From IMG/VR virus record IMGVR_UViG_3300011923_000001: 54,645 nucleotides of DNA; one strand, 5' to 3'. The stretch comes from a virus. The translations under genes and the position numbers were made by a program. The notes below the pieces were generated by a model. It was not told where the DNA came from and did not search any database. It saw only the letters and a list, made by a program, of their open reading frames with translations. This document shows positions 1 through 54,645 of the stretch, piece after piece. Each line of letters begins with the position of its first letter. The stretch's first letter is position 1.

Positions 1-112
1 TAAAGACATGGCTTATCTCCCCTTGTACTGTTTACGATAGTTTTTATAGTCTTCAGATGCGAAGTGACCACTTTGTTCTAAAACTTGGTTGTAATCAAAA
101 GTGCTTTTGGCT
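1..112. repeat. Terminal overlap copy 1 (identical to 54534-54645); indicates circular or terminally redundant molecule
   Basis: Direct reading: taaagacatggcttatctcc...gtgcttttggct occurs at both ends of the window. Confidence 0.95.
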
Positions 113-585
113 TGATAAGCGCGATTTAGGCCAGTTAGCAGCTTGTCACTAATAGTTTCACGATTAAGACAATATTCAGCACGTTGGCCGAGTGCTATTT
201 CTTTATAGATATCAAATCTATCCAGTGGCTTTAAATCTCTATGTATCTCTTTTCTGCGTACCAAAATATAGATTGTCGGATTATCAAAGCCCACGCGGAA
301 ACGAAGATTTCTGTCTGCATCTTCATTAAGAAATTCATAAAAAAACTGAGAACCTTTATTGCGGAAATTAACCTTTTCAAAGTCATCCATGCCATTTTTG
401 ACACAAAACTTTAGAAAGCCACTATTGATATCGCTGATTGATATTGTTGAATTAGGTGAGAGGATTGACCAATCATTTGTGTTTACTTCAGCGTACTGAA
501 CATTTAACCCTTTTGATAAGGCTTCAAATACAAGGTGTGGTGGCAATGGTTTTAAATCAAATGGATTAGCGATTTTATTATTCAT
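13..585 (-). CDS. Hypothetical early protein (190 aa)
   Basis: Long ORF. ATGA overlap with upstream ORF 582..857. Its stop at 13-15 lies 3 nt before the ATG (window pos 7-9 = 54540-54542) of the next minus gene across the circular junction. Confidence 0.55.
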   Translation of the reverse strand: MNNKIANPFDLKPLPPHLVFEALSKGLNVQYAEVNTNDWSILSPNSTISISDINSGFLKFCVKNGMDDFEKVNFRNKGSQFFYEFLNEDADRNLRFRVGFDNPTIYILVRRKEIHRDLKPLDRFDIYKEIALGQRAEYCLNRETISDKLLTGLNRAYQAKSTFDYNQVLEQSGHFASEDYKNYRKQYKGR

Positions 586-857
586 GGCGCTTCTCCATGC
601 TGAGAATCATAACCCTGAGTTATATATTCATGATTTTTTTCAAGTTGTTTATCGAACTCGTAGTCGTAAACATGAAGCGCACCACGCAATAAGCCTAAAG
701 CGAAAATGGAGGCAATTAATAATTGGATTGTGAATCGGAAAAGACTGATAGCCCAAAAATCTTTAAAGGCATTATGTAGGGCAATTAGAACAAGGATAAG
801 GAATAACGGGATTTCGATTTTTATAAATCGTTTGGATTTAGGTATGCTATGATTCAT
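582..857 (-). CDS. Small membrane protein (91 aa), first gene of the early-left operon
   Basis: ORF with two hydrophobic helices (IEIPLFLILVLIALH, IQLLIASIFALGLL), translationally coupled to the next gene. Confidence 0.5.
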   Translation of the reverse strand: MNHSIPKSKRFIKIEIPLFLILVLIALHNAFKDFWAISLFRFTIQLLIASIFALGLLRGALHVYDYEFDKQLEKNHEYITQGYDSQHGEAP

Positions 858-903
858 ACTTTCTATGTCCTATTTAGTGTGTGGATTAGGAAAACCAGAA
901 CAT

Positions 904-963
904 CCAAAGGTTGCCGCCTTTGTTGTTCGATGAACCGAAGGGGCTTTGCAACTTCGGTTTTTT
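904..963 (+). terminator. Two tandem GC-rich hairpins; the second is followed by a T-run on the plus strand
   Basis: caaagg/cctttg (905-910/917-922) and aaccgaag/cttcggtt (933-940/952-959) followed by tttttt. On the minus strand they lie in the leader of the early-left operon. Confidence 0.35.
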
Positions 964-1037
964 AACGTCTTTGAAATATACAAATAAATATAAGTCAATA
1001 CAAGTAAAATTTATATTTTATATAAAAGTAATGATAT

Positions 1038-1052
1038 TTTGTTTATTTATAT
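1038..1052. promoter_or_regulatory. Candidate operator: 15-mer tttgtttatttatat, inverted copy at 1935-1949
   Basis: Exact 15-nt match in inverted orientation on the two sides of the repressor gene. A degenerate third copy lies near 1066-1080. Confidence 0.4.
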
Positions 1053-1185
1053 AATGGATAACTATTTGTTTTTATATAAAAAATTACAAATATTTATAAT
1101 ATTTTTATCTTTTTTTGTGTGATGAAAATAAAAAAATCAGGCATAAGCCTGATCGGGTTTATAAAACATTAGATTTTGATTATAT

Positions 1186-1890
1186 CTATCGCAAATTCTT
1201 AACGGCTGCAATAGCCACCCCTAAGACCTCAAAATTATGTCTAAGTGTAGGAAAGGACTTATTTGTAGCTGTAAATTCAATGACTTCTTGGCCTTCTTGT
1301 GTAATCTCAATGACATTGTACTGGCGAACGTGATAAACGCCCTGTTCAAGTTTACTTCCAACATAAACCAAGTCAGTAGGGTTTGGTTTGATTTCTGGAT
1401 CAAAGATCAACTGAGTACCCGCTGGATAATCAGGTGACATGGATGCATCAGGGAGAATAATCCCAAAGGCATTGTCAGAAATTGGTTGGCATATCGGCAT
1501 GAAACTGTCAGAAATAGGCATATTTAAAGACTTATCTTTCAACTGGTTGCGAATTTGATCCATTTGCAATGGAGATAGAATAGGAATGTATCTAAGTTGA
1601 GTTTTTTCAATGTCTTGCATCTTGATTTGGTGAGCAAGTCTTGGACTAAAATCTTCTACTTTGCAACCTAAAGCATTGGCAAACACAAGGGCAGAATCAA
1701 TTTTTAATTGATTAATACCCTTGAAATAAGCAGTCACATTAGGCTGCGACCATCCCGCACTCTCATAAATATCTTTTTGAGTGAAATTTACACCTTTAGC
1801 CCTTTCAAGCTGCTTTTTACGATTATAAAGTTCGGTTAATTTCTGAGCTTCGTATTTTTGTATCTCAGGTGTTGGTGCGTTTTCACTCAT
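1186..1890 (-). CDS. CI/LexA-like repressor (XRE HTH plus S24 peptidase domain)
   Basis: HTH segment FTQKDIYESAGWSQPNVTAYFKG. C-terminal S24-like LPDASMSPDYPAGTQLIFDP with a later Lys. Start moved to the ATG at 1890, which is preceded by aggag. Confidence 0.8.
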   Translation of the reverse strand: MSENAPTPEIQKYEAQKLTELYNRKKQLERAKGVNFTQKDIYESAGWSQPNVTAYFKGINQLKIDSALVFANALGCKVEDFSPRLAHQIKMQDIEKTQLRYIPILSPLQMDQIRNQLKDKSLNMPISDSFMPICQPISDNAFGIILPDASMSPDYPAGTQLIFDPEIKPNPTDLVYVGSKLEQGVYHVRQYNVIEITQEGQEVIEFTATNKSFPTLRHNFEVLGVAIAAVKNLR

Positions 1891-1934
1891 TAAATGGGTA
1901 CTCCTATCTTCGCACCTCGATTTTATAAATTCAG

Positions 1935-1949
1935 ATATAAATAAACAAA
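1935..1949. promoter_or_regulatory. Candidate operator (inverted copy of 1038-1052) in the divergent repressor/cro region
   Basis: atataaataaacaaa is the reverse complement of tttgtttatttatat. It lies 45 bp upstream of the repressor start. Confidence 0.4.
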
Positions 1950-2097
1950 TATAAGAAAACATTGAAAAAATATAAAAACAGTTATATTCTATTTATAAAA
2001 TATAGGCACGTTATGTGCTTTTAGTCGATATTTTCATTCTAGGGGGTGCATCATTCAGTTTGAAAAGATAAAAGACCGGGCAACACTTGAAAACGAG

Positions 2098-2361
2098 TTG
2101 AAACAGTTTTTAGACAAAGGTGGCAAGGTTGCTGAGTTGGCAAGTAACGAAACTAAGTCTGAACAGAAAAAGGAAATAGCTAGAACACTTCATTACTCGG
2201 TGCATCATCGGTTTTATGCAAAACATACAGGGGTGTCAGTGAGCAGATTGCGACAGTTAAATCGCAACATAAATCTAATTACTGACTATGAATTAAATGT
2301 GATCTGGAACTTTATAGAACAGAGAAAGAACGTAAAGAAGATGTGTAATGAATTACTTTAA
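2098..2361 (+). CDS. Cro/CII-like small HTH protein, divergent from the repressor; start uncertain (TTG)
   Basis: HTH-like YAKHTGVSVSRLRQLNRN and position opposite the repressor. The frame stays open upstream to about 2050 with no ATG. Confidence 0.45.
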   Translation: MKQFLDKGGKVAELASNETKSEQKKEIARTLHYSVHHRFYAKHTGVSVSRLRQLNRNINLITDYELNVIWNFIEQRKNVKKMCNELL

Positions 2362-2839
2362 ATTTAAGTTGCTGGTAACTGAATACCGTAATGAAAAAAA
2401 ACTGGAAATATCAAATTTCGCAATTAAACATAACTATGAATGTTTTATAAGCGGTGAAACCACACCGTTAATTGAAGCAGTAGAAGAATTTCATAAAAAA
2501 CCGCTGGCAAATTGTATTCAAGAGAAAAAGGAGTCGAAATACCCTGAAAAATATAGTCCACGTCGAAGCAATTTTAATGATATTAGTCACTTAATTCTTG
2601 ATCCATCACAGAACAAACCAACCAAATTGCATACATCTATGCTTGTAATTGAGCAGAACAAAGAGTTCTACATTGATTATTGTCACAAGCATGGTCAAAC
2701 CTTATTTAAGGTTCGCCAAACCGATGTAAATCATAGCTTTTGCTGTATTTGCAAATACGGTCATAGCCGTGAAATTGAGATAAAGAATGCATTAAACAAA
2801 TACTGGGAAGGTCGGCAAGCCAACCTAGTAGCGATCTAA
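2348..2839 (+). CDS. Hypothetical early protein (163 aa)
   Basis: ORF overlapping the previous gene by 14 nt. No motif recognised. Confidence 0.5.
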   Translation: MNYFKFKLLVTEYRNEKKLEISNFAIKHNYECFISGETTPLIEAVEEFHKKPLANCIQEKKESKYPEKYSPRRSNFNDISHLILDPSQNKPTKLHTSMLVIEQNKEFYIDYCHKHGQTLFKVRQTDVNHSFCCICKYGHSREIEIKNALNKYWEGRQANLVAI

Positions 2840-2866
2840 CTAACCACACACTAAATAGGTTATCCA

Positions 2867-3337
2867 ATGAGTCTAAATAGACCAAAAGCCAAGCGCATGA
2901 CTGCGGCTCAGGCTGTGAAGTACATGAAAAAGCACGAAACACAGGTTCGCGCACAACTGGCAAATGTAGGAAGTATTGGTGAATCTGTGCTTAGAGAACA
3001 TTTAAGGATTGAAAAAATTAAATATGTTCAAGAATTTAAGTTTTCACCGTCAAACCGATACAGGGCTGACTTTTATCTGCCTGATTTCAATGTCTTGGTT
3101 GAAGTTGAGGGTGGTACACGGAATAAAAGCCGACACACCACACATGAAGGTTATTCAAATGACCTGAAGAAATACAATATAGCTCAAATATTAGGCTATT
3201 CCAGATTAGCATTTACTACAGAGCAAGTAAATAAGGGAGATGCGATTAAAACTATTAAACATTTTATCGCTGTGACCACTGGTCAAGTTGTGGTGGATTT
3301 AAGTGCCATCAAGGGGGCAGCTCATGCTATTTGCTAA
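2867..3337 (+). CDS. Vsr/DUF559-like (PD-(D/E)xK fold) endonuclease
   Basis: RADFYLPDFNVLVEVEGG...H matches the aDFyl...EvDG core of Vsr-like nucleases. Confidence 0.5.
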   Translation: MSLNRPKAKRMTAAQAVKYMKKHETQVRAQLANVGSIGESVLREHLRIEKIKYVQEFKFSPSNRYRADFYLPDFNVLVEVEGGTRNKSRHTTHEGYSNDLKKYNIAQILGYSRLAFTTEQVNKGDAIKTIKHFIAVTTGQVVVDLSAIKGAAHAIC

Positions 3338-3554
3338 TTATTTAATCGGTTTTATGGGCGGTTTTGTTATTTGTTATGTCTGGCTCCATTGTTATCTCGA
3401 AAAGAAAATAATTACAGAAGGGCAAGTAATGATTGGTTCTTCGACTTATAGGGCGATAGAAATTGAAGAAGAAGGGGAAATCGATTGCTCGGTTCCTGAA
3501 GTTATTCTGGAAGCTGAAAAGAAAAACAGTATTGAGGGTAAAAATAATGGCTAA
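3324..3554 (+). CDS. Small membrane protein (76 aa)
   Basis: ATG at 3324 preceded by aggggg. Hydrophobic N-terminus LFANYLIGFMGGFVICYVWL. Confidence 0.4.
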   Translation: MLFANYLIGFMGGFVICYVWLHCYLEKKIITEGQVMIGSSTYRAIEIEEEGEIDCSVPEVILEAEKKNSIEGKNNG

Positions 3555-4203
3555 GGTTAAAGCGAAGCGAAATAAAAAATATGATCCTAGCCGCGCCCAG
3601 CGTATTCATCTTCAATATTTGAGTGAGTCGGAGCGATCTAAAGCTGAATTGGTTAATAGGCTCTACGAGTTTGAAATGCAGTTTGAAATTGAAGATATAA
3701 ACCGCAAGCTTGACAACTATGCGCTTCAAAATGGTTGGAATCGTGAAAATGAATATTGCCCTGAGTGGGTTGTAATAGATGCTTATGATCAACAGGACTT
3801 GATTATTGCTCTAAAAATGACTCAGCTAAAAACGCCTGAATATTGGGAGATCGGCATAGACGCTCATTTTTACAATGAAGAAAAACACGATGTTTACACA
3901 ATTCCTTTTTATATCGAATTGCCCGAAATGAGTCATCCAAATTTAATGGCTGGATGTGATGTAAGGGTAAATCGTGGTAATGGCCTAAAAACACGCTGGA
4001 AGGGCATTCAAACTGAATTAGATGACCATTGGCAAGCCATAGGCATACCTGAAGGATACGTTTTGGTTAAGTCGCAGGCGCATTTTAAAGCTCAGGCAAA
4101 ATTTCTGAACTATCAGATGTACACAGAGCATAACTATTTTCTTCATTTGAGAGATCAAGGCACTTTAATTGCTGGCCTAAAACAATGGGGGGCTGCGGCA
4201 TGA
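3547..4203 (+). CDS. Hypothetical early protein (218 aa), ends ...GAAA
   Basis: ATG at 3547 overlaps the previous stop (ATGGCTAA). The 3' end carries the conserved GCNGCATGA junction. Confidence 0.6.
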   Translation: MAKVKAKRNKKYDPSRAQRIHLQYLSESERSKAELVNRLYEFEMQFEIEDINRKLDNYALQNGWNRENEYCPEWVVIDAYDQQDLIIALKMTQLKTPEYWEIGIDAHFYNEEKHDVYTIPFYIELPEMSHPNLMAGCDVRVNRGNGLKTRWKGIQTELDDHWQAIGIPEGYVLVKSQAHFKAQAKFLNYQMYTEHNYFLHLRDQGTLIAGLKQWGAAA

Positions 4204-4841
4204 AAGAACGTCCGATTTTATTTAATACTGAAATGGTTAAATCAATTTTAGAAGGTCGTAAGACTCAGACTCGCAGAATTTTAAATTGCGACCACCCAGT
4301 AGTAACTGGTTTTGTACCTAACGGTATTTATGGCTACTGGAAAGGAACAGCCAAAAGCGATGCGGTAATTCAACAATATATTTCTACATTCCCTTTTACC
4401 ATCAAATGTCCATTCGGTCTTGTTGGTGATCGCCTTTGGGTGCGTGAAACATTCCGTTTATTTGATTCAGATGAATGTCCACATGCGGATTTCCCGTGTG
4501 GATGTCCAAGTTGGGGAACACCTCTCTATCGAGCATCTCATGATTGCTTTGATGGTGAAAAGTGGACTCCATCAATTCATATGCCACGTTCAGCAAGTCG
4601 CATTTTGCTTGAAATCACAAATATTCGCATTGAGCGATTGAATGATATTTCGAGTGATGATGCAAAAGCGGAAGGTTTTGATTATTCAACACATCCATCC
4701 TCAATCGAAATGGGTTATGCCATTGGAGCTAAAACAAACTTTCGTTTCACTTGGGAGCAAATATACGGGCAAAACGCATGGAATAAAAATCCGTGGGTAT
4801 GGGTGGTAGAATTTCGATTGATTGAAGGCGGTGCAGCATGA
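4200..4841 (+). CDS. ASCH-domain-like protein
   Basis: N-terminus MKERPILFNTEMVKSILEGRKTQTRR is the typical ASCH signature seen in phage proteins. ATGA coupling on both sides. Confidence 0.55.
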   Translation: MKERPILFNTEMVKSILEGRKTQTRRILNCDHPVVTGFVPNGIYGYWKGTAKSDAVIQQYISTFPFTIKCPFGLVGDRLWVRETFRLFDSDECPHADFPCGCPSWGTPLYRASHDCFDGEKWTPSIHMPRSASRILLEITNIRIERLNDISSDDAKAEGFDYSTHPSSIEMGYAIGAKTNFRFTWEQIYGQNAWNKNPWVWVVEFRLIEGGAA

Positions 4842-5347
4842 TTGATAACACTTCAATTCTCGCCCTAACTGACATTATCCAATTGCCTGAAGCTGAACGT
4901 TTACAGGCAATCAAGGATAAGTTTTCAGAAAAATCACATGATGAATTACTTAATTTACTTGGCAATGTTTTAAATGTTGCAGTGAATTACGCACAGTCAT
5001 GTGATGAAACACTCTATTTGCACCTTGTCACAACTGGTGGTATGCACCCTTATGCAGTTGAAAAGCTGATTTCACCAAGTTTTCATGCTGCTTTAAATGG
5101 GCTGATTTTGGCAGATAAAGCACCCAACCAAGATATTTTATGTGAATCGTGTGCTTATCGCACTGGAACATTGGCCAATCATTGTCTTACAACTCAATCA
5201 GACCTTGCGCAAGCTTTGGAATTGAGCGCGGTTTTTTTCTGCCATAAAGATATAGAGAACCTAGATATTCCAACCTCTATAGATCGTAAGCGTATGAAGC
5301 CATGTAAAGGCTGGTGTCAGCACGTAAAAAAAAAGGGGGCTGCATGA
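4838..5347 (+). CDS. Hypothetical early protein (169 aa), ends ...KGAA
   Basis: ORF translationally coupled on both sides. Confidence 0.6.
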   Translation: MIDNTSILALTDIIQLPEAERLQAIKDKFSEKSHDELLNLLGNVLNVAVNYAQSCDETLYLHLVTTGGMHPYAVEKLISPSFHAALNGLILADKAPNQDILCESCAYRTGTLANHCLTTQSDLAQALELSAVFFCHKDIENLDIPTSIDRKRMKPCKGWCQHVKKKGAA

Positions 5348-6696
5348 AAGACATATTAAAAGACATGCTTATTGTTGATAATTTCGCTGGTGGCGGTGGT
5401 ACTTCAACTGGAATTGAAATGGCACTCGGCCGTCCAGTCGATATAGCAATTAATCATGATCCTAAAGCTTTGGCCATGCATCGTATAAATCATCCCACAG
5501 CCGATCACTATGAAGAATCTGTTTGGGATGTTGACCCTATTGAAATAACGAAGGGAAAGCCTGTAGGTATTGTTTGGCTTAGTCCTGATTGTAAGCACTT
5601 CAGTAAAGCGAAAGGTGGTAAACCAGCAAGCAAAAATATTCGTGGCCTAGCATGGGTAGGGTTGCGTTGGGTTGCATTAAAAAAGCCTATTCTATTTTTT
5701 TTAGAAAATGTCACTGAGTTCCAAACGTGGGGCGATTTAGATGAAAACGGCAGACCATGCCCTAAACGCAAAGGTCGCACATTCAATAGTTTTGTGAATG
5801 CCTTAAAAAGACATGGGTATCATGTTGAATACAGAGAATTAAGGGCCTGTGAATATGGCGCACCTACTATTCGTAAGCGTTTTATCCTTGTCGCTCGTCG
5901 TGATGGGCTACCTATAGTCTGGCCAGAGCCAACACACAAACCACGATCAAATAACCTGGTGCAAAAAGGTATTTTAAAACCAGAGAGAATAGCCGCTGAA
6001 TGTATTGATTGGACAATACCTTGTCAAAGTATTTTTGAGCGCAAAAAACCTTTGGCCAAAGCAACTATGGAAAGAATAGCTGCTGGTATCAATAAGTTTG
6101 TTATCAATAACCCTGATCCATACATTGTGGACGGGAAAGCACCAGTATTAACAGAGTGTGCAAACGCTTCTAATAAACGCTCAATGGCTATAGACGAGCC
6201 TTTACGCACAATTTGCGCTGAAACAAAGGGCGGTCATCACGCAATTATTATTAGCCATTTATCCAAAATGAAAAATAAGTGCATTGGCCAAGATGTTAAT
6301 GAGCCTTTTCACACATTAACGACAGTGAATCAGTTTGCTGAAGTAAGAGCGTTTTTAACTGCTTATTATGGTGGTGAAAAAGACGGTAATTCGGTAAAAG
6401 AGCCTTTACGCACAATCCCGACTAAAGATCGTTTTGGATTGGTCACTGTAAAGTGCCAGCAATACCAAATCATAGACATTGGATTTCGTATGCTGAAGCC
6501 AAAAGAGCTTTATAAAGCTCAAGGTTTTCCAGATCACTATATTTTTACACATGGCATTGATCATTTAGGTAAGAAAATAAAACTGACTCAAACTGAACAG
6601 TCGCGCATGGTTGGAAACTCGGTTCCTCCTGACTTAGCTGAAGCAATTGTAAGAGCCAATGTTGAAGTGATAGCTAAACAGGGGATGGCCGCATGA
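5344..6696 (+). CDS. DNA (cytosine-5) methyltransferase
   Basis: Motif I DNFAGGGG, motif IV SPDCKHFS, motif VI ENV (FFLENVTEF), motif X GNSVPP. Start set at the ATG at 5344. Confidence 0.85.
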   Translation: MKDILKDMLIVDNFAGGGGTSTGIEMALGRPVDIAINHDPKALAMHRINHPTADHYEESVWDVDPIEITKGKPVGIVWLSPDCKHFSKAKGGKPASKNIRGLAWVGLRWVALKKPILFFLENVTEFQTWGDLDENGRPCPKRKGRTFNSFVNALKRHGYHVEYRELRACEYGAPTIRKRFILVARRDGLPIVWPEPTHKPRSNNLVQKGILKPERIAAECIDWTIPCQSIFERKKPLAKATMERIAAGINKFVINNPDPYIVDGKAPVLTECANASNKRSMAIDEPLRTICAETKGGHHAIIISHLSKMKNKCIGQDVNEPFHTLTTVNQFAEVRAFLTAYYGGEKDGNSVKEPLRTIPTKDRFGLVTVKCQQYQIIDIGFRMLKPKELYKAQGFPDHYIFTHGIDHLGKKIKLTQTEQSRMVGNSVPPDLAEAIVRANVEVIAKQGMAA

Positions 6697-6998
6697 TTAT
6701 CGGAGTTGCTGTTAAGGTTGGTGAATTAATGGTTGCCCTACCAAGACCTAATCGCCATGCAGATTGTACCAATATCATTCTATCACTTGGCTTGTTACCA
6801 GATATTCAAAATCAATGGGGAAAATCAGCCCATCAAGGTTTTTATTGTGAGCAAGGAAAGTTCTATACACGCCCGCAAGCAGCTTTACACGCTATCGAAT
6901 GTGGTCAACAAGAATGGACAGAAAATGACTTGGAGCTAATAGCCTTAGGTGAAATGAAATTTTCACGTATGGGTCTATGTAGTGAAGATTTGTGGTAG
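6693..6998 (+). CDS. Hypothetical protein (101 aa)
   Basis: ORF with an ATGA overlap to the methyltransferase gene. Confidence 0.6.
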   Translation: MIIGVAVKVGELMVALPRPNRHADCTNIILSLGLLPDIQNQWGKSAHQGFYCEQGKFYTRPQAALHAIECGQQEWTENDLELIALGEMKFSRMGLCSEDLW

Positions 6999-7223
6999 GT
7001 GAGCATGAACGTACTTGAATATTTATCAAAATATAGTAATGCCGTTCTTACTGGTGAAAAGGTTACCTACGGAAATTTTAAACACCACTCCAATGAGCAT
7101 ATCTGTCCTAGTTTTCCATTTGACAAAGATTGGCATTTTGAATGGTTAGATAAACAAATCGAAAGCGGTGTTTTTGAAACAAGTAATGCTGTGTTGTTCA
7201 GTTGTGAGGTGCGCAATGGATAA
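6999..7223 (+). CDS. Hypothetical protein (74 aa; GTG at 6999 or ATG at 7005)
   Basis: ORF in the operon series. Confidence 0.5.
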   Translation: MSMNVLEYLSKYSNAVLTGEKVTYGNFKHHSNEHICPSFPFDKDWHFEWLDKQIESGVFETSNAVLFSCEVRNG

Positions 7224-7425
7224 GATGACAATATTTCTTTATTCGACGGTTGCTACCGTCTGGCTTACTGTCATTGGATTGTTTCTTGATATAGCAACCA
7301 GAAATATTATCTTATCAAGACCGGGTCGGCTCAGGTTTATACAGACACTTTTCTGTGTGTTTTGTTCTTTATTTATGGTGGTGCTTCCTATTGTGTTTGG
7401 ATTAACAAGGATGATGCCGACATGA
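7216..7425 (+). CDS. Small membrane protein (69 aa)
   Basis: ATG at 7216 preceded by gaggtg. Two hydrophobic segments. Confidence 0.45.
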   Translation: MDKMTIFLYSTVATVWLTVIGLFLDIATRNIILSRPGRLRFIQTLFCVFCSLFMVVLPIVFGLTRMMPT

Positions 7426-7775
7426 AAAGTAGATCGATTACAGGCACATATTTGATTGGTGGAGCAAGGGGTGGAGAGTTTTATAAAGCTGAAATTTACC
7501 CACATCAAAGCATATTAATACACCATCATGAACCACATGAATCTCTATACATATTTGATCATTGTCCGCCTTTGAAGACAGTAGAAATAAAGGCTGATAG
7601 ATATGTAGTCTATCCAGTTAGATACTCAACCAAATCAACATACGTCCAGAAATGGTTTTTGATTCATACGAGCTTAATTTATGGTGAAGATTCTCAAACA
7701 TTGGATGAATCAGTCATTAAACAGGCTATAAGCCTTATAGAGTCTGATTTAGGACTATGGGGGATTCTTAAGTGA
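7422..7775 (+). CDS. Hypothetical protein (117 aa)
   Basis: ATG at 7422 in an ATGA overlap with the previous stop. Confidence 0.5.
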   Translation: MKSRSITGTYLIGGARGGEFYKAEIYPHQSILIHHHEPHESLYIFDHCPPLKTVEIKADRYVVYPVRYSTKSTYVQKWFLIHTSLIYGEDSQTLDESVIKQAISLIESDLGLWGILK

Positions 7776-8371
7776 TTGAGCAATTCGCCAGATTGAATGC
7801 AGGAACTCAGACCTTTATTAGTAATGGCCAAGCACCCTTACTGGATAAGTCTGATTTATGTGGTGTGCTTGCTAACTTGTCTGAAAAACATTCATGGTAC
7901 GTGTATGCAATGATAGACCAACGTCGATCATACAACATGGATTTATTACATCGATACTTTACTCAAGTCATTCTTCAGGAAATGCTTAGGAAGAAGTATA
8001 GATCGGAAAAAGTAAGTGCTTCAGAATTTGCCTATGGTGTCACAAAGGCAGTAGTTCATGCTCACTTTAACCCAAAGGGCAAGTGTGGCTATTGCAACGG
8101 CATAGGGCGCGTAGGAACCTCACTATGCGTTAAATGCACTGGCTCTGGTGTCAAGGTACACAATTGGAGTGAAAAGCTGAATTATGGCTTCCCAATGCGC
8201 TCTGATTTGACTAGAAAGTGGTATCGGGTTAGTTGTGGCTACTATGATCAATTCATTGAGTCATTTTTAGTTGAAATACATAGTGAGCTATTTGAATCAT
8301 TACGTCAGCTCAAATTAATCGAAAAGCAATATAGGCGTGAAGAAAACGAGTGCTTATTCGATGAGTTATGA
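7772..8371 (+). CDS. DnaJ-type zinc-finger protein, possible Q-like late antiterminator
   Basis: CGYCNGIGRVGTSLCVKCTGSG (two CxxCxGxG units). It is the penultimate gene of the early operon and has a GTGA overlap start. Confidence 0.35.
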   Translation: MIEQFARLNAGTQTFISNGQAPLLDKSDLCGVLANLSEKHSWYVYAMIDQRRSYNMDLLHRYFTQVILQEMLRKKYRSEKVSASEFAYGVTKAVVHAHFNPKGKCGYCNGIGRVGTSLCVKCTGSGVKVHNWSEKLNYGFPMRSDLTRKWYRVSCGYYDQFIESFLVEIHSELFESLRQLKLIEKQYRREENECLFDEL

Positions 8372-8657
8372 TCTTGATTTAGTTGTCAGCTATGGTCAAA
8401 AAATAGGGGCTGAAAAGGCTCTTATACTGAATGACAGGTTAAGTCGATACTATCGCAAGGGTGATGCATCTAGTAAATATTGTCTATTGTTCTACGCGAA
8501 AGTAAATGATTATGCGCCTTTACGTTGGAGTAATTCATTTAATTACAGTATTAAGCCAGTGATCACATTCTATGAGGGCATGGGAAAGAAAGTTGAAATT
8601 ATAGACATACCTGTAGCAGACCATCATAACGAGACAGAAGCAGAAAACCCAGCTTAG
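8361..8657 (+). CDS. Hypothetical protein (98 aa)
   Basis: ATG at 8361 overlaps the previous gene. Followed by a strong terminator. Confidence 0.5.
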   Translation: MSYDLDLVVSYGQKIGAEKALILNDRLSRYYRKGDASSKYCLLFYAKVNDYAPLRWSNSFNYSIKPVITFYEGMGKKVEIIDIPVADHHNETEAENPA

Positions 8658-8669
8658 GCTGGGTTTTTT
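8644..8669. terminator. Bidirectional rho-independent terminator
   Basis: aaaacccagc ttag gctgggtttttt, between convergent genes. Confidence 0.75.
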
Positions 8670-8742
8670 AATTGATTTTATTAATTCAGAAGCTTAAAAA
8701 CATTTGATGTAATATTTTTAATTTTGAATATCACATAAAAGC

Positions 8743-9012
8743 CTACTTATCGCTTTCAAAAAGAAGCATGTCATGAATTTTATTAAGCGTTGCTTCTTGT
8801 TTATCTATCGTGCTTTCAAGAGTTTCAAATGCTTTTTTAAACGAAGCAGGATCATTTCTCTTAAGTGAATACTTTAGATCGTTAAGGAGCTTATTCATAA
8901 AGTTACTTTGTTTGTTAGTCCATTGTTTCAATGCTTCTTGTGTTGCATCAGCATTGTTGTGCCGATGTAAAAGCAAATCAATTTTGTCTGTGATTGTGTG
9001 TTTACTTGTCAT
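8743..9012 (-). CDS. Hypothetical helical protein (89 aa), second gene of a two-gene cassette
   Basis: ORF starting 1 nt after the upstream gene's stop. No motif recognised. Confidence 0.5.
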   Translation of the reverse strand: MTSKHTITDKIDLLLHRHNNADATQEALKQWTNKQSNFMNKLLNDLKYSLKRNDPASFKKAFETLESTIDKQEATLNKIHDMLLFESDK

Positions 9013-9013
9013 A

Positions 9014-9208
9014 TTAAATCTCTTTAGATTTTAAATAATTTGCATAAAGTTTTATGAAAAGTTGCTTTTTATTAAGTTCTTTTTGCAAGGTTTCATAAAT
9101 ATGCTGCTCAACTGGATCATCTAGGTAAAACTCGAAAGTTACTTTTTTTGACTTTCTTTTTTCAGCATACCTTTTTGCATACTCAGAATCAGATTGGCGT
9201 GTTGACAT
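9014..9208 (-). CDS. Small basic DNA-binding-like protein (64 aa; RHH/RepB-regulator-like N-terminus)
   Basis: SDSEYAKRYAEKRKSKKVTFEFYLDD resembles ribbon-helix-helix regulatory proteins. A perfect 16-bp palindrome lies upstream. Confidence 0.4.
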   Translation of the reverse strand: MSTRQSDSEYAKRYAEKRKSKKVTFEFYLDDPVEQHIYETLQKELNKKQLFIKLYANYLKSKEI

Positions 9209-9291
9209 GCTTTTAAATCCTGATATATTAAATTCTAGCTACTACTTAAAGTCACTTAGACTGCTTAGAATATAATTGATTTATTTTTAAA

Positions 9292-9307
9292 CTTAGTAGC
9301 TACTAAG
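9292..9307. promoter_or_regulatory. Perfect 16-bp palindrome cttagtagctactaag (candidate operator of the 9208-8743 cassette)
   Basis: Self-complementary sequence about 85 bp upstream of the 9208 start. Confidence 0.5.
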
Positions 9308-9316
9308 TAATGTTTA
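9302..9316. repeat. 15-mer actaagtaatgttta, copy 1 (copy 2 at 10166-10180)
   Basis: Exact repeat located upstream of both minus-strand accessory transcription units. Confidence 0.6.
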
Positions 9317-9336
9317 CTGTCACATAGACAGAAGCC

Positions 9337-9369
9337 AAACCCCGATCTACACAATCGGGGTTTTGTTTT
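9337..9369. terminator. Hairpin terminator between the two minus-strand accessory units
   Basis: ccccgat ctacaca atcgggg, flanked by an A-run and a T-run. Confidence 0.45.
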
Positions 9370-9739
9370 ATAAATTTTGAGTTCTGTTCTCAACATAATC
9401 TAAAGCAGCTTGTAACATCGTTTTTGAGCTAACACGATTGATAATCGCTTGTTCAATGCTATTTCTGCAAGATTCAACATTAATCGGATAATCTTCACCG
9501 CTAAACACTGTTGCTGCTTCATCAGAGCGTAAAGCCCACATTGCCTTACTCATTGCTTGTTCAAACGAATCTAAATCGGTAATTTCAGGCATAGGATTAT
9601 CTTTTAACCACATCGACATAAGCTCGTTTGTATCAAGATCGGAAACATCAAGCAGCCATTTTTCATCGTAACCATCTTTTTTAATTTGAGCGTTTTCTTG
9701 TTCAAGTAATTCAGTTTGATAATCTTGTAAAGTTTTCAT
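9368..9739 (-). CDS. Strongly acidic protein (123 aa), candidate DNA-mimic/anti-restriction protein
   Basis: ORF with D/E far outnumbering K/R by hand count. No motif recognised. Confidence 0.45.
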   Translation of the reverse strand: MKTLQDYQTELLEQENAQIKKDGYDEKWLLDVSDLDTNELMSMWLKDNPMPEITDLDSFEQAMSKAMWALRSDEAATVFSGEDYPINVESCRNSIEQAIINRVSSKTMLQAALDYVENRTQNL

Positions 9740-9753
9740 ATTTTTTCCCTTTT

Positions 9754-10155
9754 TTATGAACCTATTAGTCTTAGTTCTTCTATAAAGTTACAAACAACTA
9801 TCTCTATATTCTCATCAAGAAAATAGTCTAAATCTTCAATCTCGATAGAGCCGACTTTCTCATGAACAGTCCATATAGATTTATACGATTTAACATATAC
9901 ATCATCACCATTCCACGTTACGCCATCATCAGCAGTAATACTTGTGACGCGATAAATTGAACCATCTTCAAATAATGCATATTTATTTTGATCATCATCT
10001 GTCATATAGCTGACTATCGTTAAATGCCTAACTCCATCGATCGCATCGATATTTGCATTCCCAATGATGGGGATTAAATCATCACCCCATTCCTCAATTA
10101 CATCCATGATTACACTATCAATTCCCATTGCTAATTCTGAAAATTTACTAATCAT
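9754..10155 (-). CDS. Strongly acidic protein (133 aa from ATG 10155; GTG 10167 possible)
   Basis: Roughly 28 D/E against 8 K/R by hand count. First gene of its unit. Confidence 0.45.
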   Translation of the reverse strand: MISKFSELAMGIDSVIMDVIEEWGDDLIPIIGNANIDAIDGVRHLTIVSYMTDDDQNKYALFEDGSIYRVTSITADDGVTWNGDDVYVKSYKSIWTVHEKVGSIEIEDLDYFLDENIEIVVCNFIEELRLIGS

Positions 10156-10165
10156 TTTAAATCTC

Positions 10166-10180
10166 ACTAAGTAATGTTTA
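10166..10180. repeat. 15-mer actaagtaatgttta, copy 2
   Basis: Exact match to 9302-9316, immediately upstream of the 9754..10155 gene. Confidence 0.6.
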
Positions 10181-10227
10181 AGTTATCAAGTTTTGATCTA
10201 CACATCTTCGCTTGATGCTTCAACAAT

Positions 10228-10245
10228 ATCTAACACGTGTTAGAT
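10228..10245. promoter_or_regulatory. Perfect 18-bp palindrome atctaacacgtgttagat in a divergent intergenic region
   Basis: Self-complementary sequence between minus gene 10155 and plus gene 10454. Confidence 0.45.
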
Positions 10246-10295
10246 TGTCAAGAGATTTTCAACTACTATTGCTAACATAAATTGATGAATGATTG

Positions 10296-10326
10296 GGGTT
10301 GTTTTAGCTGTTTCGCAAAACAACCC
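10296..10326. other. 10-bp-stem hairpin without a T-run
   Basis: gggttgtttt (11-nt loop) aaaacaaccc. Confidence 0.4.
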
Positions 10327-10453
10327 TATGCAGGTCATGTTCGAGTGAATTTTTACCAGAAAAACATTGGACAAAAAATAGCCTAAGTTTGTGTAAATGG
10401 ACTGGATTGGTTTGGAGTTATCATAGGTACATATCGATAACTCACGGATATTT

Positions 10454-10864
10454 ATGAGCGCTCAAATATTGGATTTGGAATTAATAGGGAAGTTAATAGC
10501 TGCCAAAGAAAATGCTGCGGCTGTAATGATGACACCAGAAAAACATCGAACCATAATTGCAGAGCTATTTAGTCATGGGGTGTATGACGTTGAAATAGAT
10601 AAAGTCTATGGGTTGCCGATTTTATTTGATGTGAATGCTAAAAATGGATGTTCCGTAATTGATCAAAAAGAATACAATTCACGTAAAAAAGTATATGAGC
10701 TATTGAAATTATATAAAAACAAGATTGTAGAATATAAAACCATTAATATTTCAAGTGATAAAATTTGCAACTTTGAAGTAGTATCTCAATCATTGTTATT
10801 GCAGCTTAGTGAGTTATCATCAAGAATCACCAAGATTGAACAAAATTTAAAATTAATGGATTGA
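10454..10864 (+). CDS. Hypothetical protein (136 aa)
   Basis: Isolated ORF followed by a terminator. Confidence 0.55.
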   Translation: MSAQILDLELIGKLIAAKENAAAVMMTPEKHRTIIAELFSHGVYDVEIDKVYGLPILFDVNAKNGCSVIDQKEYNSRKKVYELLKLYKNKIVEYKTINISSDKICNFEVVSQSLLLQLSELSSRITKIEQNLKLMD

Positions 10865-10885
10865 TTTAAAATACATAAAGTAAAA

Positions 10886-10913
10886 AGCCCACTAAATATT
10901 TAGCGGGCTTTTT
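10886..10913 (+). terminator. Rho-independent terminator
   Basis: agcccact...agcgggct stem (one mismatch) followed by ttttt. Confidence 0.6.
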
Positions 10914-11046
10914 ACTGCGAAGAACTGGAATTTAACACTTACATAACACTATGGTCGTGTTACATACGGAAACTATAATATATAAATGTACTTATAATTT
11001 CAATCAAAAAATAGGTAGATTTTCCTAAAAATATAAAAGAAATATC

Positions 11047-11075
11047 TTGAAAATTATGTGCCGTTTATATAAATT
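11047..11075 (+). promoter_or_regulatory. Candidate late promoter (TTGAAA-N17-TAAATT)
   Basis: Sigma70-like hexamers about 100 bp upstream of a terminator that precedes the first late gene. Confidence 0.3.
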
Positions 11076-11152
11076 TCTATCTAGTGGTTGATAGTAGCCA
11101 CAAAGATAGTTGAATCGATTTGATCAGCGCAAAAAATTAAATATTCAACGGA

Positions 11153-11183
11153 AAACCCAGCCTTAAAACGCTGGGTTTTTTTA
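11153..11183 (+). terminator. Terminator just upstream of the late operon (tR'-like attenuator candidate)
   Basis: aaaa cccagc cttaaaac gctggg ttttttt. The stem sequence resembles that of terminator 8644-8669. Confidence 0.6.
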
Positions 11184-11200
11184 TTGCCAGAGTAAAAGCT

Positions 11201-12283
11201 ATGTCATGTACAGATATCGCAGTAGCAGTGTTATTAAATTCAGAAAACGATAATCGAGATACAAAGTTAAGTGCAGATACCGCAAGTTCTATTAATGCTA
11301 CCCAATCATCCATTATTAAATACTTTGACCATTCGCACTTGCCAGAGCATCTAAAAGCGATTAGCAAACCGCTTTGCCAATTAGCTGAGTTTATGGATCA
11401 ACAACTACCTAATGGTGCTGAAAAAACCACAGGTTTACGCAAGTTGCTAGAAGCCAAAGACTGTTTTGTACGTGAAGCGGTAGGAATGCCTAATAAGCTT
11501 AAAAACCTTGTATCTGGCGAAATTAGTGACGGATACCACACTTTTAATGAGCTGTACGCGCATAGAATGCAATTGTTCGCATATATCTGTCACGCCAATC
11601 AATCTCGTGCGTGGAAATCAAAGCACCATCATCCTGAAGATGGGCCAATGTATCCCGATTACTTTGTGGTAGGTCTTAATACACCAGAAGGCCAGTTTAG
11701 CTATCACTATCACTTAGATCATTGGAATTTCTTTTCGGATGTTAGTGAGCTTGATCATGCGCCTAAGTTCGATGGTCATACGAGTAATCATGTATTTCGC
11801 ATCCATAGTCTAAACACTAACCAGACTTTTAAATACGAAAGTGACAATCACATGAAGCTGCAAGCACGTGAATGTATAGAGATTGATAAACCAATCATTG
11901 GAGATACAGCACAGTTTCAATTCCAGCCAAATCTTACAGTTAAGACGGATGAAAATGGAATTGCTTCATTAGAATCAAAAGCTATACCTTCTGGTGCTTT
12001 TATGAGTTTTGGTGAAGCATTGGAAGCCTTAAAACAAGGGTACAAATTGGCTCGTTCTGGTTGGAATGGTAAAGATCAATATGTAGTTGCTCAAGCTCTA
12101 ACCACAACTACTGAAGCATCAAAAATTTGGAATATTCATAATAAAGCTCATGCTGAAAAACTTGGTGGGTACATTGATGTTGCACCGTATTTCACATTGA
12201 AAACAGCACAAAATACTTTAGCAATGGGTTGGATACCAAGCACAAGTGATCTATTCGCAAATGATTGGGTGGTGGTGGCTTAA
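11201..12283 (+). CDS. Multidomain protein with C-terminal DUF2829 (Tad2-like) domain
   Basis: The C-terminus MSFGEALEALKQGYKLARSGWNGKDQ...LFANDWVVV is the DUF2829 signature. The N-terminal part carries LRKLLEAKD and DGYHTFNELYAHR modules of unknown function. Confidence 0.65.
   Translation: MSCTDIAVAVLLNSENDNRDTKLSADTASSINATQSSIIKYFDHSHLPEHLKAISKPLCQLAEFMDQQLPNGAEKTTGLRKLLEAKDCFVREAVGMPNKLKNLVSGEISDGYHTFNELYAHRMQLFAYICHANQSRAWKSKHHHPEDGPMYPDYFVVGLNTPEGQFSYHYHLDHWNFFSDVSELDHAPKFDGHTSNHVFRIHSLNTNQTFKYESDNHMKLQARECIEIDKPIIGDTAQFQFQPNLTVKTDENGIASLESKAIPSGAFMSFGEALEALKQGYKLARSGWNGKDQYVVAQALTTTTEASKIWNIHNKAHAEKLGGYIDVAPYFTLKTAQNTLAMGWIPSTSDLFANDWVVVA
12002..12283 (+). other. DUF2829/Tad2-like domain within the 360-aa protein
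   Basis: An in-frame Met at 12002 begins the canonical DUF2829 pattern. Confidence 0.65.
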
Positions 12284-12766
12284 ATGGAAAGATATATTCA
12301 TAAAGCCGATGGCTCGGTCATTCGTGCTGTGCAATTTAATTTAGAAAACTATTCAAGCGGTAAACTTGATCCGTTGTTTTCAAATGAATCCTTTAGATTC
12401 GGTGCTTGGAAAGATGATGGTCAAACTTCTATTACAGGCAGTCTTTGTAAGACTACAGGCGAGTGCCAACGATTTACTATCGGAAGTGTGATCACACAAG
12501 ATGAAACTGGCGTATATAATGTTTTTGGTGAAGACGAGTTCAATGAAACCTACCAAAAAGCACCTGAAGCATGGTTTTTACGCTTAAAAATAGAACAATC
12601 TTCGCTTCAGGAAAAGCTTGAAGCCTTAAACCCAGTTATATCACAAACGATCAAACCTGTCGCAATGACAGAAAAGCAATGGGAGCTTCTGAATCGCCAG
12701 TGGTTTCACATGACACAGTACAACCAAATCTTAATTGAACGTATTGCTGAAGCAGAGCAGCAATAA
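12284..12766 (+). CDS. Hypothetical protein (160 aa)
   Basis: ORF starting immediately after the previous stop, preceded by ggtgg. Confidence 0.55.
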   Translation: MERYIHKADGSVIRAVQFNLENYSSGKLDPLFSNESFRFGAWKDDGQTSITGSLCKTTGECQRFTIGSVITQDETGVYNVFGEDEFNETYQKAPEAWFLRLKIEQSSLQEKLEALNPVISQTIKPVAMTEKQWELLNRQWFHMTQYNQILIERIAEAEQQ

Positions 12767-12815
12767 GTCAATCGCCGAACATAACTATCAGATTTTTTAG
12801 CAATAAGGCGTTTCT

Positions 12816-13262
12816 ATGTTCGGCTTAACTTGGAGAGTTGCACTTGTATTCAGTGTTCCTGTTGTTTCGCTTTCACGCAAAGCAAATGCAGGCACGTTGT
12901 ATCACAATGCTGTGACGATCTATCAAACTGAATTGCTTATCGCACTTTGTCTTTTGATGATGTGTGTAGGTTGTTTAGCTTCAATCATTACACCTGATCC
13001 AGAAGGGGTACAACCAATCAAGCCAATGGCTAAGTTTGTGTATTCATTATTAGGGTCGTTAAGTGCAATGTTCTATATCGGCTACTACGAGCAGCAATTA
13101 ACAATCGTTCATCCCGCGTGGGTTGGCGGTGTTGCTTTCGTAGCGCCAGCAATCGTACCAAGCGTTAAAAAGTTGGTATTTGAACTACTACCTGTTGCAC
13201 ACAATGCAGCTAAGGCGTTTTTAACGCGCTGGTTGGGCAGCAAAGGGGGAGACAATGGATAA
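12816..13262 (+). CDS. Multi-pass membrane protein, putative holin
   Basis: Several hydrophobic helices. Located directly upstream of the endolysin. Confidence 0.45.
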   Translation: MFGLTWRVALVFSVPVVSLSRKANAGTLYHNAVTIYQTELLIALCLLMMCVGCLASIITPDPEGVQPIKPMAKFVYSLLGSLSAMFYIGYYEQQLTIVHPAWVGGVAFVAPAIVPSVKKLVFELLPVAHNAAKAFLTRWLGSKGGDNG

Positions 13263-13545
13263 TGTTATCTCAACAATTTGCATACTTTTCAGCAAATTAA
13301 CGTACTTGCAGTATTGCTGGTTGGTCGTTGGCATTTTCTTTGGCTGTGTACTTATTAAGCCGTTTAAGCGATGTTTGGCCACACATAATGGAATTATATC
13401 AATGCTCATTGGTTCGCTGATGGGCATTTTTTCTTTGAGTTGGGCGTGGATCTCGATTGTGATTGCGATTGGCTTTTTCTCATACGGTTTATACCAGAAT
13501 CACCACAAATTTTTAGGAGATATGCATCATGACTCGTCAAAGTGA
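13255..13545 (+). CDS. Membrane protein (96 aa), putative holin/antiholin
   Basis: Three hydrophobic segments. Overlaps both neighbouring genes. Confidence 0.45.
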   Translation: MDNVISTICILFSKLTYLQYCWLVVGIFFGCVLIKPFKRCLATHNGIISMLIGSLMGIFSLSWAWISIVIAIGFFSYGLYQNHHKFLGDMHHDSSK

Positions 13546-14056
13546 ACTCGCATGGGTGGCCGCAGGTCGTGAGCGTATCGGAACGCATGAAATTAAAGGT
13601 GTGAAGCATCACCCCTTAATTGTTTCTATGTGGACATTGGCATTTCAAGCGACAAATCAAAAGCAATGGATCAAAGATGATGAAACCGCGTGGTGTGGTG
13701 CATTTGCTGGCTATTGCATGGCTAAAGCTGATTTGTCCAAGCACATTCCTAAAGATTTCTATCGCGCTAAATCATGGGCTAGCGCGGGTACAGCTCTGAA
13801 TAAACCCGCGTATGGCTGCATTGTTGTTTTCAATCGCTCAGGCGGTGGCCATGTAGGTATTGTCATTGGTAAAGATCAGCGCGGCAACATCATGGTGTTG
13901 GGTGGTAATCAATCTGATGCAGTGAATATCAAACCATTTGCTACTGACCGCGTTATTGCATACCGCTGGTGTGGCACTCAAAAGAATCCTTTAGCTTCAC
14001 GTTTTGACTTACCGCTACTGAACAGTGACGGCAAAGTCAGTACGAATGAAGCTTAA
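13529..14056 (+). CDS. Endolysin, TIGR02594-type NlpC/P60-CHAP-like peptidoglycan hydrolase
   Basis: WCGAFAGYCM (Cys), GGGHVGIVIG (His), VLGGNQSDAVNI and AYRW match the TIGR02594 phage family pattern. Confidence 0.65.
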   Translation: MTRQSELAWVAAGRERIGTHEIKGVKHHPLIVSMWTLAFQATNQKQWIKDDETAWCGAFAGYCMAKADLSKHIPKDFYRAKSWASAGTALNKPAYGCIVVFNRSGGGHVGIVIGKDQRGNIMVLGGNQSDAVNIKPFATDRVIAYRWCGTQKNPLASRFDLPLLNSDGKVSTNEA

Positions 14057-14132
14057 TCAGTTTGACCGTGAGCATTATTTGCTCTCTAACTGTTCGTTGC
14101 GGTCTTTTTTATTTCGTGAGTAGCACTGTTAT

Positions 14133-14801
14133 ATGTCAGATAAATGCGGTGCGAAAACGAGAACAGGTAGCAAATGCAAGCATCCAGCGGGTTATAGAAC
14201 TGACCATGTTGGAAAAGGCAAGTGCTACCTACATGGCGGTGCATCGAAAGGCGCACCAAAGGGAAACAAGAATGCTCAAAAGCATGGAATTTATTCGCGT
14301 ATCTATGATGATGAAGAACTTGACGCAGCAAAAGACATGCAAGGCAGCATTGAAACAGAGTTGGCCATTGCACGTATACAACTGGCCAACTTACTTAAAT
14401 GGCATAAAAACACAAATGATGCGCCTGTCATTGATCGAGTTGAAGAAACAACAATTGTTCAAGAGGGTAAAGAAGGCGGCTTTCTTGAAGATTTACAACG
14501 TAGTGCGCGTGAAGCTGGTGAAGAATATGACCCTGACGGTGATGAAGACCTTGTTCGAGAAAAAGAAAGCGAAGTGTTTTCACGTAAACGCATCTACCAG
14601 CGGCGTGATTTCATTAACGAGTTTACAAGGCTAACAGCCTTGATTGCACGACTTGAGCAGCAGCTTGTTCAAATGTGTAAGACCAAAGCAGAAATAAAAC
14701 AAATTGAAGCAGGCGAACGTGAAGGCGAAGACGAAGGAAACTTCACTGACGCAGAGCTGGTTCAAGAAATTCAAGAGCTTATCGAGGGATTCACGTTCTA
14801 G
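14133..14801 (+). CDS. Terminase small subunit (HGG/KHG motif type)
   Basis: CGAKTRTGSKCKHPAG...CYLHGGASKGAPKGNKNAQKHGIYS, immediately upstream of TerL. Confidence 0.6.
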   Translation: MSDKCGAKTRTGSKCKHPAGYRTDHVGKGKCYLHGGASKGAPKGNKNAQKHGIYSRIYDDEELDAAKDMQGSIETELAIARIQLANLLKWHKNTNDAPVIDRVEETTIVQEGKEGGFLEDLQRSAREAGEEYDPDGDEDLVREKESEVFSRKRIYQRRDFINEFTRLTALIARLEQQLVQMCKTKAEIKQIEAGEREGEDEGNFTDAELVQEIQELIEGFTF

Positions 14802-14814
14802 ACTATTGGCAGAG

Positions 14815-16245
14815 ATGCCAAAAGATAAGCGGCTCAAGCTTAGAAAATTATTAAAAGAATACGACAGGCGTAAGAACTGTAAATTATTCGGACTTTTTCC
14901 CGATGAAGGCCCTTTAAAGAGGGAACTTTACACCAAGCATTTAGCATTTTTTAAAGCTGGTGCGGATTTCCGAAGCCGTTTGTTCATGGCGGGAAACCGT
15001 GTAGGTAAAACCGTTACAGGCTGTACCGAAGATGTATATCACTTAACAGGTTTATATCCGCACTGGTGGGAAGGTAAACGCTTTAATGAAGAAATTCGGG
15101 CTTGGGTAGCGGGCAAGAGTAACGAAACCACACGTGACATTATTCAGCTTGAGTTGCTGGGTAACGTCATCTACGAAAAAGGCAAAAAGACTTTTGACGG
15201 TACTGGACTAATACCAAAACACTTGATTGGTAAAATCACGTGGCGGCAAGGCGTACAAGACTTAGCTGACACGGCACTGATCAAGCATAAGTGCGGTAAG
15301 TGGTCAAAGCTGGGTTTAAAGTCGTATCAACAAGGACGTGGCTCATTTGAGGGTACAGCACAGCATCTTATTCATTTAGATGAGGAACCGCCACAGGACG
15401 TATATACCGAGTGTTTGACTCGTACCGCTACGACTGAAGGTATTGTGATTATTACGTTTACCCCGCTTGAGGGTTTAACGGCAATGATTCTGGACTTCAT
15501 GAAGAAGGCCGAAAAAGGAATCACGGCAATGATCACCGCTGGATGGGATGATGCACCCCATCTTAGCGAAAAAACCAAGCAGGAATTACTGGCAGAGTTT
15601 CCAGAGCATGAACACGATGCACGTTCCAAAGGTATTCCGATTGCTGGTACTGGCTCTATTTATCCAGTGGATGACAAGGATATTACAGTTCAGCCGTTTG
15701 ACATTCCTAAGCACTGGGTACGGCTCACAGGCATGGACTTTGGTTGGGATCACCCAACCGCAGCAGTCAATCTTGCGTGGGATCGTGATACCGACATTAT
15801 TTATGTCGTTAATGAGTACGGCAGCTCACGTAGAACACCGATTGAACATGCACCGCATATTCGGGCGCTATGTCCTTTTGCCCCGATTGCATGGCCGCAT
15901 GATGGCGTAAACACTGAAAAAGGCGGTGGTAAGCCGATCAAAGACCAGTATGTGACTGAAAAGCTAAACATGCTGGCAGAAAAAGCCACGTTACCAGATG
16001 GTTCAAACTCGGTTGAAGCAAGTCTGACATTCATCCTTCAGAAAATGAAGAAGGGTGAGTTCAAAATATTTAGTACATGCGTTCAGGTACTTGAAGAAAA
16101 ACGACTCTATCACCGTAAAGACGGCAAGATTGTCAAAATTCGAGACGACTATCTGGATGCAATGAGATATGCAGTCATGATGCTACGCCATGCGATTGTG
16201 CAGCCGAGCAAAAAGACAACACAAAGAAATCGGAGAACAATTTGA
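14815..16245 (+). CDS. Terminase large subunit
   Basis: Walker A MAGNRVGKT, Walker B LIHLDEE and a nuclease-region GMDFGWDHP. Start set at ATG 14815, after the TerS stop. Confidence 0.85.
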   Translation: MPKDKRLKLRKLLKEYDRRKNCKLFGLFPDEGPLKRELYTKHLAFFKAGADFRSRLFMAGNRVGKTVTGCTEDVYHLTGLYPHWWEGKRFNEEIRAWVAGKSNETTRDIIQLELLGNVIYEKGKKTFDGTGLIPKHLIGKITWRQGVQDLADTALIKHKCGKWSKLGLKSYQQGRGSFEGTAQHLIHLDEEPPQDVYTECLTRTATTEGIVIITFTPLEGLTAMILDFMKKAEKGITAMITAGWDDAPHLSEKTKQELLAEFPEHEHDARSKGIPIAGTGSIYPVDDKDITVQPFDIPKHWVRLTGMDFGWDHPTAAVNLAWDRDTDIIYVVNEYGSSRRTPIEHAPHIRALCPFAPIAWPHDGVNTEKGGGKPIKDQYVTEKLNMLAEKATLPDGSNSVEASLTFILQKMKKGEFKIFSTCVQVLEEKRLYHRKDGKIVKIRDDYLDAMRYAVMMLRHAIVQPSKKTTQRNRRTI

Positions 16246-16670
16246 TCGATATTCAGTATGGGATTCTGAAGGAAATTCCTGTTCCAGCAAAATACGGTGT
16301 GGTTGCGTATATCAGCAATGTGACAATTACGCAGCCAGACGGCCAGAAAGAAGACGATGCGGCTTTAATACTGTGCCGTAAAAGCTTTGGCTATGGACGT
16401 ACACACATAATCTTACGTCAGAGTATGCATGGTGTTTTACAGACTGAAGAACTCATCAAGATGGCGACTCATGCATGTATGTGTCTATTCGGAAGCTTTA
16501 TGCCAGATATAACGCACAATTTAGCCGATCTGATTCTTGATCATACGGATGAGCTTGTCATGCATCCACCTGAAGATGTGATGATAGAAGAAAAAAGACG
16601 CGAAAAAGAAATTGAGCGTATGGGCCTACATCTGGTTGTGAATGATAAAACTTTAGTGGATGCACGATAA
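16242..16670 (+). CDS. Hypothetical protein (142 aa, TTG start)
   Basis: ORF filling the TerL-portal gap, overlapping both. No ATG near the 5' end. Confidence 0.4.
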   Translation: MIDIQYGILKEIPVPAKYGVVAYISNVTITQPDGQKEDDAALILCRKSFGYGRTHIILRQSMHGVLQTEELIKMATHACMCLFGSFMPDITHNLADLILDHTDELVMHPPEDVMIEEKRREKEIERMGLHLVVNDKTLVDAR

Positions 16671-18829
16671 TGACTGAATTACCTCTTAATGCATTGGCTC
16701 AAGACTTTTTGAATACGCCAGATGGCATGTTTTTGGTGTGGGCCAATGGTTTGTATCAGCGTGAATTAGAATTGCAATCTAAATCACGTACAGAGCGTTC
16801 AATTGATGCGGCTTTTTATGATGGTGAACAATTTACTGAAGCAGAGCTTTATGAATATGAACAACGTGGACAGAAGCCACGTGTATTCAATGAAATTAAG
16901 CCTACAGTCGATTGGATTCTTGGCGGTGAGCGCCGAGCGCGTACCGATTGGGCGGTAATGCCACGTACTGAAGACGATTCAGAGCCGTCTGTGCGTAAAA
17001 ACAAACTCGTCAAGTACATTGACGATATCAATAACGCACGTTGGCATCGATCAGAAGCCTTTTCAGATATGTGCAAGACGGGTGAAGGCTGGACACGTGT
17101 TGCATACGAGACCAATCAAGATGGTGACTATCAAATCAAGCTAATGCATGAACTGTGGCGTTATATGCTGTGCGATTCTAAGAGCCGTAAGCCTGACATG
17201 TCGGACATGCAATACTTGTGGTGTACCAAAATTGTTCCAGTCGAAACCCTGATTAATTATTTTCCGCACAAAAAAGCGGAATTGATTGGTATTTCGGAAG
17301 ATATGGCTGATCTGGAAGATGATTTGATCAATGAAGGGATGCTTGAATATCTCGGTCAATCACATGAGCGTGTACGATCAGGATCATTAAGCCTGAATTA
17401 TTCAAGCGGTGAGCGTGACGGTGTGCGTGTTTATGAGATGTGGTACAAGAAAAATGAACGTGTACAGGTACTTAAAGGCGAAGGTTCATTTAATAACGAA
17501 GTCTTTGACTTAAAAAATGACACGCATATTCAATTGATTAATGAACATGGCTTTCGTGTTGTTCAAGTCACACGAGAGCAAATGTATTGTGCGCTTTATA
17601 CTGATACAACCGTGCTATATCGCCAACGATCACCGTACAAACACAATCGTTTTCCATTCGTGCGTAGATTCGCATATCTCAATGATAAATCAGGCTCACC
17701 TTATGGTGTGATTCGTTCGATTCGTGATCCGCAAAGCGACTTAAATGTTCGTCGTAACCGAGCATTATTTTTAATGTCTACCAGTCGCGTCATTATGGAC
17801 AAAGGGGCAGTTGAGGATACAAACAATCTTGCCAATGAAGTCAGTCGTCATGACGGCATTATCGAAGTTGAAGTGGGTAAAAACCTAAAAATCGAAGATG
17901 GTGTTAATGTCGCTGGCGCACACTTGAATGTCGGAGAAGAAAACAGCGCGTACATTCGACAGATTTCAGGTGTAACGGGCGAGAATCGCGGCATGAATAC
18001 CAATGCTACCAGTGGTATTGCGATTCAGGCACGGCAAGAACAAGGTACTGTGATCACTACCGTATTGTCTGACATGCATAGTCTGGCCAGAAAGCTAGAA
18101 GGTGAGTTGGTTTTATCACTGATTGAGCAGTTTATGGATAAGCCGATGCAGTTCCGTATCACAGCCGATAATCTCAAAGACAAAATTGAGTTTATGCGGA
18201 TCAATGAAGATGGTGACATGGAAACCGATATTACACGTACTCAGTCCGACTTTATTGTTGCTGAACGTGATTATCGTACAACGATGCGCCAAGCATTATC
18301 TGAACAGCTTATTAGCGTGGCTGGCACAATTGCACAGCACACAGGCAATCCAGATTTAGCAGTTTCGATGCTTACAGCAGCCATTGAGCTTCAGGACTTG
18401 CCTGATAAAGACCGCCTAATCTCATCTTTACGCAATTCTGCGGGTATGCCGCCACTCAGCGAAACTGAAGAAGAACGTCAACAACGTGAAGCACAGGAAC
18501 AGCAGCAAAAACAACAGGCTGAACAACAGCAGCAGCAGCTTCAGAAACTCGATATTGATTCGCGCATGGCCGAAATAGACCAGAAGAAAGCACAGACTGA
18601 ACTTCAGAAAGCCAATGCAGCCGCAGTCATACTTAAATCTAAGGTCGCATCGATCAAAGACAAAATGGAAGCATTACGCACCGCAGTTGATACCAGCGTT
18701 ACAGCAGTACAATCGCAAGGCATTTTGCCAGTTGTTGATCAAATGATTGCTTCAGTAGATGACCTTTTAAATATTGGCCAGCCAGTTGAGCAGCCAATTC
18801 AATCACCACAGCAACAACCACAAATGTAG
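16670..18829 (+). CDS. Portal protein
   Basis: 719 aa directly after the terminase genes, with a Q-rich coiled-coil C-terminus like long podovirus portals. Confidence 0.75.
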   Translation: MTELPLNALAQDFLNTPDGMFLVWANGLYQRELELQSKSRTERSIDAAFYDGEQFTEAELYEYEQRGQKPRVFNEIKPTVDWILGGERRARTDWAVMPRTEDDSEPSVRKNKLVKYIDDINNARWHRSEAFSDMCKTGEGWTRVAYETNQDGDYQIKLMHELWRYMLCDSKSRKPDMSDMQYLWCTKIVPVETLINYFPHKKAELIGISEDMADLEDDLINEGMLEYLGQSHERVRSGSLSLNYSSGERDGVRVYEMWYKKNERVQVLKGEGSFNNEVFDLKNDTHIQLINEHGFRVVQVTREQMYCALYTDTTVLYRQRSPYKHNRFPFVRRFAYLNDKSGSPYGVIRSIRDPQSDLNVRRNRALFLMSTSRVIMDKGAVEDTNNLANEVSRHDGIIEVEVGKNLKIEDGVNVAGAHLNVGEENSAYIRQISGVTGENRGMNTNATSGIAIQARQEQGTVITTVLSDMHSLARKLEGELVLSLIEQFMDKPMQFRITADNLKDKIEFMRINEDGDMETDITRTQSDFIVAERDYRTTMRQALSEQLISVAGTIAQHTGNPDLAVSMLTAAIELQDLPDKDRLISSLRNSAGMPPLSETEEERQQREAQEQQQKQQAEQQQQQLQKLDIDSRMAEIDQKKAQTELQKANAAAVILKSKVASIKDKMEALRTAVDTSVTAVQSQGILPVVDQMIASVDDLLNIGQPVEQPIQSPQQQPQM

Positions 18830-18838
18830 GTAACTATT

Positions 18839-19234
18839 ATGTCACTTAAAAGTTTTTCACTCATTGAAGCAGCTTTAGCTCAAAGCTTTTTTTCACAAAT
18901 TTCAAATTTGTCATATTTGGGATCAACAGGAAAGGTCGCCTTACTCTATACACAAGAAAGCGGCAAAGATAATTATTCGATTCAGCTTAATGAAGATCAG
19001 CAGGGTGTTATTCCCGCTGATGCCAACGAAACACGTTTGAAAGCGTTAAGTACACGTGAAGTTAAGTGGACGGTCTGGCTTGAAGATCAAGTCACAAAAT
19101 TGAAAGCGAGCTACCCTATTGAACGAATTGAGCTTGTATATGATGACGCACAGCCACTCAATATTGATTTAAATATCAATGTTAAAGCGGTCAGCGCTAA
19201 CAGCGGTGCAATCAATCAACCAGCAACAACATAA
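18839..19234 (+). CDS. Hypothetical head-module protein (131 aa)
   Basis: ORF between portal and scaffold, followed by a terminator. Confidence 0.5.
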   Translation: MSLKSFSLIEAALAQSFFSQISNLSYLGSTGKVALLYTQESGKDNYSIQLNEDQQGVIPADANETRLKALSTREVKWTVWLEDQVTKLKASYPIERIELVYDDAQPLNIDLNINVKAVSANSGAINQPATT

Positions 19235-19250
19235 ACACATTTAACCCAAT

Positions 19251-19272
19251 ACGCCTCATCGGGCGTTTTTTT
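19251..19272 (+). terminator. Rho-independent terminator/attenuator
   Basis: acgcc tcatcg ggcgt ttttttt. Confidence 0.55.
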
Positions 19273-19297
19273 ATGCCTGAATTTTGTGGAGCCGAAC

Positions 19298-20335
19298 ATG
19301 CCAGATATTAATACTGAGATTGATAGCGAAGGGAATGAACTCTTAAACGAGTTTGAATATTCTGAAGAAGAACTTGCGGAAATTAAAGCCTTAGAAGAAC
19401 AAGACAAACTGAATCAGATTGATGCTTCTGGTAAGCCGATTCATCAAACTCAGGATGATGATCTTGACGATGATTTTCTCAATGATTTAACTAAAGGTCA
19501 GGATGGCGAGAATAACAATCCAGCGCCTAAACCCGATCCTGAGCCTACTCCTGAACAAGAACCTAAAGCTGCACCAACAGGAACTCCACCTGAGCCTGCA
19601 CCAAAACAAGAGCATGAGCCAACTTTGGAAAACAATATTCCTGAAGTTGAGGACTATACCGAACAGCTCACAGAACTCACTCAACAGAAGGAAGATGCAC
19701 AGGGCAAAATTGATGATGTGCTGGAACAGTTAGAGAAGCTGGGCGAAGACTTTGACAATGGCGAAATCGGTCAGGGCAAATATGAAGCTCAAAAACTACG
19801 CTTACAACGTGATCTAAATCAGTATGAAACACAACTCACTCAAATCGAGCAACAGCATACTAATCTTGCCAATACATCGGCAGAGCAAAACCTAAGTCGT
19901 CAAGAGGCGTTAAATCAGGCTTGGGCGCGTGATGCAAAATCGTTTATTGATCAGCCTGAAAATGAATTGCTCAAAAATAATCCAAATATGGCACATGCGT
20001 TTGACCAGACTTTAACGGCACTTGGTCAAGCGGGGCAGTTAGAAGGTTTATCTAATACTCAAGTGCTTCAAACAGTACGTGCAGCCTTAGCGATTCGTCA
20101 TCCTGAATTAAATACAAAGCCCACTGGACAGCAACAGGAACAAAAGAAAAAGCCAACTCATGACGGTTTTGTTCCCCCTGTTTCACTTGCGAACGTACCT
20201 TCTACGGATGGTTTAGATGACAACCCATTCGCGCATATCGACAAGTTGTCTGGAATCGAATATGAAACCGCAATTTCAAAAATGACACCAGCTCAACGTG
20301 CTGCGTACTACGGCAGCGATTTTTACGAAGATTAA
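19298..20335 (+). CDS. Scaffolding protein
   Basis: Acidic, P/E/Q-rich, coiled-coil sequence immediately upstream of the capsid gene. ATG 19298 is preceded by tggag. Confidence 0.6.
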   Translation: MPDINTEIDSEGNELLNEFEYSEEELAEIKALEEQDKLNQIDASGKPIHQTQDDDLDDDFLNDLTKGQDGENNNPAPKPDPEPTPEQEPKAAPTGTPPEPAPKQEHEPTLENNIPEVEDYTEQLTELTQQKEDAQGKIDDVLEQLEKLGEDFDNGEIGQGKYEAQKLRLQRDLNQYETQLTQIEQQHTNLANTSAEQNLSRQEALNQAWARDAKSFIDQPENELLKNNPNMAHAFDQTLTALGQAGQLEGLSNTQVLQTVRAALAIRHPELNTKPTGQQQEQKKKPTHDGFVPPVSLANVPSTDGLDDNPFAHIDKLSGIEYETAISKMTPAQRAAYYGSDFYED

Positions 20336-20369
20336 ATTTTAACTTTTTTATTATCTAGGAGCATTTAAT

Positions 20370-21524
20370 ATGCCTCAAGCAATCAACGCAAGCGCAATCC
20401 CGTTTGGCTCACCGATGGCCAAGAAACATTATGCGGGTGCTTTATTCACTTCAACAATGGCTAAATCATGGGTCATGAAAAACCTGATTGTAAATGCCAA
20501 TCGCGTTGATAAGGGCGCACAAATGGCCAATGCGCCAATTGTGGTACTAAACGATTTGACCAAAGGTGAAGGTGATGCAATCACTTATGACCTATACATG
20601 CAAATCACAGGTGCGCCAACCTTTGGTGATGACAACCTAGAAGGCAACTTGGAAACACTGTCTGCCTACTCTGATGAAATCACAATCAATCAGGTACGTC
20701 ATGGTGTGGACGTGGGCGGTCGCATGTCGAACAAACGCACTGTCAACGATAACCGTGCCATCTCTAAAACCAAGTTGACAGAATGGTTTGCGAACTTCTT
20801 CGATCAAACTGTTCACATGGAGTTAGCGGGTCGTCGCGGCCAGAACCCATTTTTAGTGCCGAAAGGTGTTAAATACGCGATTCGTGATACGCATGAATTT
20901 GAAGATTATGACGCAGATCATCTCTTATATGGTGGCATGGCAACGTCTAAAGCTTCATTGACTGCTGATGACAAGTTTGGTCTGGCTGTATTGGATGAAG
21001 CTTTAGTCAAGGCTTGTACCGAAGGTGGTGACGCAGACAACAAAGTACGCTTAACACCGCTGGATAAAAATGGTGAAGATGCATTTATGTGTATCATCCA
21101 CCCTTACCAATTGCACGATTTGCGCCATGATGCGGGTACGGCTGGCTGGCTTGAAATCCAGAAAGCGGCAGCGGGATCGGATGGTCAAAACTCACCATTG
21201 TTTAAAAACAAAGTGGGTGAATATCGCGGCATTACAATCAAAACCCATAAAAACGTGTCGCTTGAAAACAATTACGGTGCGGGTGGCAACATTAAATCGG
21301 CTCGTGCTTCATTCATGGGCCGTCAAGCTCTTGTTGCTGCTTTCGGTAATGCGTCAAGCGCGAATTTACGAGCCGACTGGACTGAAAAAACTATCGATGT
21401 GGATGATAACAAGCATGTGATTTCAGGCCGTATGATGTTTGCTGTGAAACGCCCACGTTTCAATGATCAGGACGTAAACTCTTACGCAATTGATACAGCG
21501 GCAGATAAGCCTAAAAAATCTTAA
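20370..21524 (+). CDS. Major capsid protein
   Basis: 384 aa with a strong RBS (aggag), positioned after the scaffold gene and followed by a strong terminator. Confidence 0.7.
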   Translation: MPQAINASAIPFGSPMAKKHYAGALFTSTMAKSWVMKNLIVNANRVDKGAQMANAPIVVLNDLTKGEGDAITYDLYMQITGAPTFGDDNLEGNLETLSAYSDEITINQVRHGVDVGGRMSNKRTVNDNRAISKTKLTEWFANFFDQTVHMELAGRRGQNPFLVPKGVKYAIRDTHEFEDYDADHLLYGGMATSKASLTADDKFGLAVLDEALVKACTEGGDADNKVRLTPLDKNGEDAFMCIIHPYQLHDLRHDAGTAGWLEIQKAAAGSDGQNSPLFKNKVGEYRGITIKTHKNVSLENNYGAGGNIKSARASFMGRQALVAAFGNASSANLRADWTEKTIDVDDNKHVISGRMMFAVKRPRFNDQDVNSYAIDTAADKPKKS

Positions 21525-21540
21525 TTCAAATACAACATAA

Positions 21541-21567
21541 AGCAGCTTTCGGGCTGCTTTTTTTATT
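21541..21567 (+). terminator. Rho-independent terminator after the capsid gene
   Basis: agcagc tttcgg gctgct ttttttt. Confidence 0.7.
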
Positions 21568-21592
21568 CTTCATTTTTTGGGAGTAGCTATCA

Positions 21593-22045
21593 ATGGCTCA
21601 AATTATTCCAGCACCGTCTTATGAAAACCGTTCAACTTTACCCTTTTCAACGAATACGGGTGTCGTACTTCAGCATCGTTCTTCTTTGAAATTTGCAATC
21701 GCAACAGCGTTGGCGGTGAATGATTTAATCGTACTCGGCACATTTAAAGAGGGTTATCGCCCTGTTTCCGTGAAAGCTGATAGTGATGGCATTGCAGCTT
21801 TAACGGCTGATATTTTACTTGTTGATGACATTGAACAACCAACTACCACTATTACAGTGGCTTCAGGTGTTAGTTTTGTCGATGACGGCATACAAGATGG
21901 CGTTTTAACTAAAGCGGCTTTGCGATATAAGGGCTTAGAAATGCCGATGTATCTTGTGGCCAAAGTAAAAGCCGCAGCTAATGCAGCCGTTGGCAAAGAA
22001 ATTGGTGTGACGCTTTCGTATCGATACCGACAATCTACCGATTAA
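21593..22045 (+). CDS. Hypothetical head protein (150 aa), possible decoration protein
   Basis: Position after the capsid gene, with its own RBS (gggag), bracketed by terminators. Confidence 0.4.
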   Translation: MAQIIPAPSYENRSTLPFSTNTGVVLQHRSSLKFAIATALAVNDLIVLGTFKEGYRPVSVKADSDGIAALTADILLVDDIEQPTTTITVASGVSFVDDGIQDGVLTKAALRYKGLEMPMYLVAKVKAAANAAVGKEIGVTLSYRYRQSTD

Positions 22046-22059
22046 TTCAGTCATAAATC

Positions 22060-22088
22060 ACTAAAAATAACCTGGTCTAAATGATCAG
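22060..22088 (+). terminator. Rho-independent terminator
   Basis: aacctg (11-nt loop) caggtt ttttttt. Confidence 0.55.
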
Positions 22089-22131
22089 GTTTTTTTCTTA
22101 TCATTTCCTAAAATTGCCAAAGGTATAGCTC

Positions 22132-22716
22132 ATGTCAAAAGTCGATTTAAAATCCGAAACACTGGTTGAATGTTTAATTAAACGCAAAGGCGGCTCCGAT
22201 GTTCCGTTTGGTTTTAGTGCTGCAAAACAAGTTAGTTACCGTTTTCGCCCTCTCGATGCGAATGATCCAGAGTCTCCTCATATTGCTGATGTAACGAATG
22301 ATGATCATTATGATCGACTCATTAGCATTCGTGAATCATTTCGTCCTTACAGCCAAGCCACCTATCAGCCCGCAACACAAATTCCTTCAGCCAATACCAA
22401 TGATGAGGACGGTTTTGACCCTACCGATGGTAATGACTTGTTATCGGTCGATCTAAACACCGTTTCTAATGACTGGTTACAGGCATTTGCTAAGGACGTA
22501 TTAAAACTACCGCCTAAAAACAAAGAGCGATTATCTTTATACGCGAGTGATACTTATGAAATTGATTTAGCTCACTCAATGACGGCAAATGAAATGATCC
22601 GTTCTATTGCGGTTGAGCGTAAAAAAGAAGAACGCAATGCTCATGAAGCTGCTTTGTCAGGTGTTGATGCTGATAATGGCCAAGCTGGTGATGCCAATAT
22701 CGAGGATGAGGAATAA
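22132..22716 (+). CDS. Hypothetical acidic virion-module protein (194 aa)
   Basis: ORF with an RBS in the structural operon. Confidence 0.5.
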   Translation: MSKVDLKSETLVECLIKRKGGSDVPFGFSAAKQVSYRFRPLDANDPESPHIADVTNDDHYDRLISIRESFRPYSQATYQPATQIPSANTNDEDGFDPTDGNDLLSVDLNTVSNDWLQAFAKDVLKLPPKNKERLSLYASDTYEIDLAHSMTANEMIRSIAVERKKEERNAHEAALSGVDADNGQAGDANIEDEE

Positions 22717-22721
22717 TCATT

Positions 22722-23366
22722 ATGTCTGTTACCTGTCAGTTTTTGCTAGATGGGGTATCAGCGACACAATTAAACGATGTAGATAAAACAACATGGTCTG
22801 AAGAACTGTTGCTATCTGCTTTGAATCAAGCACTTGTAATGCTTGTTTTAATTCGTCCTGATGCCACAGCTAAAATACACACGTTTGAATGCGTCAAAGG
22901 AACACGGCAAAATCTGCCTGTGGACGGTGTGCGCTTATTAAAAGTGGTTCGTAATATTGATGCAGCGGGTGAAATTGGTCGGTCAATCAAACTTGTAAAT
23001 ATTTCTGATTTAGATGCAGTATCACCAAACTGGCATTCACGGCCACCAGTCGCAGTTGTCAAAGAATATATGTTTGATGAACGCGCACCTAAATGGTTTT
23101 ACGTTTATCCACCAGCCAATCAGGGGGTAAAGGTTGAAATTGAATATTCAGCTTCACCGCCTGAAATTACTGATCCGTCTCAACCGTTACCTGTTGATAT
23201 TGTATTCATGCAACCGCTTCAGGAATTTATGATCTATAAGCTCTTGTCTGGTGATGGTGGTAAAGGGGTGGGTATGCAGCATTTAGATGTTGGTCTGAAG
23301 CTCATTGGAGCTAAACCAACTATCGACAACTATCTTTCACCAGCGAAAGAAACTAAGGCGGGCTAA
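22722..23366 (+). CDS. Hypothetical head-tail joining protein (214 aa)
   Basis: Assigned by position only. RBS gaggaa. Confidence 0.35.
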   Translation: MSVTCQFLLDGVSATQLNDVDKTTWSEELLLSALNQALVMLVLIRPDATAKIHTFECVKGTRQNLPVDGVRLLKVVRNIDAAGEIGRSIKLVNISDLDAVSPNWHSRPPVAVVKEYMFDERAPKWFYVYPPANQGVKVEIEYSASPPEITDPSQPLPVDIVFMQPLQEFMIYKLLSGDGGKGVGMQHLDVGLKLIGAKPTIDNYLSPAKETKAG

Positions 23367-23371
23367 TCGAT

Positions 23372-23956
23372 ATGGCTCTATATGATGATTTAGTTGATAT
23401 GGTGGCAATCCACGTATCTCCATGCCCTGAATCTGCTATATATGATGCTACACGCCATGTTGTGCGGGATTTATGCAAAGAAACCCGCATTTGGACTTAT
23501 GACTGTCAAGATAAGCGAATTACTGCTGAAGATGATCCAGTCATAAGTCTAAATATTCCTGAAGGATCCACAATTATTCATCTTTGGGGTATTAACGGTC
23601 GTTGTGGCGTGTATGGTGAAGATAGCCTTGATTATTACTTATCACCGCCCGATAAGTTAATGTTCAATAAGCCTGATCGGATGGTTGGCAAGCTAGTACA
23701 GCCGCTTGTTTCACTCATGCCGAGTATGTCCAGTGGTGAATATCCCGATTTCATCATGGAATATTTTTCTGAAGGCTTGATTTCTGGCATTGTTAGTTAT
23801 CTTCAAATGCAACCCTATCGCGCATGGTCACAACCGAATGCAGCCGCACCGCATCAAGAGAAATATCAGCAAACAATCAAAGATGCGATTCAGATGCGTA
23901 ACAATGGTCTGAACATTTCTAAAGTCAATCGGCGAATAAAACCTACATTTATGTAA
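23372..23956 (+). CDS. Hypothetical head-tail joining protein (194 aa)
   Basis: Assigned by position only. Confidence 0.35.
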   Translation: MALYDDLVDMVAIHVSPCPESAIYDATRHVVRDLCKETRIWTYDCQDKRITAEDDPVISLNIPEGSTIIHLWGINGRCGVYGEDSLDYYLSPPDKLMFNKPDRMVGKLVQPLVSLMPSMSSGEYPDFIMEYFSEGLISGIVSYLQMQPYRAWSQPNAAAPHQEKYQQTIKDAIQMRNNGLNISKVNRRIKPTFM

Positions 23957-23959
23957 ATG

Positions 23960-23983
23960 GCTCACCTTCGGGTGGGCTTTTTT
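23960..23983 (+). terminator. Rho-independent terminator
   Basis: gctcacc ttcg ggtgggc tttttt. Confidence 0.6.
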
Positions 23984-24006
23984 ATGTCTATTCTTCAGGA
24001 AAATCT

Positions 24007-25680
24007 ATGCGAATCAAAATCTCTAACTTTCTCGGCATGTTCCCGCGCATTCACTCAACCAAGTTAAAAGATACAGCAGCAGAACTGGCGTTAAATGTAG
24101 ATGTGACGAGTGGTGTATTACGACCATTTTATAAAACAAAATTAGAAACCCAATTGGCTGAGATGGGTACAGCAATTAATGATTTTAAATATTATTCCTT
24201 TCCAGACAAATCAGGCTTTTTTCAATTCCCAAGCTTTGTCGATTTAACTTATTCACCAATTGCTGACGATCAATATCGCCGCGTGTACTGGTCAGGCGAT
24301 AGCCGTGTCGAAGGACACTTACTCTATTCATATTCACCCAACCTAACATCTGGTGCGGATTATAACCCTAAGTTTTGGTACAAACTTGGTATTCCAGCAC
24401 CAACTCAAGCACCAACAATCGGTAGTCATTCAACTCAATATACAGAAGAAGAACTCGAAGCACTTGCAGACGAGTCACGCTTATATGTTTACACGTATGT
24501 AACTGAGATTGGCGAAGAATCAGCACCCAGCCCAGCAAGTGCAATGCTCACAATTCCGCATGACAAATCTACGGTTACTCTCTCAGGATTAATCATCGAC
24601 ACCAATGCCGCCAATGGCCGCAATATTAAGAAAAAGCGCATTTATCGCTCATTAACTGGCTCTAATGGCGCAACGGATCTTTATTTCGTTGCTGAAATTG
24701 GGAGTGCTGTTCTTGAATACACAGACAAAACGGATGGACAAGATTTAAATACTGCCGATCCATTACCGTCTATCACATGGGATGCACCGCGTACAGGCTT
24801 AAAAGGCTTAGGCGTAACACCAAAAGGCGTGAACTATGCATTCGTTGATAAGTTTGCCTGTTTTTCCGAGCCGTATTATCCGTATGCATGGCCACGTGAT
24901 TATGAAGTCACGTTGCAATACGACATTGTAGCGATGGGCCATTATGAAAATTACATCATTGCAGCCACCACAGCCACGCCCTACATCATCTCAGGCATTA
25001 ACCCAAACAGCACCACAGTAGAGGAATTACCCTTAAATGAAGCCTGTATCTCTAAACGCTCTATGGTCAGCATGGCTACTTGTGTTTGTTATGCTAGTCC
25101 AAACGGCATCGTCATGGCCTACGGTGCGACCGCAAAGCTCATTTCAGATTCGTTCTTTGATAAGGACTCATGGCAAAAGTTAAACCCATCAAGTATTCAT
25201 GCGGTTGAATATCGCGGTAAATATCTATTTTTCTATGAAAATGGTGCAGATAAAGGCGCATATCTACTTGATCCGCGACAAGTCGATTTTGGTATCACTA
25301 AGTTGGATTTTTGGTTCAAAGCGGCAACCCGACACCAACAAACTGAAAAGCTTTTTTTTCTTGATAACAACAACAAAGTTTATTTACTTGACGATACGGC
25401 CAGCGACCGTCTTGACTTTACTTGGCGCAGTAAAAAATTTGACGTAAGTGGAGATGGCGCAAGGCTACTTGCTGCTATGGTAGTTGCTGATTCATATCGC
25501 AATTTAAAACTCAAAGTGTTTGCCGATGATCAACTGTTATATGAGAAGCAACTGAAGGATCGAAAGCCATTTCGTTTGCCGAATCATTCTAAGCGTTATG
25601 ACTGGCAGCTAGAAATATCGGGTAATGCCAATGTGCGTGACATTGTTCTCGCTGAAACTATGGTGGAGCTATCAAAATGA
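24007..25680 (+). CDS. Tail (tube/nozzle-type) structural protein (557 aa)
   Basis: Large ORF immediately upstream of, and overlapping, the fibre gene. Confidence 0.4.
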   Translation: MRIKISNFLGMFPRIHSTKLKDTAAELALNVDVTSGVLRPFYKTKLETQLAEMGTAINDFKYYSFPDKSGFFQFPSFVDLTYSPIADDQYRRVYWSGDSRVEGHLLYSYSPNLTSGADYNPKFWYKLGIPAPTQAPTIGSHSTQYTEEELEALADESRLYVYTYVTEIGEESAPSPASAMLTIPHDKSTVTLSGLIIDTNAANGRNIKKKRIYRSLTGSNGATDLYFVAEIGSAVLEYTDKTDGQDLNTADPLPSITWDAPRTGLKGLGVTPKGVNYAFVDKFACFSEPYYPYAWPRDYEVTLQYDIVAMGHYENYIIAATTATPYIISGINPNSTTVEELPLNEACISKRSMVSMATCVCYASPNGIVMAYGATAKLISDSFFDKDSWQKLNPSSIHAVEYRGKYLFFYENGADKGAYLLDPRQVDFGITKLDFWFKAATRHQQTEKLFFLDNNNKVYLLDDTASDRLDFTWRSKKFDVSGDGARLLAAMVVADSYRNLKLKVFADDQLLYEKQLKDRKPFRLPNHSKRYDWQLEISGNANVRDIVLAETMVELSK

Positions 25681-28600
25681 GCAGTAATAATATTGTTAAA
25701 CGGATTCGTAGCTCAAAAGCTTCAGGTAAATCAATAGCGGGCAGTTTAAGCGCATTACCGCAAGTTGATGATCCAACATTACAGCGATGGATTAAAAGCA
25801 TTTCTGGAATTGTTGACGAAGGTTCTAAAAGCTATGTCAGAACGAAAGATTTAGCAAAAGCTGGATTTATTGATAAAGATGGAAATATCAAGATTCCTGA
25901 TGGTTCTGATAGTGATAATCCAGAAGGGTCTACTATTGTTCCAAAAGCTGTTGCTAATTTTATGGCCAAAGGTGGTTATTCAACAATAACGCTTACGTGG
26001 GAAACGCCACAAAATAAATATTTTGGTTCAAACGAGGTTTATCGTTCTGAAGTCAATGACTTTGGCCAAGCAATCAATATCGGCTCAAGTATGGGCGATG
26101 TTTATACAGATTATATTGGCAATGCGGCAAAAGCTTATTATTGGGTTCGTACTGTTTCAAAATTTGGTATTGCGGGTGATATATCTGCTTCAGCTAGTGC
26201 TGAAACCAGTATTAACGTGGATTATCTGATTGATCAACTTACTGGCCAGATCAGCGAAAGTACATTAAGCCAAGCACTGAAGGGCAAAGTTGATTTAATT
26301 GCAGTCAACCAAGAAAACATTCTTAAAGTTAAACAAGATGCTGATAAAACAAAAGCAGAAACTTCTCAAGCAATCAATGAATTAATTACAGATATTAATA
26401 CTGAACAGAAAGATCGCATTGCTGAAGCTATACAACTTCAGAATGGAATTACGGCAGCACAAAAAACGGCTGATAATGCTACTGAATCAATAACAACATA
26501 TAAGCAATCTAATGACCAAGCTTTAGCGACAGTACGGCAACGTGTAAATGTTGCTGTTACTGACGCGACCACCGCCATAAATAAAACAGATGTATTAGAT
26601 GGCCGCGTGTCTACAGCGGAACAAAATACAGCTTTGGCATTAAATAAAGCAGAAATTGCAATTGGCACGTCAAATACAAATGCCACTAATTTAACCGCAT
26701 TAAATGCGGCAATCGGCACTAGCGTTCTTTCAACTAATGCCGACATAAACAAGCAAAACTTATTTGCAGCATATATTGTTAAGAAAAGCTCTGATTTGGC
26801 AGCAAATGTTATCCCTAACTACGCGCATCTTTCAACTTATTCGATGCTAAGTAGAGGATACGTTGAAAAATATCAATTAAATGGATCAAGCGGGAATGAA
26901 AATACCATTGGCTTTTATCGCTTCATTGTAATTGTAGCCAATGCGACAAATCTATTAATACAAAAGTACAGGGGTGATGATGCACATGCGATTTATGTTG
27001 ATCAAAAACTGTTTTATTCAAAAAGTGAATATTCTGGTACGGGTACTGACGTAACAATTCCGCTCTCAATCGGCACTCATATTATTGATTTCGCGTTTAA
27101 CAACGGGTCGAGTGCTTGGGGTATTAATTACGACAATATTATCTCTACACAAGTATCGGCTATGTATGCCGCTGAGATCATTGAAATCAAAAAGGCTGAT
27201 TCAAGCTATGTTGATCAAGTAAAAGTTACAGCAGACAACGCAAATAACACAGCTAATGCAAACACAACGAAAATCGAAGGGCTAAACAGTAGAGTCGGCA
27301 ACAACGAAGCTTCAATTAATGACGTAAAACAAACCAAAGCTGGAAAAGATGAAGTTGTGTCTATTTCGCAGCAGGGTCTACAATCTTTATGGCAAGCTGA
27401 CGCACAAAACAAAGTTGACGCGATGCAGATCGGTGGCCGTAACTATTTCTTAGACAGTAAATCATCTGGAAATAAAGCTATATCGTCAACTTTCGACTTT
27501 CGTCAGTTAGCAGGCAAGCGGATAACTTTATCGTTTGTTCTACAAATAAAAAATCAAATAAGCACAATTGCTTCGCGGAATCGCATCGGATTTGAATTGT
27601 CTTTTGCTATACAAGGGGGTACGCAATATGTGGGAGTTTGGGCTAGTACGGTTACAGCGTATCCTGTTGGAACGCATGTCGTTACAGCACGTATGTCAAT
27701 CGGTAACACCACACAGAATCCGAAAGATATATGGTACTACAACCAATCTGGTGGAGTCGACGGAACAGATTTCGTAGTAAGCAACATAAAATTAGAGATT
27801 GGAGATAAAAACACTGACTGGACTCCCGCGCCAGAAGACGGAGAGAAAGCACTCACTAGCTTCCAAGCTTTAGTAACAAATACCTATTCTACAAAAACCG
27901 AAACGAATACAGCAATTGCTTCGGGCATTCAGCAGTACGACGCAAGTGTGAGTACGTCACTACCGACAGAGCCAGACGCGACAAAATCCAATCAATGGTT
28001 ATGGACTGAGTTAACAACAGCAAACAGATCAGATTGGTCGCAGTTTACTGTTCCAGACTATTCTTGGCTGAGAAAAGCTGCCACTGTCTCCAGAAACTAC
28101 CTAGCTGATGGCGATACATTAAAAAGTTATTGGTGGGTTAACACTATTATTTTCTTTCGGACAATAGTCAGCGTGTCAGCAGCGAAAACAATCAATCTAG
28201 GCAATTTTACTGGTGATGATGCGCATGCAATTTACGTTAATCAGAAAAAAGTCTTTGAGTGGAATAGCTATGCGACTAATCAAGTATCATTTTCGCTTGC
28301 TGGAGGCGTATCAGTTATTGATGTGGTTGTAAGTAATGGAACAGGTGGTGCAGGTTTTACCGCGCAAAATCTGCTGTCAGGGCAAGTAGATTGGATGCGA
28401 GCGCCAAAATCAATAGAGGTTCAGTCTAATGCAAACGCATCGGCAATTACACAAACACAGGCTGAGGTATCTAATCTAAACGGACAGGTATCGAGCTTAG
28501 TTAGTCAAACAACAACGCTTACGTCAACAGTCAATAATATTAAGGATACAGGGCAGGCTAATGCAGTTGCGATTACCATTGACCTGTCTTCTCGTGAAGT

Positions 28601-29543
28601 AGGAAAGGCTTATCCCGTTGGATTTATTCTATGGAATCCGCGTCAAAGGCTGCGTGTGTGGTCAGCCTTAGACGCTCTATCAGTTCCTAGTTGGGCGACT
28701 CACCGCTACGGATTTATGCTCGACTATAGTTGGAGTGTGGGCGCAATTGGATGGGGGGTACGAGGAGCTAACCGTGAGATTGAGCAATCAGATTGGGGAT
28801 GGACGACAGGCAACGCCCCACCTTTAATAAAATTTGACCAATCTGGTGAATCAAGCATTGAAATTGTTTGGTTGCGTGGAGGTGCGAAATATCATGCGTC
28901 TATACCAGACAACGCTACGGTAGTTATGCCTGACGGCGACGGTAAAATTACTGAGCCTCAAGGAAGCAAGACGCAGTATTGGTGGCATTATTACAATGAA
29001 TATACGCCTCCAACAGCAGTATATAAAGTTACAGCCAACAACACCGTAACCATCACCCAGCAAGCCCAAGTTATTGACGGCATCAAAGCTTTAGCCATGC
29101 TTCAAATTAATAACAATGGCGTGGTATCTGGTGTGGGTGTTGCTTCAGAAATGATTAACGGCCAAGTAAAGTCGGAAATTGGTTTTATGGCCAATCGTTT
29201 TTTCTTTGAATCGCCACAGGGCAACGTGTATCCGATGGTGATCGATGGCAATCAGACGGTCATTAACAAAGCCGTAATTAAAGATGGTTCAATTGATAAT
29301 GCAAAAATCGGCTGGTTGGGTGCTGATAAAATCACAACTGGCGACATTTCAGCGGATCGGATGAGAGCAAACATTGTTCAAGCGGCTCAAGGACGTTTTG
29401 ATAGTTTAAGTGTTCTATCTGCAAATATGGGGCGGTTTGAATCTTACAAAGCGGGTGTTGGGCGTGGAGTCATCGAAGGGCCGAATATCTGGCTCTATGA
29501 TACGGCTGGTGTAAATCGTATTTTCATCGGGCTAGGTGACTGA
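25677..29543 (+). CDS. Tail fibre / host-specificity protein (1288 aa)
   Basis: FN3-like YYWVRTVSKFGIAGD segment, long coiled-coil regions, two PA14-like repeats, and a C-terminal DGSIDNAKIGWLGADKITTGDISADRM fibre motif. Confidence 0.7.
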   Translation: MSSNNIVKRIRSSKASGKSIAGSLSALPQVDDPTLQRWIKSISGIVDEGSKSYVRTKDLAKAGFIDKDGNIKIPDGSDSDNPEGSTIVPKAVANFMAKGGYSTITLTWETPQNKYFGSNEVYRSEVNDFGQAINIGSSMGDVYTDYIGNAAKAYYWVRTVSKFGIAGDISASASAETSINVDYLIDQLTGQISESTLSQALKGKVDLIAVNQENILKVKQDADKTKAETSQAINELITDINTEQKDRIAEAIQLQNGITAAQKTADNATESITTYKQSNDQALATVRQRVNVAVTDATTAINKTDVLDGRVSTAEQNTALALNKAEIAIGTSNTNATNLTALNAAIGTSVLSTNADINKQNLFAAYIVKKSSDLAANVIPNYAHLSTYSMLSRGYVEKYQLNGSSGNENTIGFYRFIVIVANATNLLIQKYRGDDAHAIYVDQKLFYSKSEYSGTGTDVTIPLSIGTHIIDFAFNNGSSAWGINYDNIISTQVSAMYAAEIIEIKKADSSYVDQVKVTADNANNTANANTTKIEGLNSRVGNNEASINDVKQTKAGKDEVVSISQQGLQSLWQADAQNKVDAMQIGGRNYFLDSKSSGNKAISSTFDFRQLAGKRITLSFVLQIKNQISTIASRNRIGFELSFAIQGGTQYVGVWASTVTAYPVGTHVVTARMSIGNTTQNPKDIWYYNQSGGVDGTDFVVSNIKLEIGDKNTDWTPAPEDGEKALTSFQALVTNTYSTKTETNTAIASGIQQYDASVSTSLPTEPDATKSNQWLWTELTTANRSDWSQFTVPDYSWLRKAATVSRNYLADGDTLKSYWWVNTIIFFRTIVSVSAAKTINLGNFTGDDAHAIYVNQKKVFEWNSYATNQVSFSLAGGVSVIDVVVSNGTGGAGFTAQNLLSGQVDWMRAPKSIEVQSNANASAITQTQAEVSNLNGQVSSLVSQTTTLTSTVNNIKDTGQANAVAITIDLSSREVGKAYPVGFILWNPRQRLRVWSALDALSVPSWATHRYGFMLDYSWSVGAIGWGVRGANREIEQSDWGWTTGNAPPLIKFDQSGESSIEIVWLRGGAKYHASIPDNATVVMPDGDGKITEPQGSKTQYWWHYYNEYTPPTAVYKVTANNTVTITQQAQVIDGIKALAMLQINNNGVVSGVGVASEMINGQVKSEIGFMANRFFFESPQGNVYPMVIDGNQTVINKAVIKDGSIDNAKIGWLGADKITTGDISADRMRANIVQAAQGRFDSLSVLSANMGRFESYKAGVGRGVIEGPNIWLYDTAGVNRIFIGLGD
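26805..27176 (+). repeat. PA14-like domain copy 1 inside the fibre gene
   Basis: YRGDDAHAIYVDQKLF...IGTHIIDFAFNNGSSAWG, paralogous to 28029-28409. Confidence 0.45.
28029..28409 (+). repeat. PA14-like domain copy 2 inside the fibre gene
   Basis: FTGDDAHAIYVNQKKVF...GVSVIDVVVSNGTGGAGF. The nucleotide strings ggtgatgatgc(a/g)catgc(g/a)atttа-type core at 26974 and 28212 are near-identical. Confidence 0.45.
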
Positions 29544-29905
29544 TGCCAGCAAATATATATGTGGATTACAACGGTAGTGGTCGCTTAATTCCAGCTTTTC
29601 ATCCAACATTACAATTGTGTTATATGCAGGGAAAAATCCTACTCCCTGAAATTACAGCTAATTCGGATGGGGTTGCTGAATATTCATTTTATCTACCTTC
29701 TGAAATAAGCAACCCATTTTTGACAGTCGATAAGGTTACATCTACTGATTACTACTTTGAGCAAATATATAGCACAAATTGGAAAGTATATTTTAGAGGG
29801 AAAAAGGCTTATATCAAAGCTACTGGTCAAGAACAGAATTTGTATAGAACACCTATGATTGCAGCAAATACCACATATATTCGGTACGGTGGTTATCGTG
29901 GCTAA
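29543..29905 (+). CDS. Hypothetical tail-associated protein (120 aa)
   Basis: TGATG overlap with the fibre gene. RBS aggtga. Confidence 0.45.
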   Translation: MPANIYVDYNGSGRLIPAFHPTLQLCYMQGKILLPEITANSDGVAEYSFYLPSEISNPFLTVDKVTSTDYYFEQIYSTNWKVYFRGKKAYIKATGQEQNLYRTPMIAANTTYIRYGGYRG

Positions 29906-30722
29906 ATATATACAGATTACCAATGACAACAACAAAGTCATTATCGATGACAACTACATCATACCCAAGCTCATACTTAGAACCACGATATCAACAAGCA
30001 CTCAGGTCACACAATCGACTACAGTAACAAGCCTATTCCCATCGTGGTCATGGCGCGGGAATATATCAATTGTTCAGGATTCAGCGCGTAAACTTGGCTT
30101 TGATATTGATTCAACGGTAGCCAATGGAGTTGAACTTGATAGCAGTTTAATTTTAGCTTGCAGGCCTGTTAATGCCAACATTGGGTTTAGTGGGGTGGTT
30201 AGTGCAACTATCAATGATGCTGGCCAAGCAACTCTAAGCTGTTCAGTATTCTCGAACACGCAGAACGCACAAATTGAAGTATGCATCTACACAACTCATC
30301 CACGACTTAAACGTGCGCAAATTACAGCAGCAGCAATGAATGGGAATGGTGATCTAATCTTTGATGCTAGACGTGGTTGTTTACAAAACATGGGGGTTTT
30401 GACTGGTGGTGTTAATGTAAACAATGATCCAGCCGTAACATATACCATTAATGTGCCAAGTGGATTACTACAAGAAAACGTATTCATCACTAGCCGATCA
30501 AGTCTGCCTTACTACTCAGCTTTAAAATATAGTGCAAGTGGTGTCAGTTATGCCGATACTTTTTTTGAACCTATATTTGATTTTAGTCAGGCCAACAAAG
30601 TCCTTGTAAGTTTAAGACGACAAAGATATGTTGCTGGAAACAATGTGGTAAGGGCTTTAGCTGGATATTTTGAAAACGTGATTTACTGCCACCAACCACC
30701 GGGTAATTATCTGAATATTTAA
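29898..30722 (+). CDS. Hypothetical tail-associated protein (about 274 aa; GTG 29898 overlaps the previous stop, and the ORF is open from 29859)
   Basis: Long ORF that ends the tail block. Confidence 0.45.
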   Translation: MAKYIQITNDNNKVIIDDNYIIPKLILRTTISTSTQVTQSTTVTSLFPSWSWRGNISIVQDSARKLGFDIDSTVANGVELDSSLILACRPVNANIGFSGVVSATINDAGQATLSCSVFSNTQNAQIEVCIYTTHPRLKRAQITAAAMNGNGDLIFDARRGCLQNMGVLTGGVNVNNDPAVTYTINVPSGLLQENVFITSRSSLPYYSALKYSASGVSYADTFFEPIFDFSQANKVLVSLRRQRYVAGNNVVRALAGYFENVIYCHQPPGNYLNI

Positions 30723-30817
30723 ATGTGTCTGCGAAAATCTTAATTTATGTGTAAAATACAGAACATAAAGATATTAATTATAAAACCTATTGTTGGATAT
30801 TTCTGCTTAATTTGGCA

Positions 30818-30830
30818 ACCGCAACGAACA
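30818..30830 (+). promoter_or_regulatory. 13-mer ACCGCAACGAACA copy 1, upstream of gene 30853
   Basis: Exact second copy at 35187-35199. Both lie 22-28 nt before a start codon after an AT-rich gap. Confidence 0.4.
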
Positions 30831-30852
30831 CCTAATTTCATATAGGTGTTTT

Positions 30853-31320
30853 ATGTACGACCTCATCACGCTACACAACGATCTTGCGCTAACTGGTGTA
30901 GCTTTTCTGGATCGGTTAAATCAACTCGAAGCCAAGCTTATTAGTTTGGTTCCTAATGATGCAAAACTAGATCCACCGCTTAAACATTATTTTGAGCCAA
31001 ACCGATACACACGTGAGATGTATCTTAATGCTGGTGACATGATCATCGGCAAAACACATCGTCATGCTCATTTATGCCGTGTCATATCAGGTAAAGCACT
31101 CGTATTTTCCGAGTATGGTTGGGCTGAAATCTCTGCACCATTTGAATTTGTCGCGCCTAAGGGCATTAAGCGACTCTTTGTTGCGCTTGAAGATTTTGTA
31201 TTTCAGACCGTGCATGAAACCCACCTAACAGACTTAGAACAAATAGAGCGTGAATTAATCGTCCAGCCAGACGATGTGCGCCAATACCGAATTGAAAATA
31301 AATTGGAGATTTCACTATGA
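30853..31320 (+). CDS. Hypothetical protein (155 aa), possibly cupin-like
   Basis: GDMIIGKTHRHAHLCRVISGKALV resembles a cupin metal motif. It is the first gene after an intergenic restart. Confidence 0.35.
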   Translation: MYDLITLHNDLALTGVAFLDRLNQLEAKLISLVPNDAKLDPPLKHYFEPNRYTREMYLNAGDMIIGKTHRHAHLCRVISGKALVFSEYGWAEISAPFEFVAPKGIKRLFVALEDFVFQTVHETHLTDLEQIERELIVQPDDVRQYRIENKLEISL

Positions 31321-32090
31321 CATGGGTAGCCGTAGGCATAGGTGCTGTCACTGCAATTGGCGGGATTATGGGCAGCAATAAAGCTGCAAAAACGCAAAAG
31401 CAAGCCATTGCTTTGCAACGTGATCAACTGAATTTTAATAAGCAACGCTATGAAGATTATCAAAATCAATATGGCGGCATCATTGATTTAGTTGTTAAAG
31501 GCGCTGAGGAGGGCGTAGACCCAAATCTAGGACAAGTCACGTCCGAAGCTTCAGCAGATACAGCAACAGCATTTAAGAACGCTCAGACTGCTTTAGACAA
31601 CCAAAATCAGCGACTTGGTATTAATCCGAACAGCGGCCGCGCAGATTCTTCTAATCGCCAGTTATCACTTAGTCAAGCCATTGCAACGGCTGGCAATGTG
31701 ACTAATGCGCGTAATACAGAGCGTAAAAGTGCCGCTGATCAGACTTGGAATCGTCGTTTTGGTGTGTATCAGCAGGGTAATAGCTTGATTAATGGGGCTG
31801 CTAATACAGTATCTAATTCAGCTTCAAGCTTGGCATCTACTACATCCAGTAATGCTAACTCGCAATCACAACTTGCTAATCAAGCTATTGCTGGTGGCTT
31901 ATCGTCAATTACACAGGGGCTTTTATCCAACATGAATACAAATAAAACCACCACTGTACCAATTGATAATATCGAAAGTTCCACAAAGGGCTTAAAAGTT
32001 AATGGAACCTCAGTTGGTAGTGGTGTGCTGTTTGACGAAACACGCGGCATTGCACCTTACGCCAATCAAAATTCATTCCTAACAACATAA
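31317..32090 (+). CDS. Internal virion/ejection protein with an N-terminal TM helix (257 aa)
   Basis: WVAVGIGAVTAIGGIMG followed by S/N/Q-rich low-complexity sequence. Adjacent to the SLT protein. Confidence 0.45.
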   Translation: MTWVAVGIGAVTAIGGIMGSNKAAKTQKQAIALQRDQLNFNKQRYEDYQNQYGGIIDLVVKGAEEGVDPNLGQVTSEASADTATAFKNAQTALDNQNQRLGINPNSGRADSSNRQLSLSQAIATAGNVTNARNTERKSAADQTWNRRFGVYQQGNSLINGAANTVSNSASSLASTTSSNANSQSQLANQAIAGGLSSITQGLLSNMNTNKTTTVPIDNIESSTKGLKVNGTSVGSGVLFDETRGIAPYANQNSFLTT

Positions 32091-32102
32091 GGGAGATTGA
32101 TT

Positions 32103-33965
32103 ATGTCTATTGACTGGGGACAAGTGGCCGCATCTGCGGGGCTAGGTGTACTGAATGGATTTCAGGTTAATAAGCAGGAACAAAAAGAAAATGAACAACG
32201 GCAATATGATCGCGCACGACAAGATGAAGCAGACAGACAAAAGCTTGAATTACACAATCAAGCCGTCAAGCAAAACGATCAAACTCTTGCGACGAATACT
32301 CGCGCTATGGCCGAGCAGCAGCGACGAGAAAGCTTAAACAAGAAAATTGGGTTATATCAGCAATATCAACAAAATGGTGATCTTGAATCAGCTGCAAAGC
32401 TTTATGTAGATAATGCTAATCAGGATAACGTAGGGAATCCGAATTTTAATCCTAACCATGCTTTGGCTTATTCAATTGATCCAGCAACCAATTCAGTGAC
32501 TATAAATCTGGTGGATAAAAACACTGGTGCAATCGTTAAAGAAGCCCGAAAGGGAGTAGGGTTTAATGATTTTATAGGTGCGACCTACCAACAAATTGAC
32601 CCTGTAGGGTCTTATGGTACACAAATTGCTTCAGCAGCAGAACAAGCCAAAGAGGATCGTAAGAACAAGTGGGAAGCTCAAAAAATGTCGCTTCAAGCTG
32701 CTTTCGACAATGATCGTGACAACAACAAGTTCAAGAATGAACTGGGTTTAGAGCAGTTTAAATTTGGCAATAATTTGTCACTTGAGCAATTGCGACAACA
32801 GGGTGCTACTGAGCGTACAGTGATCGGGCAAGAAGGACAGAATTACCGGGCAGAAAACACACCCAACGGTAAGACCAGTAAAGCGGTTCAAAGTGGTGTA
32901 CAGGGTGCAATTCAGTTTGCTAAATCTAATGCCCCGATGATGTCATTTCTTCAGAATGATCCGAATCTCTATATTAAAACTATGGGGATGATGGCGATTG
33001 AAAGCGCAGGCCAGAATGTTGATAGCTATAACGGCACAAGCACTGGCCACATGCAGCTTAATAAACGATACGCTCAAAGCTTTGCTAAACAGTATGGTAT
33101 CGATGGCAATCCTTTAACCGATCCACAAGCCAATATTATGACTGGTGCTGCTCATATCAAGGCTTTAGATAAAAAATACGGAGGTGACAGCAGTTTAATT
33201 GCAGCTTCATATAATCTTGGTGAGCCAGTTGTAGACGCGGCCTTAAAACAATGGAACAAGAATGGGCAAAAAGGCGGTTGGTTTGATTATGTTGCTTCAA
33301 ATCCAAATGTAAGCCAAGCCGCTAAAACAGAGGCTTATAATCACATTCTTAAATACAATGAAGCTTTAGGAATGCTTGGGAACAATCAGTTTTTGGACAG
33401 TACTAAAGCGGCAGCAACGACCCAATTTGGAAAAACGGTTAATTCAAGCGTAGATACTGTCGCTCAGACAGTTGCCAAAGAACTTGGTGAAAAATCCGTT
33501 GCCAAGATTAAAGGAGGGTTTTCAGGAACCCAACAGCTTGTAAGCCAGTTTACACGTGGTAAATCTACTCAAGATAGAGCCAATGCCTTCAATGCAATTA
33601 ACTCGGTCGTTTTAAACACCCTTAAAACAACTGAAAGCGGAATGACCATGACACCTCAACAGCTTAATAATTATGCCTACAACATATCGGCTCAATTAGT
33701 GGGGGCTTCTTCATTGGCTGAAGCAGGCCAGTGGATTAATGAACCCAAGCAAACGGCACAACGTCAGACTGAGGCCAATAAACCTAAAGCGACTATGTCA
33801 GGCGGGGATATTGATAAAATAATGTCTGATGTGGGGGATAGTGGGAATACACAGAGAGGTAAATCCAATAGTGTTGAAAATCCGTTCATGACTCAAGGCA
33901 TTAAGTCTGTTCTTCAGGATAAATCTGGTACGAACACACCAGATTATCTATTCAAAAAGTTGTAA
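32103..33965 (+). CDS. Internal virion protein with a lytic transglycosylase (SLT) domain
   Basis: MMAIESAGQ (catalytic Glu-Ser), GHMQLN and AASYNLGE motifs near 32990-33230. ATG 32103 is preceded by gggag. Confidence 0.7.
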   Translation: MSIDWGQVAASAGLGVLNGFQVNKQEQKENEQRQYDRARQDEADRQKLELHNQAVKQNDQTLATNTRAMAEQQRRESLNKKIGLYQQYQQNGDLESAAKLYVDNANQDNVGNPNFNPNHALAYSIDPATNSVTINLVDKNTGAIVKEARKGVGFNDFIGATYQQIDPVGSYGTQIASAAEQAKEDRKNKWEAQKMSLQAAFDNDRDNNKFKNELGLEQFKFGNNLSLEQLRQQGATERTVIGQEGQNYRAENTPNGKTSKAVQSGVQGAIQFAKSNAPMMSFLQNDPNLYIKTMGMMAIESAGQNVDSYNGTSTGHMQLNKRYAQSFAKQYGIDGNPLTDPQANIMTGAAHIKALDKKYGGDSSLIAASYNLGEPVVDAALKQWNKNGQKGGWFDYVASNPNVSQAAKTEAYNHILKYNEALGMLGNNQFLDSTKAAATTQFGKTVNSSVDTVAQTVAKELGEKSVAKIKGGFSGTQQLVSQFTRGKSTQDRANAFNAINSVVLNTLKTTESGMTMTPQQLNNYAYNISAQLVGASSLAEAGQWINEPKQTAQRQTEANKPKATMSGGDIDKIMSDVGDSGNTQRGKSNSVENPFMTQGIKSVLQDKSGTNTPDYLFKKL

Positions 33966-33990
33966 AAAAGGCGCTTTAAGCGCCTTTTTT
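33964..33990. terminator. Bidirectional terminator between convergent genes
   Basis: aaaaaaggcgc...gcgcctttttt. Confidence 0.75.
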
Positions 33991-34771
33991 ATTCGATATT
34001 TACATCTTTTTCAATCAAATTTCCATTTCGATCTATCTTAATATGCATCTTGTTGCCGTTGAAATCTTCAATATAATTTTTAAGTGATTGTGGCGTTCCA
34101 ACTTTAAAATCATTCACCTGATAAATAATATCATCCCTTAAAATATCACTATTAAAAGCAGGGGAATTGTCTACCACTCTTGCAACGTAAGCACCAGAAT
34201 TGCTTTGCCTTCTTTTTTTATCAGCTTCAGGCACATCACCAAAACTAATGCCCAATTTCACTTTTTCTTTTTTTAGAAATACTGCGGCATGATCACTGTA
34301 TTGGGTATTTACAGGAACATTTACGATACTAGAACCATAAGTGTTCACGGTTGCATTGGTATTGTAGTTTGCATAGGTGTTGTAATTGGTACGAACATTC
34401 GTATTAGCATTGATTTGACTTGAACTTATATTTGGCACAGATAAAGCATAAGAGCCTGTTTCAGTCCGTGAATATACAGATCGGACTAATACTAAGTCTG
34501 CACCAACAGCTTTAGCTTGGCTCATTATATCTTTTTGACTGGCTTTATCAGTACGGCCATTAAACTGAGATATGCCTAGAACAGAATAACCTTTGCGAAT
34601 CAAGCTGTCCGTGTCAACAGACAGATTAGCAGAGTTTTGAATCGCTACTTGATGGCCAGTTGTATGAGCATCACTATTTACCTTGCCGTTGTAGTAAGTG
34701 TTGTATGGGTTACTTGTACATCCAAACAGACCTGAAGCAATAACAATAAAAATAAAATAAGTCTTGTTCAT
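33989..34771 (-). CDS. Lipoprotein with a C-terminal PDZ-like domain (260 aa)
   Basis: Signal peptide with lipobox ASGLFGC. The C-terminus GAYVARVVDNSPAFNSDILRDDIIYQVNDFKV is PDZ-like. RBS aaagg. Confidence 0.6.
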   Translation of the reverse strand: MNKTYFIFIVIASGLFGCTSNPYNTYYNGKVNSDAHTTGHQVAIQNSANLSVDTDSLIRKGYSVLGISQFNGRTDKASQKDIMSQAKAVGADLVLVRSVYSRTETGSYALSVPNISSSQINANTNVRTNYNTYANYNTNATVNTYGSSIVNVPVNTQYSDHAAVFLKKEKVKLGISFGDVPEADKKRRQSNSGAYVARVVDNSPAFNSDILRDDIIYQVNDFKVGTPQSLKNYIEDFNGNKMHIKIDRNGNLIEKDVNIE

Positions 34772-34783
34772 ATAGCGCCTTTA

Positions 34784-35095
34784 TTATTGTGAAGAATTTA
34801 GTTTAAAAACCATACAAGTGTTGAAAATAAAGGCCATTAATAGCCCTGAACCAATGGATTTAAATAAGTAATTAACTAGAAAATTTTCGTAGGGGTTATT
34901 CAAGGTCACAAGATCGGACGACCGCATAGCAATAGCGAGCCAATTTAAACCCAATAATATAAGTACGCAGGCCAGAAACCAGACAACGCTTAGAGCTTGA
35001 CGTTGGTTTACTGACCAGTTCTGGACTGGAAAACTATTCTTTACATACCGTCCAGCAAATGCAGAAACCAAACCTAAAACCACCAAAACAAGCAT
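34784..35095 (-). CDS. Small multi-pass membrane protein (103 aa)
   Basis: Three hydrophobic helices and RBS aggaa. Co-oriented with the lipoprotein gene, 12 nt apart. Confidence 0.5.
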   Translation of the reverse strand: MLVLVVLGLVSAFAGRYVKNSFPVQNWSVNQRQALSVVWFLACVLILLGLNWLAIAMRSSDLVTLNNPYENFLVNYLFKSIGSGLLMAFIFNTCMVFKLNSSQ

Positions 35096-35186
35096 ATAAT
35101 TTCCTAAGTATGATTCAATCTTATAAAAGTTAAGTAAAATAATAGAAATAATATATAGATTTTATTTGATTTAGCTAGTTTTTAGC

Positions 35187-35199
35187 ACCGCAACGAACA
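35187..35199 (+). promoter_or_regulatory. 13-mer ACCGCAACGAACA copy 2, upstream of the giant gene
   Basis: Exact match to 30818-30830. The downstream tttca..tatag..gg context is also similar. Confidence 0.4.
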
Positions 35200-35227
35200 G
35201 CAACTTTCACCTATAGAGGAAATTGCT

Positions 35228-38200
35228 GTGAATCCTGAACAATTTTTCAATAGCTTCTTAAACGATGCTGTAGATAAAGGCTTAAAACCAAACCAAGTAT
35301 TTAATGAACGAGAGCGTATTTGGCGAGAAAACATTCAGCCCGCATTAGTCAAAAAAGGGGCTAATGAAACCGATCTAACCAATGCTATGAAGCGTTGGCA
35401 AGAGAAAACCAATGCACCCATGATGCAGCTTGGTTTCTTGCCTAAAGATGGTCAAAACTCACGTGGAGCAGCCAAAGACTTACGTGCAGAACGCGCTGTA
35501 CGTGAATCTGTTAAAACAGGCAGCAAACTACCTCTTATCAAAGAAACAGCTCTTTCTACTGCTGACACGCTTGCCAATGCCTTTGGTCAGGGCGCAAACA
35601 ATATGGTTGGTAGTATTGCCCGATTTGCAAACGATATTGGAGAAAATGAAAAAGGCACTACGCTTGATCGTATAGCGAACTCGTCAGATTCTACAGCCAA
35701 AGCTTTTGGCAAATCTGCTTCAAGTCAACAAACAGCGATGCAAAGTGGCGAAATGGGTAAAGCCGCACAGCTTGGAATAGGGGCAGTTCAATCAATTCCA
35801 GCTATGGCGCTTCCAATGGGAGCCGCAGCGGGAACAACTAAAGTTTTAGGTGGCATAGCAAAAACCGCAGCACCTTATTTTGGTTTAGGTGTGGGTACTA
35901 TCGCTGGACACACTCAAAACTATGGTGAAGTGCGTCAGGGCGCAACACAAAATCTACAGCAAGATTTTCCGACATGGCAGGAACTTCAGGGCAACCCATT
36001 ATATGAACAAAAATTTAATGAAAATCTGAATGCGGGTTTATCGGTAGATCAATCCCGACAAAAGGCCCATGCCGATACATTAGATACACTTTCTGAAAGT
36101 GCTGCTGATAAGTACGGCACAGCGATGACCGCACTAGACATTATCGCGCCAAGTGGCGCGGTATTGGGTTCTGGTATTTTAAAGAAAATTCCTAATTCAA
36201 CTATTGGCAATATCATTGCTGGCGGTAAAGTAAATCAAAAGCTGGTTCAACAAGAGTTAAAAGCAGCCGAACGCACAGGTATTTCGAAATATCTACCTGA
36301 TGTCAGTCTTGAAGCAAATAAAGCGGCTTTAAAAATGGTTGGCAAACAAGGCTTGGAGGAAGGCTTACAAGGTGCAATTGGTGAATATGGCTCACAATCG
36401 GCCAGTGCAAATATTGGCGGCAAGCCGATCGATTGGAAACAAGTAGGGCAATCTTTTATAGATGAAGGAATTGTCGGGGCTATCATGGGCGGCGGTATGC
36501 AATCCGCTTCAGGCCATACGCCGACTGGCCAAGCCAAAGCCATAGCAAAAGAACTTCGCAACCAGACCAATGCACTTCGTAAAGATGAAGCTTTAGCGCG
36601 AAATAATTTATCTGAAGCCATGCAGTTTAATAACCCTGAACGTGTCGCTGAAGCTGAAAACGATCTACAACTGATTCAGGAACGTGCTAAGAATCTTCAT
36701 GATGGTTATACACAATTTGGTATAGACACACCTTATTTCGTTCAACGACTGATACCTAAAGATCAAGAACCTGGTACAAATCAGGATCAACAAACTCAAT
36801 TACAACAAGCTCAACCTGAAGACTTACCAGAACCAGCACCAACGCAAGAACCTATTGCTGAACAAGCACCAGCACAGCCAAGCTTTAAACCAGCAGGATA
36901 TGATATGGCCGACACAACCAACTTGGTTGTTAAGGCTGTAAGTGACGGTGTTTTAAGTCTTGATCAAGCCGAAAAGATACAGCGCGACCCAGTTGCGGGT
37001 GCTGTGTTTGGTCATGCCATAAATGGCGATAAAGCTTCAGCACAACAAACCATTATGGATGCTATATCCAATGGAGTTATTGATTTACCACAAGCCGAGT
37101 CACTTTCTAAAGATATAGACGTATTTGCAAATTTGCATAGCCAAATGCCTGAAAGCGAAGTTGCAGCACCATTAGAGCCAGTTAAACCAACTTTAACAAG
37201 CATTGTGAATAACCACGTTAAAGAACAGGTTAATGCTGGTATGAATCAGCCTGAATTGAATGATTTTGGTTATACACCACAGGGATTAAGTCCAGCACAG
37301 CCTGATCCAAACCTAAGCACTTTCGACTCTATAGAACCGCAATTTATTCAGCAAGAACAGTCTGGGATAATTGACAGCAATGCGCCACAAGAACAAAACA
37401 TTGAAGCACCAGTTGATTACAACCAACTTCAGCCAGATCAACAGCAGTTTGAAACAGGCAATCAAGCACCAGAAAATCAAAACCCAACAGCACCAACAGA
37501 GCAAGGAGATAATCCTCTATTTTCTGGACAACCACCTGATTTAAATCAAAGCTTTGCCGAAAAATTCCGTGATGCACATCTTAATCATCCTGAATTAAAG
37601 CCAAAATTAATTAATGATGAGATAGCTTTAGGTCGAAATCGGGCAGAAGTGCTTAAAGAGGTGAATAGCCTTGTTGCTGATATGCCGAAACAACCTAAGG
37701 CTAAAACTGAAAACATACCTATTTCTGAGCCAGAGATTAAGTCTTTTAGCAATTCAGCTAAGGCCAGCGAATATATTCGGAAAAATAATTTATCTGAAAC
37801 CCATGAACCAATATCCAATGATGGACTTTTTGAGGTTCGTCCAAAAGCAGAACCAGAAAAATTAGAAATTGAGCAAAATTCACCCAAAAACGGCACAACA
37901 GATTTAAATCAAGGAGATATGGGTCGAGCCAGTGACAATAAGCCTTTTGCAAATCAACAATCAGCTAGTCTAGCATTAAATAAAAAGGGTTTAACTAAAA
38001 CTCATTTTGTGCATAAAACTGAAGGCGGTTATGTTTTACGTCCAACAAGCGAAAATGAACCCCAAGATATTGCCAAACAATCTACCACTTTCCCTTTGGA
38101 TAAAGTTAAGCAGGCATTTAGCCATGCCCATTTATCGCCAGCGAATACAGCGCGTTCCATGAAGGAGAGTTTTGACCGTTTTATTCAATCTGAAGTAGAT

Positions 38201-41200
38201 CAATCAGAACATTTAATTGAAAACAACGACCAACAAAAAGCTTTTGATGATGCAATTTCTGATCTTGAGCATAAATATATTAATGAGTGGCTACCACCAT
38301 TATTAAATGCCGCAAGTAGTACAGTTAGTTCTGCTGTCGCTGGTCGTAATAACTTCAACAGTAAACAGGCAAATCAGCGGGGAAATACCTTAGACAGAGC
38401 CATGAAAAATTTTGATGATTCTATTCAGAGATTCACAGGCCAAACGAAATCTAAAGTCCTTGCAGCACGTACACCTGAACAAAAACAACGTGATCTTGAT
38501 GCAGATAATGCAAAAAAGGAACAGGAAAAACTAAAAGAAGTGAAAAAGGCTGAAGAAGCTGCTTTGACTTCAAAACAAGGACAAAAAAGAACACGAGTTA
38601 GCAATGCTGATGTTCCTGACCGATCAAAAGCCATTGAAATGACGATGGAGGAATGGAAGAAAAAATCAAAAGATTATAAATCAACTAATCTTGGTGTCCG
38701 CATGGCTATGGCTTTAAATAAGGAAACTGGTGCAACAGAGCTTAGACCTGTTTGGATCACTGATGAGGAACCTGCAAAAAATAAAACCAATGTTTTAAAT
38801 GTAAATAAGGGCGATAAAATTACAATTCCAAAAACTAAGGATGCTTTAGGGAAGATTCGCCCCTCCGAAACACTAACTGTTTCTGGCCTAGATGGTAATG
38901 ATTTAACCTTGACAACTGAGTCGGGTGCTAGAACCATTGAAAGTGCAAAACTCTTAAAACAACGATATGGCGATAAACTTTCAATATTAAAGAATGACGA
39001 TAGTTCTACATCCAATATTGATGCAGCAGCCAACGAAGCAGCAACTAGCCCAAAAAATAATACACCTGAACCGACTCAGGCACAGATAGAAGCAGGCAAT
39101 TATAAAAAAGGCCACGTAAATATTCAGGGCTTGAATATCTCCATTGAGAACCCGAAAGGTTCTATACGATCAGGACAACGTCCCGATGGCTCAGAATGGT
39201 CACATACCATGAGTGATCATTACGGTTATCTGAAGCGAACTACTGGCGCAGATAACGAGCATATTGATACTTACATTGGTGAACACCCTGACTCAAGTCA
39301 AGTATTCATTGTTGATCAAATCGATCAGCAAACAGGTGATTTTGATGAACATAAAGTCATGCTTGGATTCAATGATTTAGACAGTGCTACGCAAGCATAT
39401 AAATCAAATTTTGATAAAGGCTGGAAGGTTGGCCCTATTCGCGTTATGAACGTGGATGAGTTTAAAAACTGGTTAAAACATGAAGATACAACCCAACCAA
39501 CAGTACAAGATGAACCGAAATCATACGATCAGATTAAATCTAATTTCGATGATCTATCTAAACGTCTGGATGAGGGTGATCCTGATTTAAAAATTGAAGA
39601 TATTCGCTCAACTTATAAAGACATGCTTGAACACTATGACAATATTGTGAATGACCTATCAAGCAAAACAAAACCAACACTTCTGGCTGGTATGAATCCT
39701 TACTATCAGGCGCGATATAAATCAGAAAATAAACCTGTCATTGTAAAGCATCTAGCTGACAATACTTTCATGCGGATGAACTTTCTCGATGGAGGTATGA
39801 TTTCTTACTCTTATGGAGAAAAACGTACACTGCCTGAAATCTTGCGCGATAAATTAAACGATGCAACACAGGAGGATTTGAATAAATTTCTTGACCAGCA
39901 ACGTCAGGAACGTGAACAGTATAAACGTGATATTACGGCCGCAGTTGATGGACTACAAAACCCGCATACATTAGAGGACTTTGCTCGCATTTCCCGTGTA
40001 AACGAACATAAAGATTTTAAGTCATTTTATTCAAGTCTGTCTGAACCACAGCAGGCACTTTATGACGAGCTAAAATCTCAATCTAACAATGAGAAACGGT
40101 TACAGGAAGCTGAACGCAACAAGGCTGCACAAGCTTTAAATAGCACAGCTATAAACGGCAACACCAGCGCCACAATCTACAAAGGCAAGCACACCAAAAA
40201 AGGCCATGATATTTGGACAGTTTCATTAAACGATCGTATCGAAAAGGATGATTTTGATTCTTATCGTAATGAAGCTAAAGCACTTGGCGGCTACTACTCA
40301 TCATATCGAGGTGGTGGATCAATACCCGGCTTTATTTTTGATAGTGAATCTTCCGCGACAGAGTATCTAAATCTTATTTCTGGCCATTCTGCTGAAAATT
40401 CTGATATTGAAACAACGGCCATTACAGATTTTGATCAGGAAGCTGAAGCGGTAGAAACGGATGCCAATAAACAAGCTGAGAAATTAAAAGATAAGGCACA
40501 AAAAATCATAGATCGTGGAAATGAAAGCCTCAATCGTGATCGTAAGGCCAATACCAACAAACGAGCTAGTGAAGCGGCCAGAGCAGAGCAACAGGCCAAT
40601 CATGAAGTGTTTCTCGGCGAAACCATGAACCGTATTGCTGATGGTATTGAATCTGGAACTGTGAAATATCTTTCTCGCTTAAATGCTGTTTCTCAATTGC
40701 GTAATATTGAAAGCCTATTGCAGCAGGCTTCAAATGAACAGCAACGTGAAACAAAAGCCAAAGAACGTGAAGTTAATGCCTCAACAGTGGCTTATTCTGA
40801 ATATCCTCAGTATAAGACTTGGATTGACCATTTTTATGATGTTTTACGTGATTTGCGTGAGATTAAACCAAGTCTAGCCAAACGACTCGATAGTGCTATT
40901 GATGCCCGATTGAAACAGGCTTATGGCGTATGGCTCAATGAAAAGAATAGTTTTGGAACAGAAAATTATTTAAGCGTTACGGCTCGTACGAGTGATGGCC
41001 AACCCGCTATATTCAAGACCAGTATTTCAAAGGCCGAAAAAGTCGCTAAAGCGGCCAATGCCAAGACTGATCAACCAAAATTCGAAGTTTTTAAAATTAA
41101 GAATGGTGAATATGCCGTCATCGATAACCATTCAAGCGCATCTGAGAGTGGTAAGTGGACACCAACACGCAATGACCAGCAATTAAATCTAAGCAATAAC

Positions 41201-44200
41201 TTTGGCCATGAAATCTACAATGCCTTGAAGCAGCACCAGAAGAAATCACCAAAATACTATATCAACTGGCAGATAGAATCCATGCATGAACAAGTATCCC
41301 GCATGGAAAAACTAGGCATTCACGATCCAGCCACGTATAGAGCCATGTTGCGTGAATATATAGGGTTACGCGGTAAAGAGAAAGCTAACGACCCTATTAA
41401 GGCTTTAGAGCGTTCGATGGTTGGGCGATCAAATGATGGTTTAGATTTTTTCCCAACACCACGCAACGTGGTTGAAGAAATGATAGAACTGGCTCAACTT
41501 AGTCCAGATATGAAAGTCTTAGAACCAAGTGCAGGCATGGGGCATATTGCTGACATATTAAAAGACTATGGTATTCAACCTGATGTTATTGAATTATCAG
41601 GTAAGCGCCAAGAACTTTTAGAGTTAAAAGGCCATAATATTGTAGGTAATGACTTCTTACTCTTTAACCCTGAAGAAAGCCAGCATTATGACCGCATCAT
41701 TATGAACCCGCCATTTAGTGATCGCAGGGATGCAGAGCATATCTACCATGCATTTGATCTTTTAAAAGATGATGGTGTGCTTGTGGCCATTGCTGGTGAA
41801 GGTGTGTTTTTTGGAAATGATAAAAAGGCTAAGGAGTTCCAAGCATGGCTAGAACATACCAATGCTGAAATAACACCATTGGATGCTGGTACATTTAACG
41901 ATCCGAGTTTACCAGTAACAACTGGTGTTAAGGCAAGAATTATTAAAGTTTCAAAATCTAATACCTTGAATAAACAATTTAGCCGTCATGAGCCAATAGA
42001 TCAGGGTAATACTGAAGAAAATGTTCGTTCCGCTTTGATGGATCACTTTGGCAAAGGTGTTATAGAAAGTCTTGAGCAAAAAGGCATTTTAACGATCATT
42101 CCAACACATTCAGACAAAAGTGTAGAGGGCTGGTATCAGGATGGTCATGTTACCTTAGTCGCTGATCAACTTACCAGTCAGACAGCCGTACCAACATTAC
42201 TGCATGAGTTGGGAGGACATGGCGGTTTTCAGTCCATGATGAGTGAAACAGCGTATGCCGACATTATGGCAAACGTAGATCGGCTAATAGAAGGGAAAAA
42301 CTTTATAGCTACTGAAGCCAAACGACGAGCTTCAGTAGAATCCGACCCAGCGGTTCAGCGAGATGAGCTACTTCCTTATTTGCTTTCAGTGGCCAGTGAA
42401 ATGCAGGGAGTGACTGGCTCACCATATCTGGCTGTAAATCGTATCATTGCGCGTATCACAAGTGCTGTTAAAGCATGGCTGAAGAACAAGTACGATCTTA
42501 ACTTTAAAATAAGCCCTGATGAAATGATTGCCATTGCTGAACGTATGATTAAGCAAACTGCTAAGTCGAACACCAGTCCTTTAGCTGATCATAATCGTCA
42601 ATATTCATTGAATGAGGCGGCTAACTCTGCTTTCAATAAAGCTATTGATCATGTTGTTAATGGTGTTACTCCAAAGCAATTTATTAGAATGGGTAAAACA
42701 CCTGACGTTTTGAAAATGGTCGGAATGCCCGATGCCCTAATCACGATTCACGGTCGCACGATTGAGAAAGTAATGGGTGAACATTTAGGTGTTGAGCAAG
42801 GTGATCATAGTCATCTACACAATCTAACACCAGAGTCGCTACGACAATTACCGAAACAAATCAACGATCCTATTGCTGTATTCAAATCGGCTGAATCTGC
42901 CACAAAAGATGGATACGTGGTTTTAACTGAATTAAGGGAAATTGATTCCATAAAAGGCAATAGCAAGCCTGTCGTAGCAGCATTGCATGTTAAAGCATCC
43001 AAATCGGATATTGAAATCATTAATGTCGTAAGTGTTTACGGTCGATCAAAGTCGCAGTTACAGCGCGCTTTGAATAATGACTTATTATATTGGAATAAAG
43101 AAAAAGGCCAGCTATTTCTGGATACCGACGGGCTTCAATTGCCACAGGAATTACACACAGAAAATACTGACCTTTCTAAAACCAATATTAAAACAAACGA
43201 GGATTTAGTCAAGTATCGTGAAGTAAACAATCGTAAATTTAGCCGAAAAGCTACGGCTGATCCTGAAAATTTACCTGAATCGACACAACAGAAAATTATA
43301 GATGCCGCGAGTCAATCGTTTTTTGGCCAAGCCGCACTATTAGGGCTTGAAAAGTCAAAAACCATTACGAAACAAACAGGCCGTTTATTTAGCACTATGC
43401 TTCATAAAGCCCTTCAGGATCGTGATTTTAAAGTGACGTTTGATTTAGTACAGGACAAAATCAATCATGTCACCTTTGCTTCTTCTGCTTCAATGGATGT
43501 TGCGCCAGATATTTTGACTCAATTAGAAACTGGATCAGACTATTGGAAGGAAAGTAAGAAGGTGGGCCAACAGTTAGCGCACACTCTCAATTTACGTGAC
43601 AAGCCAGAATTTCAGAAGGATTTAGAAACCGTTGGTGATGTTCTTTTTGAAAATACCTTATCTGAAGAACCAAAAGTTTTTAATGATCAGGAACTACGTG
43701 ACAAAAAACTGACACAAAACCAGATTGATTTATATCATCAAACTAGGGCTGCAATTGATACTTCACTTGACTCATTTGCCAAAACAACGATTTCCAATAT
43801 CTATAAACATTTGGGTGGCAAGTCAGATGACATTTTAGCAATTACAGCAATGGATCTCACTTTGGGTGGCCATGTGAATGAAATTGCTGATCGTATGGCC
43901 AAGATCGTTGAAAATGATCCTGATAAAGCTGAAGCGGCCAAAGTTGCTGAGGAACACATTGAGAAGGTCGTAACACGGCTTGAGCAATTAAAAAACGAAG
44001 GCTATATGCCACTAATGCGCTTTGGTAAGTATTACATGCGTGTTATTGATCCTACGACTAAAGAGGTTGCTTATCGTCAACACTTTGAAAGTGAAGCTGA
44101 ACGAAATTTATTTGTTCGCAACTACAAAGCCCCTGAAGGCTACAAAGTTGAATCATCCCAAATCAACGAGCTTGAACATAAACTCTTTCAGGGTGTAAGT

Positions 44201-46048
44201 CCTGAAACTGTGGCTTTATTTGCTAAAGAAGCGGGGTTGCCAGTAGGTGATGCTGAAGCGGCATATATCAAACATGCAGTACGTGATAACCATGCACTTA
44301 AACGCCTTCTAAGACGACAAGGGGTACAAGGGTTCAATACCGATACAAAACGTGTTCTGGCTGCATTTGTACTATCTAATGCGCGTTATGCAGCGAATCA
44401 GCTTTACAACCCAGCCATTGACGAATCGATTACTGAAATTAAAGACCCTGCTTATGCTGAAGATGCGATTCGTTTACGTGATTATGCGCTTGATACTCAG
44501 GAAGAAGTGGCGGGCATCAAAAATTTCGCGTTCGTATGGTACATGGGGGCATCGTTTATGTTTGGTGTTGTCAACTTGACGCAGCCATTATTACAAACAT
44601 TGCCTTATCTACTTCAGTATAGTACCGATGCTGGATCAGTACCACGTGCTTTTATACGTGCTGCTAAATCATGGTACGGCAAAGACATTCCAACGAAATA
44701 TCAAGACTTTTATGAACGTGCAAGACGTGAAGGGCATCTTGACCCACAAAACACATGGATGCTTCAGGGGCTTGAGCGTGGTAAATCTGGCTTAGGCGCA
44801 AGTACATGGCAACTAATTAGCCATGCTTCAGGCTTCTTTGCTCAAGCTTCTGAAACGGTCAACCGAAGAACAGCACTATTTGCAGCTTTGGATATTGCTG
44901 AAAACATGGGTAAAGCCAAGCTTGAAAAATTAGGTTTTAAAGATGCCTATGACTTTGCTGTGCGAACAATTCAGGAAACACAGGGCGTTTACAACAAAGG
45001 CAACCGTCCACGTGTATCTCGTGGCAATGTCGGTTCACTACTCATGATGTATAAGCAATTCATGATTTCATACGTTGAACAGATGGTTCGTATGCAACGG
45101 AGTGGTTTGTGGGGCGGTGAAGATGATGAGTTTAAAAAACGCATGGCTGCTCTGGTTGGCTTTGGTATATCCAGAACAATGCTTGTCGCTCTAGGTGTGC
45201 TTTGGTCATTTGCTGGGGCTACAGGCTTGCCATTTGTACGTGATTTACTTGATGTGATCGAAACTGCGGGTGGCATGATTGGAAAACCTGTAAATACTGA
45301 ACGCGAAGCACAAATTGCTTTGACTAAAGCTTTAGGTGATACGTTGGGTACGGCCGCAACGACCATTCTTTTAGATGGGCCAGTAAATTTAAATCCTGTG
45401 ATCGATGTTAAAGGGCGCATGGGTATGGGCGATTTAATCCCAGCAACCGCCTATTTTAGCCCAATGACCAGTGAATGGCAGAAATCAAAAGAGTTATCTG
45501 GTTTGGGCGGTGCAATTGGTGGACTTATGGAAAAGGCCAGTTCAGCAATGGATTACGCACAAATTGGAGCTTACGGCCAAGCTGCTACTCAACTCGCGCC
45601 AAAAGCATTTACAAGTCTTGGTCAAGGTGCTGTGGCTGCTGCAACTGGCGATTATCGTAATATGCAGACTGGCGTTAAAACCAATGATGCCACCATCCTT
45701 GATGGCTTCATTAAAATGCTGGATGCACAGCCTTCAGGTATTGCAAAAGAAGGCCGCATACGTGGCCTAGAAATGAAGGATAAAGCCGCGCTTCAGTATG
45801 TTAATAAACGAGCCAAAGAGGACTATAACAAAGTTCTGGAAAGCGGTGATCAGAAACAAATCATTGAGTTCCGTAAAGCTATTGAAGTCTACAATGCAAC
45901 CGATCCGCGCTATCCAATCACGATGAACCTTAAACGTGCTGAAACCAACTTTGCTAAATCTAAACAGAACTGGCAAGAGAAGCGTAAGACAACGAAAGGG
46001 TTAGACTGGATGGATGACTACAATCCATATTTGGAGACTGAGCAATGA
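35228..46048 (+). CDS. Giant polyvalent virion/ejection protein (3606 aa, GTG start)
   Basis: One uninterrupted ORF containing P/Q-rich linkers, a pyrophosphatase-like domain, a SAM-dependent N6-adenine MTase domain (VLEPSAGMG, NPPF), a PLMRFG motif and C-terminal hydrophobic helices. Confidence 0.8.
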   Translation: MNPEQFFNSFLNDAVDKGLKPNQVFNERERIWRENIQPALVKKGANETDLTNAMKRWQEKTNAPMMQLGFLPKDGQNSRGAAKDLRAERAVRESVKTGSKLPLIKETALSTADTLANAFGQGANNMVGSIARFANDIGENEKGTTLDRIANSSDSTAKAFGKSASSQQTAMQSGEMGKAAQLGIGAVQSIPAMALPMGAAAGTTKVLGGIAKTAAPYFGLGVGTIAGHTQNYGEVRQGATQNLQQDFPTWQELQGNPLYEQKFNENLNAGLSVDQSRQKAHADTLDTLSESAADKYGTAMTALDIIAPSGAVLGSGILKKIPNSTIGNIIAGGKVNQKLVQQELKAAERTGISKYLPDVSLEANKAALKMVGKQGLEEGLQGAIGEYGSQSASANIGGKPIDWKQVGQSFIDEGIVGAIMGGGMQSASGHTPTGQAKAIAKELRNQTNALRKDEALARNNLSEAMQFNNPERVAEAENDLQLIQERAKNLHDGYTQFGIDTPYFVQRLIPKDQEPGTNQDQQTQLQQAQPEDLPEPAPTQEPIAEQAPAQPSFKPAGYDMADTTNLVVKAVSDGVLSLDQAEKIQRDPVAGAVFGHAINGDKASAQQTIMDAISNGVIDLPQAESLSKDIDVFANLHSQMPESEVAAPLEPVKPTLTSIVNNHVKEQVNAGMNQPELNDFGYTPQGLSPAQPDPNLSTFDSIEPQFIQQEQSGIIDSNAPQEQNIEAPVDYNQLQPDQQQFETGNQAPENQNPTAPTEQGDNPLFSGQPPDLNQSFAEKFRDAHLNHPELKPKLINDEIALGRNRAEVLKEVNSLVADMPKQPKAKTENIPISEPEIKSFSNSAKASEYIRKNNLSETHEPISNDGLFEVRPKAEPEKLEIEQNSPKNGTTDLNQGDMGRASDNKPFANQQSASLALNKKGLTKTHFVHKTEGGYVLRPTSENEPQDIAKQSTTFPLDKVKQAFSHAHLSPANTARSMKESFDRFIQSEVDQSEHLIENNDQQKAFDDAISDLEHKYINEWLPPLLNAASSTVSSAVAGRNNFNSKQANQRGNTLDRAMKNFDDSIQRFTGQTKSKVLAARTPEQKQRDLDADNAKKEQEKLKEVKKAEEAALTSKQGQKRTRVSNADVPDRSKAIEMTMEEWKKKSKDYKSTNLGVRMAMALNKETGATELRPVWITDEEPAKNKTNVLNVNKGDKITIPKTKDALGKIRPSETLTVSGLDGNDLTLTTESGARTIESAKLLKQRYGDKLSILKNDDSSTSNIDAAANEAATSPKNNTPEPTQAQIEAGNYKKGHVNIQGLNISIENPKGSIRSGQRPDGSEWSHTMSDHYGYLKRTTGADNEHIDTYIGEHPDSSQVFIVDQIDQQTGDFDEHKVMLGFNDLDSATQAYKSNFDKGWKVGPIRVMNVDEFKNWLKHEDTTQPTVQDEPKSYDQIKSNFDDLSKRLDEGDPDLKIEDIRSTYKDMLEHYDNIVNDLSSKTKPTLLAGMNPYYQARYKSENKPVIVKHLADNTFMRMNFLDGGMISYSYGEKRTLPEILRDKLNDATQEDLNKFLDQQRQEREQYKRDITAAVDGLQNPHTLEDFARISRVNEHKDFKSFYSSLSEPQQALYDELKSQSNNEKRLQEAERNKAAQALNSTAINGNTSATIYKGKHTKKGHDIWTVSLNDRIEKDDFDSYRNEAKALGGYYSSYRGGGSIPGFIFDSESSATEYLNLISGHSAENSDIETTAITDFDQEAEAVETDANKQAEKLKDKAQKIIDRGNESLNRDRKANTNKRASEAARAEQQANHEVFLGETMNRIADGIESGTVKYLSRLNAVSQLRNIESLLQQASNEQQRETKAKEREVNASTVAYSEYPQYKTWIDHFYDVLRDLREIKPSLAKRLDSAIDARLKQAYGVWLNEKNSFGTENYLSVTARTSDGQPAIFKTSISKAEKVAKAANAKTDQPKFEVFKIKNGEYAVIDNHSSASESGKWTPTRNDQQLNLSNNFGHEIYNALKQHQKKSPKYYINWQIESMHEQVSRMEKLGIHDPATYRAMLREYIGLRGKEKANDPIKALERSMVGRSNDGLDFFPTPRNVVEEMIELAQLSPDMKVLEPSAGMGHIADILKDYGIQPDVIELSGKRQELLELKGHNIVGNDFLLFNPEESQHYDRIIMNPPFSDRRDAEHIYHAFDLLKDDGVLVAIAGEGVFFGNDKKAKEFQAWLEHTNAEITPLDAGTFNDPSLPVTTGVKARIIKVSKSNTLNKQFSRHEPIDQGNTEENVRSALMDHFGKGVIESLEQKGILTIIPTHSDKSVEGWYQDGHVTLVADQLTSQTAVPTLLHELGGHGGFQSMMSETAYADIMANVDRLIEGKNFIATEAKRRASVESDPAVQRDELLPYLLSVASEMQGVTGSPYLAVNRIIARITSAVKAWLKNKYDLNFKISPDEMIAIAERMIKQTAKSNTSPLADHNRQYSLNEAANSAFNKAIDHVVNGVTPKQFIRMGKTPDVLKMVGMPDALITIHGRTIEKVMGEHLGVEQGDHSHLHNLTPESLRQLPKQINDPIAVFKSAESATKDGYVVLTELREIDSIKGNSKPVVAALHVKASKSDIEIINVVSVYGRSKSQLQRALNNDLLYWNKEKGQLFLDTDGLQLPQELHTENTDLSKTNIKTNEDLVKYREVNNRKFSRKATADPENLPESTQQKIIDAASQSFFGQAALLGLEKSKTITKQTGRLFSTMLHKALQDRDFKVTFDLVQDKINHVTFASSASMDVAPDILTQLETGSDYWKESKKVGQQLAHTLNLRDKPEFQKDLETVGDVLFENTLSEEPKVFNDQELRDKKLTQNQIDLYHQTRAAIDTSLDSFAKTTISNIYKHLGGKSDDILAITAMDLTLGGHVNEIADRMAKIVENDPDKAEAAKVAEEHIEKVVTRLEQLKNEGYMPLMRFGKYYMRVIDPTTKEVAYRQHFESEAERNLFVRNYKAPEGYKVESSQINELEHKLFQGVSPETVALFAKEAGLPVGDAEAAYIKHAVRDNHALKRLLRRQGVQGFNTDTKRVLAAFVLSNARYAANQLYNPAIDESITEIKDPAYAEDAIRLRDYALDTQEEVAGIKNFAFVWYMGASFMFGVVNLTQPLLQTLPYLLQYSTDAGSVPRAFIRAAKSWYGKDIPTKYQDFYERARREGHLDPQNTWMLQGLERGKSGLGASTWQLISHASGFFAQASETVNRRTALFAALDIAENMGKAKLEKLGFKDAYDFAVRTIQETQGVYNKGNRPRVSRGNVGSLLMMYKQFMISYVEQMVRMQRSGLWGGEDDEFKKRMAALVGFGISRTMLVALGVLWSFAGATGLPFVRDLLDVIETAGGMIGKPVNTEREAQIALTKALGDTLGTAATTILLDGPVNLNPVIDVKGRMGMGDLIPATAYFSPMTSEWQKSKELSGLGGAIGGLMEKASSAMDYAQIGAYGQAATQLAPKAFTSLGQGAVAAATGDYRNMQTGVKTNDATILDGFIKMLDAQPSGIAKEGRIRGLEMKDKAALQYVNKRAKEDYNKVLESGDQKQIIEFRKAIEVYNATDPRYPITMNLKRAETNFAKSKQNWQEKRKTTKGLDWMDDYNPYLETEQ
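39092..39482 (+). other. Inorganic-pyrophosphatase-like domain of the giant protein
   Basis: Colinear with E. coli PPase blocks as I recall them: IENPKGS, HYGYL / NYGYI, ADNEHIDTYIG / DGDPVDVLV, DFDEHKVM / GEDAKLVA, KGWKVGP / KGKWVKV. Confidence 0.45.
41447..41955 (+). other. N6-adenine DNA methyltransferase domain of the giant protein
   Basis: FFPTP, motif I VLEPSAGMGHI, motif IV IIMNPPF (NPPF at 41705-41716). Confidence 0.75.
42675..43120 (+). other. Possible PBECR-type (barnase/EndoU/RelE-like) nuclease domain of the giant protein
   Basis: Pattern ITIHGRTIEKVMGEH...LRQLPKQINDPIAVFKS...YVVLTEL...VVAALHV resembles polyvalent-protein PBECR modules as I recall them. Confidence 0.25.
44009..44026 (+). 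other. PLxRFG motif (PLMRFG) marking the C-terminal PLxRFG domain
   Basis: Codons cca cta atg cgc ttt ggt. Hydrophobic helices (FAFVWYMGASFMFGVV, LVGFGISRTMLVALGVLWSFAG) follow. Confidence 0.6.
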
Positions 46049-46146
46049 AAGTATTGATTTTTATTGCTACACTCTTAATGTGTGGCTGTAGTGCGCATAC
46101 CATTAACAATAATATCAATGTATCCATGTGTGTACGTGTGATTTAA
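46045..46146 (+). CDS. 33-aa micro-ORF with a lipoprotein-type signal (below the ORF-track cutoff)
   Basis: ATGA overlap with the giant gene's stop. Sequence: MKVLIFIATLLMCGCSAHTINNNINVSMCVRVI. Confidence 0.3.
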   Translation: MKVLIFIATLLMCGCSAHTINNNINVSMCVRVI

Positions 46147-46156
46147 CAGAAAAAAT

Positions 46157-46180
46157 ACAGCCCTAATCCTTCAGGGCTGT
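46157..46180. terminator. Bidirectional hairpin between the late operon and umuC
   Basis: acagccct aatccttc agggctgt. It overlaps the umuC stop codon. Confidence 0.55.
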
Positions 46181-47484
46181 ATTTCATTTAAAACCCAGCC
46201 ATCACCTTGAATATCAAAATAATTAGGAGTCTTGTAAGACTGGCGCATCGACCACGCCCGATGATCCATATAGCTTGCCCCAAATCCTAATTTTTTCTTT
46301 CCATATAGCTTATGAATGTCTTCAATCACTTTGACTAAATTGTCAGATTTTTGATCCTGGTCTCTATCTGAAAATAAATCGTGGTTAAATGATGATTTTG
46401 GCTCTAAACCTGTTAATACAACACCGCACTTTTTGAAAGAAACACCTTCTACATATAATTTTTCGATCAGTCTAGCGGCCACACTAATAAGCCTTTGGGG
46501 ATTGTCTGTAGGCTGTTCAAACCCACAAGATAGCCCCTTTTTATAGTAAGGATTATTGGTGTCAAATGGATTCGAGGAAGCGAATACAGTCACAACACCG
46601 CATACTTGCTCACTTTTTAATAGGCGTTTTTGTGCATCATGAGTAAATCTTGTTATGGCTTCTTTTAAATCATTTACATCAGTTATCCGCTTTCCAAACG
46701 ACTTCGATGAAATGATTTGCTTTTGTGGCTCAGGATCAGTTTCAAGATCAATACAAGGCTCTCCATTCAACTCCATAACAGTTCGTTTCAAGACAACACC
46801 GAATAAACGGCCAATCATTTCTGGATTTGCTCTTTTAAGATCACCAGCCGTAACAATACCGAGTTCATTCAAGCGTTTCTTATACTGTCTGCCAACGCCC
46901 CACACTTCCGATACATCTATAATATTATAAAACCCTTCTATAGCGCCTTGATTTGCCAGCTCAATTAAATTGCATACACCATTGAAAACAGGAATTTTCT
47001 TAGCTAAGTGGTTCGCAAATTTACTTTGTGTTTTAGTGTGGCCAAGCCCAACGCAAACAGGTAGTCCAAGCCAACTATCTATTCGATCTTTAACGCTATT
47101 TGCAAACTTTGTCGGCTCATAAACTGAAGTAAAGTCTGTTAAATCAAAAAACGACTCATCTATTGAATACTGTTCAACACTATCGGGCGATAACATATCT
47201 TCAATTAGCTGGTGAAACCGCCTAGACATTTCACCGTAAACCGCATAATTACTTGATAAATAAGTGATATCCAGTTTTTGTTCTTTTATTAATTTTTCGA
47301 GTTCAAAAAATGGCATCCCCATCGGTATTTTTGCCGTTTTAGCTTCTTGCGACCGAGCTATGACGCAGCCGTCATTATTACTCAGCACTACTACAATTTT
47401 ATCATTCAGCTTAGGCTGAAAAAGCCTTTCACAGCTTACATAGCAGTTGTTTATATCAATATGGCCAATGATCTTGCGCATCAT
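46171..47484 (-). CDS. umuC: Y-family translesion DNA polymerase subunit UmuC/RumB-like
   Basis: IDINNCYVSCERLFQPKLNDKIVVVLSNNDGCVIARSQEAK is the canonical UmuC N-terminus. 437 aa. Confidence 0.9.
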   Translation of the reverse strand: MMRKIIGHIDINNCYVSCERLFQPKLNDKIVVVLSNNDGCVIARSQEAKTAKIPMGMPFFELEKLIKEQKLDITYLSSNYAVYGEMSRRFHQLIEDMLSPDSVEQYSIDESFFDLTDFTSVYEPTKFANSVKDRIDSWLGLPVCVGLGHTKTQSKFANHLAKKIPVFNGVCNLIELANQGAIEGFYNIIDVSEVWGVGRQYKKRLNELGIVTAGDLKRANPEMIGRLFGVVLKRTVMELNGEPCIDLETDPEPQKQIISSKSFGKRITDVNDLKEAITRFTHDAQKRLLKSEQVCGVVTVFASSNPFDTNNPYYKKGLSCGFEQPTDNPQRLISVAARLIEKLYVEGVSFKKCGVVLTGLEPKSSFNHDLFSDRDQDQKSDNLVKVIEDIHKLYGKKKLGFGASYMDHRAWSMRQSYKTPNYFDIQGDGWVLNEIQP

Positions 47485-47594
47485 TTTTTGAAAAAGTTAC
47501 AAATTCAAGTAATGATAAAAAATATCTGATATGAATTTCAAATTTATAATTGTTGATAAATCAATGGGGCGACTTCCTATGTCGCAAGTATTCA

Positions 47595-47617
47595 TAAAAA
47601 AAGCCCCTTTCAGGGCT
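47595..47617 (-). terminator. Rho-independent terminator after the par operon
   Basis: On the minus strand: agccc tgaaag gggct tttttttt. Confidence 0.65.
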
Positions 47618-47623
47618 AGTTAT

Positions 47624-48037
47624 TCAATCTTTAGGATCATGGCCAAGCTGTTTTAAGCGCTTATTCAGATAATCTTCTAAGGCTTCCACAACAAGCATTG
47701 TTTTATTGGTTTTCTTACCCAAAATCTTATTTTTCTTATCTTGAGCCAAAACAAAATCTAACTTAAGGCGCGTGTCCAGCGGAATGTTGTACGACTGTTT
47801 TTCTGTGACAGACTTTAATTCGTCAGGTGACATGGATACACCCTCACGCCAAGCCTTTACCTGTTCCTTATCTTCAGCCTTTTCCACTGCTGGCGTGGTT
47901 TGGTGGCTTGCTGAAGTATGTAAAGGTGCTTGTTCAATAATCTTTTGCTGTTCAGGACTTATTTGTGAAACAGACACCGATTCAGCAGCTTCTCTATTTC
48001 GACGAGGTAATACAGCACCCTTCTCATTATTTGACAT
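47624..48037 (-). CDS. Partition adaptor, ParG/RHH-like centromere-binding protein (137 aa)
   Basis: Directly downstream of and overlapping parA, with strong RBS gaggaa. Disordered N-terminus and C-terminal KTMLVVEALEDYL. Confidence 0.5.
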   Translation of the reverse strand: MSNNEKGAVLPRRNREAAESVSVSQISPEQQKIIEQAPLHTSASHQTTPAVEKAEDKEQVKAWREGVSMSPDELKSVTEKQSYNIPLDTRLKLDFVLAQDKKNKILGKKTNKTMLVVEALEDYLNKRLKQLGHDPKD

Positions 48038-48689
48038 TGTAAATTTCCTCAAACAGTTTCATGAACTCTGCCTGTGCTGTTTCCACATAGCGTTTATCGC
48101 GTGAAACTGGTGATTCATACTCTGTTAAACCTTTATAGGCATCAAATGCACGGCTATACCATGTCCGATCCCCTAAAGTAACTGCTACTGGCTCAATGAT
48201 TGGATCATCTATGATTTCCTGAATGGCCCGGTTTAATTCAGGGGTTGAGCCAATATGCGGTGCAGCAGTTACCACTCCATAGACTTTAGGTTTGGATTCA
48301 CGTGTTTTGCTAATTTCTGCGATAAGGTCTGAAGTGTTACGAAACCCCTCAATATTACTATTTGCACCAATCCGCAATGGCACAAGAATCACATCGGCTA
48401 AAAGCATAGCTGTACGCAGCTCAGTATTATCATAACCGCCCGCATCGATTACCACTTCATCATACTCGTTTGCTGCTGAACTAATCTCATTTAAAATATC
48501 ACCAGAAAGGTAATAAAACTTTCCATCTTGTTCTGTTCGTTGACTACTCCATAGTGATGAAGCAGCTTTGTTAGCCGAATCAAGATCAATGCCTATTACA
48601 GCTTTAGTTTTGGCAAGTTCTGCAAGAATAGATGTAGCAAGTGATGTTTTTCCAACACCACCTTTAGAATTGGCAATAAGTAAGATCAT
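48027..48689 (-). CDS. parA: ParA partition ATPase (start 48689 or 48701)
   Basis: Deviant Walker A LLIANSKGGVGKTS. Size and operon context fit. Confidence 0.85.
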   Translation of the reverse strand: MILLIANSKGGVGKTSLATSILAELAKTKAVIGIDLDSANKAASSLWSSQRTEQDGKFYYLSGDILNEISSAANEYDEVVIDAGGYDNTELRTAMLLADVILVPLRIGANSNIEGFRNTSDLIAEISKTRESKPKVYGVVTAAPHIGSTPELNRAIQEIIDDPIIEPVAVTLGDRTWYSRAFDAYKGLTEYESPVSRDKRYVETAQAEFMKLFEEIYNVK

Positions 48690-48753
48690 ATAATTATCCA
48701 TGTTTATTAGTGTGTAGCCACACAATAATACTAACAGCTAACCATTAATTCAA

Positions 48754-48797
48754 CCATACACACCCACAACCACACATGAATATATATGGGTGTATGG
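48754..48797. promoter_or_regulatory. Candidate centromere/par operator (CA-rich imperfect inverted repeat)
   Basis: ccatacacaccca ... tgggtgtatgg upstream of parA. Confidence 0.3.
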
Positions 48798-48847
48798 GTA
48801 TATATATTATTTATGTAATACATAAATAATATTTTATAATAGTTAAT

Positions 48848-49441
48848 CTATTGATTTAATTTAGAAACAGCTTCTTTTAATAAATTAGGGTCTGTAGCGA
48901 AATACTTCTGAGTTGTTGAAATTGAAGAATGCCCCATAAGTTCTTTAATAGAATAAATATCAACATTATTTCTAATTAGTCTGGTTGCAAAAGCACGTCT
49001 ACCACTATGAGAAGTTGCTTCAATATTTGCTTTTGAATAGCAAATCTTTATCATTTTTCTCATTGTGTCTTGCGTAAATGCCCCGCCTTTCTGTGATAAA
49101 AATAAAGGAGCATTCATGTCATCTAACTGTCGGTGATTCATTATGTAATCATATAAATACTGTCTCGCTTCAGCATTCACAAGATAAACTTCACGGAATT
49201 TACTACCTTTGGTGTACTGGGCCAGCAGCCGTATTGTTTCTTTTATTTCATATCTGGCTGGATCAAAAACATCACGAATTGTTAGAGCAGCCATTTCCTT
49301 AGCTCGCAGGCCAAGAAAGTGAGAAAAGTACAAAACGCAGATATTCCGTAGATTATGCCGATCCTTCTCCCAGATCATATCTAATGTATGGGTAAACTCT
49401 GAAACAGATACAAATGGGGCAACCCCTGTTTTTTTAGCCAT
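48848..49441 (-). CDS. Tyrosine recombinase (XerC/D-like; likely multimer resolution)
   Basis: Catalytic residues LGLRAKE (R), HSGRRAFAT (HxxR) and LMGHSSISTTQKY (H, Y). Start set at ATG 49441, preceded by agaggg. Confidence 0.85.
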   Translation of the reverse strand: MAKKTGVAPFVSVSEFTHTLDMIWEKDRHNLRNICVLYFSHFLGLRAKEMAALTIRDVFDPARYEIKETIRLLAQYTKGSKFREVYLVNAEARQYLYDYIMNHRQLDDMNAPLFLSQKGGAFTQDTMRKMIKICYSKANIEATSHSGRRAFATRLIRNNVDIYSIKELMGHSSISTTQKYFATDPNLLKEAVSKLNQ

Positions 49442-49518
49442 ACAAAACCCTCTATTTATATTTTCATGGAATAGGTGATTATCCATGACGTATAATTTTG
49501 AGAGTATTATAAAAACAA

Positions 49519-49550
49519 AAATGTCCGAAAAGATACATTTTCGGACATTT
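49519..49550. promoter_or_regulatory. 13-6-13 perfect inverted repeat: candidate recombinase core site and/or minus-strand terminator
   Basis: aaatgtccgaaaa gataca ttttcggacattt. On the minus strand it is followed by ttttgttttt and a TATAAT-like box. Confidence 0.5.
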
Positions 49551-49691
49551 CTGTTAGAGCTTTGAAACTTCACCTTAGATTACGCTTTTTGCCCACCTAA
49601 CCTATGACCAAAATAGGAGAGCAGGGCAATGATACATCATTAAAAAAATAAATAAAAACACTTCTTGAAAATATAATTATATTTACATTTT

Positions 49692-49721
49692 TTTACATTA
49701 CTTTTATTTTTCAGATTATAT
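49692..49721 (+). promoter_or_regulatory. Candidate promoter (TTTACA-N18-TTATAT) for the non-coding unit
   Basis: Hexamers read by eye in an AT-rich tract, so the false-positive risk is high. Confidence 0.2.
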
Positions 49722-49727
49722 TTTTTA

Positions 49728-49816
49728 TATACTTGCTTCAGTGAAATCTCAAAACCCCTCAGAGGTTTCATTATATTTTAACTCCCTAACTTCAACATGA
49801 GTTAGGGAGTCTTTTT
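49728..49816 (+). ncRNA. Putative short structured RNA: two hairpins ending in an intrinsic terminator
   Basis: Hairpin tgaaatctc/gaggtttca (49742-49770) and hairpin actccctaac/gttagggagt (49781-49810) followed by cttttt. Confidence 0.3.
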
Positions 49817-49818
49817 AA

Positions 49819-49867
49819 CCCATCTGATGAGCTTGTGAAACTCAAGCGAAACCAACATGGTCATGGG
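49819..49867 (+). ncRNA. Hammerhead ribozyme, type I topology (predicted cleavage after C49862)
   Basis: cccau CUGAUGA gcuug-ugaaacu-caagc GAAA cca-aca-ugg UC auggg. All invariant core positions and three helices are present. Confidence 0.6.
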
Positions 49868-50069
49868 ACAGCGCACAGTAATATGAATCGAAAGACATTG
49901 CTAGGACTGCCAACGAATGTGCGCAAGTAGTTGGACGGCATAGCCCGATATTGGACGATCGATTTTCTGTTGAATGATCCAAAAAAGCTGCTATGGGCAT
50001 AACGTAACAGATGACAACTTGGAAAGACAGTAAGCAAAAGGCCAGTCGAAAGATTGGCCTTTTGCTTTT
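49868..50069 (+). ncRNA. ORF-poor, GC-richer RNA segment downstream of the ribozyme, ending at a GNRA-capped terminator
   Basis: No ORF of 60 aa or more, a 7-bp helix gcgcaca/tgtgcgc (49871-49877/49918-49924), a small GAAA-capped hairpin near 49883-49898, and a terminator at 50034-50069. Confidence 0.3.
50034..50069. terminator. Strong bidirectional terminator with a GAAA tetraloop
   Basis: gcaaaaggccagtc GAAA gattggccttttgc followed by tttt. Confidence 0.75.
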
Positions 50070-50295
50070 GTATAAATATTAGAAATCAGGGTGGCTAAGA
50101 TAAATGAATTTGAAATTAAGGAAACAAACAGGTAATTAAATAAATAAATCGTTTGAATATTTATATATTACATTTAAGTAACTATATTTAAAGAATGCGT
50201 TAAAAATATAATTATAATTACCTCTTAATTTATTCAAATTGTTGTTTTTAATTTATCTCTTAAGTATTGCAAATAAAGGGTTTTAAGTAAATATA

Positions 50296-50312
50296 TGGTC
50301 ATTTACCTGACG
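50296..50312 (+). repeat. Isolated iteron-like site (tggtcatttacctgacg)
   Basis: 16 of 17 nt match the iteron core, about 260 bp upstream of the array. Confidence 0.6.
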
Positions 50313-50480
50313 CTTAATTTACTTGATTTTTATAAAACATAAATAACATTATATAAATGGAAATACACTTTTTAAAGTGAAAATATAATTTACTTAATTG
50401 ATTAATTTATATTCTAACTGATTTTTGATAAGTAAAGCTTATAAAATAATCAATTCTACTTATATTAAAGCAAAAAAAAG

Positions 50481-50530
50481 CCTTTCTTCTTTCTTCTTTT
50501 TATATATTCTTTCTTCTTTCTTCTTTATAT
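50481..50530. repeat. Duplicated polypyrimidine tract (ttctttcttcttt..tatat, two copies)
   Basis: cctttcttctttcttctttttatatattctttcttctttcttctttatat, directly upstream of the iterons. Confidence 0.7.
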
Positions 50531-50573
50531 TCCCCTGTAAACAAGTCATATCATGTGTTACAGCGACTAAATG

Positions 50574-50702
50574 TGGTCAATTACCTGACGCTTTATGGTC
50601 AATTACCTGACGCTTTATGGTCAATTACCTGACATTAATTATGGTCAATTACCTGACGCTTTACGGTCAAACACCTGACGCAATATGGTCAATTACCTGA
50701 CG
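50574..50702 (+). repeat. oriV iteron array: six direct repeats of tggtcaattacctgacg (period 22 bp, one 24)
   Basis: Copies start at 50574, 50596, 50618, 50642, 50664 (degenerate) and 50686. Confidence 0.9.
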
Positions 50703-50716
50703 TGGAAAAAATTGGT

Positions 50717-50725
50717 TGTGGATAA
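50717..50725 (-). promoter_or_regulatory. Perfect DnaA box (TTATCCACA on the minus strand)
   Basis: tgtggataa sits 15 bp after the last iteron. Confidence 0.7.
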
Positions 50726-50732
50726 GTGTAAT

Positions 50733-50778
50733 TGTGGTCATTAAGAGAGTTGACCATAATTAAAAGTTTATATATTCT
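50733..50778 (+). promoter_or_regulatory. rep promoter overlapped by inverted partial iterons (autoregulation site)
   Basis: tgtggtcatt ... ttgaccataat inverted pair. TTGACC-N17-TATTCT lies about 25 bp before the rep start. Confidence 0.5.
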
Positions 50779-50800
50779 CTAGGCATCACAGGGGATAGTT

Positions 50801-51961
50801 ATGTCTAATGATCTTATTAACCAAGATTCCACGATAAAACAAGCAAATAAATTGATTGAATCCGTCTATAGGATGGAAGCCAATGAACAAAAAATCATTT
50901 TGTTGGCCATAAAGCAAGTTTATGAAAAAGAAAAGCGTAAAGAGCCTTTTACAGAACGCACCGAAATCATTATTTCTGGAGCGGAATATGCGCGAGAGTA
51001 TGGCATTTCCAGACAAACTGCATTTGATGTGATCCGAGAGGCTAAAAACACGCTATATGAGCGCTCTTTCGAGTATGACTATCTTAACCCTGAAACAGGG
51101 GAGTCAAAGCCTTTAAGTAGCCGTTGGATCCACGCAAAAGGGGAGACAAAGGCTAAGAGTGAAATTAGTATTTTTTTTGCCCCAGCAGTTATCCCGCTTA
51201 TATATCTGGTACAGAAAGAATTTACCCTATTAGATATATCTGAAATTGGTCGTCTCAAAAGCAAGTACGCTATACGATTGTATGAACTTTTAATGAAGTG
51301 GAGAAATGCGGAATATCAGCCCAAAATGGAATATCAGGATTTACGGAATAAGCTTGGATTGGTAGATGCCGATTATCCTGTTATGGCTGATTTTAAAAAG
51401 CGTGTGATCGATGTAGCAGTTAGTCAAATCAACAAAGGTACAGGTTTCGTTGGATTGAAATATTCAACTTTAAAAAAAGGTGTGAAGATAACTCATTTCG
51501 TATTCAGCTACACCAAGTATGACAATGACACACTCAATATCACCCCAATTAAGCCTCAATCGCACACAGCGAAAGAAAAGCCTAAGATGATAGATGTGAC
51601 ACCAAAAAAGAAAAAAGAAGCAAATACGGCAAAACAGAGCGATTCTAACGACACGTTTGAATTAGTTCCTGTTGATGTAGTCCAGAAAAAAACCGCAAAA
51701 CGACATTATGATTTTGCCATGAGTGAATCACAAGCATATATGTTTGCTCATAAAATGATTAAAAAGATCAAAGAAAAAGATCAAAGATTTATGCATCTGG
51801 AAAAATTGGCGTATGAAGGTGAGCATGAAAATAGCTTTTTAAAGCGCGTGGTAGAGGACTTACTCATTGGAACATTTAAGCCATACGCTGAAGCTTTACG
51901 GACGCTAGGATATAAACACCACAATAATTCAGCAGACGGACAACTGGCAGTTGATGAGTAA
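50801..51961 (+). CDS. rep: Rep_3-family iteron-binding replication initiator
   Basis: IKQANKLIESVYRMEANEQKIILLAIKQV is the Rep_3 N-terminal signature. The iterons lie immediately upstream. Confidence 0.9.
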   Translation: MSNDLINQDSTIKQANKLIESVYRMEANEQKIILLAIKQVYEKEKRKEPFTERTEIIISGAEYAREYGISRQTAFDVIREAKNTLYERSFEYDYLNPETGESKPLSSRWIHAKGETKAKSEISIFFAPAVIPLIYLVQKEFTLLDISEIGRLKSKYAIRLYELLMKWRNAEYQPKMEYQDLRNKLGLVDADYPVMADFKKRVIDVAVSQINKGTGFVGLKYSTLKKGVKITHFVFSYTKYDNDTLNITPIKPQSHTAKEKPKMIDVTPKKKKEANTAKQSDSNDTFELVPVDVVQKKTAKRHYDFAMSESQAYMFAHKMIKKIKEKDQRFMHLEKLAYEGEHENSFLKRVVEDLLIGTFKPYAEALRTLGYKHHNNSADGQLAVDE

Positions 51962-51972
51962 ACTAGGCCAAT

Positions 51973-52005
51973 AAAAAAGCCCAGATTCCTATCTGGGCTT
52001 TTTTA
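51973..52005. terminator. Bidirectional terminator between rep and the end of the early-left operon
   Basis: aaaaaagcccagat tcct atctgggctttttt. Confidence 0.8.
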
Positions 52006-52018
52006 TGTATGTAAAATA

Positions 52019-52258
52019 TTAATTTTGCTGTAGTTGATCACGTAGAATCTTTAAGTCACGTAAGTTATATGAGTGAGTTCTGGTTGATCCGTTAGCTTTT
52101 GACCTTAGAGTTATTTCAAGGGCAATGCCGTCTTCGCTCAGGCTTAAGTATTCATGTGGATTGGCTGTATATTTGTCGAAAGTTGGTTGAAGTTCTTGGA
52201 TAAACATTTCGACATGATTTAGCTGCAAATTTAATGGATTTAAATCATTATTCATCAT
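52019..52258 (-). CDS. Hypothetical protein (79 aa)
   Basis: Last ORF of the minus-strand operon. Overlaps the upstream gene by 11 nt. Confidence 0.5.
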   Translation of the reverse strand: MMNNDLNPLNLQLNHVEMFIQELQPTFDKYTANPHEYLSLSEDGIALEITLRSKANGSTRTHSYNLRDLKILRDQLQQN

Positions 52259-52547
52259 TATTTGAATCCTTACTCTGTTCAGAGCGTTGTTTCATGCGAG
52301 TGTGGGTAACATCTTCAAGACGATCAAAAACAGCACTGGGTAAGCCTTCTTTAGCAATACGATAAAAGGTACGCATAAAGTTTTGATCATGGCGATTTGT
52401 TTTCTGTTCAATACGCCTAGATATTTCATCCAAGCGTTGCTGTAGCACCAGGTTAATTTCAGGACTATTAGTTTCGTTCAACTGACTGGTGACAATTTTT
52501 TTACAATGTACCAGCCCTTGCATTGTTTCAGGAAGTTCCATAACCAC
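52248..52547 (-). CDS. Hypothetical protein (99 aa)
   Basis: ORF abutting the upstream gene's stop. Confidence 0.5.
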   Translation of the reverse strand: MVMELPETMQGLVHCKKIVTSQLNETNSPEINLVLQQRLDEISRRIEQKTNRHDQNFMRTFYRIAKEGLPSAVFDRLEDVTHTRMKQRSEQSKDSNNDE

Positions 52548-52844
52548 CTATGAAATATCAATTTTTTGTTTAAGCGCCAGTGCTTGATTTTTTACCAAAA
52601 CAGCATCTACAGATTTGCAAAAAAGATTGTCATTCATGACTTTTTTTCTGGCATCCAATAAGCTCGACGCAAGTACACGACCTTTAAAAGTTCCTGAAGG
52701 AGACATTTTTGCTGTGTATGCCCACACATATTGTTTTGATTCCATAGCGACTACCTTTGTCCGATCCAGCCGCAACGACATTCCCACTGGCCAGAAGGAT
52801 TGCCAGTGTGACTTACACCAATTGAAGTAACTTGCGACCCACAC
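52548..52844 (-). CDS. Hypothetical protein (98 aa from GTG 52844; 65 aa if ATG 52745, which has a better RBS)
   Basis: ORF in the operon. The start is ambiguous. Confidence 0.4.
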   Translation of the reverse strand: MWVASYFNWCKSHWQSFWPVGMSLRLDRTKVVAMESKQYVWAYTAKMSPSGTFKGRVLASSLLDARKKVMNDNLFCKSVDAVLVKNQALALKQKIDIS

Positions 52845-52878
52845 TTAGGGCATGTTGTTGATGTGTAAAGATAAAGCT

Positions 52879-53592
52879 TCATGCAGTGATCCCCTTGTAT
52901 ATCTCAATTGCTTTTAAAAGATATTTATCTACATCAGGCTGTTTTACGAGCCACTGGAAGTATCCAGAATCTCGTATCCCTGCAATTTGCTGACCGCTAT
53001 ATTTTCCAAAGGGCATGTGTGTAGGTATTAGTGATTCAGCACTAGATTTATAGAGTCTTTCAAAATTCAGATCAAAATGACTGATTTTCAAAAGTAGTTC
53101 GTTCAGCAAATCCTGAGTGAGTAACACATCTACCAATGCAGTATGAGCATTCTTCAGCCTACCCCTAGTTGCTGACAAATCTTTAGAAATAAAGTAACTT
53201 AAAGCACTAAGCGTATGACGTGGGGCTTGGGGAAGATACTTGCGAGATAGAGCCAATGTATCGATAGGTTTTAGGTGATCGATCTTTTGACCACATTTAG
53301 CAATCATTTTTAAATCAAATTCAATATTGTGGCCAATCACGTATTCCACTGACTCTGGAAGTCTGAAAGTTTTACATGAAGGTTTGCCTGTAATGTCAGA
53401 AGGCAAAATATGATGTGTGGCCATAGCACCAAAACTTATAGGATGCGGAGCGGAGAATAATTGATCGAAAACGGCATTTTCAGCGATTTCAATTTTACCG
53501 TTTGCAAAATTACAACCCGCGTATGCAATTTGAATAGGATACCCATCAAGATCAGTGGTTTCAGTATCTAGTATTACAGCGTTAAAGGTCAT
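52879..53592 (-). CDS. DnaQ-like 3'-5' exonuclease (DEDDh) with a DUF3820-like C-terminus
   Basis: ExoI ILDTETTDL, ExoII IGHNIEFDLKMI and ExoIII HTALVDVLLT. C-terminal MPFGKYSGQQI...FQWL. Confidence 0.8.
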   Translation of the reverse strand: MTFNAVILDTETTDLDGYPIQIAYAGCNFANGKIEIAENAVFDQLFSAPHPISFGAMATHHILPSDITGKPSCKTFRLPESVEYVIGHNIEFDLKMIAKCGQKIDHLKPIDTLALSRKYLPQAPRHTLSALSYFISKDLSATRGRLKNAHTALVDVLLTQDLLNELLLKISHFDLNFERLYKSSAESLIPTHMPFGKYSGQQIAGIRDSGYFQWLVKQPDVDKYLLKAIEIYKGITA

Positions 53593-54542
53593 GCGGCATT
53601 CTCCTTATTTTCAAACCATTTACTTGTTTCTTTGTTGTATTTAAAACCAGCATTTTTGGCATAATGCTTTACACAATCCCACATATTCTTCAATCGTGGG
53701 TTTTCAGCATGATCTGAAAGCAACTCGCCAGTGAGAGTGTTGAAGTCATTTGCATACTGAGCTTCAGAGCAGCATTGCTGCCAATAAATCCAGTGCTGTT
53801 CCTGTTCTACATACAACTTTTGCTCTGGTGTGAGTGTGTTCAGGTGATTCTTAATAGACTGGATGAGATCACCTAAAAAAGTTGGATTATGGGTTAAATC
53901 AGGAACCTTGATCTTTCCAAGATTGGCACAGTCTTTTGAGTGATATGTTGCACCCTGAGAAAAGTTCAGAACTCTGTTAATACCGCCATTATTAGTGCTT
54001 TCATTGGTAAAATAAGCCATACAGTCAGACAAGCGATACAGTTCGTTGCGGTTTTTGCCGCCAAGATCAGGACGATGAATAATTGAATCATCATCTTTAT
54101 TCTTGTCTTCAGTAGCATGGGCCAGAAAAATTACATCTTTTCCAGCAAAAATCAGCATATTTATAAAACGGATAAATGCGTTATTTATGGGGGTGTAAGT
54201 TTGCTGCTTGATTGCGCCATTACCCATTAAATTATTTTTATTTTCAGCAAAGTGAGCTTTCACTACATCAAGCAAACGGCCTACGGTATCAATAACTACG
54301 GTGTCGTAAGCTTCAAAATCTTCAGCGGTTAAGTTAGAGAGAATATTCCAGCGATCAACTGATTGAACTGGTGAGCGACGAAGTGCGCCAGTACGGTAAG
54401 CACCTAAATCGGCATCTAAAACAATTGCGTTTTTAGCCGTCATGGCCAGTGACGATTTTCCCATGCTTGGATCAGCATAAATATATAACTTAATTGAATC
54501 CACTTGGATTGGTTCATTCGGCATTGTTGGGTTTAAAGACAT
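53589..54542 (-). CDS. AAA_24/Sak4-like RecA-fold ATPase (recombination)
   Basis: Walker A YADPSMGKSS and Walker B TVVIDTVG. Adjacent to the exonuclease gene. Ends ...NAA with the conserved junction. Confidence 0.6.
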   Translation of the reverse strand: MSLNPTMPNEPIQVDSIKLYIYADPSMGKSSLAMTAKNAIVLDADLGAYRTGALRRSPVQSVDRWNILSNLTAEDFEAYDTVVIDTVGRLLDVVKAHFAENKNNLMGNGAIKQQTYTPINNAFIRFINMLIFAGKDVIFLAHATEDKNKDDDSIIHRPDLGGKNRNELYRLSDCMAYFTNESTNNGGINRVLNFSQGATYHSKDCANLGKIKVPDLTHNPTFLGDLIQSIKNHLNTLTPEQKLYVEQEQHWIYWQQCCSEAQYANDFNTLTGELLSDHAENPRLKNMWDCVKHYAKNAGFKYNKETSKWFENKENAA

Positions 54543-54645
54543 GGCTTATCTCCCCTTGTACTGTTTACGATAGTTTTTATAGTCTTCAGATGCGAAGTGA
54601 CCACTTTGTTCTAAAACTTGGTTGTAATCAAAAGTGCTTTTGGCT
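54534..54645. repeat. Terminal overlap copy 2 (identical to 1-112)
   Basis: Same 112 nt as the window start. The minus-strand gene chain runs across the junction without interruption. Confidence 0.95.

Follow-up and report, generated by a model that had tools for sequence, protein, structure and literature searches.

Giant polyvalent proteins fill one fifth of some phage genomes and have so far seen almost no experimental tests. The 54,645-nt viral DNA analysed here (IMG/VR record IMGVR_UViG_3300011923_000001; hereafter the window) carries a single reading frame of 10.8 kb, which raises two questions: whether a frame of this length is one gene, and what its product would do for the phage. The host phage is a temperate Acinetobacter podophage, and probably a phage-plasmid.

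One constrained gene of 10.8 kb

The frame starts at a GTG codon behind an AGAGGA ribosome-binding site and has no in-frame stop across 10.8 kb at ~40% GC (Table 1). Because the first 113 nt of the window recur at 54533-54645, the genome is circular, with a length of ~54.5 kb, and the ORF therefore makes up 19.8% of it, bearing out a preliminary description, made from the letters alone, of one 3606-aa ORF covering about 20% of the genome. Phage and plasmid collections, searched for near-identical DNA with the gene and with each half of the window, gave no matches. Among relatives that share the N- and C-terminal blocks, 15 (loci L005-L009 and ten database representatives) are single full-length ORFs of 2915-4770 aa with 22-62% overall identity, and the end-truncated loci L010 and L011 are open over >4270 aa. 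Substitutions relative to locus L001 fall mostly at third codon positions (0.045, 0.017 and 0.189 differences per codon position in the C-terminal block), a pattern that indicates purifying selection on this frame.

An assembly or sequencing artefact that fused two or more genes would fit the annotation of phage F116, which shows two genes (p59 and p60), as well as L001 and L002, each with two ORFs, those of L001 joined by a stop/start overlap, ATGGGTTTAA. We consider such a fusion extremely improbable and reject it as the source of the ORF: the frame is kept whole in the 15 independent full-length relatives and over the length of both truncated loci, the giant protein of phage phiC725A is one 3787-aa CDS, and a stop-free stretch of this length at this GC content argues against it as well. 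The split in L002 is one extra A in an A-run within a 38-aa module that resumes in the next frame, which points to a broken single gene. A -1 frameshift at the L001 junction (GGGTTTA) was rejected too; the heptamer is not in register for slippage, and no alignment with a relative spans the junction. The giant ORF is confirmed as one real, constrained gene, neither a chance ORF nor a fusion artefact.

The gene sits in the virion-gene half of the podophage genome. Upstream, on the same strand, lie terminase, portal, capsid, tail fibre, 'internal virion protein', 'DNA ejection' and SLT genes, and plasmid-type maintenance genes adjoin the ORF. Its reported position directly after the SLT gene did not hold: a strong hairpin, which probably terminates transcription in both directions, and two minus-strand ORFs part it from the upstream virion genes, and L001 is arranged likewise. 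Because this terminator-like hairpin and minus-strand cassette intervene, co-expression of the giant gene with the late genes is an assumption.

Table 1 Features of the giant gene and its surroundings (positions in the window; residues of the giant protein)
Feature	Nucleotides	Strand	Residues	Remarks
SLT gene	32097-33965	+		same strand as giant ORF
Hairpin, 13 bp	33963-33991			A/T runs on both sides; between SLT gene and minus-strand cassette
Minus-strand ORF	33989-34771	-		260 aa; PDZ domain
Minus-strand ORF	34784-35095	-		103 aa
Giant ORF	35228-46048	+	1-3606	3606 aa, ~400 kDa; GTG start
N-terminal domain	35228-36742	+	1 to ~505	clade-specific
P/Q-rich linker 1	36689-36934	+	488-569
P/Q-rich linker 2	37235-37567	+	670-780
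38-aa module, copy 1	37733-37846	+	836-873
38-aa module, copy 2	37931-38044	+	902-939
K/E-rich block	38105-39037	+	960-1270	probably coiled-coil
InPase domain	39077-39478	+	1284-1417	PF18823; type I pyrophosphatase-like
Conserved block ahead of methyltransferase	39521-41377	+	1432-2050
Methyltransferase core	41420-41977	+	~2065-2250	SAM-dependent
NPPF motif	41705-41716	+	2160-2163
HELGGH domain	42005-42577	+	~2260-2450	HEXXXH; candidate zincin-like metallopeptidase
HELGGH motif	42203-42220	+	2326-2331
MuF_C domain	42803-43111	+	2526-2628	PF18819; PBECR clade of predicted RNases
Conserved C-terminal block	43235-46045	+	2670-3606
PLxRFG domain	44000-45955	+	2925-3576
PLMRFG motif	44009-44026	+	2928-2933
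Hydrophobic helix in PLxRFG domain	44516-44581	+	3097-3118
Strongest hydrophobic stretch	45146-45238	+	3307-3337	length fits one or two membrane-spanning helices
Hairpin, 15 bp	46152-46185			~100 nt past the giant ORF's stop; shared with convergent UmuC-like gene

A fixed backbone with two cargo slots

By its sequence, the window protein is one of a clade of giant proteins from Acinetobacter, with relatives in Acinetobacter lwoffii and Ca. A. avistercoris. The clade has a fixed backbone that consists of a ~500-aa N-terminal domain, linkers with one to five copies of the 38-aa module, a HELGGH domain and a ~940-aa C-terminal PLxRFG region; a GTG start reading 'VNxxQxF' is common to L005-L009. 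Two variable cargo slots interrupt this backbone, occupied in this genome by the InPase domain, a conserved block and the NPPF methyltransferase (slot 1) and by the MuF_C/PBECR domain (slot 2). The parts named in the preliminary description were recovered, namely P/Q-rich linkers, a duplicated small module, a pyrophosphatase-like domain, a SAM/NPPF adenine methyltransferase, a PBECR-type nuclease module and a PLxRFG domain with hydrophobic helices; the HELGGH region was absent from its list.

Starting from the N terminus, the first domain has two moderately hydrophobic, Gly/Ala-rich segments (aa 182-200 and 300-318) and is 51-93% identical to that of seven relatives. Sequence and profile searches found no Pfam or PDB similarity for it, hhalign comparisons with T7 gp15 and with the N-terminal 1354 aa of the phiC725A protein were not significant, and tblastn of the N-terminal 1199 aa against sequenced phage records gave no match. 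A word-index homology search with the N-terminal 1250 aa returned only two proteins, an underestimate of family size relative to the loci scans and profile search. One apparent hhalign match of the giants was discarded as an artefact of a ParB-like segment in full-length relatives, absent from the window protein.

The linkers that follow contain up to 48% (linker 1) and 40% (linker 2) P+Q, against 10% protein-wide. The 38-aa module is rare: a search of 1.84 billion representatives yielded just 25 that carry it, mostly 2000-4770 aa long; the N-terminal domain accompanies it in 8 of 23 representatives and the PLxRFG C terminus in 12 of the 23 tested. The conserved N-terminal block of five relatives stops where module copy 1 stops. 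Beyond the modules, the K/E-rich block is common to L005-L007 and has a weak match in phiC725A.

Predicted enzymes of the cargo

The InPase domain matches PF18823 end to end (Pfam, 1.6e-55; 187 bits, cut-off 26.8; model positions 1-135 of 135) and aligns over ~129 aa with the C terminus of the Pa193 portal (PDB 9b41, 5.7e-27), most positions being conserved. The block between it and the methyltransferase, common to L006-L008 and F116-like phages, has no PDB or Pfam match. The methyltransferase core carries the motifs FFPTP, VLEPSAGMG and NPPF and matches PHROG methyltransferase families (4e-30 and 1.6e-19), the PADLOC models mad2 (1.6e-18) and MTase_II (1.5e-8) and, as a profile, PDB methyltransferases (E down to 4e-5); its Pfam matches are all under the curated cut-offs, and the core has no obvious target-recognition domain.

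In slot 2, MuF_C matches PF18819 (Pfam, 2e-23; 82.9 bits against a gathering cut-off of 27.6), a family assigned to PBECR by Iyer et al. (2017, PMC5512222), who report the Mu F copy as inactive. Each of four residues, H2531, S2554, H2587 and S2602, is kept by 17-19 of 20 homologues. With a PBECR active site taken as a His near the N-terminal helix plus a Ser/Thr in strand 4, H2531 (kept in 19/20) and S2602 (17/20) are candidate active-site positions. In the AF2 model a helix precedes four strands, and Foldseek against the PDB recovered no BECR structure. Pfam searches of ten sub-segments at E up to 10 revealed no additional domain, and no helicase family matched the window protein in Pfam searches.

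Between the slots, HELGGH and E2380 are invariant in 8 relatives and, in a second comparison, in 12. AF2 models the region at pLDDT 89 as three strands and a kinked motif helix; sequence and profile searches gave no significant PDB match, and Foldseek recovered no zincin fold. It may be a zincin-type peptidase, as judged from its motif. Zincin-like metallopeptidases (HEXXH or HEXXXH) for processing are common, though not obligatory, in polyvalent proteins (Iyer et al. 2017, PMC5512222).

InPase, N6-adenine-type methyltransferases and MuF_C/PBECR are hallmarks of polyvalent proteins, and two of these families, InPase and MuF_C, have been described in association with phage virions (Iyer et al. 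2017, PMC5512222). The window protein joins unrelated effector domains (InPase, NPPF methyltransferase, MuF_C) in one ORF, contains two polyvalent-defined families (PF18823 and PF18819) and is encoded on the same strand as the virion genes upstream; with further hallmark cargo in its relatives, this supports the polyvalent architecture proposed for it earlier.

Exchange of cargo among relatives

L001 is 78% identical over the N-terminal 958 aa and 94.5% over aa 2625-3606 (99% over aa 2800-3606), yet lacks aa 959-1261 and 1476-2624. L006 has ART-PolyVal in place of MuF_C, L010 and L011 have Eco57I-MTase plus an SNF2 helicase, and another ten families of the polyvalent type are spread over 12 representatives; the cargo of the clade includes ART-PolyVal, ddrB-ParB and LPD1/3/5/23/37/39. 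Block boundaries recur at aa 872-876, ~1235, 1405-1429, 2249-2259, 2444-2466 and 2669-2670. The suggestion that the domain combination may be new is modestly true, in that on this backbone InPase was seen only in the window protein and L001.

The C-terminal PLxRFG region

The C-terminal block, 65-82% identical in IMG/VR loci L005-L008, contains a nearly complete PLxRFG domain (NF032893, 8.5e-81; 272.4 bits, cut-off 100; model positions 2-663 of 681). An alignment of 51 sequences shows little or no variation at R, F and G of its motif. The region is homologous to F116 p60 and the phiC725A 3787-aa CDS (tblastn, 29% over ~806 aa, E ~1e-72). F116-group proteins belong to the extended T7 internal virion protein D (IVP-D) family, the link between T7 gp16 and the F116 group running through bridging families that include phiRIO-1, epsilon15 and phiKMV (Hardies et al. 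2016, PMC4819975); by its homology to F116-group members the window protein falls within that extended family.

The AF2 model of the C-terminal region is mostly helical (pLDDT 79). Its BFVD matches are to the C termini of numerous giant polyvalent proteins of phages (E 1e-38 to 1e-10) and, more weakly, to proteins annotated 'Internal virion protein D' in Roseobacter phages CRP-4 and CRP-5, Vibrio ICP2 and Salinivibrio CW02 (E 1e-6 to 5e-4; CRP-4 and CRP-5, E 3-5e-5, TM 0.34-0.37). PDB sequence and profile searches with the PLxRFG alignment gave nothing or chance matches, and hhalign of that alignment yielded probabilities of 1.4% against T7 gp16 and 0.4% against a seven-sequence gp16 profile. 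Foldseek against the PDB, T7 gp16 entries included, found no significant match for the model, so the link to T7 gp16 is drawn from the literature and the weak BFVD matches. As neither AF2 model matched the PDB by Foldseek, the zincin, BECR and T7 gp16 folds are unconfirmed.

The giant protein could instead be packaged cargo and not a conduit, with PLxRFG as a head-targeting or scaffold-binding domain and the 557-aa, 257-aa and 622-aa (SLT) products of upstream genes forming the channel, a reading that we hold to be rather unlikely. The hhalign results are in its favour, as are the separate ejection-type genes upstream, an SLT enzyme among them, and the protein would then travel with the DNA like P1 DarB. 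Precedent comes from the C-terminal part of N4 vRNAP, needed for encapsidation, the requirement having been described for the MPTase-containing region (Iyer et al. 2017, PMC5512222). The strong hydrophobic helices of the PLxRFG region and its weak fold matches to annotated IVP-D proteins speak for a conduit, however, and in each podophage group one of two kinds of protein occurs, IVP-D or the P22 gp16 type, the IVP-D of the F116 group being the PLxRFG domain (Hardies et al. 2016, PMC4819975).

Comparison with described giant proteins

The nearest described relatives, by sequence, are the giants of the F116-like Pseudomonas podophages (Hollowayvirus): H66 gp60, the phiC725A 3787-aa CDS and F116 p59 plus p60. 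These are of similar size, come from temperate podophages, are encoded by one gene or two and are homologous over aa ~1400-2243 (conserved block and NPPF methyltransferase, 31-34% identity) and aa 2804-3568 (PLxRFG, 29%). The N-terminal ~1250 aa of the window protein are unrelated to theirs except for a weak match at aa 955-1104, and phiC725A and F116 gave no match to its InPase, HELGGH block or MuF_C. The gene order of F116-like phages places the giant gene immediately after virion-module CDSs of the same strand and ahead of the lysis genes. H66 gp60 is structural (Hardies et al. 2016, PMC4819975).

The likeness noted earlier to the 'DarB-like' giants of Bcep22-like podophages (Lessievirus; Bcep22 gp75, JC1 gp69) proved apt. 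BcepMigl, F116, H66 and VT2-Sakai proteins stand in one IVP-D-related set (Hardies et al. 2016, PMC4819975), and JC1 gp69, a protein of 4515 aa whose gene fills 22% of the genome, was identified in virions by mass spectrometry with 51 unique peptides (PMC9144972). Like the window protein, the Bcep22-like giants take up about one fifth of the genome and are encoded beside podophage virion genes and two small minus-strand genes; in JC1 the minus-strand pair comes after the giant gene, in the window before it. Their cargo is different, and sequence similarity is seen only through PHROG profiles, PHROG 10089 matching aa 1257-1765 of the window protein. The Stx-phage giant phi24B gp47 (2811 aa; homologues in 933W and VT2-Sakai) is also polyvalent and carries MuF-C, with LPD5, LPD1 and LPD38 instead of InPase and methyltransferase, and a different N terminus. 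It was detected in virions, is invisible in the cryo-EM map and has been proposed as an ejection protein. PHROG 616, a 2793-aa profile of similar length to which gp47 may belong, matches aa 2308-2662 of the window protein (HELGGH and MuF_C).

P1 DarB is a head-packaged antirestriction protein with an N6-adenine methyltransferase, and proteins of its kind shield entering DNA from type I restriction. It provides a functional model for the methyltransferase cargo of the window protein (cf. Iyer et al. 2017). The comparison drawn with it in the preliminary description is looser than that with Bcep22: the window protein has the predicted N6-adenine methyltransferase (by motifs and by PHROG, PADLOC and PDB-profile matches) and no superfamily 2 helicase, though some relatives have both, L010 and L011 with SNF2. 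In P1 DarB the helicase is present and the PLxRFG region absent, the reverse of the window protein, and P1 is a myovirus whereas the window phage is a podophage. T7 gp16 (IVP-D) and the N4 gp50 virion RNA polymerase are podophage proteins of large size and mostly helical structure that are ejected, as proposed for the window protein. In N4 gp50 an enzyme that works inside the cell is linked to an IVP-D-like C terminus (Hardies et al. 2016, PMC4819975), as predicted enzymes are linked to the PLxRFG C terminus in the window protein, which has no RNA polymerase. No significant similarity to T7-group gp16 emerged when profiles were compared directly, and, unlike in T7 gp16, the SLT domain of the window phage is on a separate protein.

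The virion data for these giants bear on a further, quite improbable reading, that the protein is unpackaged and acts in the cytoplasm late in infection or in lysogeny and plasmid maintenance, where it could, for example, methylate progeny or plasmid DNA and modulate host nucleotides in the phage-plasmid state. Its own transcription unit, set off by the hairpin and divergent cassette, and the adjoining plasmid-type genes would suit such a role. Against it stand the homologous or analogous giants detected in JC1 and phi24B virions, the deposition of H66 gp60 as a structural protein, the virion association described for InPase and MuF_C, and the strand and neighbourhood that it shares with the virion genes.

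Proposed role and implications

Sequence, models and analogy together lead us to the view that the gene probably encodes a virion-internal, ejected polyvalent protein of the temperate Acinetobacter podophage. It is a real, well-built example of an already described class and no new type of system. The protein would be packaged in the phage head and exit through the short tail at infection, ahead of or along with the DNA. Its helical C-terminal region and hydrophobic helices would help to build or cross an envelope conduit, a role proposed for T7 gp16-type IVP-D and the N4 gp50 C terminus. Through ejection, the enzymatic domains would reach the cytoplasm first, where the predicted methyltransferase would blunt restriction in the style of P1 DarB, the predicted InPase would clear away pyrophosphate or a nucleotide signal, and the predicted PBECR domain would cut or bind RNA. 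The candidate HELGGH peptidase may cut the polyprotein into working pieces.

A more speculative extension, in our judgement unlikely as a whole, is that the clade may run a cassette system of injected anti-defence enzymes, with the modules and HELGGH as points of cleavage and exchange. The 38-aa module, almost confined to giants, would mark the end of the N-terminal backbone, the polyprotein would be cut after ejection into separate effectors, and whole cargo blocks would be swapped among otherwise near-identical phage-plasmids; InPase might act on a nucleotide immune signal and not on pyrophosphate.

For annotation, the family labels 'methyltransferase', 'tail' and 'internal virion polymerase' are corrected. 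Because its backbone is constant (78-99% identical) while the cargo varies, the Acinetobacter clade offers a clean natural experiment for testing PLxRFG as a membrane conduit and HELGGH as a polyprotein processor, and could show which injected enzymes defeat which host defences.

A single giant reading frame

The giant gene is one ORF (35228-46048, plus strand) that starts with GTG, eight bases 3′ of AGAGGA, and encodes the single protein described earlier, of 3606 aa and about 400 kDa. A 113-nt sequence at the start of the window (1-113) recurs at 54533-54645; the window therefore represents a circular genome of about 54.5 kb, of which this ORF makes up 19.8%, matching the 20 percent first estimated.

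The frame is genuine. Fifteen full-length relatives of 2915-4770 aa likewise have a single ORF and share its N- and C-terminal blocks; they comprise five loci, L005-L009 (from IMG/VR contigs and a genome of Acinetobacter lwoffii), and ten database representatives. Two end-truncated loci, L010 and L011, are open over >4270 aa. L005-L009 share a GTG-encoded ‘VNxxQxF’ start. Compared with L001, the closest locus, the C-terminal block differs at the three codon positions by 0.045, 0.017 and 0.189, and the N-terminal block by 0.136, 0.104 and 0.41. That the ORF is an artefactual fusion is thus highly improbable, even with split versions of the gene in two relatives. In L002, the run GTAAAAAATT within the 38-aa module described below contains one A too many (L002 2996-3030), past which the module carries on in the next frame (…KIAPSQFVLREK); the cause is either a sequencing error in the homopolymer or a true frameshift mutation. 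In L001, the two halves meet at a stop/start overlap, ATGGGTTTAA (L001 14404-14413), the second ORF being in frame -1; other members are continuous at this point, and no relative aligns across the junction. L001 appears to be a natural two-gene version, like that of the Pseudomonas podophage F116, whose giant is annotated as two genes; the giant of podophage phiC725A is a single CDS of 3787 aa.

Domains along the protein

All six features listed in the preliminary description are present. The P/Q-rich linkers reach P+Q contents of 48% (aa 488-569) and 40% (aa 670-780), as opposed to 10% overall, and the duplicated small module proves to be a true unit of ~38 aa (aa 836-873 and 902-939). Between the linkers, aa 583-634 (window 36974-37129) contain a short internal pair, DGVLSLDQAEKIQRD / NGVIDLPQAESLSKD, about 42 aa apart.

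The pyrophosphatase-like domain is an InPase (aa 1284-1417, Pfam 1.6e-55), which aligns closely with the InPase of the Pa193 portal (about 129 aa, E 5.7e-27). In this myophage, portal gp19 carries a terminal InPase domain (PDB 9b41 chain L, residues 636-761); the Pa193 structure paper built only portal residues 94-528, with the portal-borne InPase outside the model.

Three motifs, FFPTP, VLEPSAGMG and NPPF, mark the SAM/NPPF methyltransferase at about aa 2065-2250. PHROG and PADLOC methyltransferase families match this region, and PDB methyltransferases match its profile; its Pfam scores fall under the curated cut-offs. The core is only about 190 aa (window 41420-41977), with no recognisable target-recognition domain; the enzyme may methylate adenine with low specificity. 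In L006 and L007, an insertion of 56 aa lies immediately upstream of the NPPF motif.

What had been called a possible PBECR module is MuF_C (aa 2526-2628, Pfam 2e-23), since Iyer et al. 2017 (PMC5512222) place MuF-C in the PBECR clade of predicted RNases. H2531 and S2602, conserved in most homologues, are the kind of residues that those authors call catalytic, making this a putative RNase; the phage Mu copy has been reported inactive. An additional domain, at aa 2260-2450, has an invariant HELGGH motif and a downstream invariant Glu. In its AF2 model, which is confident (pLDDT 89), a kinked helix bearing the motif comes after three strands; this fits the HEXXXH variant of zincin described by Iyer et al. 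2017 (PMC5512222); PDB searches by sequence and by Foldseek gave no support for a zincin fold, and the domain therefore stays a candidate.

The PLxRFG domain (NCBIfam NF032893, aa 2925-3576, 272 bits against a cut-off of 100) has PLMRFG at aa 2928 and its strongest hydrophobic segments at aa 3097-3118 and 3307-3337. About half of the protein (aa 1-505, 960-1270, 1432-2050 and 2630-2920) has no assignable fold.

Backbone and cargo

Across the sequences compared, the backbone is constant and the cargo variable. The C-terminal block of L001 is 94.5% identical to that of the window protein (99% over aa 2800-3606) and the N-terminal 958 aa are 78% identical; aa 959-1261 and 1476-2624 of the window protein are missing from L001. 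In five relatives, homology blocks end at aa 872-876, exactly at the end of module 1; restarts of blocks fall at aa 1405-1429, 2249-2259 and 2669-2670. ART-PolyVal occupies the MuF_C position in L006, and L010 and L011 each have an Eco57I-type methyltransferase and an SNF2 helicase. Among 12 representatives, cargo includes MuF_C (5), Eco57I (4), SNF2/helicase (3-4) and LPD1 (2), with one instance each of LPD3, LPD5, LPD23, LPD37, LPD39, ddrB-ParB and N6_Mtase. InPase occurs in none of the 12, and the window protein is alone in that comparison in having it.

The 38-aa module is present in every relative, in 1-5 copies. Its profile retrieved only 25 proteins, mostly of 2000-4770 aa, from 1.84 billion representative proteins; of 23 new matches tested, a PLxRFG C-terminus is present in 12 and the full N-terminal domain in 8.

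Gene neighbourhood and proposed role

Terminase, portal, major capsid, tail fibre, ‘internal virion protein’, ‘DNA ejection’ and SLT genes share the strand and neighbourhood of the giant gene. Contrary to what was previously stated, it does not directly follow the SLT gene: a hairpin and two minus-strand ORFs intervene, and an AT-rich gap of 132 nt separates these ORFs from the giant gene. The locus is organised likewise in L001. The ORF pair could be a moron or superinfection-exclusion cassette; the N-terminus of the 103-aa ORF is hydrophobic. Further upstream, the PHROG matches of a tail fibre or tail tip gene (25677-29543, 1288 aa) form a mosaic of many different tail-protein families, and its L001 homologue (1147 aa) has Phage_Tail_Tip.

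Features flanking the giant gene and elsewhere in the window
Feature	Coordinates	Strand or position
CI-type repressor	1186-1962	minus
SLT-containing gene	end at 33965	upstream of giant gene
13-bp hairpin with flanking A/T runs	33963-33991	3′ of SLT gene
PDZ-domain protein (260 aa) and 103-aa ORF	33989-35095	minus
UmuC-like Y-family polymerase	46171-47484	minus
Small partner ORF of UmuC-like polymerase	47624-48052	minus
ParA	48027-48725	minus
Short tyrosine recombinase (240 aa)	48848-49573	minus
Replication initiator	50801-51961	plus

F116 p60 and the giant CDS of phiC725A are homologues of the C-terminal region, with 29% identity across about 806 aa. Hardies et al. 2016 (PMC4819975) include the F116/phiC725A giants, Bcep22-like and Stx-phage giants and the N4 gp50 C-terminus in an extended T7 internal-virion-protein-D family, and note gp60 of Pseudomonas podophage H66 as a structural protein. 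Our AF2 model of aa 2800-3606 (pLDDT 79) is mainly helical; in BFVD its matches are the C-termini of numerous giant polyvalent proteins of phages and, only weakly, annotated IVP-D (CRP-4, CRP-5) and ICP2 and CW02 proteins. It had no match in the PDB, and hhalign of the PLxRFG region directly against T7-group gp16 was not significant, so the gp16 link rests on the literature. A protein packaged as cargo, whose C-terminus is a head-targeting domain instead of a conduit, is rather unlikely.

Analogous giants are found in virions: 51 peptides of gp69 came from purified virions of the Bcep22-like phage JC1 (PMC9144972), and gp47 of the Stx phage phi24B, a proposed ejection protein, is present in purified virions. 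By this analogy, and because of the gene neighbourhood and C-terminal homology, the giant protein is probably packaged in the head and ejected at infection; an unpackaged protein acting in the cytoplasm seems improbable. After leaving the head, its C-terminal region would take part in envelope crossing, and the cargo enzymes would be the first to act in the cytoplasm. Following the roles given by Iyer et al. 2017 (PMC5512222), the methyltransferase may counter restriction, by analogy with P1 DarB, the InPase may act on pyrophosphate or a nucleotide signal and the PBECR domain may act on RNA.

A probable phage-plasmid and its polyvalent protein

The element resembles a phage-plasmid: it is circular and encodes ParA, a replication initiator, a recombinase, a UmuC-like polymerase and a CI-type repressor. 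Loci related to the giant gene lie in a ‘Ca. A. avistercoris’ MAG and in A. lwoffii contigs of 57-64 kb, which stand alone and are about genome-sized. The host is Acinetobacter, and the element is probably a podovirus-type phage-plasmid of that genus.

The giant protein belongs, as proposed, to the polyvalent-protein class, and is also a PLxRFG family member. It shares homology with the F116-group giants but, lacking a helicase, is not an orthologue of P1 DarB. New are a clade-specific N-terminal domain and the 38-aa module, which in our survey was nearly confined to giant proteins of this type; the combination of InPase, methyltransferase and MuF_C on this backbone, earlier thought possibly new, also counts as such. 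These features are variations inside an already described theme.

Follow-up and report, generated by a model that had tools for sequence, protein, structure and literature searches.

The GC-richer island between the tyrosine recombinase gene and the rep gene of this phage-plasmid is probably an independent RNA gene, a portable self-processing cassette that occupies a tRNA-type slot and acts in trans rather than in the control of the replicon. The cassette would consist of a leader, a type-I hammerhead ribozyme, a structured RNA of ~170 nt and a terminator. In the following, the window is the whole stretch of DNA that was analyzed (IMGVR_UViG_3300011923_000001, 54,645 nt), X denotes the RNA body from 49863 to ~50070, and the coordinates of all features are collected in Table 1.

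The recombinase gene is located on the minus strand, its PHROG-matched part beginning with the ATG at 49441, and rep starts at 50801. All open reading frames in the gap between both genes are ≤58 aa, and none of them is in frame across the relatives, which bears out the first-pass annotation in so far as it had seen no credible ORF at 49574-50800. The same annotation had described a GC-richer island packed with RNA-like elements and had read it as a non-coding RNA locus. Base composition agrees with the first point (GC of 0.38-0.49 over 49750-50050 compared to 0.15-0.25 on each flank), every RNA structure on its list was found to be present, and the second point is supported by a conserved structured RNA in combination with the lack of a kept frame. 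The island is not a product of chance, as it shows ~75% identity to unannotated DNA of otherwise unrelated phages.

Table 1. Features of the RNA island, in coordinates of the window.
Feature	Position	Strand	Description and basis
Candidate sigma-70 promoters (leader)	49682-49719	+	TTTACA-17-TATTTT and TTTACA-16-GATTAT; putative, consensus scan only
Leader hairpin 1	49740-49772	+	11 pairs; predicted fold
Leader hairpin 2 with CUUUUU	49781-49816	+	stem 49781-49810, 12 pairs; terminator-like; terminator scan and fold
Type-I hammerhead ribozyme	49819-49867	+	core bases and three helices; HH9 sub-threshold; minimum-energy fold
Hammerhead helix I	49819-49823 with 49863-49867	+	CCCAU with AUGGG, 5 bp
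Hammerhead core CUGAUGA	49824-49830	+	sequence
Hammerhead helix II	49831-49835 with 49843-49847	+	GCUUG-UGAAACU-CAAGC, 5 bp, loop UGAAACU
Hammerhead GAAA	49848-49851	+	sequence
Hammerhead helix III	49851-49854 with 49858-49861	+	(A)CCA-ACA-UGG(U), 4 bp
Predicted cleavage site	between C49862 and A49863	+	C17 = C49862; core position
P1, 5' strand	49871-49877	+	GCGCACA, pairs with UGUGCGC (49918-49924) in the P2 loop; pseudoknot arm
P1a	49877-49902	+	variable-length hairpin, AGUAAU / AUUGCU; alignments
P2	49907-49938	+	CUGCCAAC with GUUGG-A-CGG; invariant U·G, bulged A; loop holds the P1 3' strand
P3	49939-49995	+	CAUAGC (49939-49944) with GCUAUG (49990-49995); encloses conserved internal loops, P4 and P5
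P4	49951-49955 with 49978-49982	+	modelled pairs
P5	49958-49975	+	modelled pairs
Conserved single strand, then P6	49996-50031	+	GGCAUAA...AUGACA (consensus GGCAYAA…AUGACA); alignments
P6 hairpin motif	50013-50031	+	GACAACUUGGAAAGACAGU; alignments; window copy weak, -0.2 kcal/mol
Intrinsic terminator	50034-50069	+	14-pair stem 50034-50065, GAAA loop, U-run to 50069; sequence and predicted fold

The hammerhead core that had been noted before belongs to a complete type-I hammerhead ribozyme according to the core rules, the fold and a compensatory change in helix I, and self-cleavage is predicted. The rules compiled by Perreault et al. (PMC3088659) ask for C3 U4 G5 A6 N7 G8 A9, G12 A13 A14, the pair A15.1-U16.1 and H17 at the cleavage site, and the window sequence agrees with all of them (GAA at 49848-50, A49851-U49861, C49862). 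Next to the core, U2.1-A1.1, G10.1-C11.1 and A15.1-U16.1 form standard pairs without exception, and the minimum-energy fold recovers the three-way junction. As helices II and III are closed by loops and helix I is open, the ribozyme is of type I. The match to the Rfam family HH9 (25.5 bits, E = 0.0012) lies below its curated gathering threshold of 52, and a scan of the whole window at gathering thresholds returned no match; the Rfam hammerhead models appear not to cover this variant. Relatives were searched in IMG/VR and GTDB using a pattern built on helix II of the window, and since the pattern fixed helix II this helix is invariant among the matches, which comprise 41 IMG/VR contigs and 7 GTDB genomes. 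Helix I differs among them and still pairs: the CCCAU/AUGGG of the window is exchanged as a whole for GCGGU/ACCGC in the contig L061, and ACCCA/UGGGU, ACCCU/AGGGU and other versions occur in further contigs. The core is the same in all relatives, with the exception of phage Alexa, which differs at the free position N7 only. About 25 of the matching contigs contain the hammerhead without X, placed 20-30 nt 5' of a ribosome-binding site and an ATG. Therefore, this ribozyme might be a widespread "5'-end maker" of phages, and judging from its sequence it is a new member of a known ribozyme kind.

Upstream of the ribozyme, the predicted fold of the leader (49727-49818) reaches -28.9 kcal/mol (z = -5.9). 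The first hairpin, which had been annotated with 9 bp, contains the corresponding pairs (49742-49750 / 49762-49770) and is lengthened to 11 by the predicted fold, and the second one together with its U-run has 12 pairs instead of the 10 given before and is terminator-like by scan. It ends 2 nt before the hammerhead. Such a terminator-like hairpin just 5' of the ribozyme would count against a self-processing cassette, and it puts the fraction of readthrough in question. The number of matches in the promoter consensus scan is no higher than in shuffled sequences. An element directly 5' of the hammerhead was also considered as one feature shared by all carriers, but this idea was rejected because the element differs in kind: the siphoviruses have a palindrome that surrounds an extended -10 promoter, Alexa and the 62-kb phages have one more P6 motif, and the window has the terminator-like leader hairpin.

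X, as judged by the covariation of its pairs, is a conserved structured RNA of ~170 nt with a pseudoknot. The statistics were calculated from a model-guided alignment of 11 distinct sequences with 26 modelled pairs, an alignment that was itself fitted to the model. In this alignment 92.6% of the paired cells are able to pair, in contrast to 24-46% after sliding the partners, and 17 of the 26 pairs change on both sides compared to 6.9±1.7 in shuffles, where none of 500 reached this number, and 1-2 after sliding. An earlier MAFFT alignment of 8 sequences points in the same direction (8 pairs vs. 3.1±1.1). As only ~9 sequence lineages are known, the majority from phages of Acinetobacter, the number of independent events behind the covariation is small. 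Conservation of sequence and structure in relatives had been proposed as a check on the non-coding reading, and both the sequence (~75%) and the pairing turned out to be kept.

In detail, the fold starts with P1, which exists in four sequence versions (GCGCACA/UGUGCGC, GAGCGC/GCGCUC, GCGCAA/UUGCGC and CACC/GGUG). This is the 7-bp long-range helix of the first-pass annotation; the helix itself is real and kept by compensatory change, but it forms the arm of a pseudoknot and not a simple closing helix. The length of P1a ranges from near zero to ~45 nt among the lineages, and a hairpin can be drawn wherever it is not nearly absent. P2 shows changes on both sides in 5 of 8 pairs with 98.9% of the cells paired, and because its U·G pair is invariant, the functional strand is fixed. 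The P3-P4-P5 arm, in which both sides change in 5 of 6 pairs of P3 and in 3 of 7 pairs of P4/P5, continues straight from P2 and contains two conserved internal loops, namely …ACGAUA…/…UAAAAGCC… and CG/GA within CGAU…AAUGA, with CGAU and AAUGA being nearly invariant. The P6 motif at the 3' side is kept in the alignments except in JeffCo and forms a hairpin of 4-5 bp with a GAAAGA-type loop in the relatives. Taken together, the many unpaired bases that do not vary, the pseudoknot and the peripheral hairpins that do vary would be the anatomy of RNAs that bind specifically or are catalytic.

Using blastn, positions 49814-50033 of the window were found to be ~75% identical to unannotated intergenic DNA of seven cultured Acinetobacter phages, and in total X is carried by these seven phages, seven IMG/VR contigs and one Acinetobacter MAG. 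Alexa is a P2-like temperate myovirus with X directly after the integrase gene, and the siphoviruses of 43 kb, comprising SH-Ab 15497, DMU1 and JeffCo with their relatives, have X between a helicase gene and tRNA-Arg(CCU) and no annotated integrase; X is also present in uncultivated phages of ~62 kb. Little else is shared with these carriers, as the window and the X-bearing genomes are without other similarity at the DNA level: megablast with 24.6 kb of the window matched nothing beyond the island in phages or plasmids. On the protein level, blastp found nothing common to the window, Alexa and SH-Ab 15497, and a phage protein partner of X was rejected on these grounds. Without an accompanying phage protein, X is expected to act by itself or together with host factors.

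Further copies were found via the hammerhead pattern in the MAG (L036) and in five IMG/VR contigs (L008, L045, L058, L068 and L074), and a covariance model of the X core recovered the much more divergent copy in the IMG/VR contig L061 (82 bits, E = 2e-18). The covariance model recognizes 13 full copies with E-values from 1e-18 to 1e-36, and the hammerhead is located 5' of X in 13 out of 13. A degenerate pattern of the whole X retrieved the same contigs from IMG/VR again and in addition L081. This contig is related to L061 but has lost, through a deletion, the ribozyme together with the 5' portion of X including the 5' pseudoknot strand; L081 keeps X without a ribozyme, so the unit of hammerhead and X can decay. 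X is rare, and with the exception of the truncated L081 all copies found sit behind the hammerhead, a linkage that has to be read with the search in mind: three of the four discovery routes used sequence spanning or defined by the hammerhead (the blastn query spans it, the pattern is the hammerhead itself, and the covariance model was run on loci fetched in this way), and a free-standing X could be found by the whole-X pattern scan of IMG/VR only. Exact X-motif patterns, both strict and looser, matched L008 alone in IMG/VR, with matches in GTDB and JGI metagenomes being chance hits in coding DNA, and BLAST with L061 and L058 revealed no more cultured relatives. Apart from the siphoviruses with their tRNA gene, a degenerate tRNA-like element with encoded CCA stands 3' of X in L008, L036, L058 and L068, and a terminator does so in the window, Alexa and L061.

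A rival reading takes X as a sensor for a ligand or protein that switches the adjacent hammerhead, i.e., a natural allosteric ribozyme whose cleavage controls the fate of the transcript. The 5' strand of the pseudoknot begins only 3 nt past helix I, the highly conserved unpaired bases, the pseudoknot and the variable peripheral hairpins are riboswitch-like features, and a second AUGGG (49993-49997) could compete for the 5' strand of helix I. Nevertheless, we consider this explanation unlikely, as there is no regulated gene 3' of X, where a terminator stands in the window and a tRNA elsewhere, as the ~25 contigs mentioned above have the same hammerhead without X ahead of ordinary genes, and as L061 has a wholly different 3' strand of helix I and has kept X. 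A riboswitch or cis-regulatory leader in general was rejected: X does not lie in a 5' UTR, and what follows it is a terminator, a tRNA or a tRNA-like element.

The context of X can be compared with the nearest relative of the replicon, the 55-kb A. baumannii plasmid pTG31986, with 69% identity in RepB and 77% in the iterons. The gene order is as in the window (Y-family polymerase, ParA, integrase, gap, iterons, rep), and where the window has the hammerhead and X, the gap of pTG31986 contains a tRNA-Arg(UCU) with its own terminator. The leader has the same architecture as that of the window, with two hairpins and a U-run after the second one, and both leaders end with ...TCTTTTTAA directly before the RNA gene. 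A tRNA-like 3' end with T-arm and CCA is also present just 5' of the hammerhead in L061, recognized by eye and not called by ARAGORN or Rfam. On the basis of these sequence comparisons, X seems to occupy a place of the type where phages carry tRNA genes, and thus the hammerhead would supply the 5' end of X in the manner of RNase P acting on a tRNA. For the 3' end of X, either the terminator or an RNase P cut at the next tRNA is expected.

The finding of a tRNA gene in the sister slot also weakens the proposal of the first-pass annotation that the position beside the replication origin indicates a role in copy number, immunity or maintenance. A regulator of this kind would be expected to work in the manner of an antisense or countertranscript RNA on rep, the iterons or the recombinase. 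It is true that X lies between the recombinase/ParA genes and the iterons and rep and is co-oriented with rep, and that ctRNA_p42d of Rfam is matched weakly (15 bits, E = 1.3-8.7), over the terminator hairpin only. On the other hand, X is carried by phages with unrelated replication modules, namely the P2-like myovirus, the siphoviruses and the ~62-kb phages, it is antisense to no gene and overlaps neither rep nor the rep leader, and its longest complementarity to any transcript of the window amounts to 11 nt, which is at chance level (10-14 nt for shuffled X). Hence, we regard a regulator of this particular phage-plasmid as very unlikely and do not follow the earlier proposal.

That X matched no known RNA family had already been stated, and this holds true for Rfam 15 even at E≤10 with four queries (the 221 nt of the window, SH-Ab 15497, L036 and L061); the sole matches were look-alikes of terminators. 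A tRNA, tmRNA or two-piece tmRNA was rejected, since ARAGORN detected no tRNA or tmRNA in the window and none in X of any lineage also with relaxed settings, the Rfam tRNA and tmRNA models gave no match to X, and there is no conserved tag frame. Drum and other motifs published in 2017 were discarded because no Rfam family matches, and resemblances by eye to RNase P, group I, twister and hairpin ribozymes found no support from any Rfam model. A guide RNA of TnpB/IscB is contradicted by the location of TnpB, which is found 3' of X in L061 only, on the wrong side for a guide, and is absent elsewhere. A literature search retrieved no earlier description, and fragments of X could stand in bulk catalogues of candidate viral RNAs (PMC10690425).

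The P6 motif deserves separate consideration, as it recurs outside X. It consists of GAC(A/U)G, a stem of 4-5 bp and a GAAAGA or GAAUAGA loop, and is present in 2-4 copies per locus in the relatives, with differing stem sequences and kept pairing. One copy stands directly 5' of the hammerhead in Alexa, L045, L058, L068 and L074 and as a variant in L008 and L036, and in L045 and L074 a further copy follows an RNA module of ~270 nt that has been inserted there. The order of the RNA modules varies among the contigs, and the window has a single degenerate P6, which is a point against the cassette. With regard to this arrangement, P6 looks like punctuation between exchangeable RNA modules, and it may serve for processing, for the binding of a protein or as a boundary of recombination. 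In form the hairpin resembles lambda boxB.

Another rival reading is that the conserved sequence as a whole acts as DNA and offers the neighbouring tyrosine recombinase a site for attachment or recombination or the edge of a cassette. X adjoins a tyrosine recombinase in the window and in Alexa, P6 is an inverted repeat around a 6-nt spacer, and it flanks the RNA modules as a direct repeat, with the ~270-nt insert of L045 and L074 lying between two copies. But the X-bearing siphoviruses are without an annotated integrase, X always has the orientation of the hammerhead, the covariation as RNA extends over the whole 170 nt and not only P6, and the pairing is maintained with the help of G·U pairs, a kind possible on just one of the strands. 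We therefore judge a DNA site to be highly improbable for X, and the idea may apply to the P6 motif alone. A decayed coding gene, or a small protein or leaderless peptide from an AUG exposed by cleavage, deserves hardly any credence in spite of that predicted 5'-terminal AUG and of short ORFs overlapping the region, two of which are annotated in phage Bhz20, as the resulting peptides vary in length and sequence (MGQRTVI, MGQSA, a 13-mer and a 22-mer), indels are not in multiples of three, substitutions come in compensating pairs, and the 5' end of L061 is ACCGC without an AUG. The allosteric switch, the DNA site and the coding remnant are all less likely than a trans-acting accessory RNA.

For the independent RNA gene we propose the following pathway. 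Transcription would start in the AT-rich leader, and the hammerhead, which is complete, conserved and covarying, would fold and cut itself between C49862 and A49863. The cut should remove the leader and leave X with a precise 5'-hydroxyl end beginning with AUGGGAC, and the GAAA-capped 14-bp terminator, which had been annotated before and is found in both sequence and predicted fold, would set the 3' end. The predicted product of ~205-210 nt with two defined ends fits the ~205 nt expected in the first-pass annotation. X would then fold into the P1/P2 pseudoknot followed by the P3-P4-P5 arm, the conserved single strand and P6, and probably act in trans, either alone or with a host factor. Its neighbours are accessory or host-directed loci, namely tRNAs, the Tad2-like anti-defence gene of L061 and moron positions close to integrases, and in combination with the anatomy of X this leads us to favour a trans-acting accessory RNA that is aimed at the host. 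Our best guess is that X binds or mimics some component of the RNA, translation or defence machinery of the host. It is possible, and we put this forward only tentatively, that X represents a new functional RNA class with an exacting task, either as a ribozyme or as a decoy that captures a host protein of RNA processing, translation or defence with high affinity. Phages would then exchange X as a cassette that processes itself, and certain Acinetobacter phages would have it as a member of an array of structured RNA modules with a conserved boxB-like punctuation hairpin between them, in the sense of a shuffleable non-coding RNA tool-kit.

Hammerheads are common in phages and their purpose is mostly obscure, and the case of the window has a definable product, as one ribozyme type precedes every full copy of X found and is predicted to form its 5' end. 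The spread of the unit to a phage-plasmid and to Acinetobacter phages that are unrelated and either temperate or apparently virulent argues for an advantage that is independent of lifestyle and replicon. For RNA biology, X offers a compact fold of ~170 nt supported by covariation, and as phages of A. baumannii are in development for therapy, a host-directed phage RNA, if true, would be worth knowing.

Several known systems are comparable in part. GOLLD, ROOL and the stable RNAs C and D of T4 are structured phage RNAs of unknown function beside tRNA genes, and like X they are phage-borne, have conserved folds and lie in or beside tRNA genes. They are excised from larger precursors, and no partner of them is known. 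X falls far short of GOLLD and ROOL in size, shows no similarity to them in Rfam sequence or model and comes with its own ribozyme. The antisense RNAs that control plasmid copy number (RNAI, ctRNA) are likewise small terminated RNAs near a replication origin, but X is neither antisense nor complementary to rep or a primer, is far more structured and is present in genomes without this replicon. Theta ribozymes act on the 3' trailers of tRNAs, in contrast to the window hammerhead, which would act on a 5' end. These minimal HDV-like ribozymes (PMC10879173; bioRxiv 10.1101/2023.06.13.544163) are, like the one of the window, small self-cleaving ribozymes beside non-coding RNA genes of phages and share in end formation within phage tRNA clusters, although they belong to another ribozyme class and their cargo is a tRNA instead of an RNA without Rfam family. 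The motifs drum, DUF3800-I, FuFi-1 as well as skipping-rope (Weinberg et al., 2017; PMC5737381) resemble X in many conserved unpaired bases, a pseudoknot-type fold, a 3' terminator and a location outside 5' UTRs; X differs in having no match in Rfam 15 at E≤10, where we assume these motifs to be among the families, and no associated protein family by blastp. The closest counterparts of the ribozyme are the type-I hammerheads described from phages and prophages by Perreault et al. (2011; PMC3088659), with the same core, three-helix junction and open helix I, a common phage setting often near an integrase gene and likewise a presumed role in the trimming of phage transcripts. Unlike these, the window hammerhead falls below the Rfam cut-offs, does not separate mRNAs and is joined to one structured RNA as the predicted maker of its 5' end. 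A structured RNA headed by a hammerhead in tRNA-type slots is a new variant of the known RNA-processing arrangements of phages.

A small hairpin at the 3' end of X, the conserved structured RNA that directly follows the type-I hammerhead, recurs within individual loci. This P6 motif combines GAC(A/U)G with a covarying stem of 4-5 bp and a loop of GAAAGA or GAAUAGA. It is present in 2-4 copies per locus, and its copies border the hammerhead-X unit as well as other RNA modules, whose order around the hairpins varies from contig to contig. It may serve as a processing site, as a boxB-like protein site or as a recombination boundary. Between P6 hairpins we also found further conserved non-coding modules that are apparently structured, in one of which a long stem (CCUAUAUUAAAGAGCG…CGCUCUUUUUAAUAUAGG) is accompanied by a boxA-like CGCUCUUU; these modules gave no Rfam match at gathering thresholds.

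Positions of RNA elements, repeats and accessory genes in the window and the compared loci (L031, plasmid pTG31986; L002 and L003, siphoviruses)
Feature	Locus	Position	Strand or context
P6 motif	window	50013-50031	
P6 motif	L001	2979-3004; 3184-3205	
P6 motif	L045	295; 478; 708; 986	
P6 motif	L058	5536; 5777; 5995	
P6 motif	L074	66; 302; 562	
P6 motif	L008	1100; 1303	
P6 motif	L036	1590; 1809	
Non-coding module between P6 hairpins	L045	730-985	
Non-coding module between P6 hairpins	L074	324-561	
Non-coding module between P6 hairpins	L058	about 5560-5776	
Non-coding module between P6 hairpins	L036	1832-1915	
Degenerate tRNA-like element	L008	1329-1411	
Degenerate tRNA-like element, same as in L008	L036, L058, L068		
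Degenerate tRNA-like element	L061	about 3300-3208	minus
Accessory genes near X	L061	1436-2494; 4380-4901; 4983-7751	minus
Leader with terminator-like hairpin before RNA gene	window	49740-49816	
Leader with terminator-like hairpin before RNA gene	L031	3287-3366	
Palindrome with extended -10 promoter	L002	2975-3001	
Palindrome with extended -10 promoter	L003	2975-3002	
18-pair hairpin, scored minus-strand terminator	window	49514-49555	upstream of recombinase start codon (49441)
Counterpart of 18-pair hairpin	L031	about 3098-3140	same place
Single isolated iteron-like copy	window	50296-50316	about 260 bp upstream of iteron array
CTT/TTC polypyrimidine run	window	50484-50525	
Six direct iterons, ATGGTCAATTACCTGACGC-like	window	50573-50705	upstream of rep

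Degenerate tRNA-like elements with an encoded CCA and a good T-arm travel with X in two divergent lineages, lying on one side of X in the first and on the other side in the second. The "anticodon" loop of the Acinetobacter-phage copies comprises 8-9 nt and contains UCCC, and the copy in L008 was called by ARAGORN at relaxed settings only, as a four-base anticodon. The element beside the divergent X copy (L061) has a 9-nt loop unlike that of the Acinetobacter-phage copies and received no ARAGORN call at all. Because this X copy is surrounded by genes for TnpB (OrfB_IS605/Cas12f-like), a Tad2-like (anti-Thoeris) protein and an LPD39 polyvalent protein, we regard its neighbourhood as accessory or anti-defence.

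The A. baumannii plasmid pTG31986, which carries tRNA-Arg in place of X, shares with the window an equivalent hairpin on the recombinase side and iterons of the same family (77% identity). In both plasmids a terminator-like hairpin lies immediately 5' of the RNA gene. This arrangement suggests that the slot needs read-through or antitermination for its expression, or else a promoter overlapping the hairpin. In the siphoviruses a candidate extended -10 promoter (TTGCGC-17-TGATATAAT) is located within a palindrome, and its predicted start would lie only a few nucleotides 5' of the hammerhead. The ribozyme would then take off hardly more than the triphosphate-bearing 5' end, a hint that what matters for X is its 5'-OH or the precise base at its 5' end.

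Furthermore, the hammerhead occurs in other settings. A variant with a stem III insertion of ~60 nt was found in L043, which also encodes a permuted (two-piece) tmRNA (577-814, minus strand) and >10 tRNAs, and in L046, L047, L049, L053 and L059, and in L044 the hammerhead heads a tRNA array. In about 25 viral contigs of IMG/VR (L041, L054-L056, L062-L073 and others) a hammerhead with identical helix II is positioned 20-30 nt 5' of a ribosome-binding site and ATG, where cleavage would shorten the 5' UTR, leaving only a brief leader that bears a 5'-OH.

What the first reader, a model, noticed from the sequence alone, without database searches (positions are those of the whole stretch)
49819..49867. 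Complete hammerhead-ribozyme core between the recombinase gene and oriV
The plus strand reads cccau-CUGAUGA-gcuug(ugaaacu)caagc-GAAA-cca(aca)ugg-UC|auggg.
- Every invariant hammerhead position is present: C3 U4 G5 A6 N7 G8 A9 (49824-49830), a G10.1:C11.1-closed 5-bp stem II (49831-49835 / 49843-49847), and G12 A13 A14 (49848-50).
- A15.1:U16.1 plus three more pairs form stem III (49851-54 / 49858-61).
- C17 lies at 49862, and a 5-bp stem I forms at 49819-23 / 49863-67.
- This gives a type I topology, with cleavage predicted between 49862 and 49863.

CTGANGA followed directly by a hairpin, GAAA, a second hairpin ending in UH and closure of stem I is very unlikely by chance in 2 x 55 kb. I saw no second such arrangement.

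Bacterial and phage hammerheads are known. One placed inside a plasmid-type replication/maintenance control region is unusual. It would produce a 5'-OH RNA starting at AUGGGACAGCG.
Basis: partly seen in the sequence, partly recalled or inferred. Interest (0 to 1): 0.8.

Follow-up and report, generated by a model that had tools for sequence, protein, structure and literature searches.

The report
Hammerhead ribozyme heading a phage RNA
The hammerhead motif is very probably a real self-cleaving ribozyme: it is conserved at the front of a previously undescribed folded RNA that four otherwise unrelated groups of Acinetobacter phages share, and it most likely cuts that RNA free from its transcript.

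Summary
A complete type I hammerhead lies at 49819-49867 (+). It is the only one in the window, and it appeared in 0 of 300 shuffles at the observed stem lengths.

Rfam misses it at its curated threshold: Hammerhead_HH9 scores 25.5 bits against a gathering score of 52. Comparative evidence supports it strongly:
- 17 homologous loci (15 distinct sequences) carry it. They come from Acinetobacter phages, prophages and metagenomes.
- Every core nucleotide is unchanged. Variation falls only at N7, loop II, loop III and one compensatory stem II pair.

That stretch is a structured RNA with a pseudoknot and four covarying helices. It matches no Rfam family. The minus-strand ORF over it is not conserved.

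The hammerhead and this RNA are the only sequence the window shares with a P2-like myovirus and a DpoZ siphovirus. In a sister phage-plasmid, pTG31302, the same slot holds a tRNA-Arg gene.

Best reading: a self-processing RNA gene cassette. The hammerhead trims the 5' leader as RNase P does for a tRNA, leaving a 5'-OH RNA that starts at 49863. It is not part of replication control. The function of the mature RNA is unknown, and cleavage is untested.

The parts
49741..49772 (+). Leader hairpin 1 (GUGAAAUCUC...GAGGUUUCAU). It is probably at or near the 5' end of the primary transcript. Weak promoter-like hexamers lie at 49692-49719 and a TATACT at 49728-49733.
   Evidence: Fold of 49740-50078 and the promoter scan. 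pTG31302 has an equivalent hairpin at the aligned position. The transcription start is inferred, not shown.
49781..49817 (+). Upstream hairpin (12 bp) followed by UCUUUUU. It looks like a terminator and ends 1 nt before the conserved block.
   Evidence: Every homologue has a stable hairpin, of three unrelated sequence types, ending 0-7 nt before ACCCAU. In pTG31302 an analogous hairpin plus TCTTTTTAA lies directly before a tRNA-Arg gene.
49818..49867 (+). Type I hammerhead ribozyme. Invariant A at 49818; stem I 49819-23 / 49863-67; core C3-A9 49824-30; stem II 49831-35 / 49843-47 with loop II 49836-42; G12-A14 49848-50; stem III 49851-54 / 49858-61; C17 at 49862.
   Evidence: It is conserved in 17 of 17 homologous loci, with variation only at N7, loop II, loop III and one compensatory stem II pair.
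49862..49863 (+). Predicted self-cleavage site, GUC|A. The upstream product would end in a 2',3'-cyclic phosphate and the downstream product would carry a 5'-OH.
   Evidence: Inferred from the established hammerhead mechanism applied to the core mapped. Not tested.
49863..50002 (+). Conserved core of the released structured RNA.
- Helix A (pseudoknot): 49871-76 with 49919-24.
- Variable hairpin P2: 49877-49902.
- Helix B: 49910-14 with 49930-34.
- Helix C: 49939-44 with 49990-95.
- Helix D: 49951-55 with 49978-82.
- Conserved unpaired runs: AGGACUG, GAYGG, ACGAUA, CGAU, GAAUGA, AAAAGCY and GGGCAYAA.
   Evidence: blastn hits to seven Acinetobacter phages and alignments. Helix variants are listed. 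In one search, 94.9% of cells are paired, 13 pairs change on both sides, 0 of 500 shuffles reach this, and slid controls pair at most 39%. CM R1 scores 181 bits in the window and finds one copy per locus. No Rfam family matches.
50012..50031 (+). 3' hairpin module UGAC-A-ACU(U)-GGAAAGAC-AGU. Its stem covaries in the homologues.
   Evidence: The same motif ends the RNA in most homologues and recurs 3-5 times per phage RNA cluster, always on the + strand.
50032..50075 (+). Intrinsic terminator (AAGCAAAAGGCCAGUC-GAAA-GAUUGGCCUUUUGCUUUUG). It probably marks the 3' end of the primary transcript.
   Evidence: Folds. Weak sRNA-terminator matches. pTG31302 has a terminator at the equivalent place after its tRNA.

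Best explanation
Positions 49818-50075 are a self-contained RNA gene cassette carried by Acinetobacter phages.

Proposed mechanism:
- Transcription enters from the AT-rich region upstream and reads through a hairpin.
- The type I hammerhead (49819-49867) then folds as it is made and cuts after C49862.
- The leader plus ribozyme is released with a 2',3'-cyclic phosphate.
- The mature RNA starts at A49863 with a 5'-OH. It has a 140-nt pseudoknotted core and a 3' hairpin module, and it ends at or near the terminator at 50032-50075.

The hammerhead therefore does for this RNA what RNase P does for the tRNA-Arg that occupies the same slot in the sister phage-plasmid. It sets a precise 5' end whatever lies upstream, which lets the cassette work after a helicase gene, after an integrase gene, inside a virion-gene RNA cluster, or in a plasmid backbone.

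The mature RNA most probably acts in trans on a host (Acinetobacter) component. Its carriers share no protein-coding gene. Its actual activity is unknown.

Shown: the motif, its conservation, the covarying structure, the linkage of the two parts and their contexts.
Inferred: transcription, cleavage, the ends of the RNA and trans action.
For: - The hammerhead core is complete, unique in the window and unlikely by chance.
- Homology with seven Acinetobacter phages, five IMG/VR contigs, two Acinetobacter genomes and two metagenome contigs begins at the A before stem I. Upstream sequences are unrelated between groups.
- A scan with a pattern taken only from the downstream RNA returned only loci that also carry the hammerhead, so the two are linked in 17 of 17 loci.
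- Hammerhead columns are 94.5% identical and the downstream RNA 65.9%. Hammerhead variation is confined to N7, loop II and loop III (AACAU, GAAA, GCAA, GAGA). In L014 stem II is GCUAG/CUGGC instead of GCUUG/CAAGC, which is one compensatory change plus one wobble change.
- G-U pairs in stem II and in helices A and B fit only a plus-strand RNA.
- The downstream RNA has covariation in all four helices including the pseudoknot, and a P2 insert of 8-38 nt.
- Neither strand is coding: homologues carry stop codons and indels that are not multiples of three.
- blastp of all ORFs shows no protein shared between the window and either Alexa or AbaSI_2, or between those two phages. Only pseudo-ORFs over the RNA match.
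- In pTG31302 (Rep 69% identical, same synteny) the slot holds tRNA-Arg(UCU). It starts right after the same TCTTTTTAA and ends at a terminator.
- In the AbaSI_2 group the RNA lies directly upstream of tRNA-Arg(CCU) on the same strand.
- Perreault et al. 2011 (PMC3088659) report that hundreds of bacterial hammerheads lie near integrase genes in prophages and process long phage transcripts.
Against: - No experiment shows transcription or cleavage.
- The Rfam score is less than half the gathering score.
- Stem I is only 5 bp and I could not identify a loop II / stem I tertiary contact or pseudoknot, so activity at cellular Mg2+ could be low.
- A terminator-like hairpin with a U-run ends 1 nt upstream in the window, so expression needs readthrough.
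- In the minimum-free-energy fold of the full transcript, the 5' strand of stem I pairs with CAGAUG at 50008-13 instead.
- Stems I and III never vary, so they carry no covariation evidence.
- The family is small (15 distinct sequences) and confined to one host genus.
Confidence: 0.75

Rival explanations
1. A regulated (allosteric) hammerhead. In this reading the pseudoknotted RNA next to stem I is a sensor domain, for a ligand or a protein, that switches self-cleavage on or off. That would control the stability of the upstream message or of the RNA itself.
For: - Helix A starts 3 nt after stem I.
- The A-A pair and the CA that flank stem I are invariant.
- The downstream RNA has many conserved unpaired nucleotides and a pseudoknot, as aptamers do.
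- A partly conserved alternative pairing exists between CAUC in the 5' strand of stem I and GAUG near the 3' end of the RNA.
Against: - The hammerhead is transcribed about 50-150 nt before the parts of the RNA that would have to regulate it, and a type I hammerhead can cut as soon as stem I is complete.
- The upstream genes differ in every lineage (helicase, integrase, other RNAs, or none), so no common regulatory target exists.
- From my own knowledge, no natural allosteric hammerhead is known.
Confidence: 0.1
2. The hammerhead-shaped segment is a structural domain of one larger RNA, or a decayed ribozyme, and no longer cleaves. The functional unit would be the uncut RNA of about 215-260 nt.
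For: - The Rfam score is below the gathering threshold.
- No tertiary contact was found.
- Stem I is short.
- Perreault et al. 2011 list hammerhead-like sequences that proved inactive.
Against: Every catalytic nucleotide is unchanged in 15 distinct sequences while the neighbouring RNA has diverged to about 66% identity. The only substitutions are at positions known to tolerate change. That pattern is what selection for catalysis predicts. A purely structural role would not need C3, G5, A6, G8, G12, A13, A14 and C17 all to be kept.
Confidence: 0.1
3. A DNA-level element, such as an attP core, a packaging site or an origin, or a small protein gene, whose sequence happens to contain a hammerhead-like string.
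For: - In Alexa the block lies directly after the integrase gene, where attP sites often lie.
- In the window it lies between a recombinase gene and the iterons.
- The Bhz20 record annotates two small hypothetical proteins over it.
Against: - Compensatory changes preserve pairing. They include G-U pairs that would be C-A mismatches on the other strand or in a DNA cruciform.
- The variable hairpin P2 ranges from 8 to 38 nt.
- Every reading frame is interrupted in several homologues.
- The block also occurs in virulent-type DpoZ phages between a helicase gene and a tRNA gene, and between portal and capsid genes.
Confidence: 0.03

Closest known systems
Type I hammerhead ribozymes (Rfam clan CL00010; best model Hammerhead_HH9 RF02275)
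   Same: Full catalytic core, GUC cleavage triplet, three stems with stem I open, G10.1-C11.1 and A15.1-U16.1. In most homologues stem III is capped by a GNRA loop.
   Different: - It scores 25.5 bits against a gathering score of 52 and matches only model positions 14-59 of 77.
- Stem I is 5 bp and lacks the internal loop that contacts loop II in Schistosoma-type ribozymes.
- A hairpin sits 0-7 nt upstream and a pseudoknot helix starts 3 nt downstream of stem I. Either could replace the usual tertiary contact, but this is untested.
Hammerheads of prophages and phages (Perreault et al. 2011, PMC3088659)
   Same: It is phage-borne, is sometimes next to an integrase gene, lies on the sense strand of long transcripts, and has a presumed role in cutting polycistronic RNA into units.
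   Different: Those examples flank protein-coding genes and are often type II with a pseudoknot. Here a single type I ribozyme is fused in a fixed position to one particular non-coding RNA, and the two move together between unrelated phages.
Phage and plasmid tRNA genes matured by RNase P
   Same: The cassette layout is the same and, in the sister phage-plasmid pTG31302, so is the genomic slot: leader hairpin, TCTTTTTAA, RNA gene, terminator. The 5' leader is removed by an RNA enzyme.
   Different: The enzyme is built into the transcript rather than supplied by the host. The product carries a 5'-OH, not a 5'-phosphate. The RNA is not a tRNA (ARAGORN and the Rfam tRNA model find none in the window).
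HDV-like 'theta' ribozymes next to phage tRNAs, and synthetic ribozyme insulators such as RiboJ (both recalled from my own knowledge, not checked here)
   Same: A small self-cleaving ribozyme is used to give a defined end to a neighbouring functional RNA, whatever the flanking sequence.
   Different: The ribozyme class and the side differ (theta ribozymes trim 3' trailers). RiboJ is engineered. The cargo here is an uncharacterised pseudoknotted RNA.

Membership tests
Hammerhead ribozyme | Invariant core: C3 U4 G5 A6 N7 G8 A9, G12 A13 A14, A15.1-U16.1, and H17 (not G) | tested here: met
   Read directly at 49824-30, 49848-51, 49861 and 49862. It is unchanged in 15 distinct homologues apart from N7, which is U or C.
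Hammerhead ribozyme | Three helices radiating from the core, with stem I open for type I | tested here: met
   The minimum-free-energy fold of the 49-mer gives stems I (5 bp), II (5 bp) and III (4 bp). All 14 pairs counted across the three stems (stem III counted as 3 bp) are 100% paired across the homologues, and stem II shows one compensatory and four wobble changes.
Hammerhead ribozyme | Score at or above the Rfam gathering threshold of a hammerhead covariance model | tested here: not met
   No hit at gathering thresholds. The best match is HH9 at 25.5 bits against 52, E = 4.9e-4 in 601 nt, and 21.8 bits in L013. This is a detection threshold rather than a biochemical criterion. The partial model match reflects the short stem I.
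Hammerhead ribozyme | Tertiary contact between stems I and II (loop-loop contact or pseudoknot) needed for fast cleavage at low Mg2+ | tested here: inconclusive
   No complement to loop II (NGARAYY) was found by eye in the flanks. The candidates are the invariant A-A and CA at the end of stem I, the upstream hairpin, and helix A.
Hammerhead ribozyme | Site-specific, Mg2+-dependent self-cleavage giving 2',3'-cyclic phosphate and 5'-OH ends | not testable with these tools
   This needs in vitro transcription or mapping of 5'-OH ends.
Known Rfam RNA families (for the downstream RNA, 49863-50031) | A covariance-model match to any of the 4227 families | tested here: not met
   Nothing at gathering thresholds in the window or in ten homologous loci. 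At E up to 10 only terminator-driven sRNA matches appear.
Protein-coding small ORF (minus strand, 49842-50000) | An open frame and coding-type conservation in the homologues | tested here: not met
   The corresponding frame has stop codons in 14 of 14 homologues, and the segment lengths differ by numbers that are not multiples of three.

The most novel reading that the evidence does not exclude
The RNA released by the hammerhead (49863 to about 50031) is a new class of structured phage RNA with a demanding function of its own. Candidates are a decoy or inhibitor aimed at an Acinetobacter defence or RNA-processing factor, or a second ribozyme. It would have spread horizontally as a self-processing cassette among unrelated Acinetobacter phages, including phages that carry the DpoZ gene. 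A further speculative extension: it could act on the UGAC-stem-GGAAAGAC hairpins that punctuate the phage RNA clusters.
Probability: 0.5. Interest if true: 0.75.

Novelty: new variant of a known kind. Interest (0 to 1): 0.6.

Why it matters
Phage hammerheads have been known since 2011, but what they are for is still mostly guesswork. Here the ribozyme has a fixed partner. It always precedes the same conserved, pseudoknotted RNA, and in a sister replicon the same slot holds a tRNA gene. That gives a concrete and testable role: 5'-end maturation of a non-tRNA cargo RNA.

It also flags an uncharacterised RNA that four unrelated Acinetobacter phage lineages have each acquired or kept. That marks it as a candidate host-directed or counter-defence factor in phages of a priority pathogen. 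Several of the carrier phages are isolates (Alexa, DMU1, JeffCo, SH-Ab 15497), so genetics is feasible.

The case also shows that gathering-score Rfam annotation misses genuine short-stem hammerheads.

Tried and rejected
- **Rfam.** Both thresholds were run on the window and on the homologous loci. Only a sub-threshold HH9 match and tRNAs appeared, and nothing matched the downstream RNA.
- **Plasmid collection, DNA search.** No homologue of the element was found.
- **Pattern scans.** Six viral, one genome and one metagenome scan were run.
  - Loosening stem II in the pattern added no new viral loci.
  - L005, L010, L011 and L023-L027 were chance hits.
- **CM R1.** It finds one copy per locus and none in pTG31302. 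The other units of the phage RNA clusters are therefore not paralogues.
- **Second hammerhead at the 3' CUGAUGA.** I considered whether the CUGAUGA before the 3' hairpin in L004, L006, L008, L009 and L014 was a second hammerhead. I rejected this because C3 is not conserved (UUGAUGA, AGAUGA, UAGUGA), there is no stem II, and the covarying stem does not fit.
- **RNAalifold's nested alternative.** It pairs GGACAG with CUGCC. I rejected this because it shows no compensatory change, is broken in two sequences, and conflicts with helices A and B, which do covary.
- **Resemblances considered for the recurrent hairpin and the RNA.** I compared them by eye and from memory with the hairpin-ribozyme substrate, CRISPR repeats, CsrA-binding GGA loops, k-turn and sarcin-ricin motifs, the RNase P P4 helix, the glmS ribozyme, T-box elements and the tRNA-Arg anticodon loop. 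None fitted.
- **Partner protein.** I looked for a protein shared by the carrier phages and found none.
- **Literature.** Five searches found no description of this RNA.
- **Alignment limits.** The MAFFT and CM alignments misplace the 3' strand of helix B in the 5-bp group and helix A in Alexa and L004. The pair counts are therefore conservative. The correct registers are listed.

Full report
**1. The observation**

The plus strand at 49819-49867 reads cccau-CUGAUGA-gcuug(ugaaacu)caagc-GAA-Acca(aca)uggU-C|auggg. Every invariant hammerhead position is present. So are the G10.1-C11.1 and A15.1-U16.1 pairs and the classical GUC cleavage triplet. The topology is type I, with stem I open.

- The minimum-free-energy fold of the 49-mer is the three-stem structure, although its energy is unremarkable (z = -0.77).
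- A descriptor scan I wrote finds this one site on the two strands of the window.
  - At the observed stem lengths it occurs in 0 of 300 dinucleotide-preserving shuffles.
  - At much looser settings it occurs in 4 of 300.
- Rfam at gathering thresholds reports nothing for the whole window.
- A permissive scan of 49600-50200 reports Hammerhead_HH9 at exactly these coordinates: 25.5 bits against a gathering score of 52, E = 4.9e-4 for 601 nt, model positions 14-59 of 77.

So the motif is real and improbable by chance, but standard annotation would not call it.

**2. Conservation**

A blastn search of 49600-50300 against deposited phages hit seven Acinetobacter phages at 74-78% identity, in unannotated intergenic DNA. 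The matched part was 49814-50033 only. No plasmid record matched. Nothing else in the last 14.6 kb of the window matched any phage or plasmid at high identity.

Pattern scans added five IMG/VR contigs, two Acinetobacter genome contigs and two metagenome contigs. That gives 17 loci and 15 distinct sequences.

In all of them homology starts at the A before stem I. The sequences upstream are unrelated between groups.

A scan with a pattern taken only from the downstream part returned only loci that also have the hammerhead. The two parts are therefore linked in every case.

- Mean pairwise identity is 94.5% over the hammerhead columns and 65.9% over the rest.
- The hammerhead varies only in these places:
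  - N7 (U or C);
  - four loop II positions (consensus NGARAYY);
  - loop III (AACAU in the window; GAAA, GCAA or GAGA elsewhere, which are GNRA tetraloops on a 3-bp stem);
  - stem II of L014, which is GCUAG/CUGGC instead of GCUUG/CAAGC, one compensatory change and one wobble change.
- A G-C or G-U pair inside loop II (columns 20 and 24) is kept in all sequences.

This is the pattern expected of a ribozyme under selection for catalysis. Stems I and III never vary, so they give no covariation evidence for or against.

**3. What follows the cleavage site**

The conserved block continues to about 50031. It is an RNA, not a gene for a protein.

- The segment lengths differ by numbers that are not multiples of three.

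The block folds into a defined architecture in which every helix covaries.

| Element | Window coordinates | Window pairing | Variants in homologues |
|---|---|---|---|
| Helix A | 49871-76 with 49919-24 | GCGCAC/GUGCGC | GAGCGC/GCGCUC, GCGCAA/UUGCGC, CGCGC/GCGCG |
| Helix B | 49910-14 with 49930-34 | CCAAC/GUUGG | CCAGCC/GGUUGG, CCGAAG/CUUCGG, CUAGU/GCUAG |
| Helix C | 49939-44 with 49990-95 | CAUAGC/GCUAUG | CACGGU/ACCGUG |
| Helix D | 49951-55 with 49978-82 | UUGGA/UCCAA | UUGAC/GUCAA, UGGC/GCCA |
| Hairpin P2 | 49877-49902 | variable hairpin | insert of 8 to 38 nt |

- The 3' strand of helix A lies in the loop of hairpin B, so A and B form an H-type pseudoknot.
- Several unpaired runs are conserved: AGGACUG, GAYGG, ACGAUA, CGAU, GAAUGA, AAAAGCY and GGGCAYAA.

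On the model-guided alignment, 94.9% of cells form standard pairs. Thirteen pairs show changes on both sides. No shuffle out of 500 reaches the observed values, and sliding the partners by 1-3 columns drops pairing to 26-39%. These counts are conservative, because the alignment misplaces one strand of helix B and of helix A in some rows.

G-U pairs fix the strand as plus. No Rfam family matches this RNA at any threshold tried. Five literature searches found no description of it.

The RNA ends in most homologues with a hairpin module, UGAC-N-stem-GGAAAGAC-stem (50012-50031 in the window). In the window an intrinsic terminator follows at 50032-50075.

**4. Context**

The window is a phage-plasmid.
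- It has phage structural genes, including a portal and a capsid gene.
- It has a Y-family polymerase, a ParA-like ATPase and a tyrosine recombinase (48848-49573, minus strand).
- It has a Rep3 initiator (50801-51961, plus strand) preceded by six 22-bp-spaced iterons at 50575-50701.
- Its Rep protein is 69% identical to that of 55-kb A. baumannii plasmids such as pTG31302, which have the same synteny.

In pTG31302 the place of the hammerhead-RNA is taken by a tRNA-Arg(UCU) gene.
- In both replicons the RNA gene starts immediately after the same TCTTTTTAA that follows a leader hairpin.
- In both it ends at an intrinsic terminator.
- The covariance model finds no trace of the hammerhead-RNA in pTG31302.

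The element is therefore cargo in an RNA-gene slot, not part of replication control.

| Carrier | Phage type | Position of the cassette |
|---|---|---|
| Alexa | P2-like myovirus | after the integrase gene |
| SH-Ab 15497, AbaSI_2, DMU1, Bhz20, JeffCo | siphoviruses; AbaSI_2 encodes DpoZ | after a helicase gene, directly before tRNA-Arg(CCU) |
| L007 and L013 (61-66 kb phages and prophages) | P22-like portal | inside an ORF-free RNA cluster of 1-1.4 kb between the portal and capsid genes |

- It is always on the strand of the neighbouring genes.
- An all-ORF blastp found no protein shared between the window and either Alexa or AbaSI_2, or between those two phages. The only matches are pseudo-ORFs lying over the RNA itself.
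- The cassette is thus the one thing these lineages have in common besides their host genus.
- In all 13 distinct upstream contexts a stable hairpin, of three unrelated sequence types, ends 0-7 nt before the hammerhead.

**5. Mechanism**

The best-supported reading is a self-processing RNA gene.
- A transcript that reads through the upstream hairpin folds the hammerhead as it is made.
- It cuts after C49862.
- It releases a mature RNA with a 5'-OH that starts AUGGGACAG.

The ribozyme makes 5'-end formation independent of whatever lies upstream. This explains how the same cassette works in four different genomic settings. It also parallels RNase P processing of the tRNA in the same slot of the sister replicon.

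The upstream hairpin may do one of three things: insulate the ribozyme from upstream sequence, protect the 3' end of the upstream product, or stack on the short stem I. I could not decide between these.

- Stem I is 5 bp.
- No loop II contact was identified.
- In the window the upstream hairpin looks like a terminator.

However, a bona fide tRNA gene sits behind an equivalent hairpin and T-run in pTG31302. The arrangement is therefore evidently compatible with expression of the downstream RNA.

The minimum-free-energy fold of the whole transcript pairs CAUCUG (49822-27) with CAGAUG (50008-13) instead of forming stem I. Only four of these pairs are conserved elsewhere. The competing segment is also made about 150 nt after the ribozyme, so cleavage during transcription should come first.

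What the mature RNA does is not known. It has conserved unpaired nucleotides and a pseudoknot, and it spreads between unrelated phages that share no protein. I therefore favour a trans-acting RNA aimed at a host component.

**6. Rivals**

- **An allosteric hammerhead whose sensor is the downstream RNA.** This is possible but has no common regulatory target and an unfavourable order of transcription.
- **A hammerhead-shaped but inactive domain.** This does not explain why every catalytic base is kept.
- **A DNA site or a small protein gene.** This is contradicted by strand-specific covariation, the variable hairpin and broken reading frames.

**7. Comparison and novelty**

As a hammerhead, this is a new member of a well-known class in a well-known habitat. 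Perreault et al. 2011 describe hundreds of bacterial hammerheads, many of them near prophage integrase genes.

Two things are new.
- The fixed fusion of a type I hammerhead to one particular uncharacterised, pseudoknotted RNA, moving as a cassette.
- The slot equivalence with a tRNA gene, which gives the ribozyme a specific role that can be tested.

I rate it a new variant of a known kind, with moderate to fairly high interest. The downstream RNA is the part most likely to repay experiments.

Noticed in passing
window 50012-50031; L006 109, 303, 485, 716, 994; L007 5354, 5544, 5785, 6003; L013 1462, 1598, 1817; L014 1406, 1630, 1854: A recurrent hairpin module, UGAC-N-(4-5 bp stem)-GGAA(A/U)AGAC-(stem), has a covarying stem but a fixed loop and 5' flank.
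- It occurs 3-5 times per phage RNA cluster at 190-280 nt spacing, always on the plus strand.
- It ends each RNA unit and often lies 1-2 nt before the hammerhead.
- It looks like a punctuation or protein-binding signal.
- It resembles nothing I could name.
   Followed up: partly
L006 60-1540; L007 about 5250-6220; L013 about 1340-2340: ORF-free clusters of about 1-1.4 kb lie between the P22-like portal gene and the capsid gene of 61-66 kb Acinetobacter phages and prophages.
- Each holds several distinct units of about 200 nt, the hammerhead-RNA among them.
- Each ends at intrinsic terminators.
- Only the hammerhead-RNA unit has homologues in deposited phage genomes.
   Followed up: partly
L006 about 1075-1150; L004 about 1325-1412; L013 about 1900-1985; L012 about 2090-2140: tRNA-like RNAs lie downstream of the hammerhead-RNA. 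They have an acceptor stem, a GGUUCGAAUCC T-arm and a 3' CCA. Their anticodon loops are expanded to 10-30 nt and contain a conserved UUCCCUC. Neither ARAGORN nor the Rfam tRNA model calls them.
   Followed up: no
L020 (pTG31302) 3940-4016 compared with window 49818-50075: The sister phage-plasmid carries tRNA-Arg(UCU) in the slot that holds the hammerhead-RNA in the window. In the AbaSI_2 and JeffCo phages the RNA lies directly upstream of tRNA-Arg(CCU). This may point to a functional link between this RNA and rare-codon arginine tRNAs, or it may be coincidence.
   Followed up: partly
window 49514-49555 (-) and 48848-49573 (-): A strong terminator-like hairpin on the minus strand lies inside the first 20 codons of the 241-aa recombinase ORF as listed from its GTG start. 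The pTG31302 homologue is annotated at only 195 aa. The real start codon is probably further downstream, and the hairpin may belong to the intergenic region.
   Followed up: no
window 50575-50701 and 50297-50311: Six iterons (GGTCAATTACCTGAC core, 22-bp spacing) lie upstream of the Rep3 gene, with one outlying copy 265 bp further upstream. The iteron sequence is shared with pTG31302. This is the probable oriV.
   Followed up: yes
window 35228-46048 (+): A single ORF of 3606 aa lies in the phage part of the window, followed by a Y-family (UmuC-like) polymerase gene at 46171-47484 (-). I did not examine the large ORF.
   Followed up: no
L017 (phage vB_AbaS-Bhz20) 391-486 and 506-637: The deposited record annotates two small hypothetical proteins on top of the hammerhead-RNA. 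Given the broken frames in relatives, these are probably false gene calls.
   Followed up: partly
L022 (phage vB_AbaSI_2) 29654-31528 and 33078-34235: The siphovirus AbaSI_2 encodes DpoZ and a dATP/dGTP pyrophosphohydrolase. From my own knowledge, these are hallmarks of phages whose DNA carries 2-aminoadenine in place of adenine. The same RNA cassette would then be transcribed from such modified DNA as well as from ordinary DNA.
   Followed up: no
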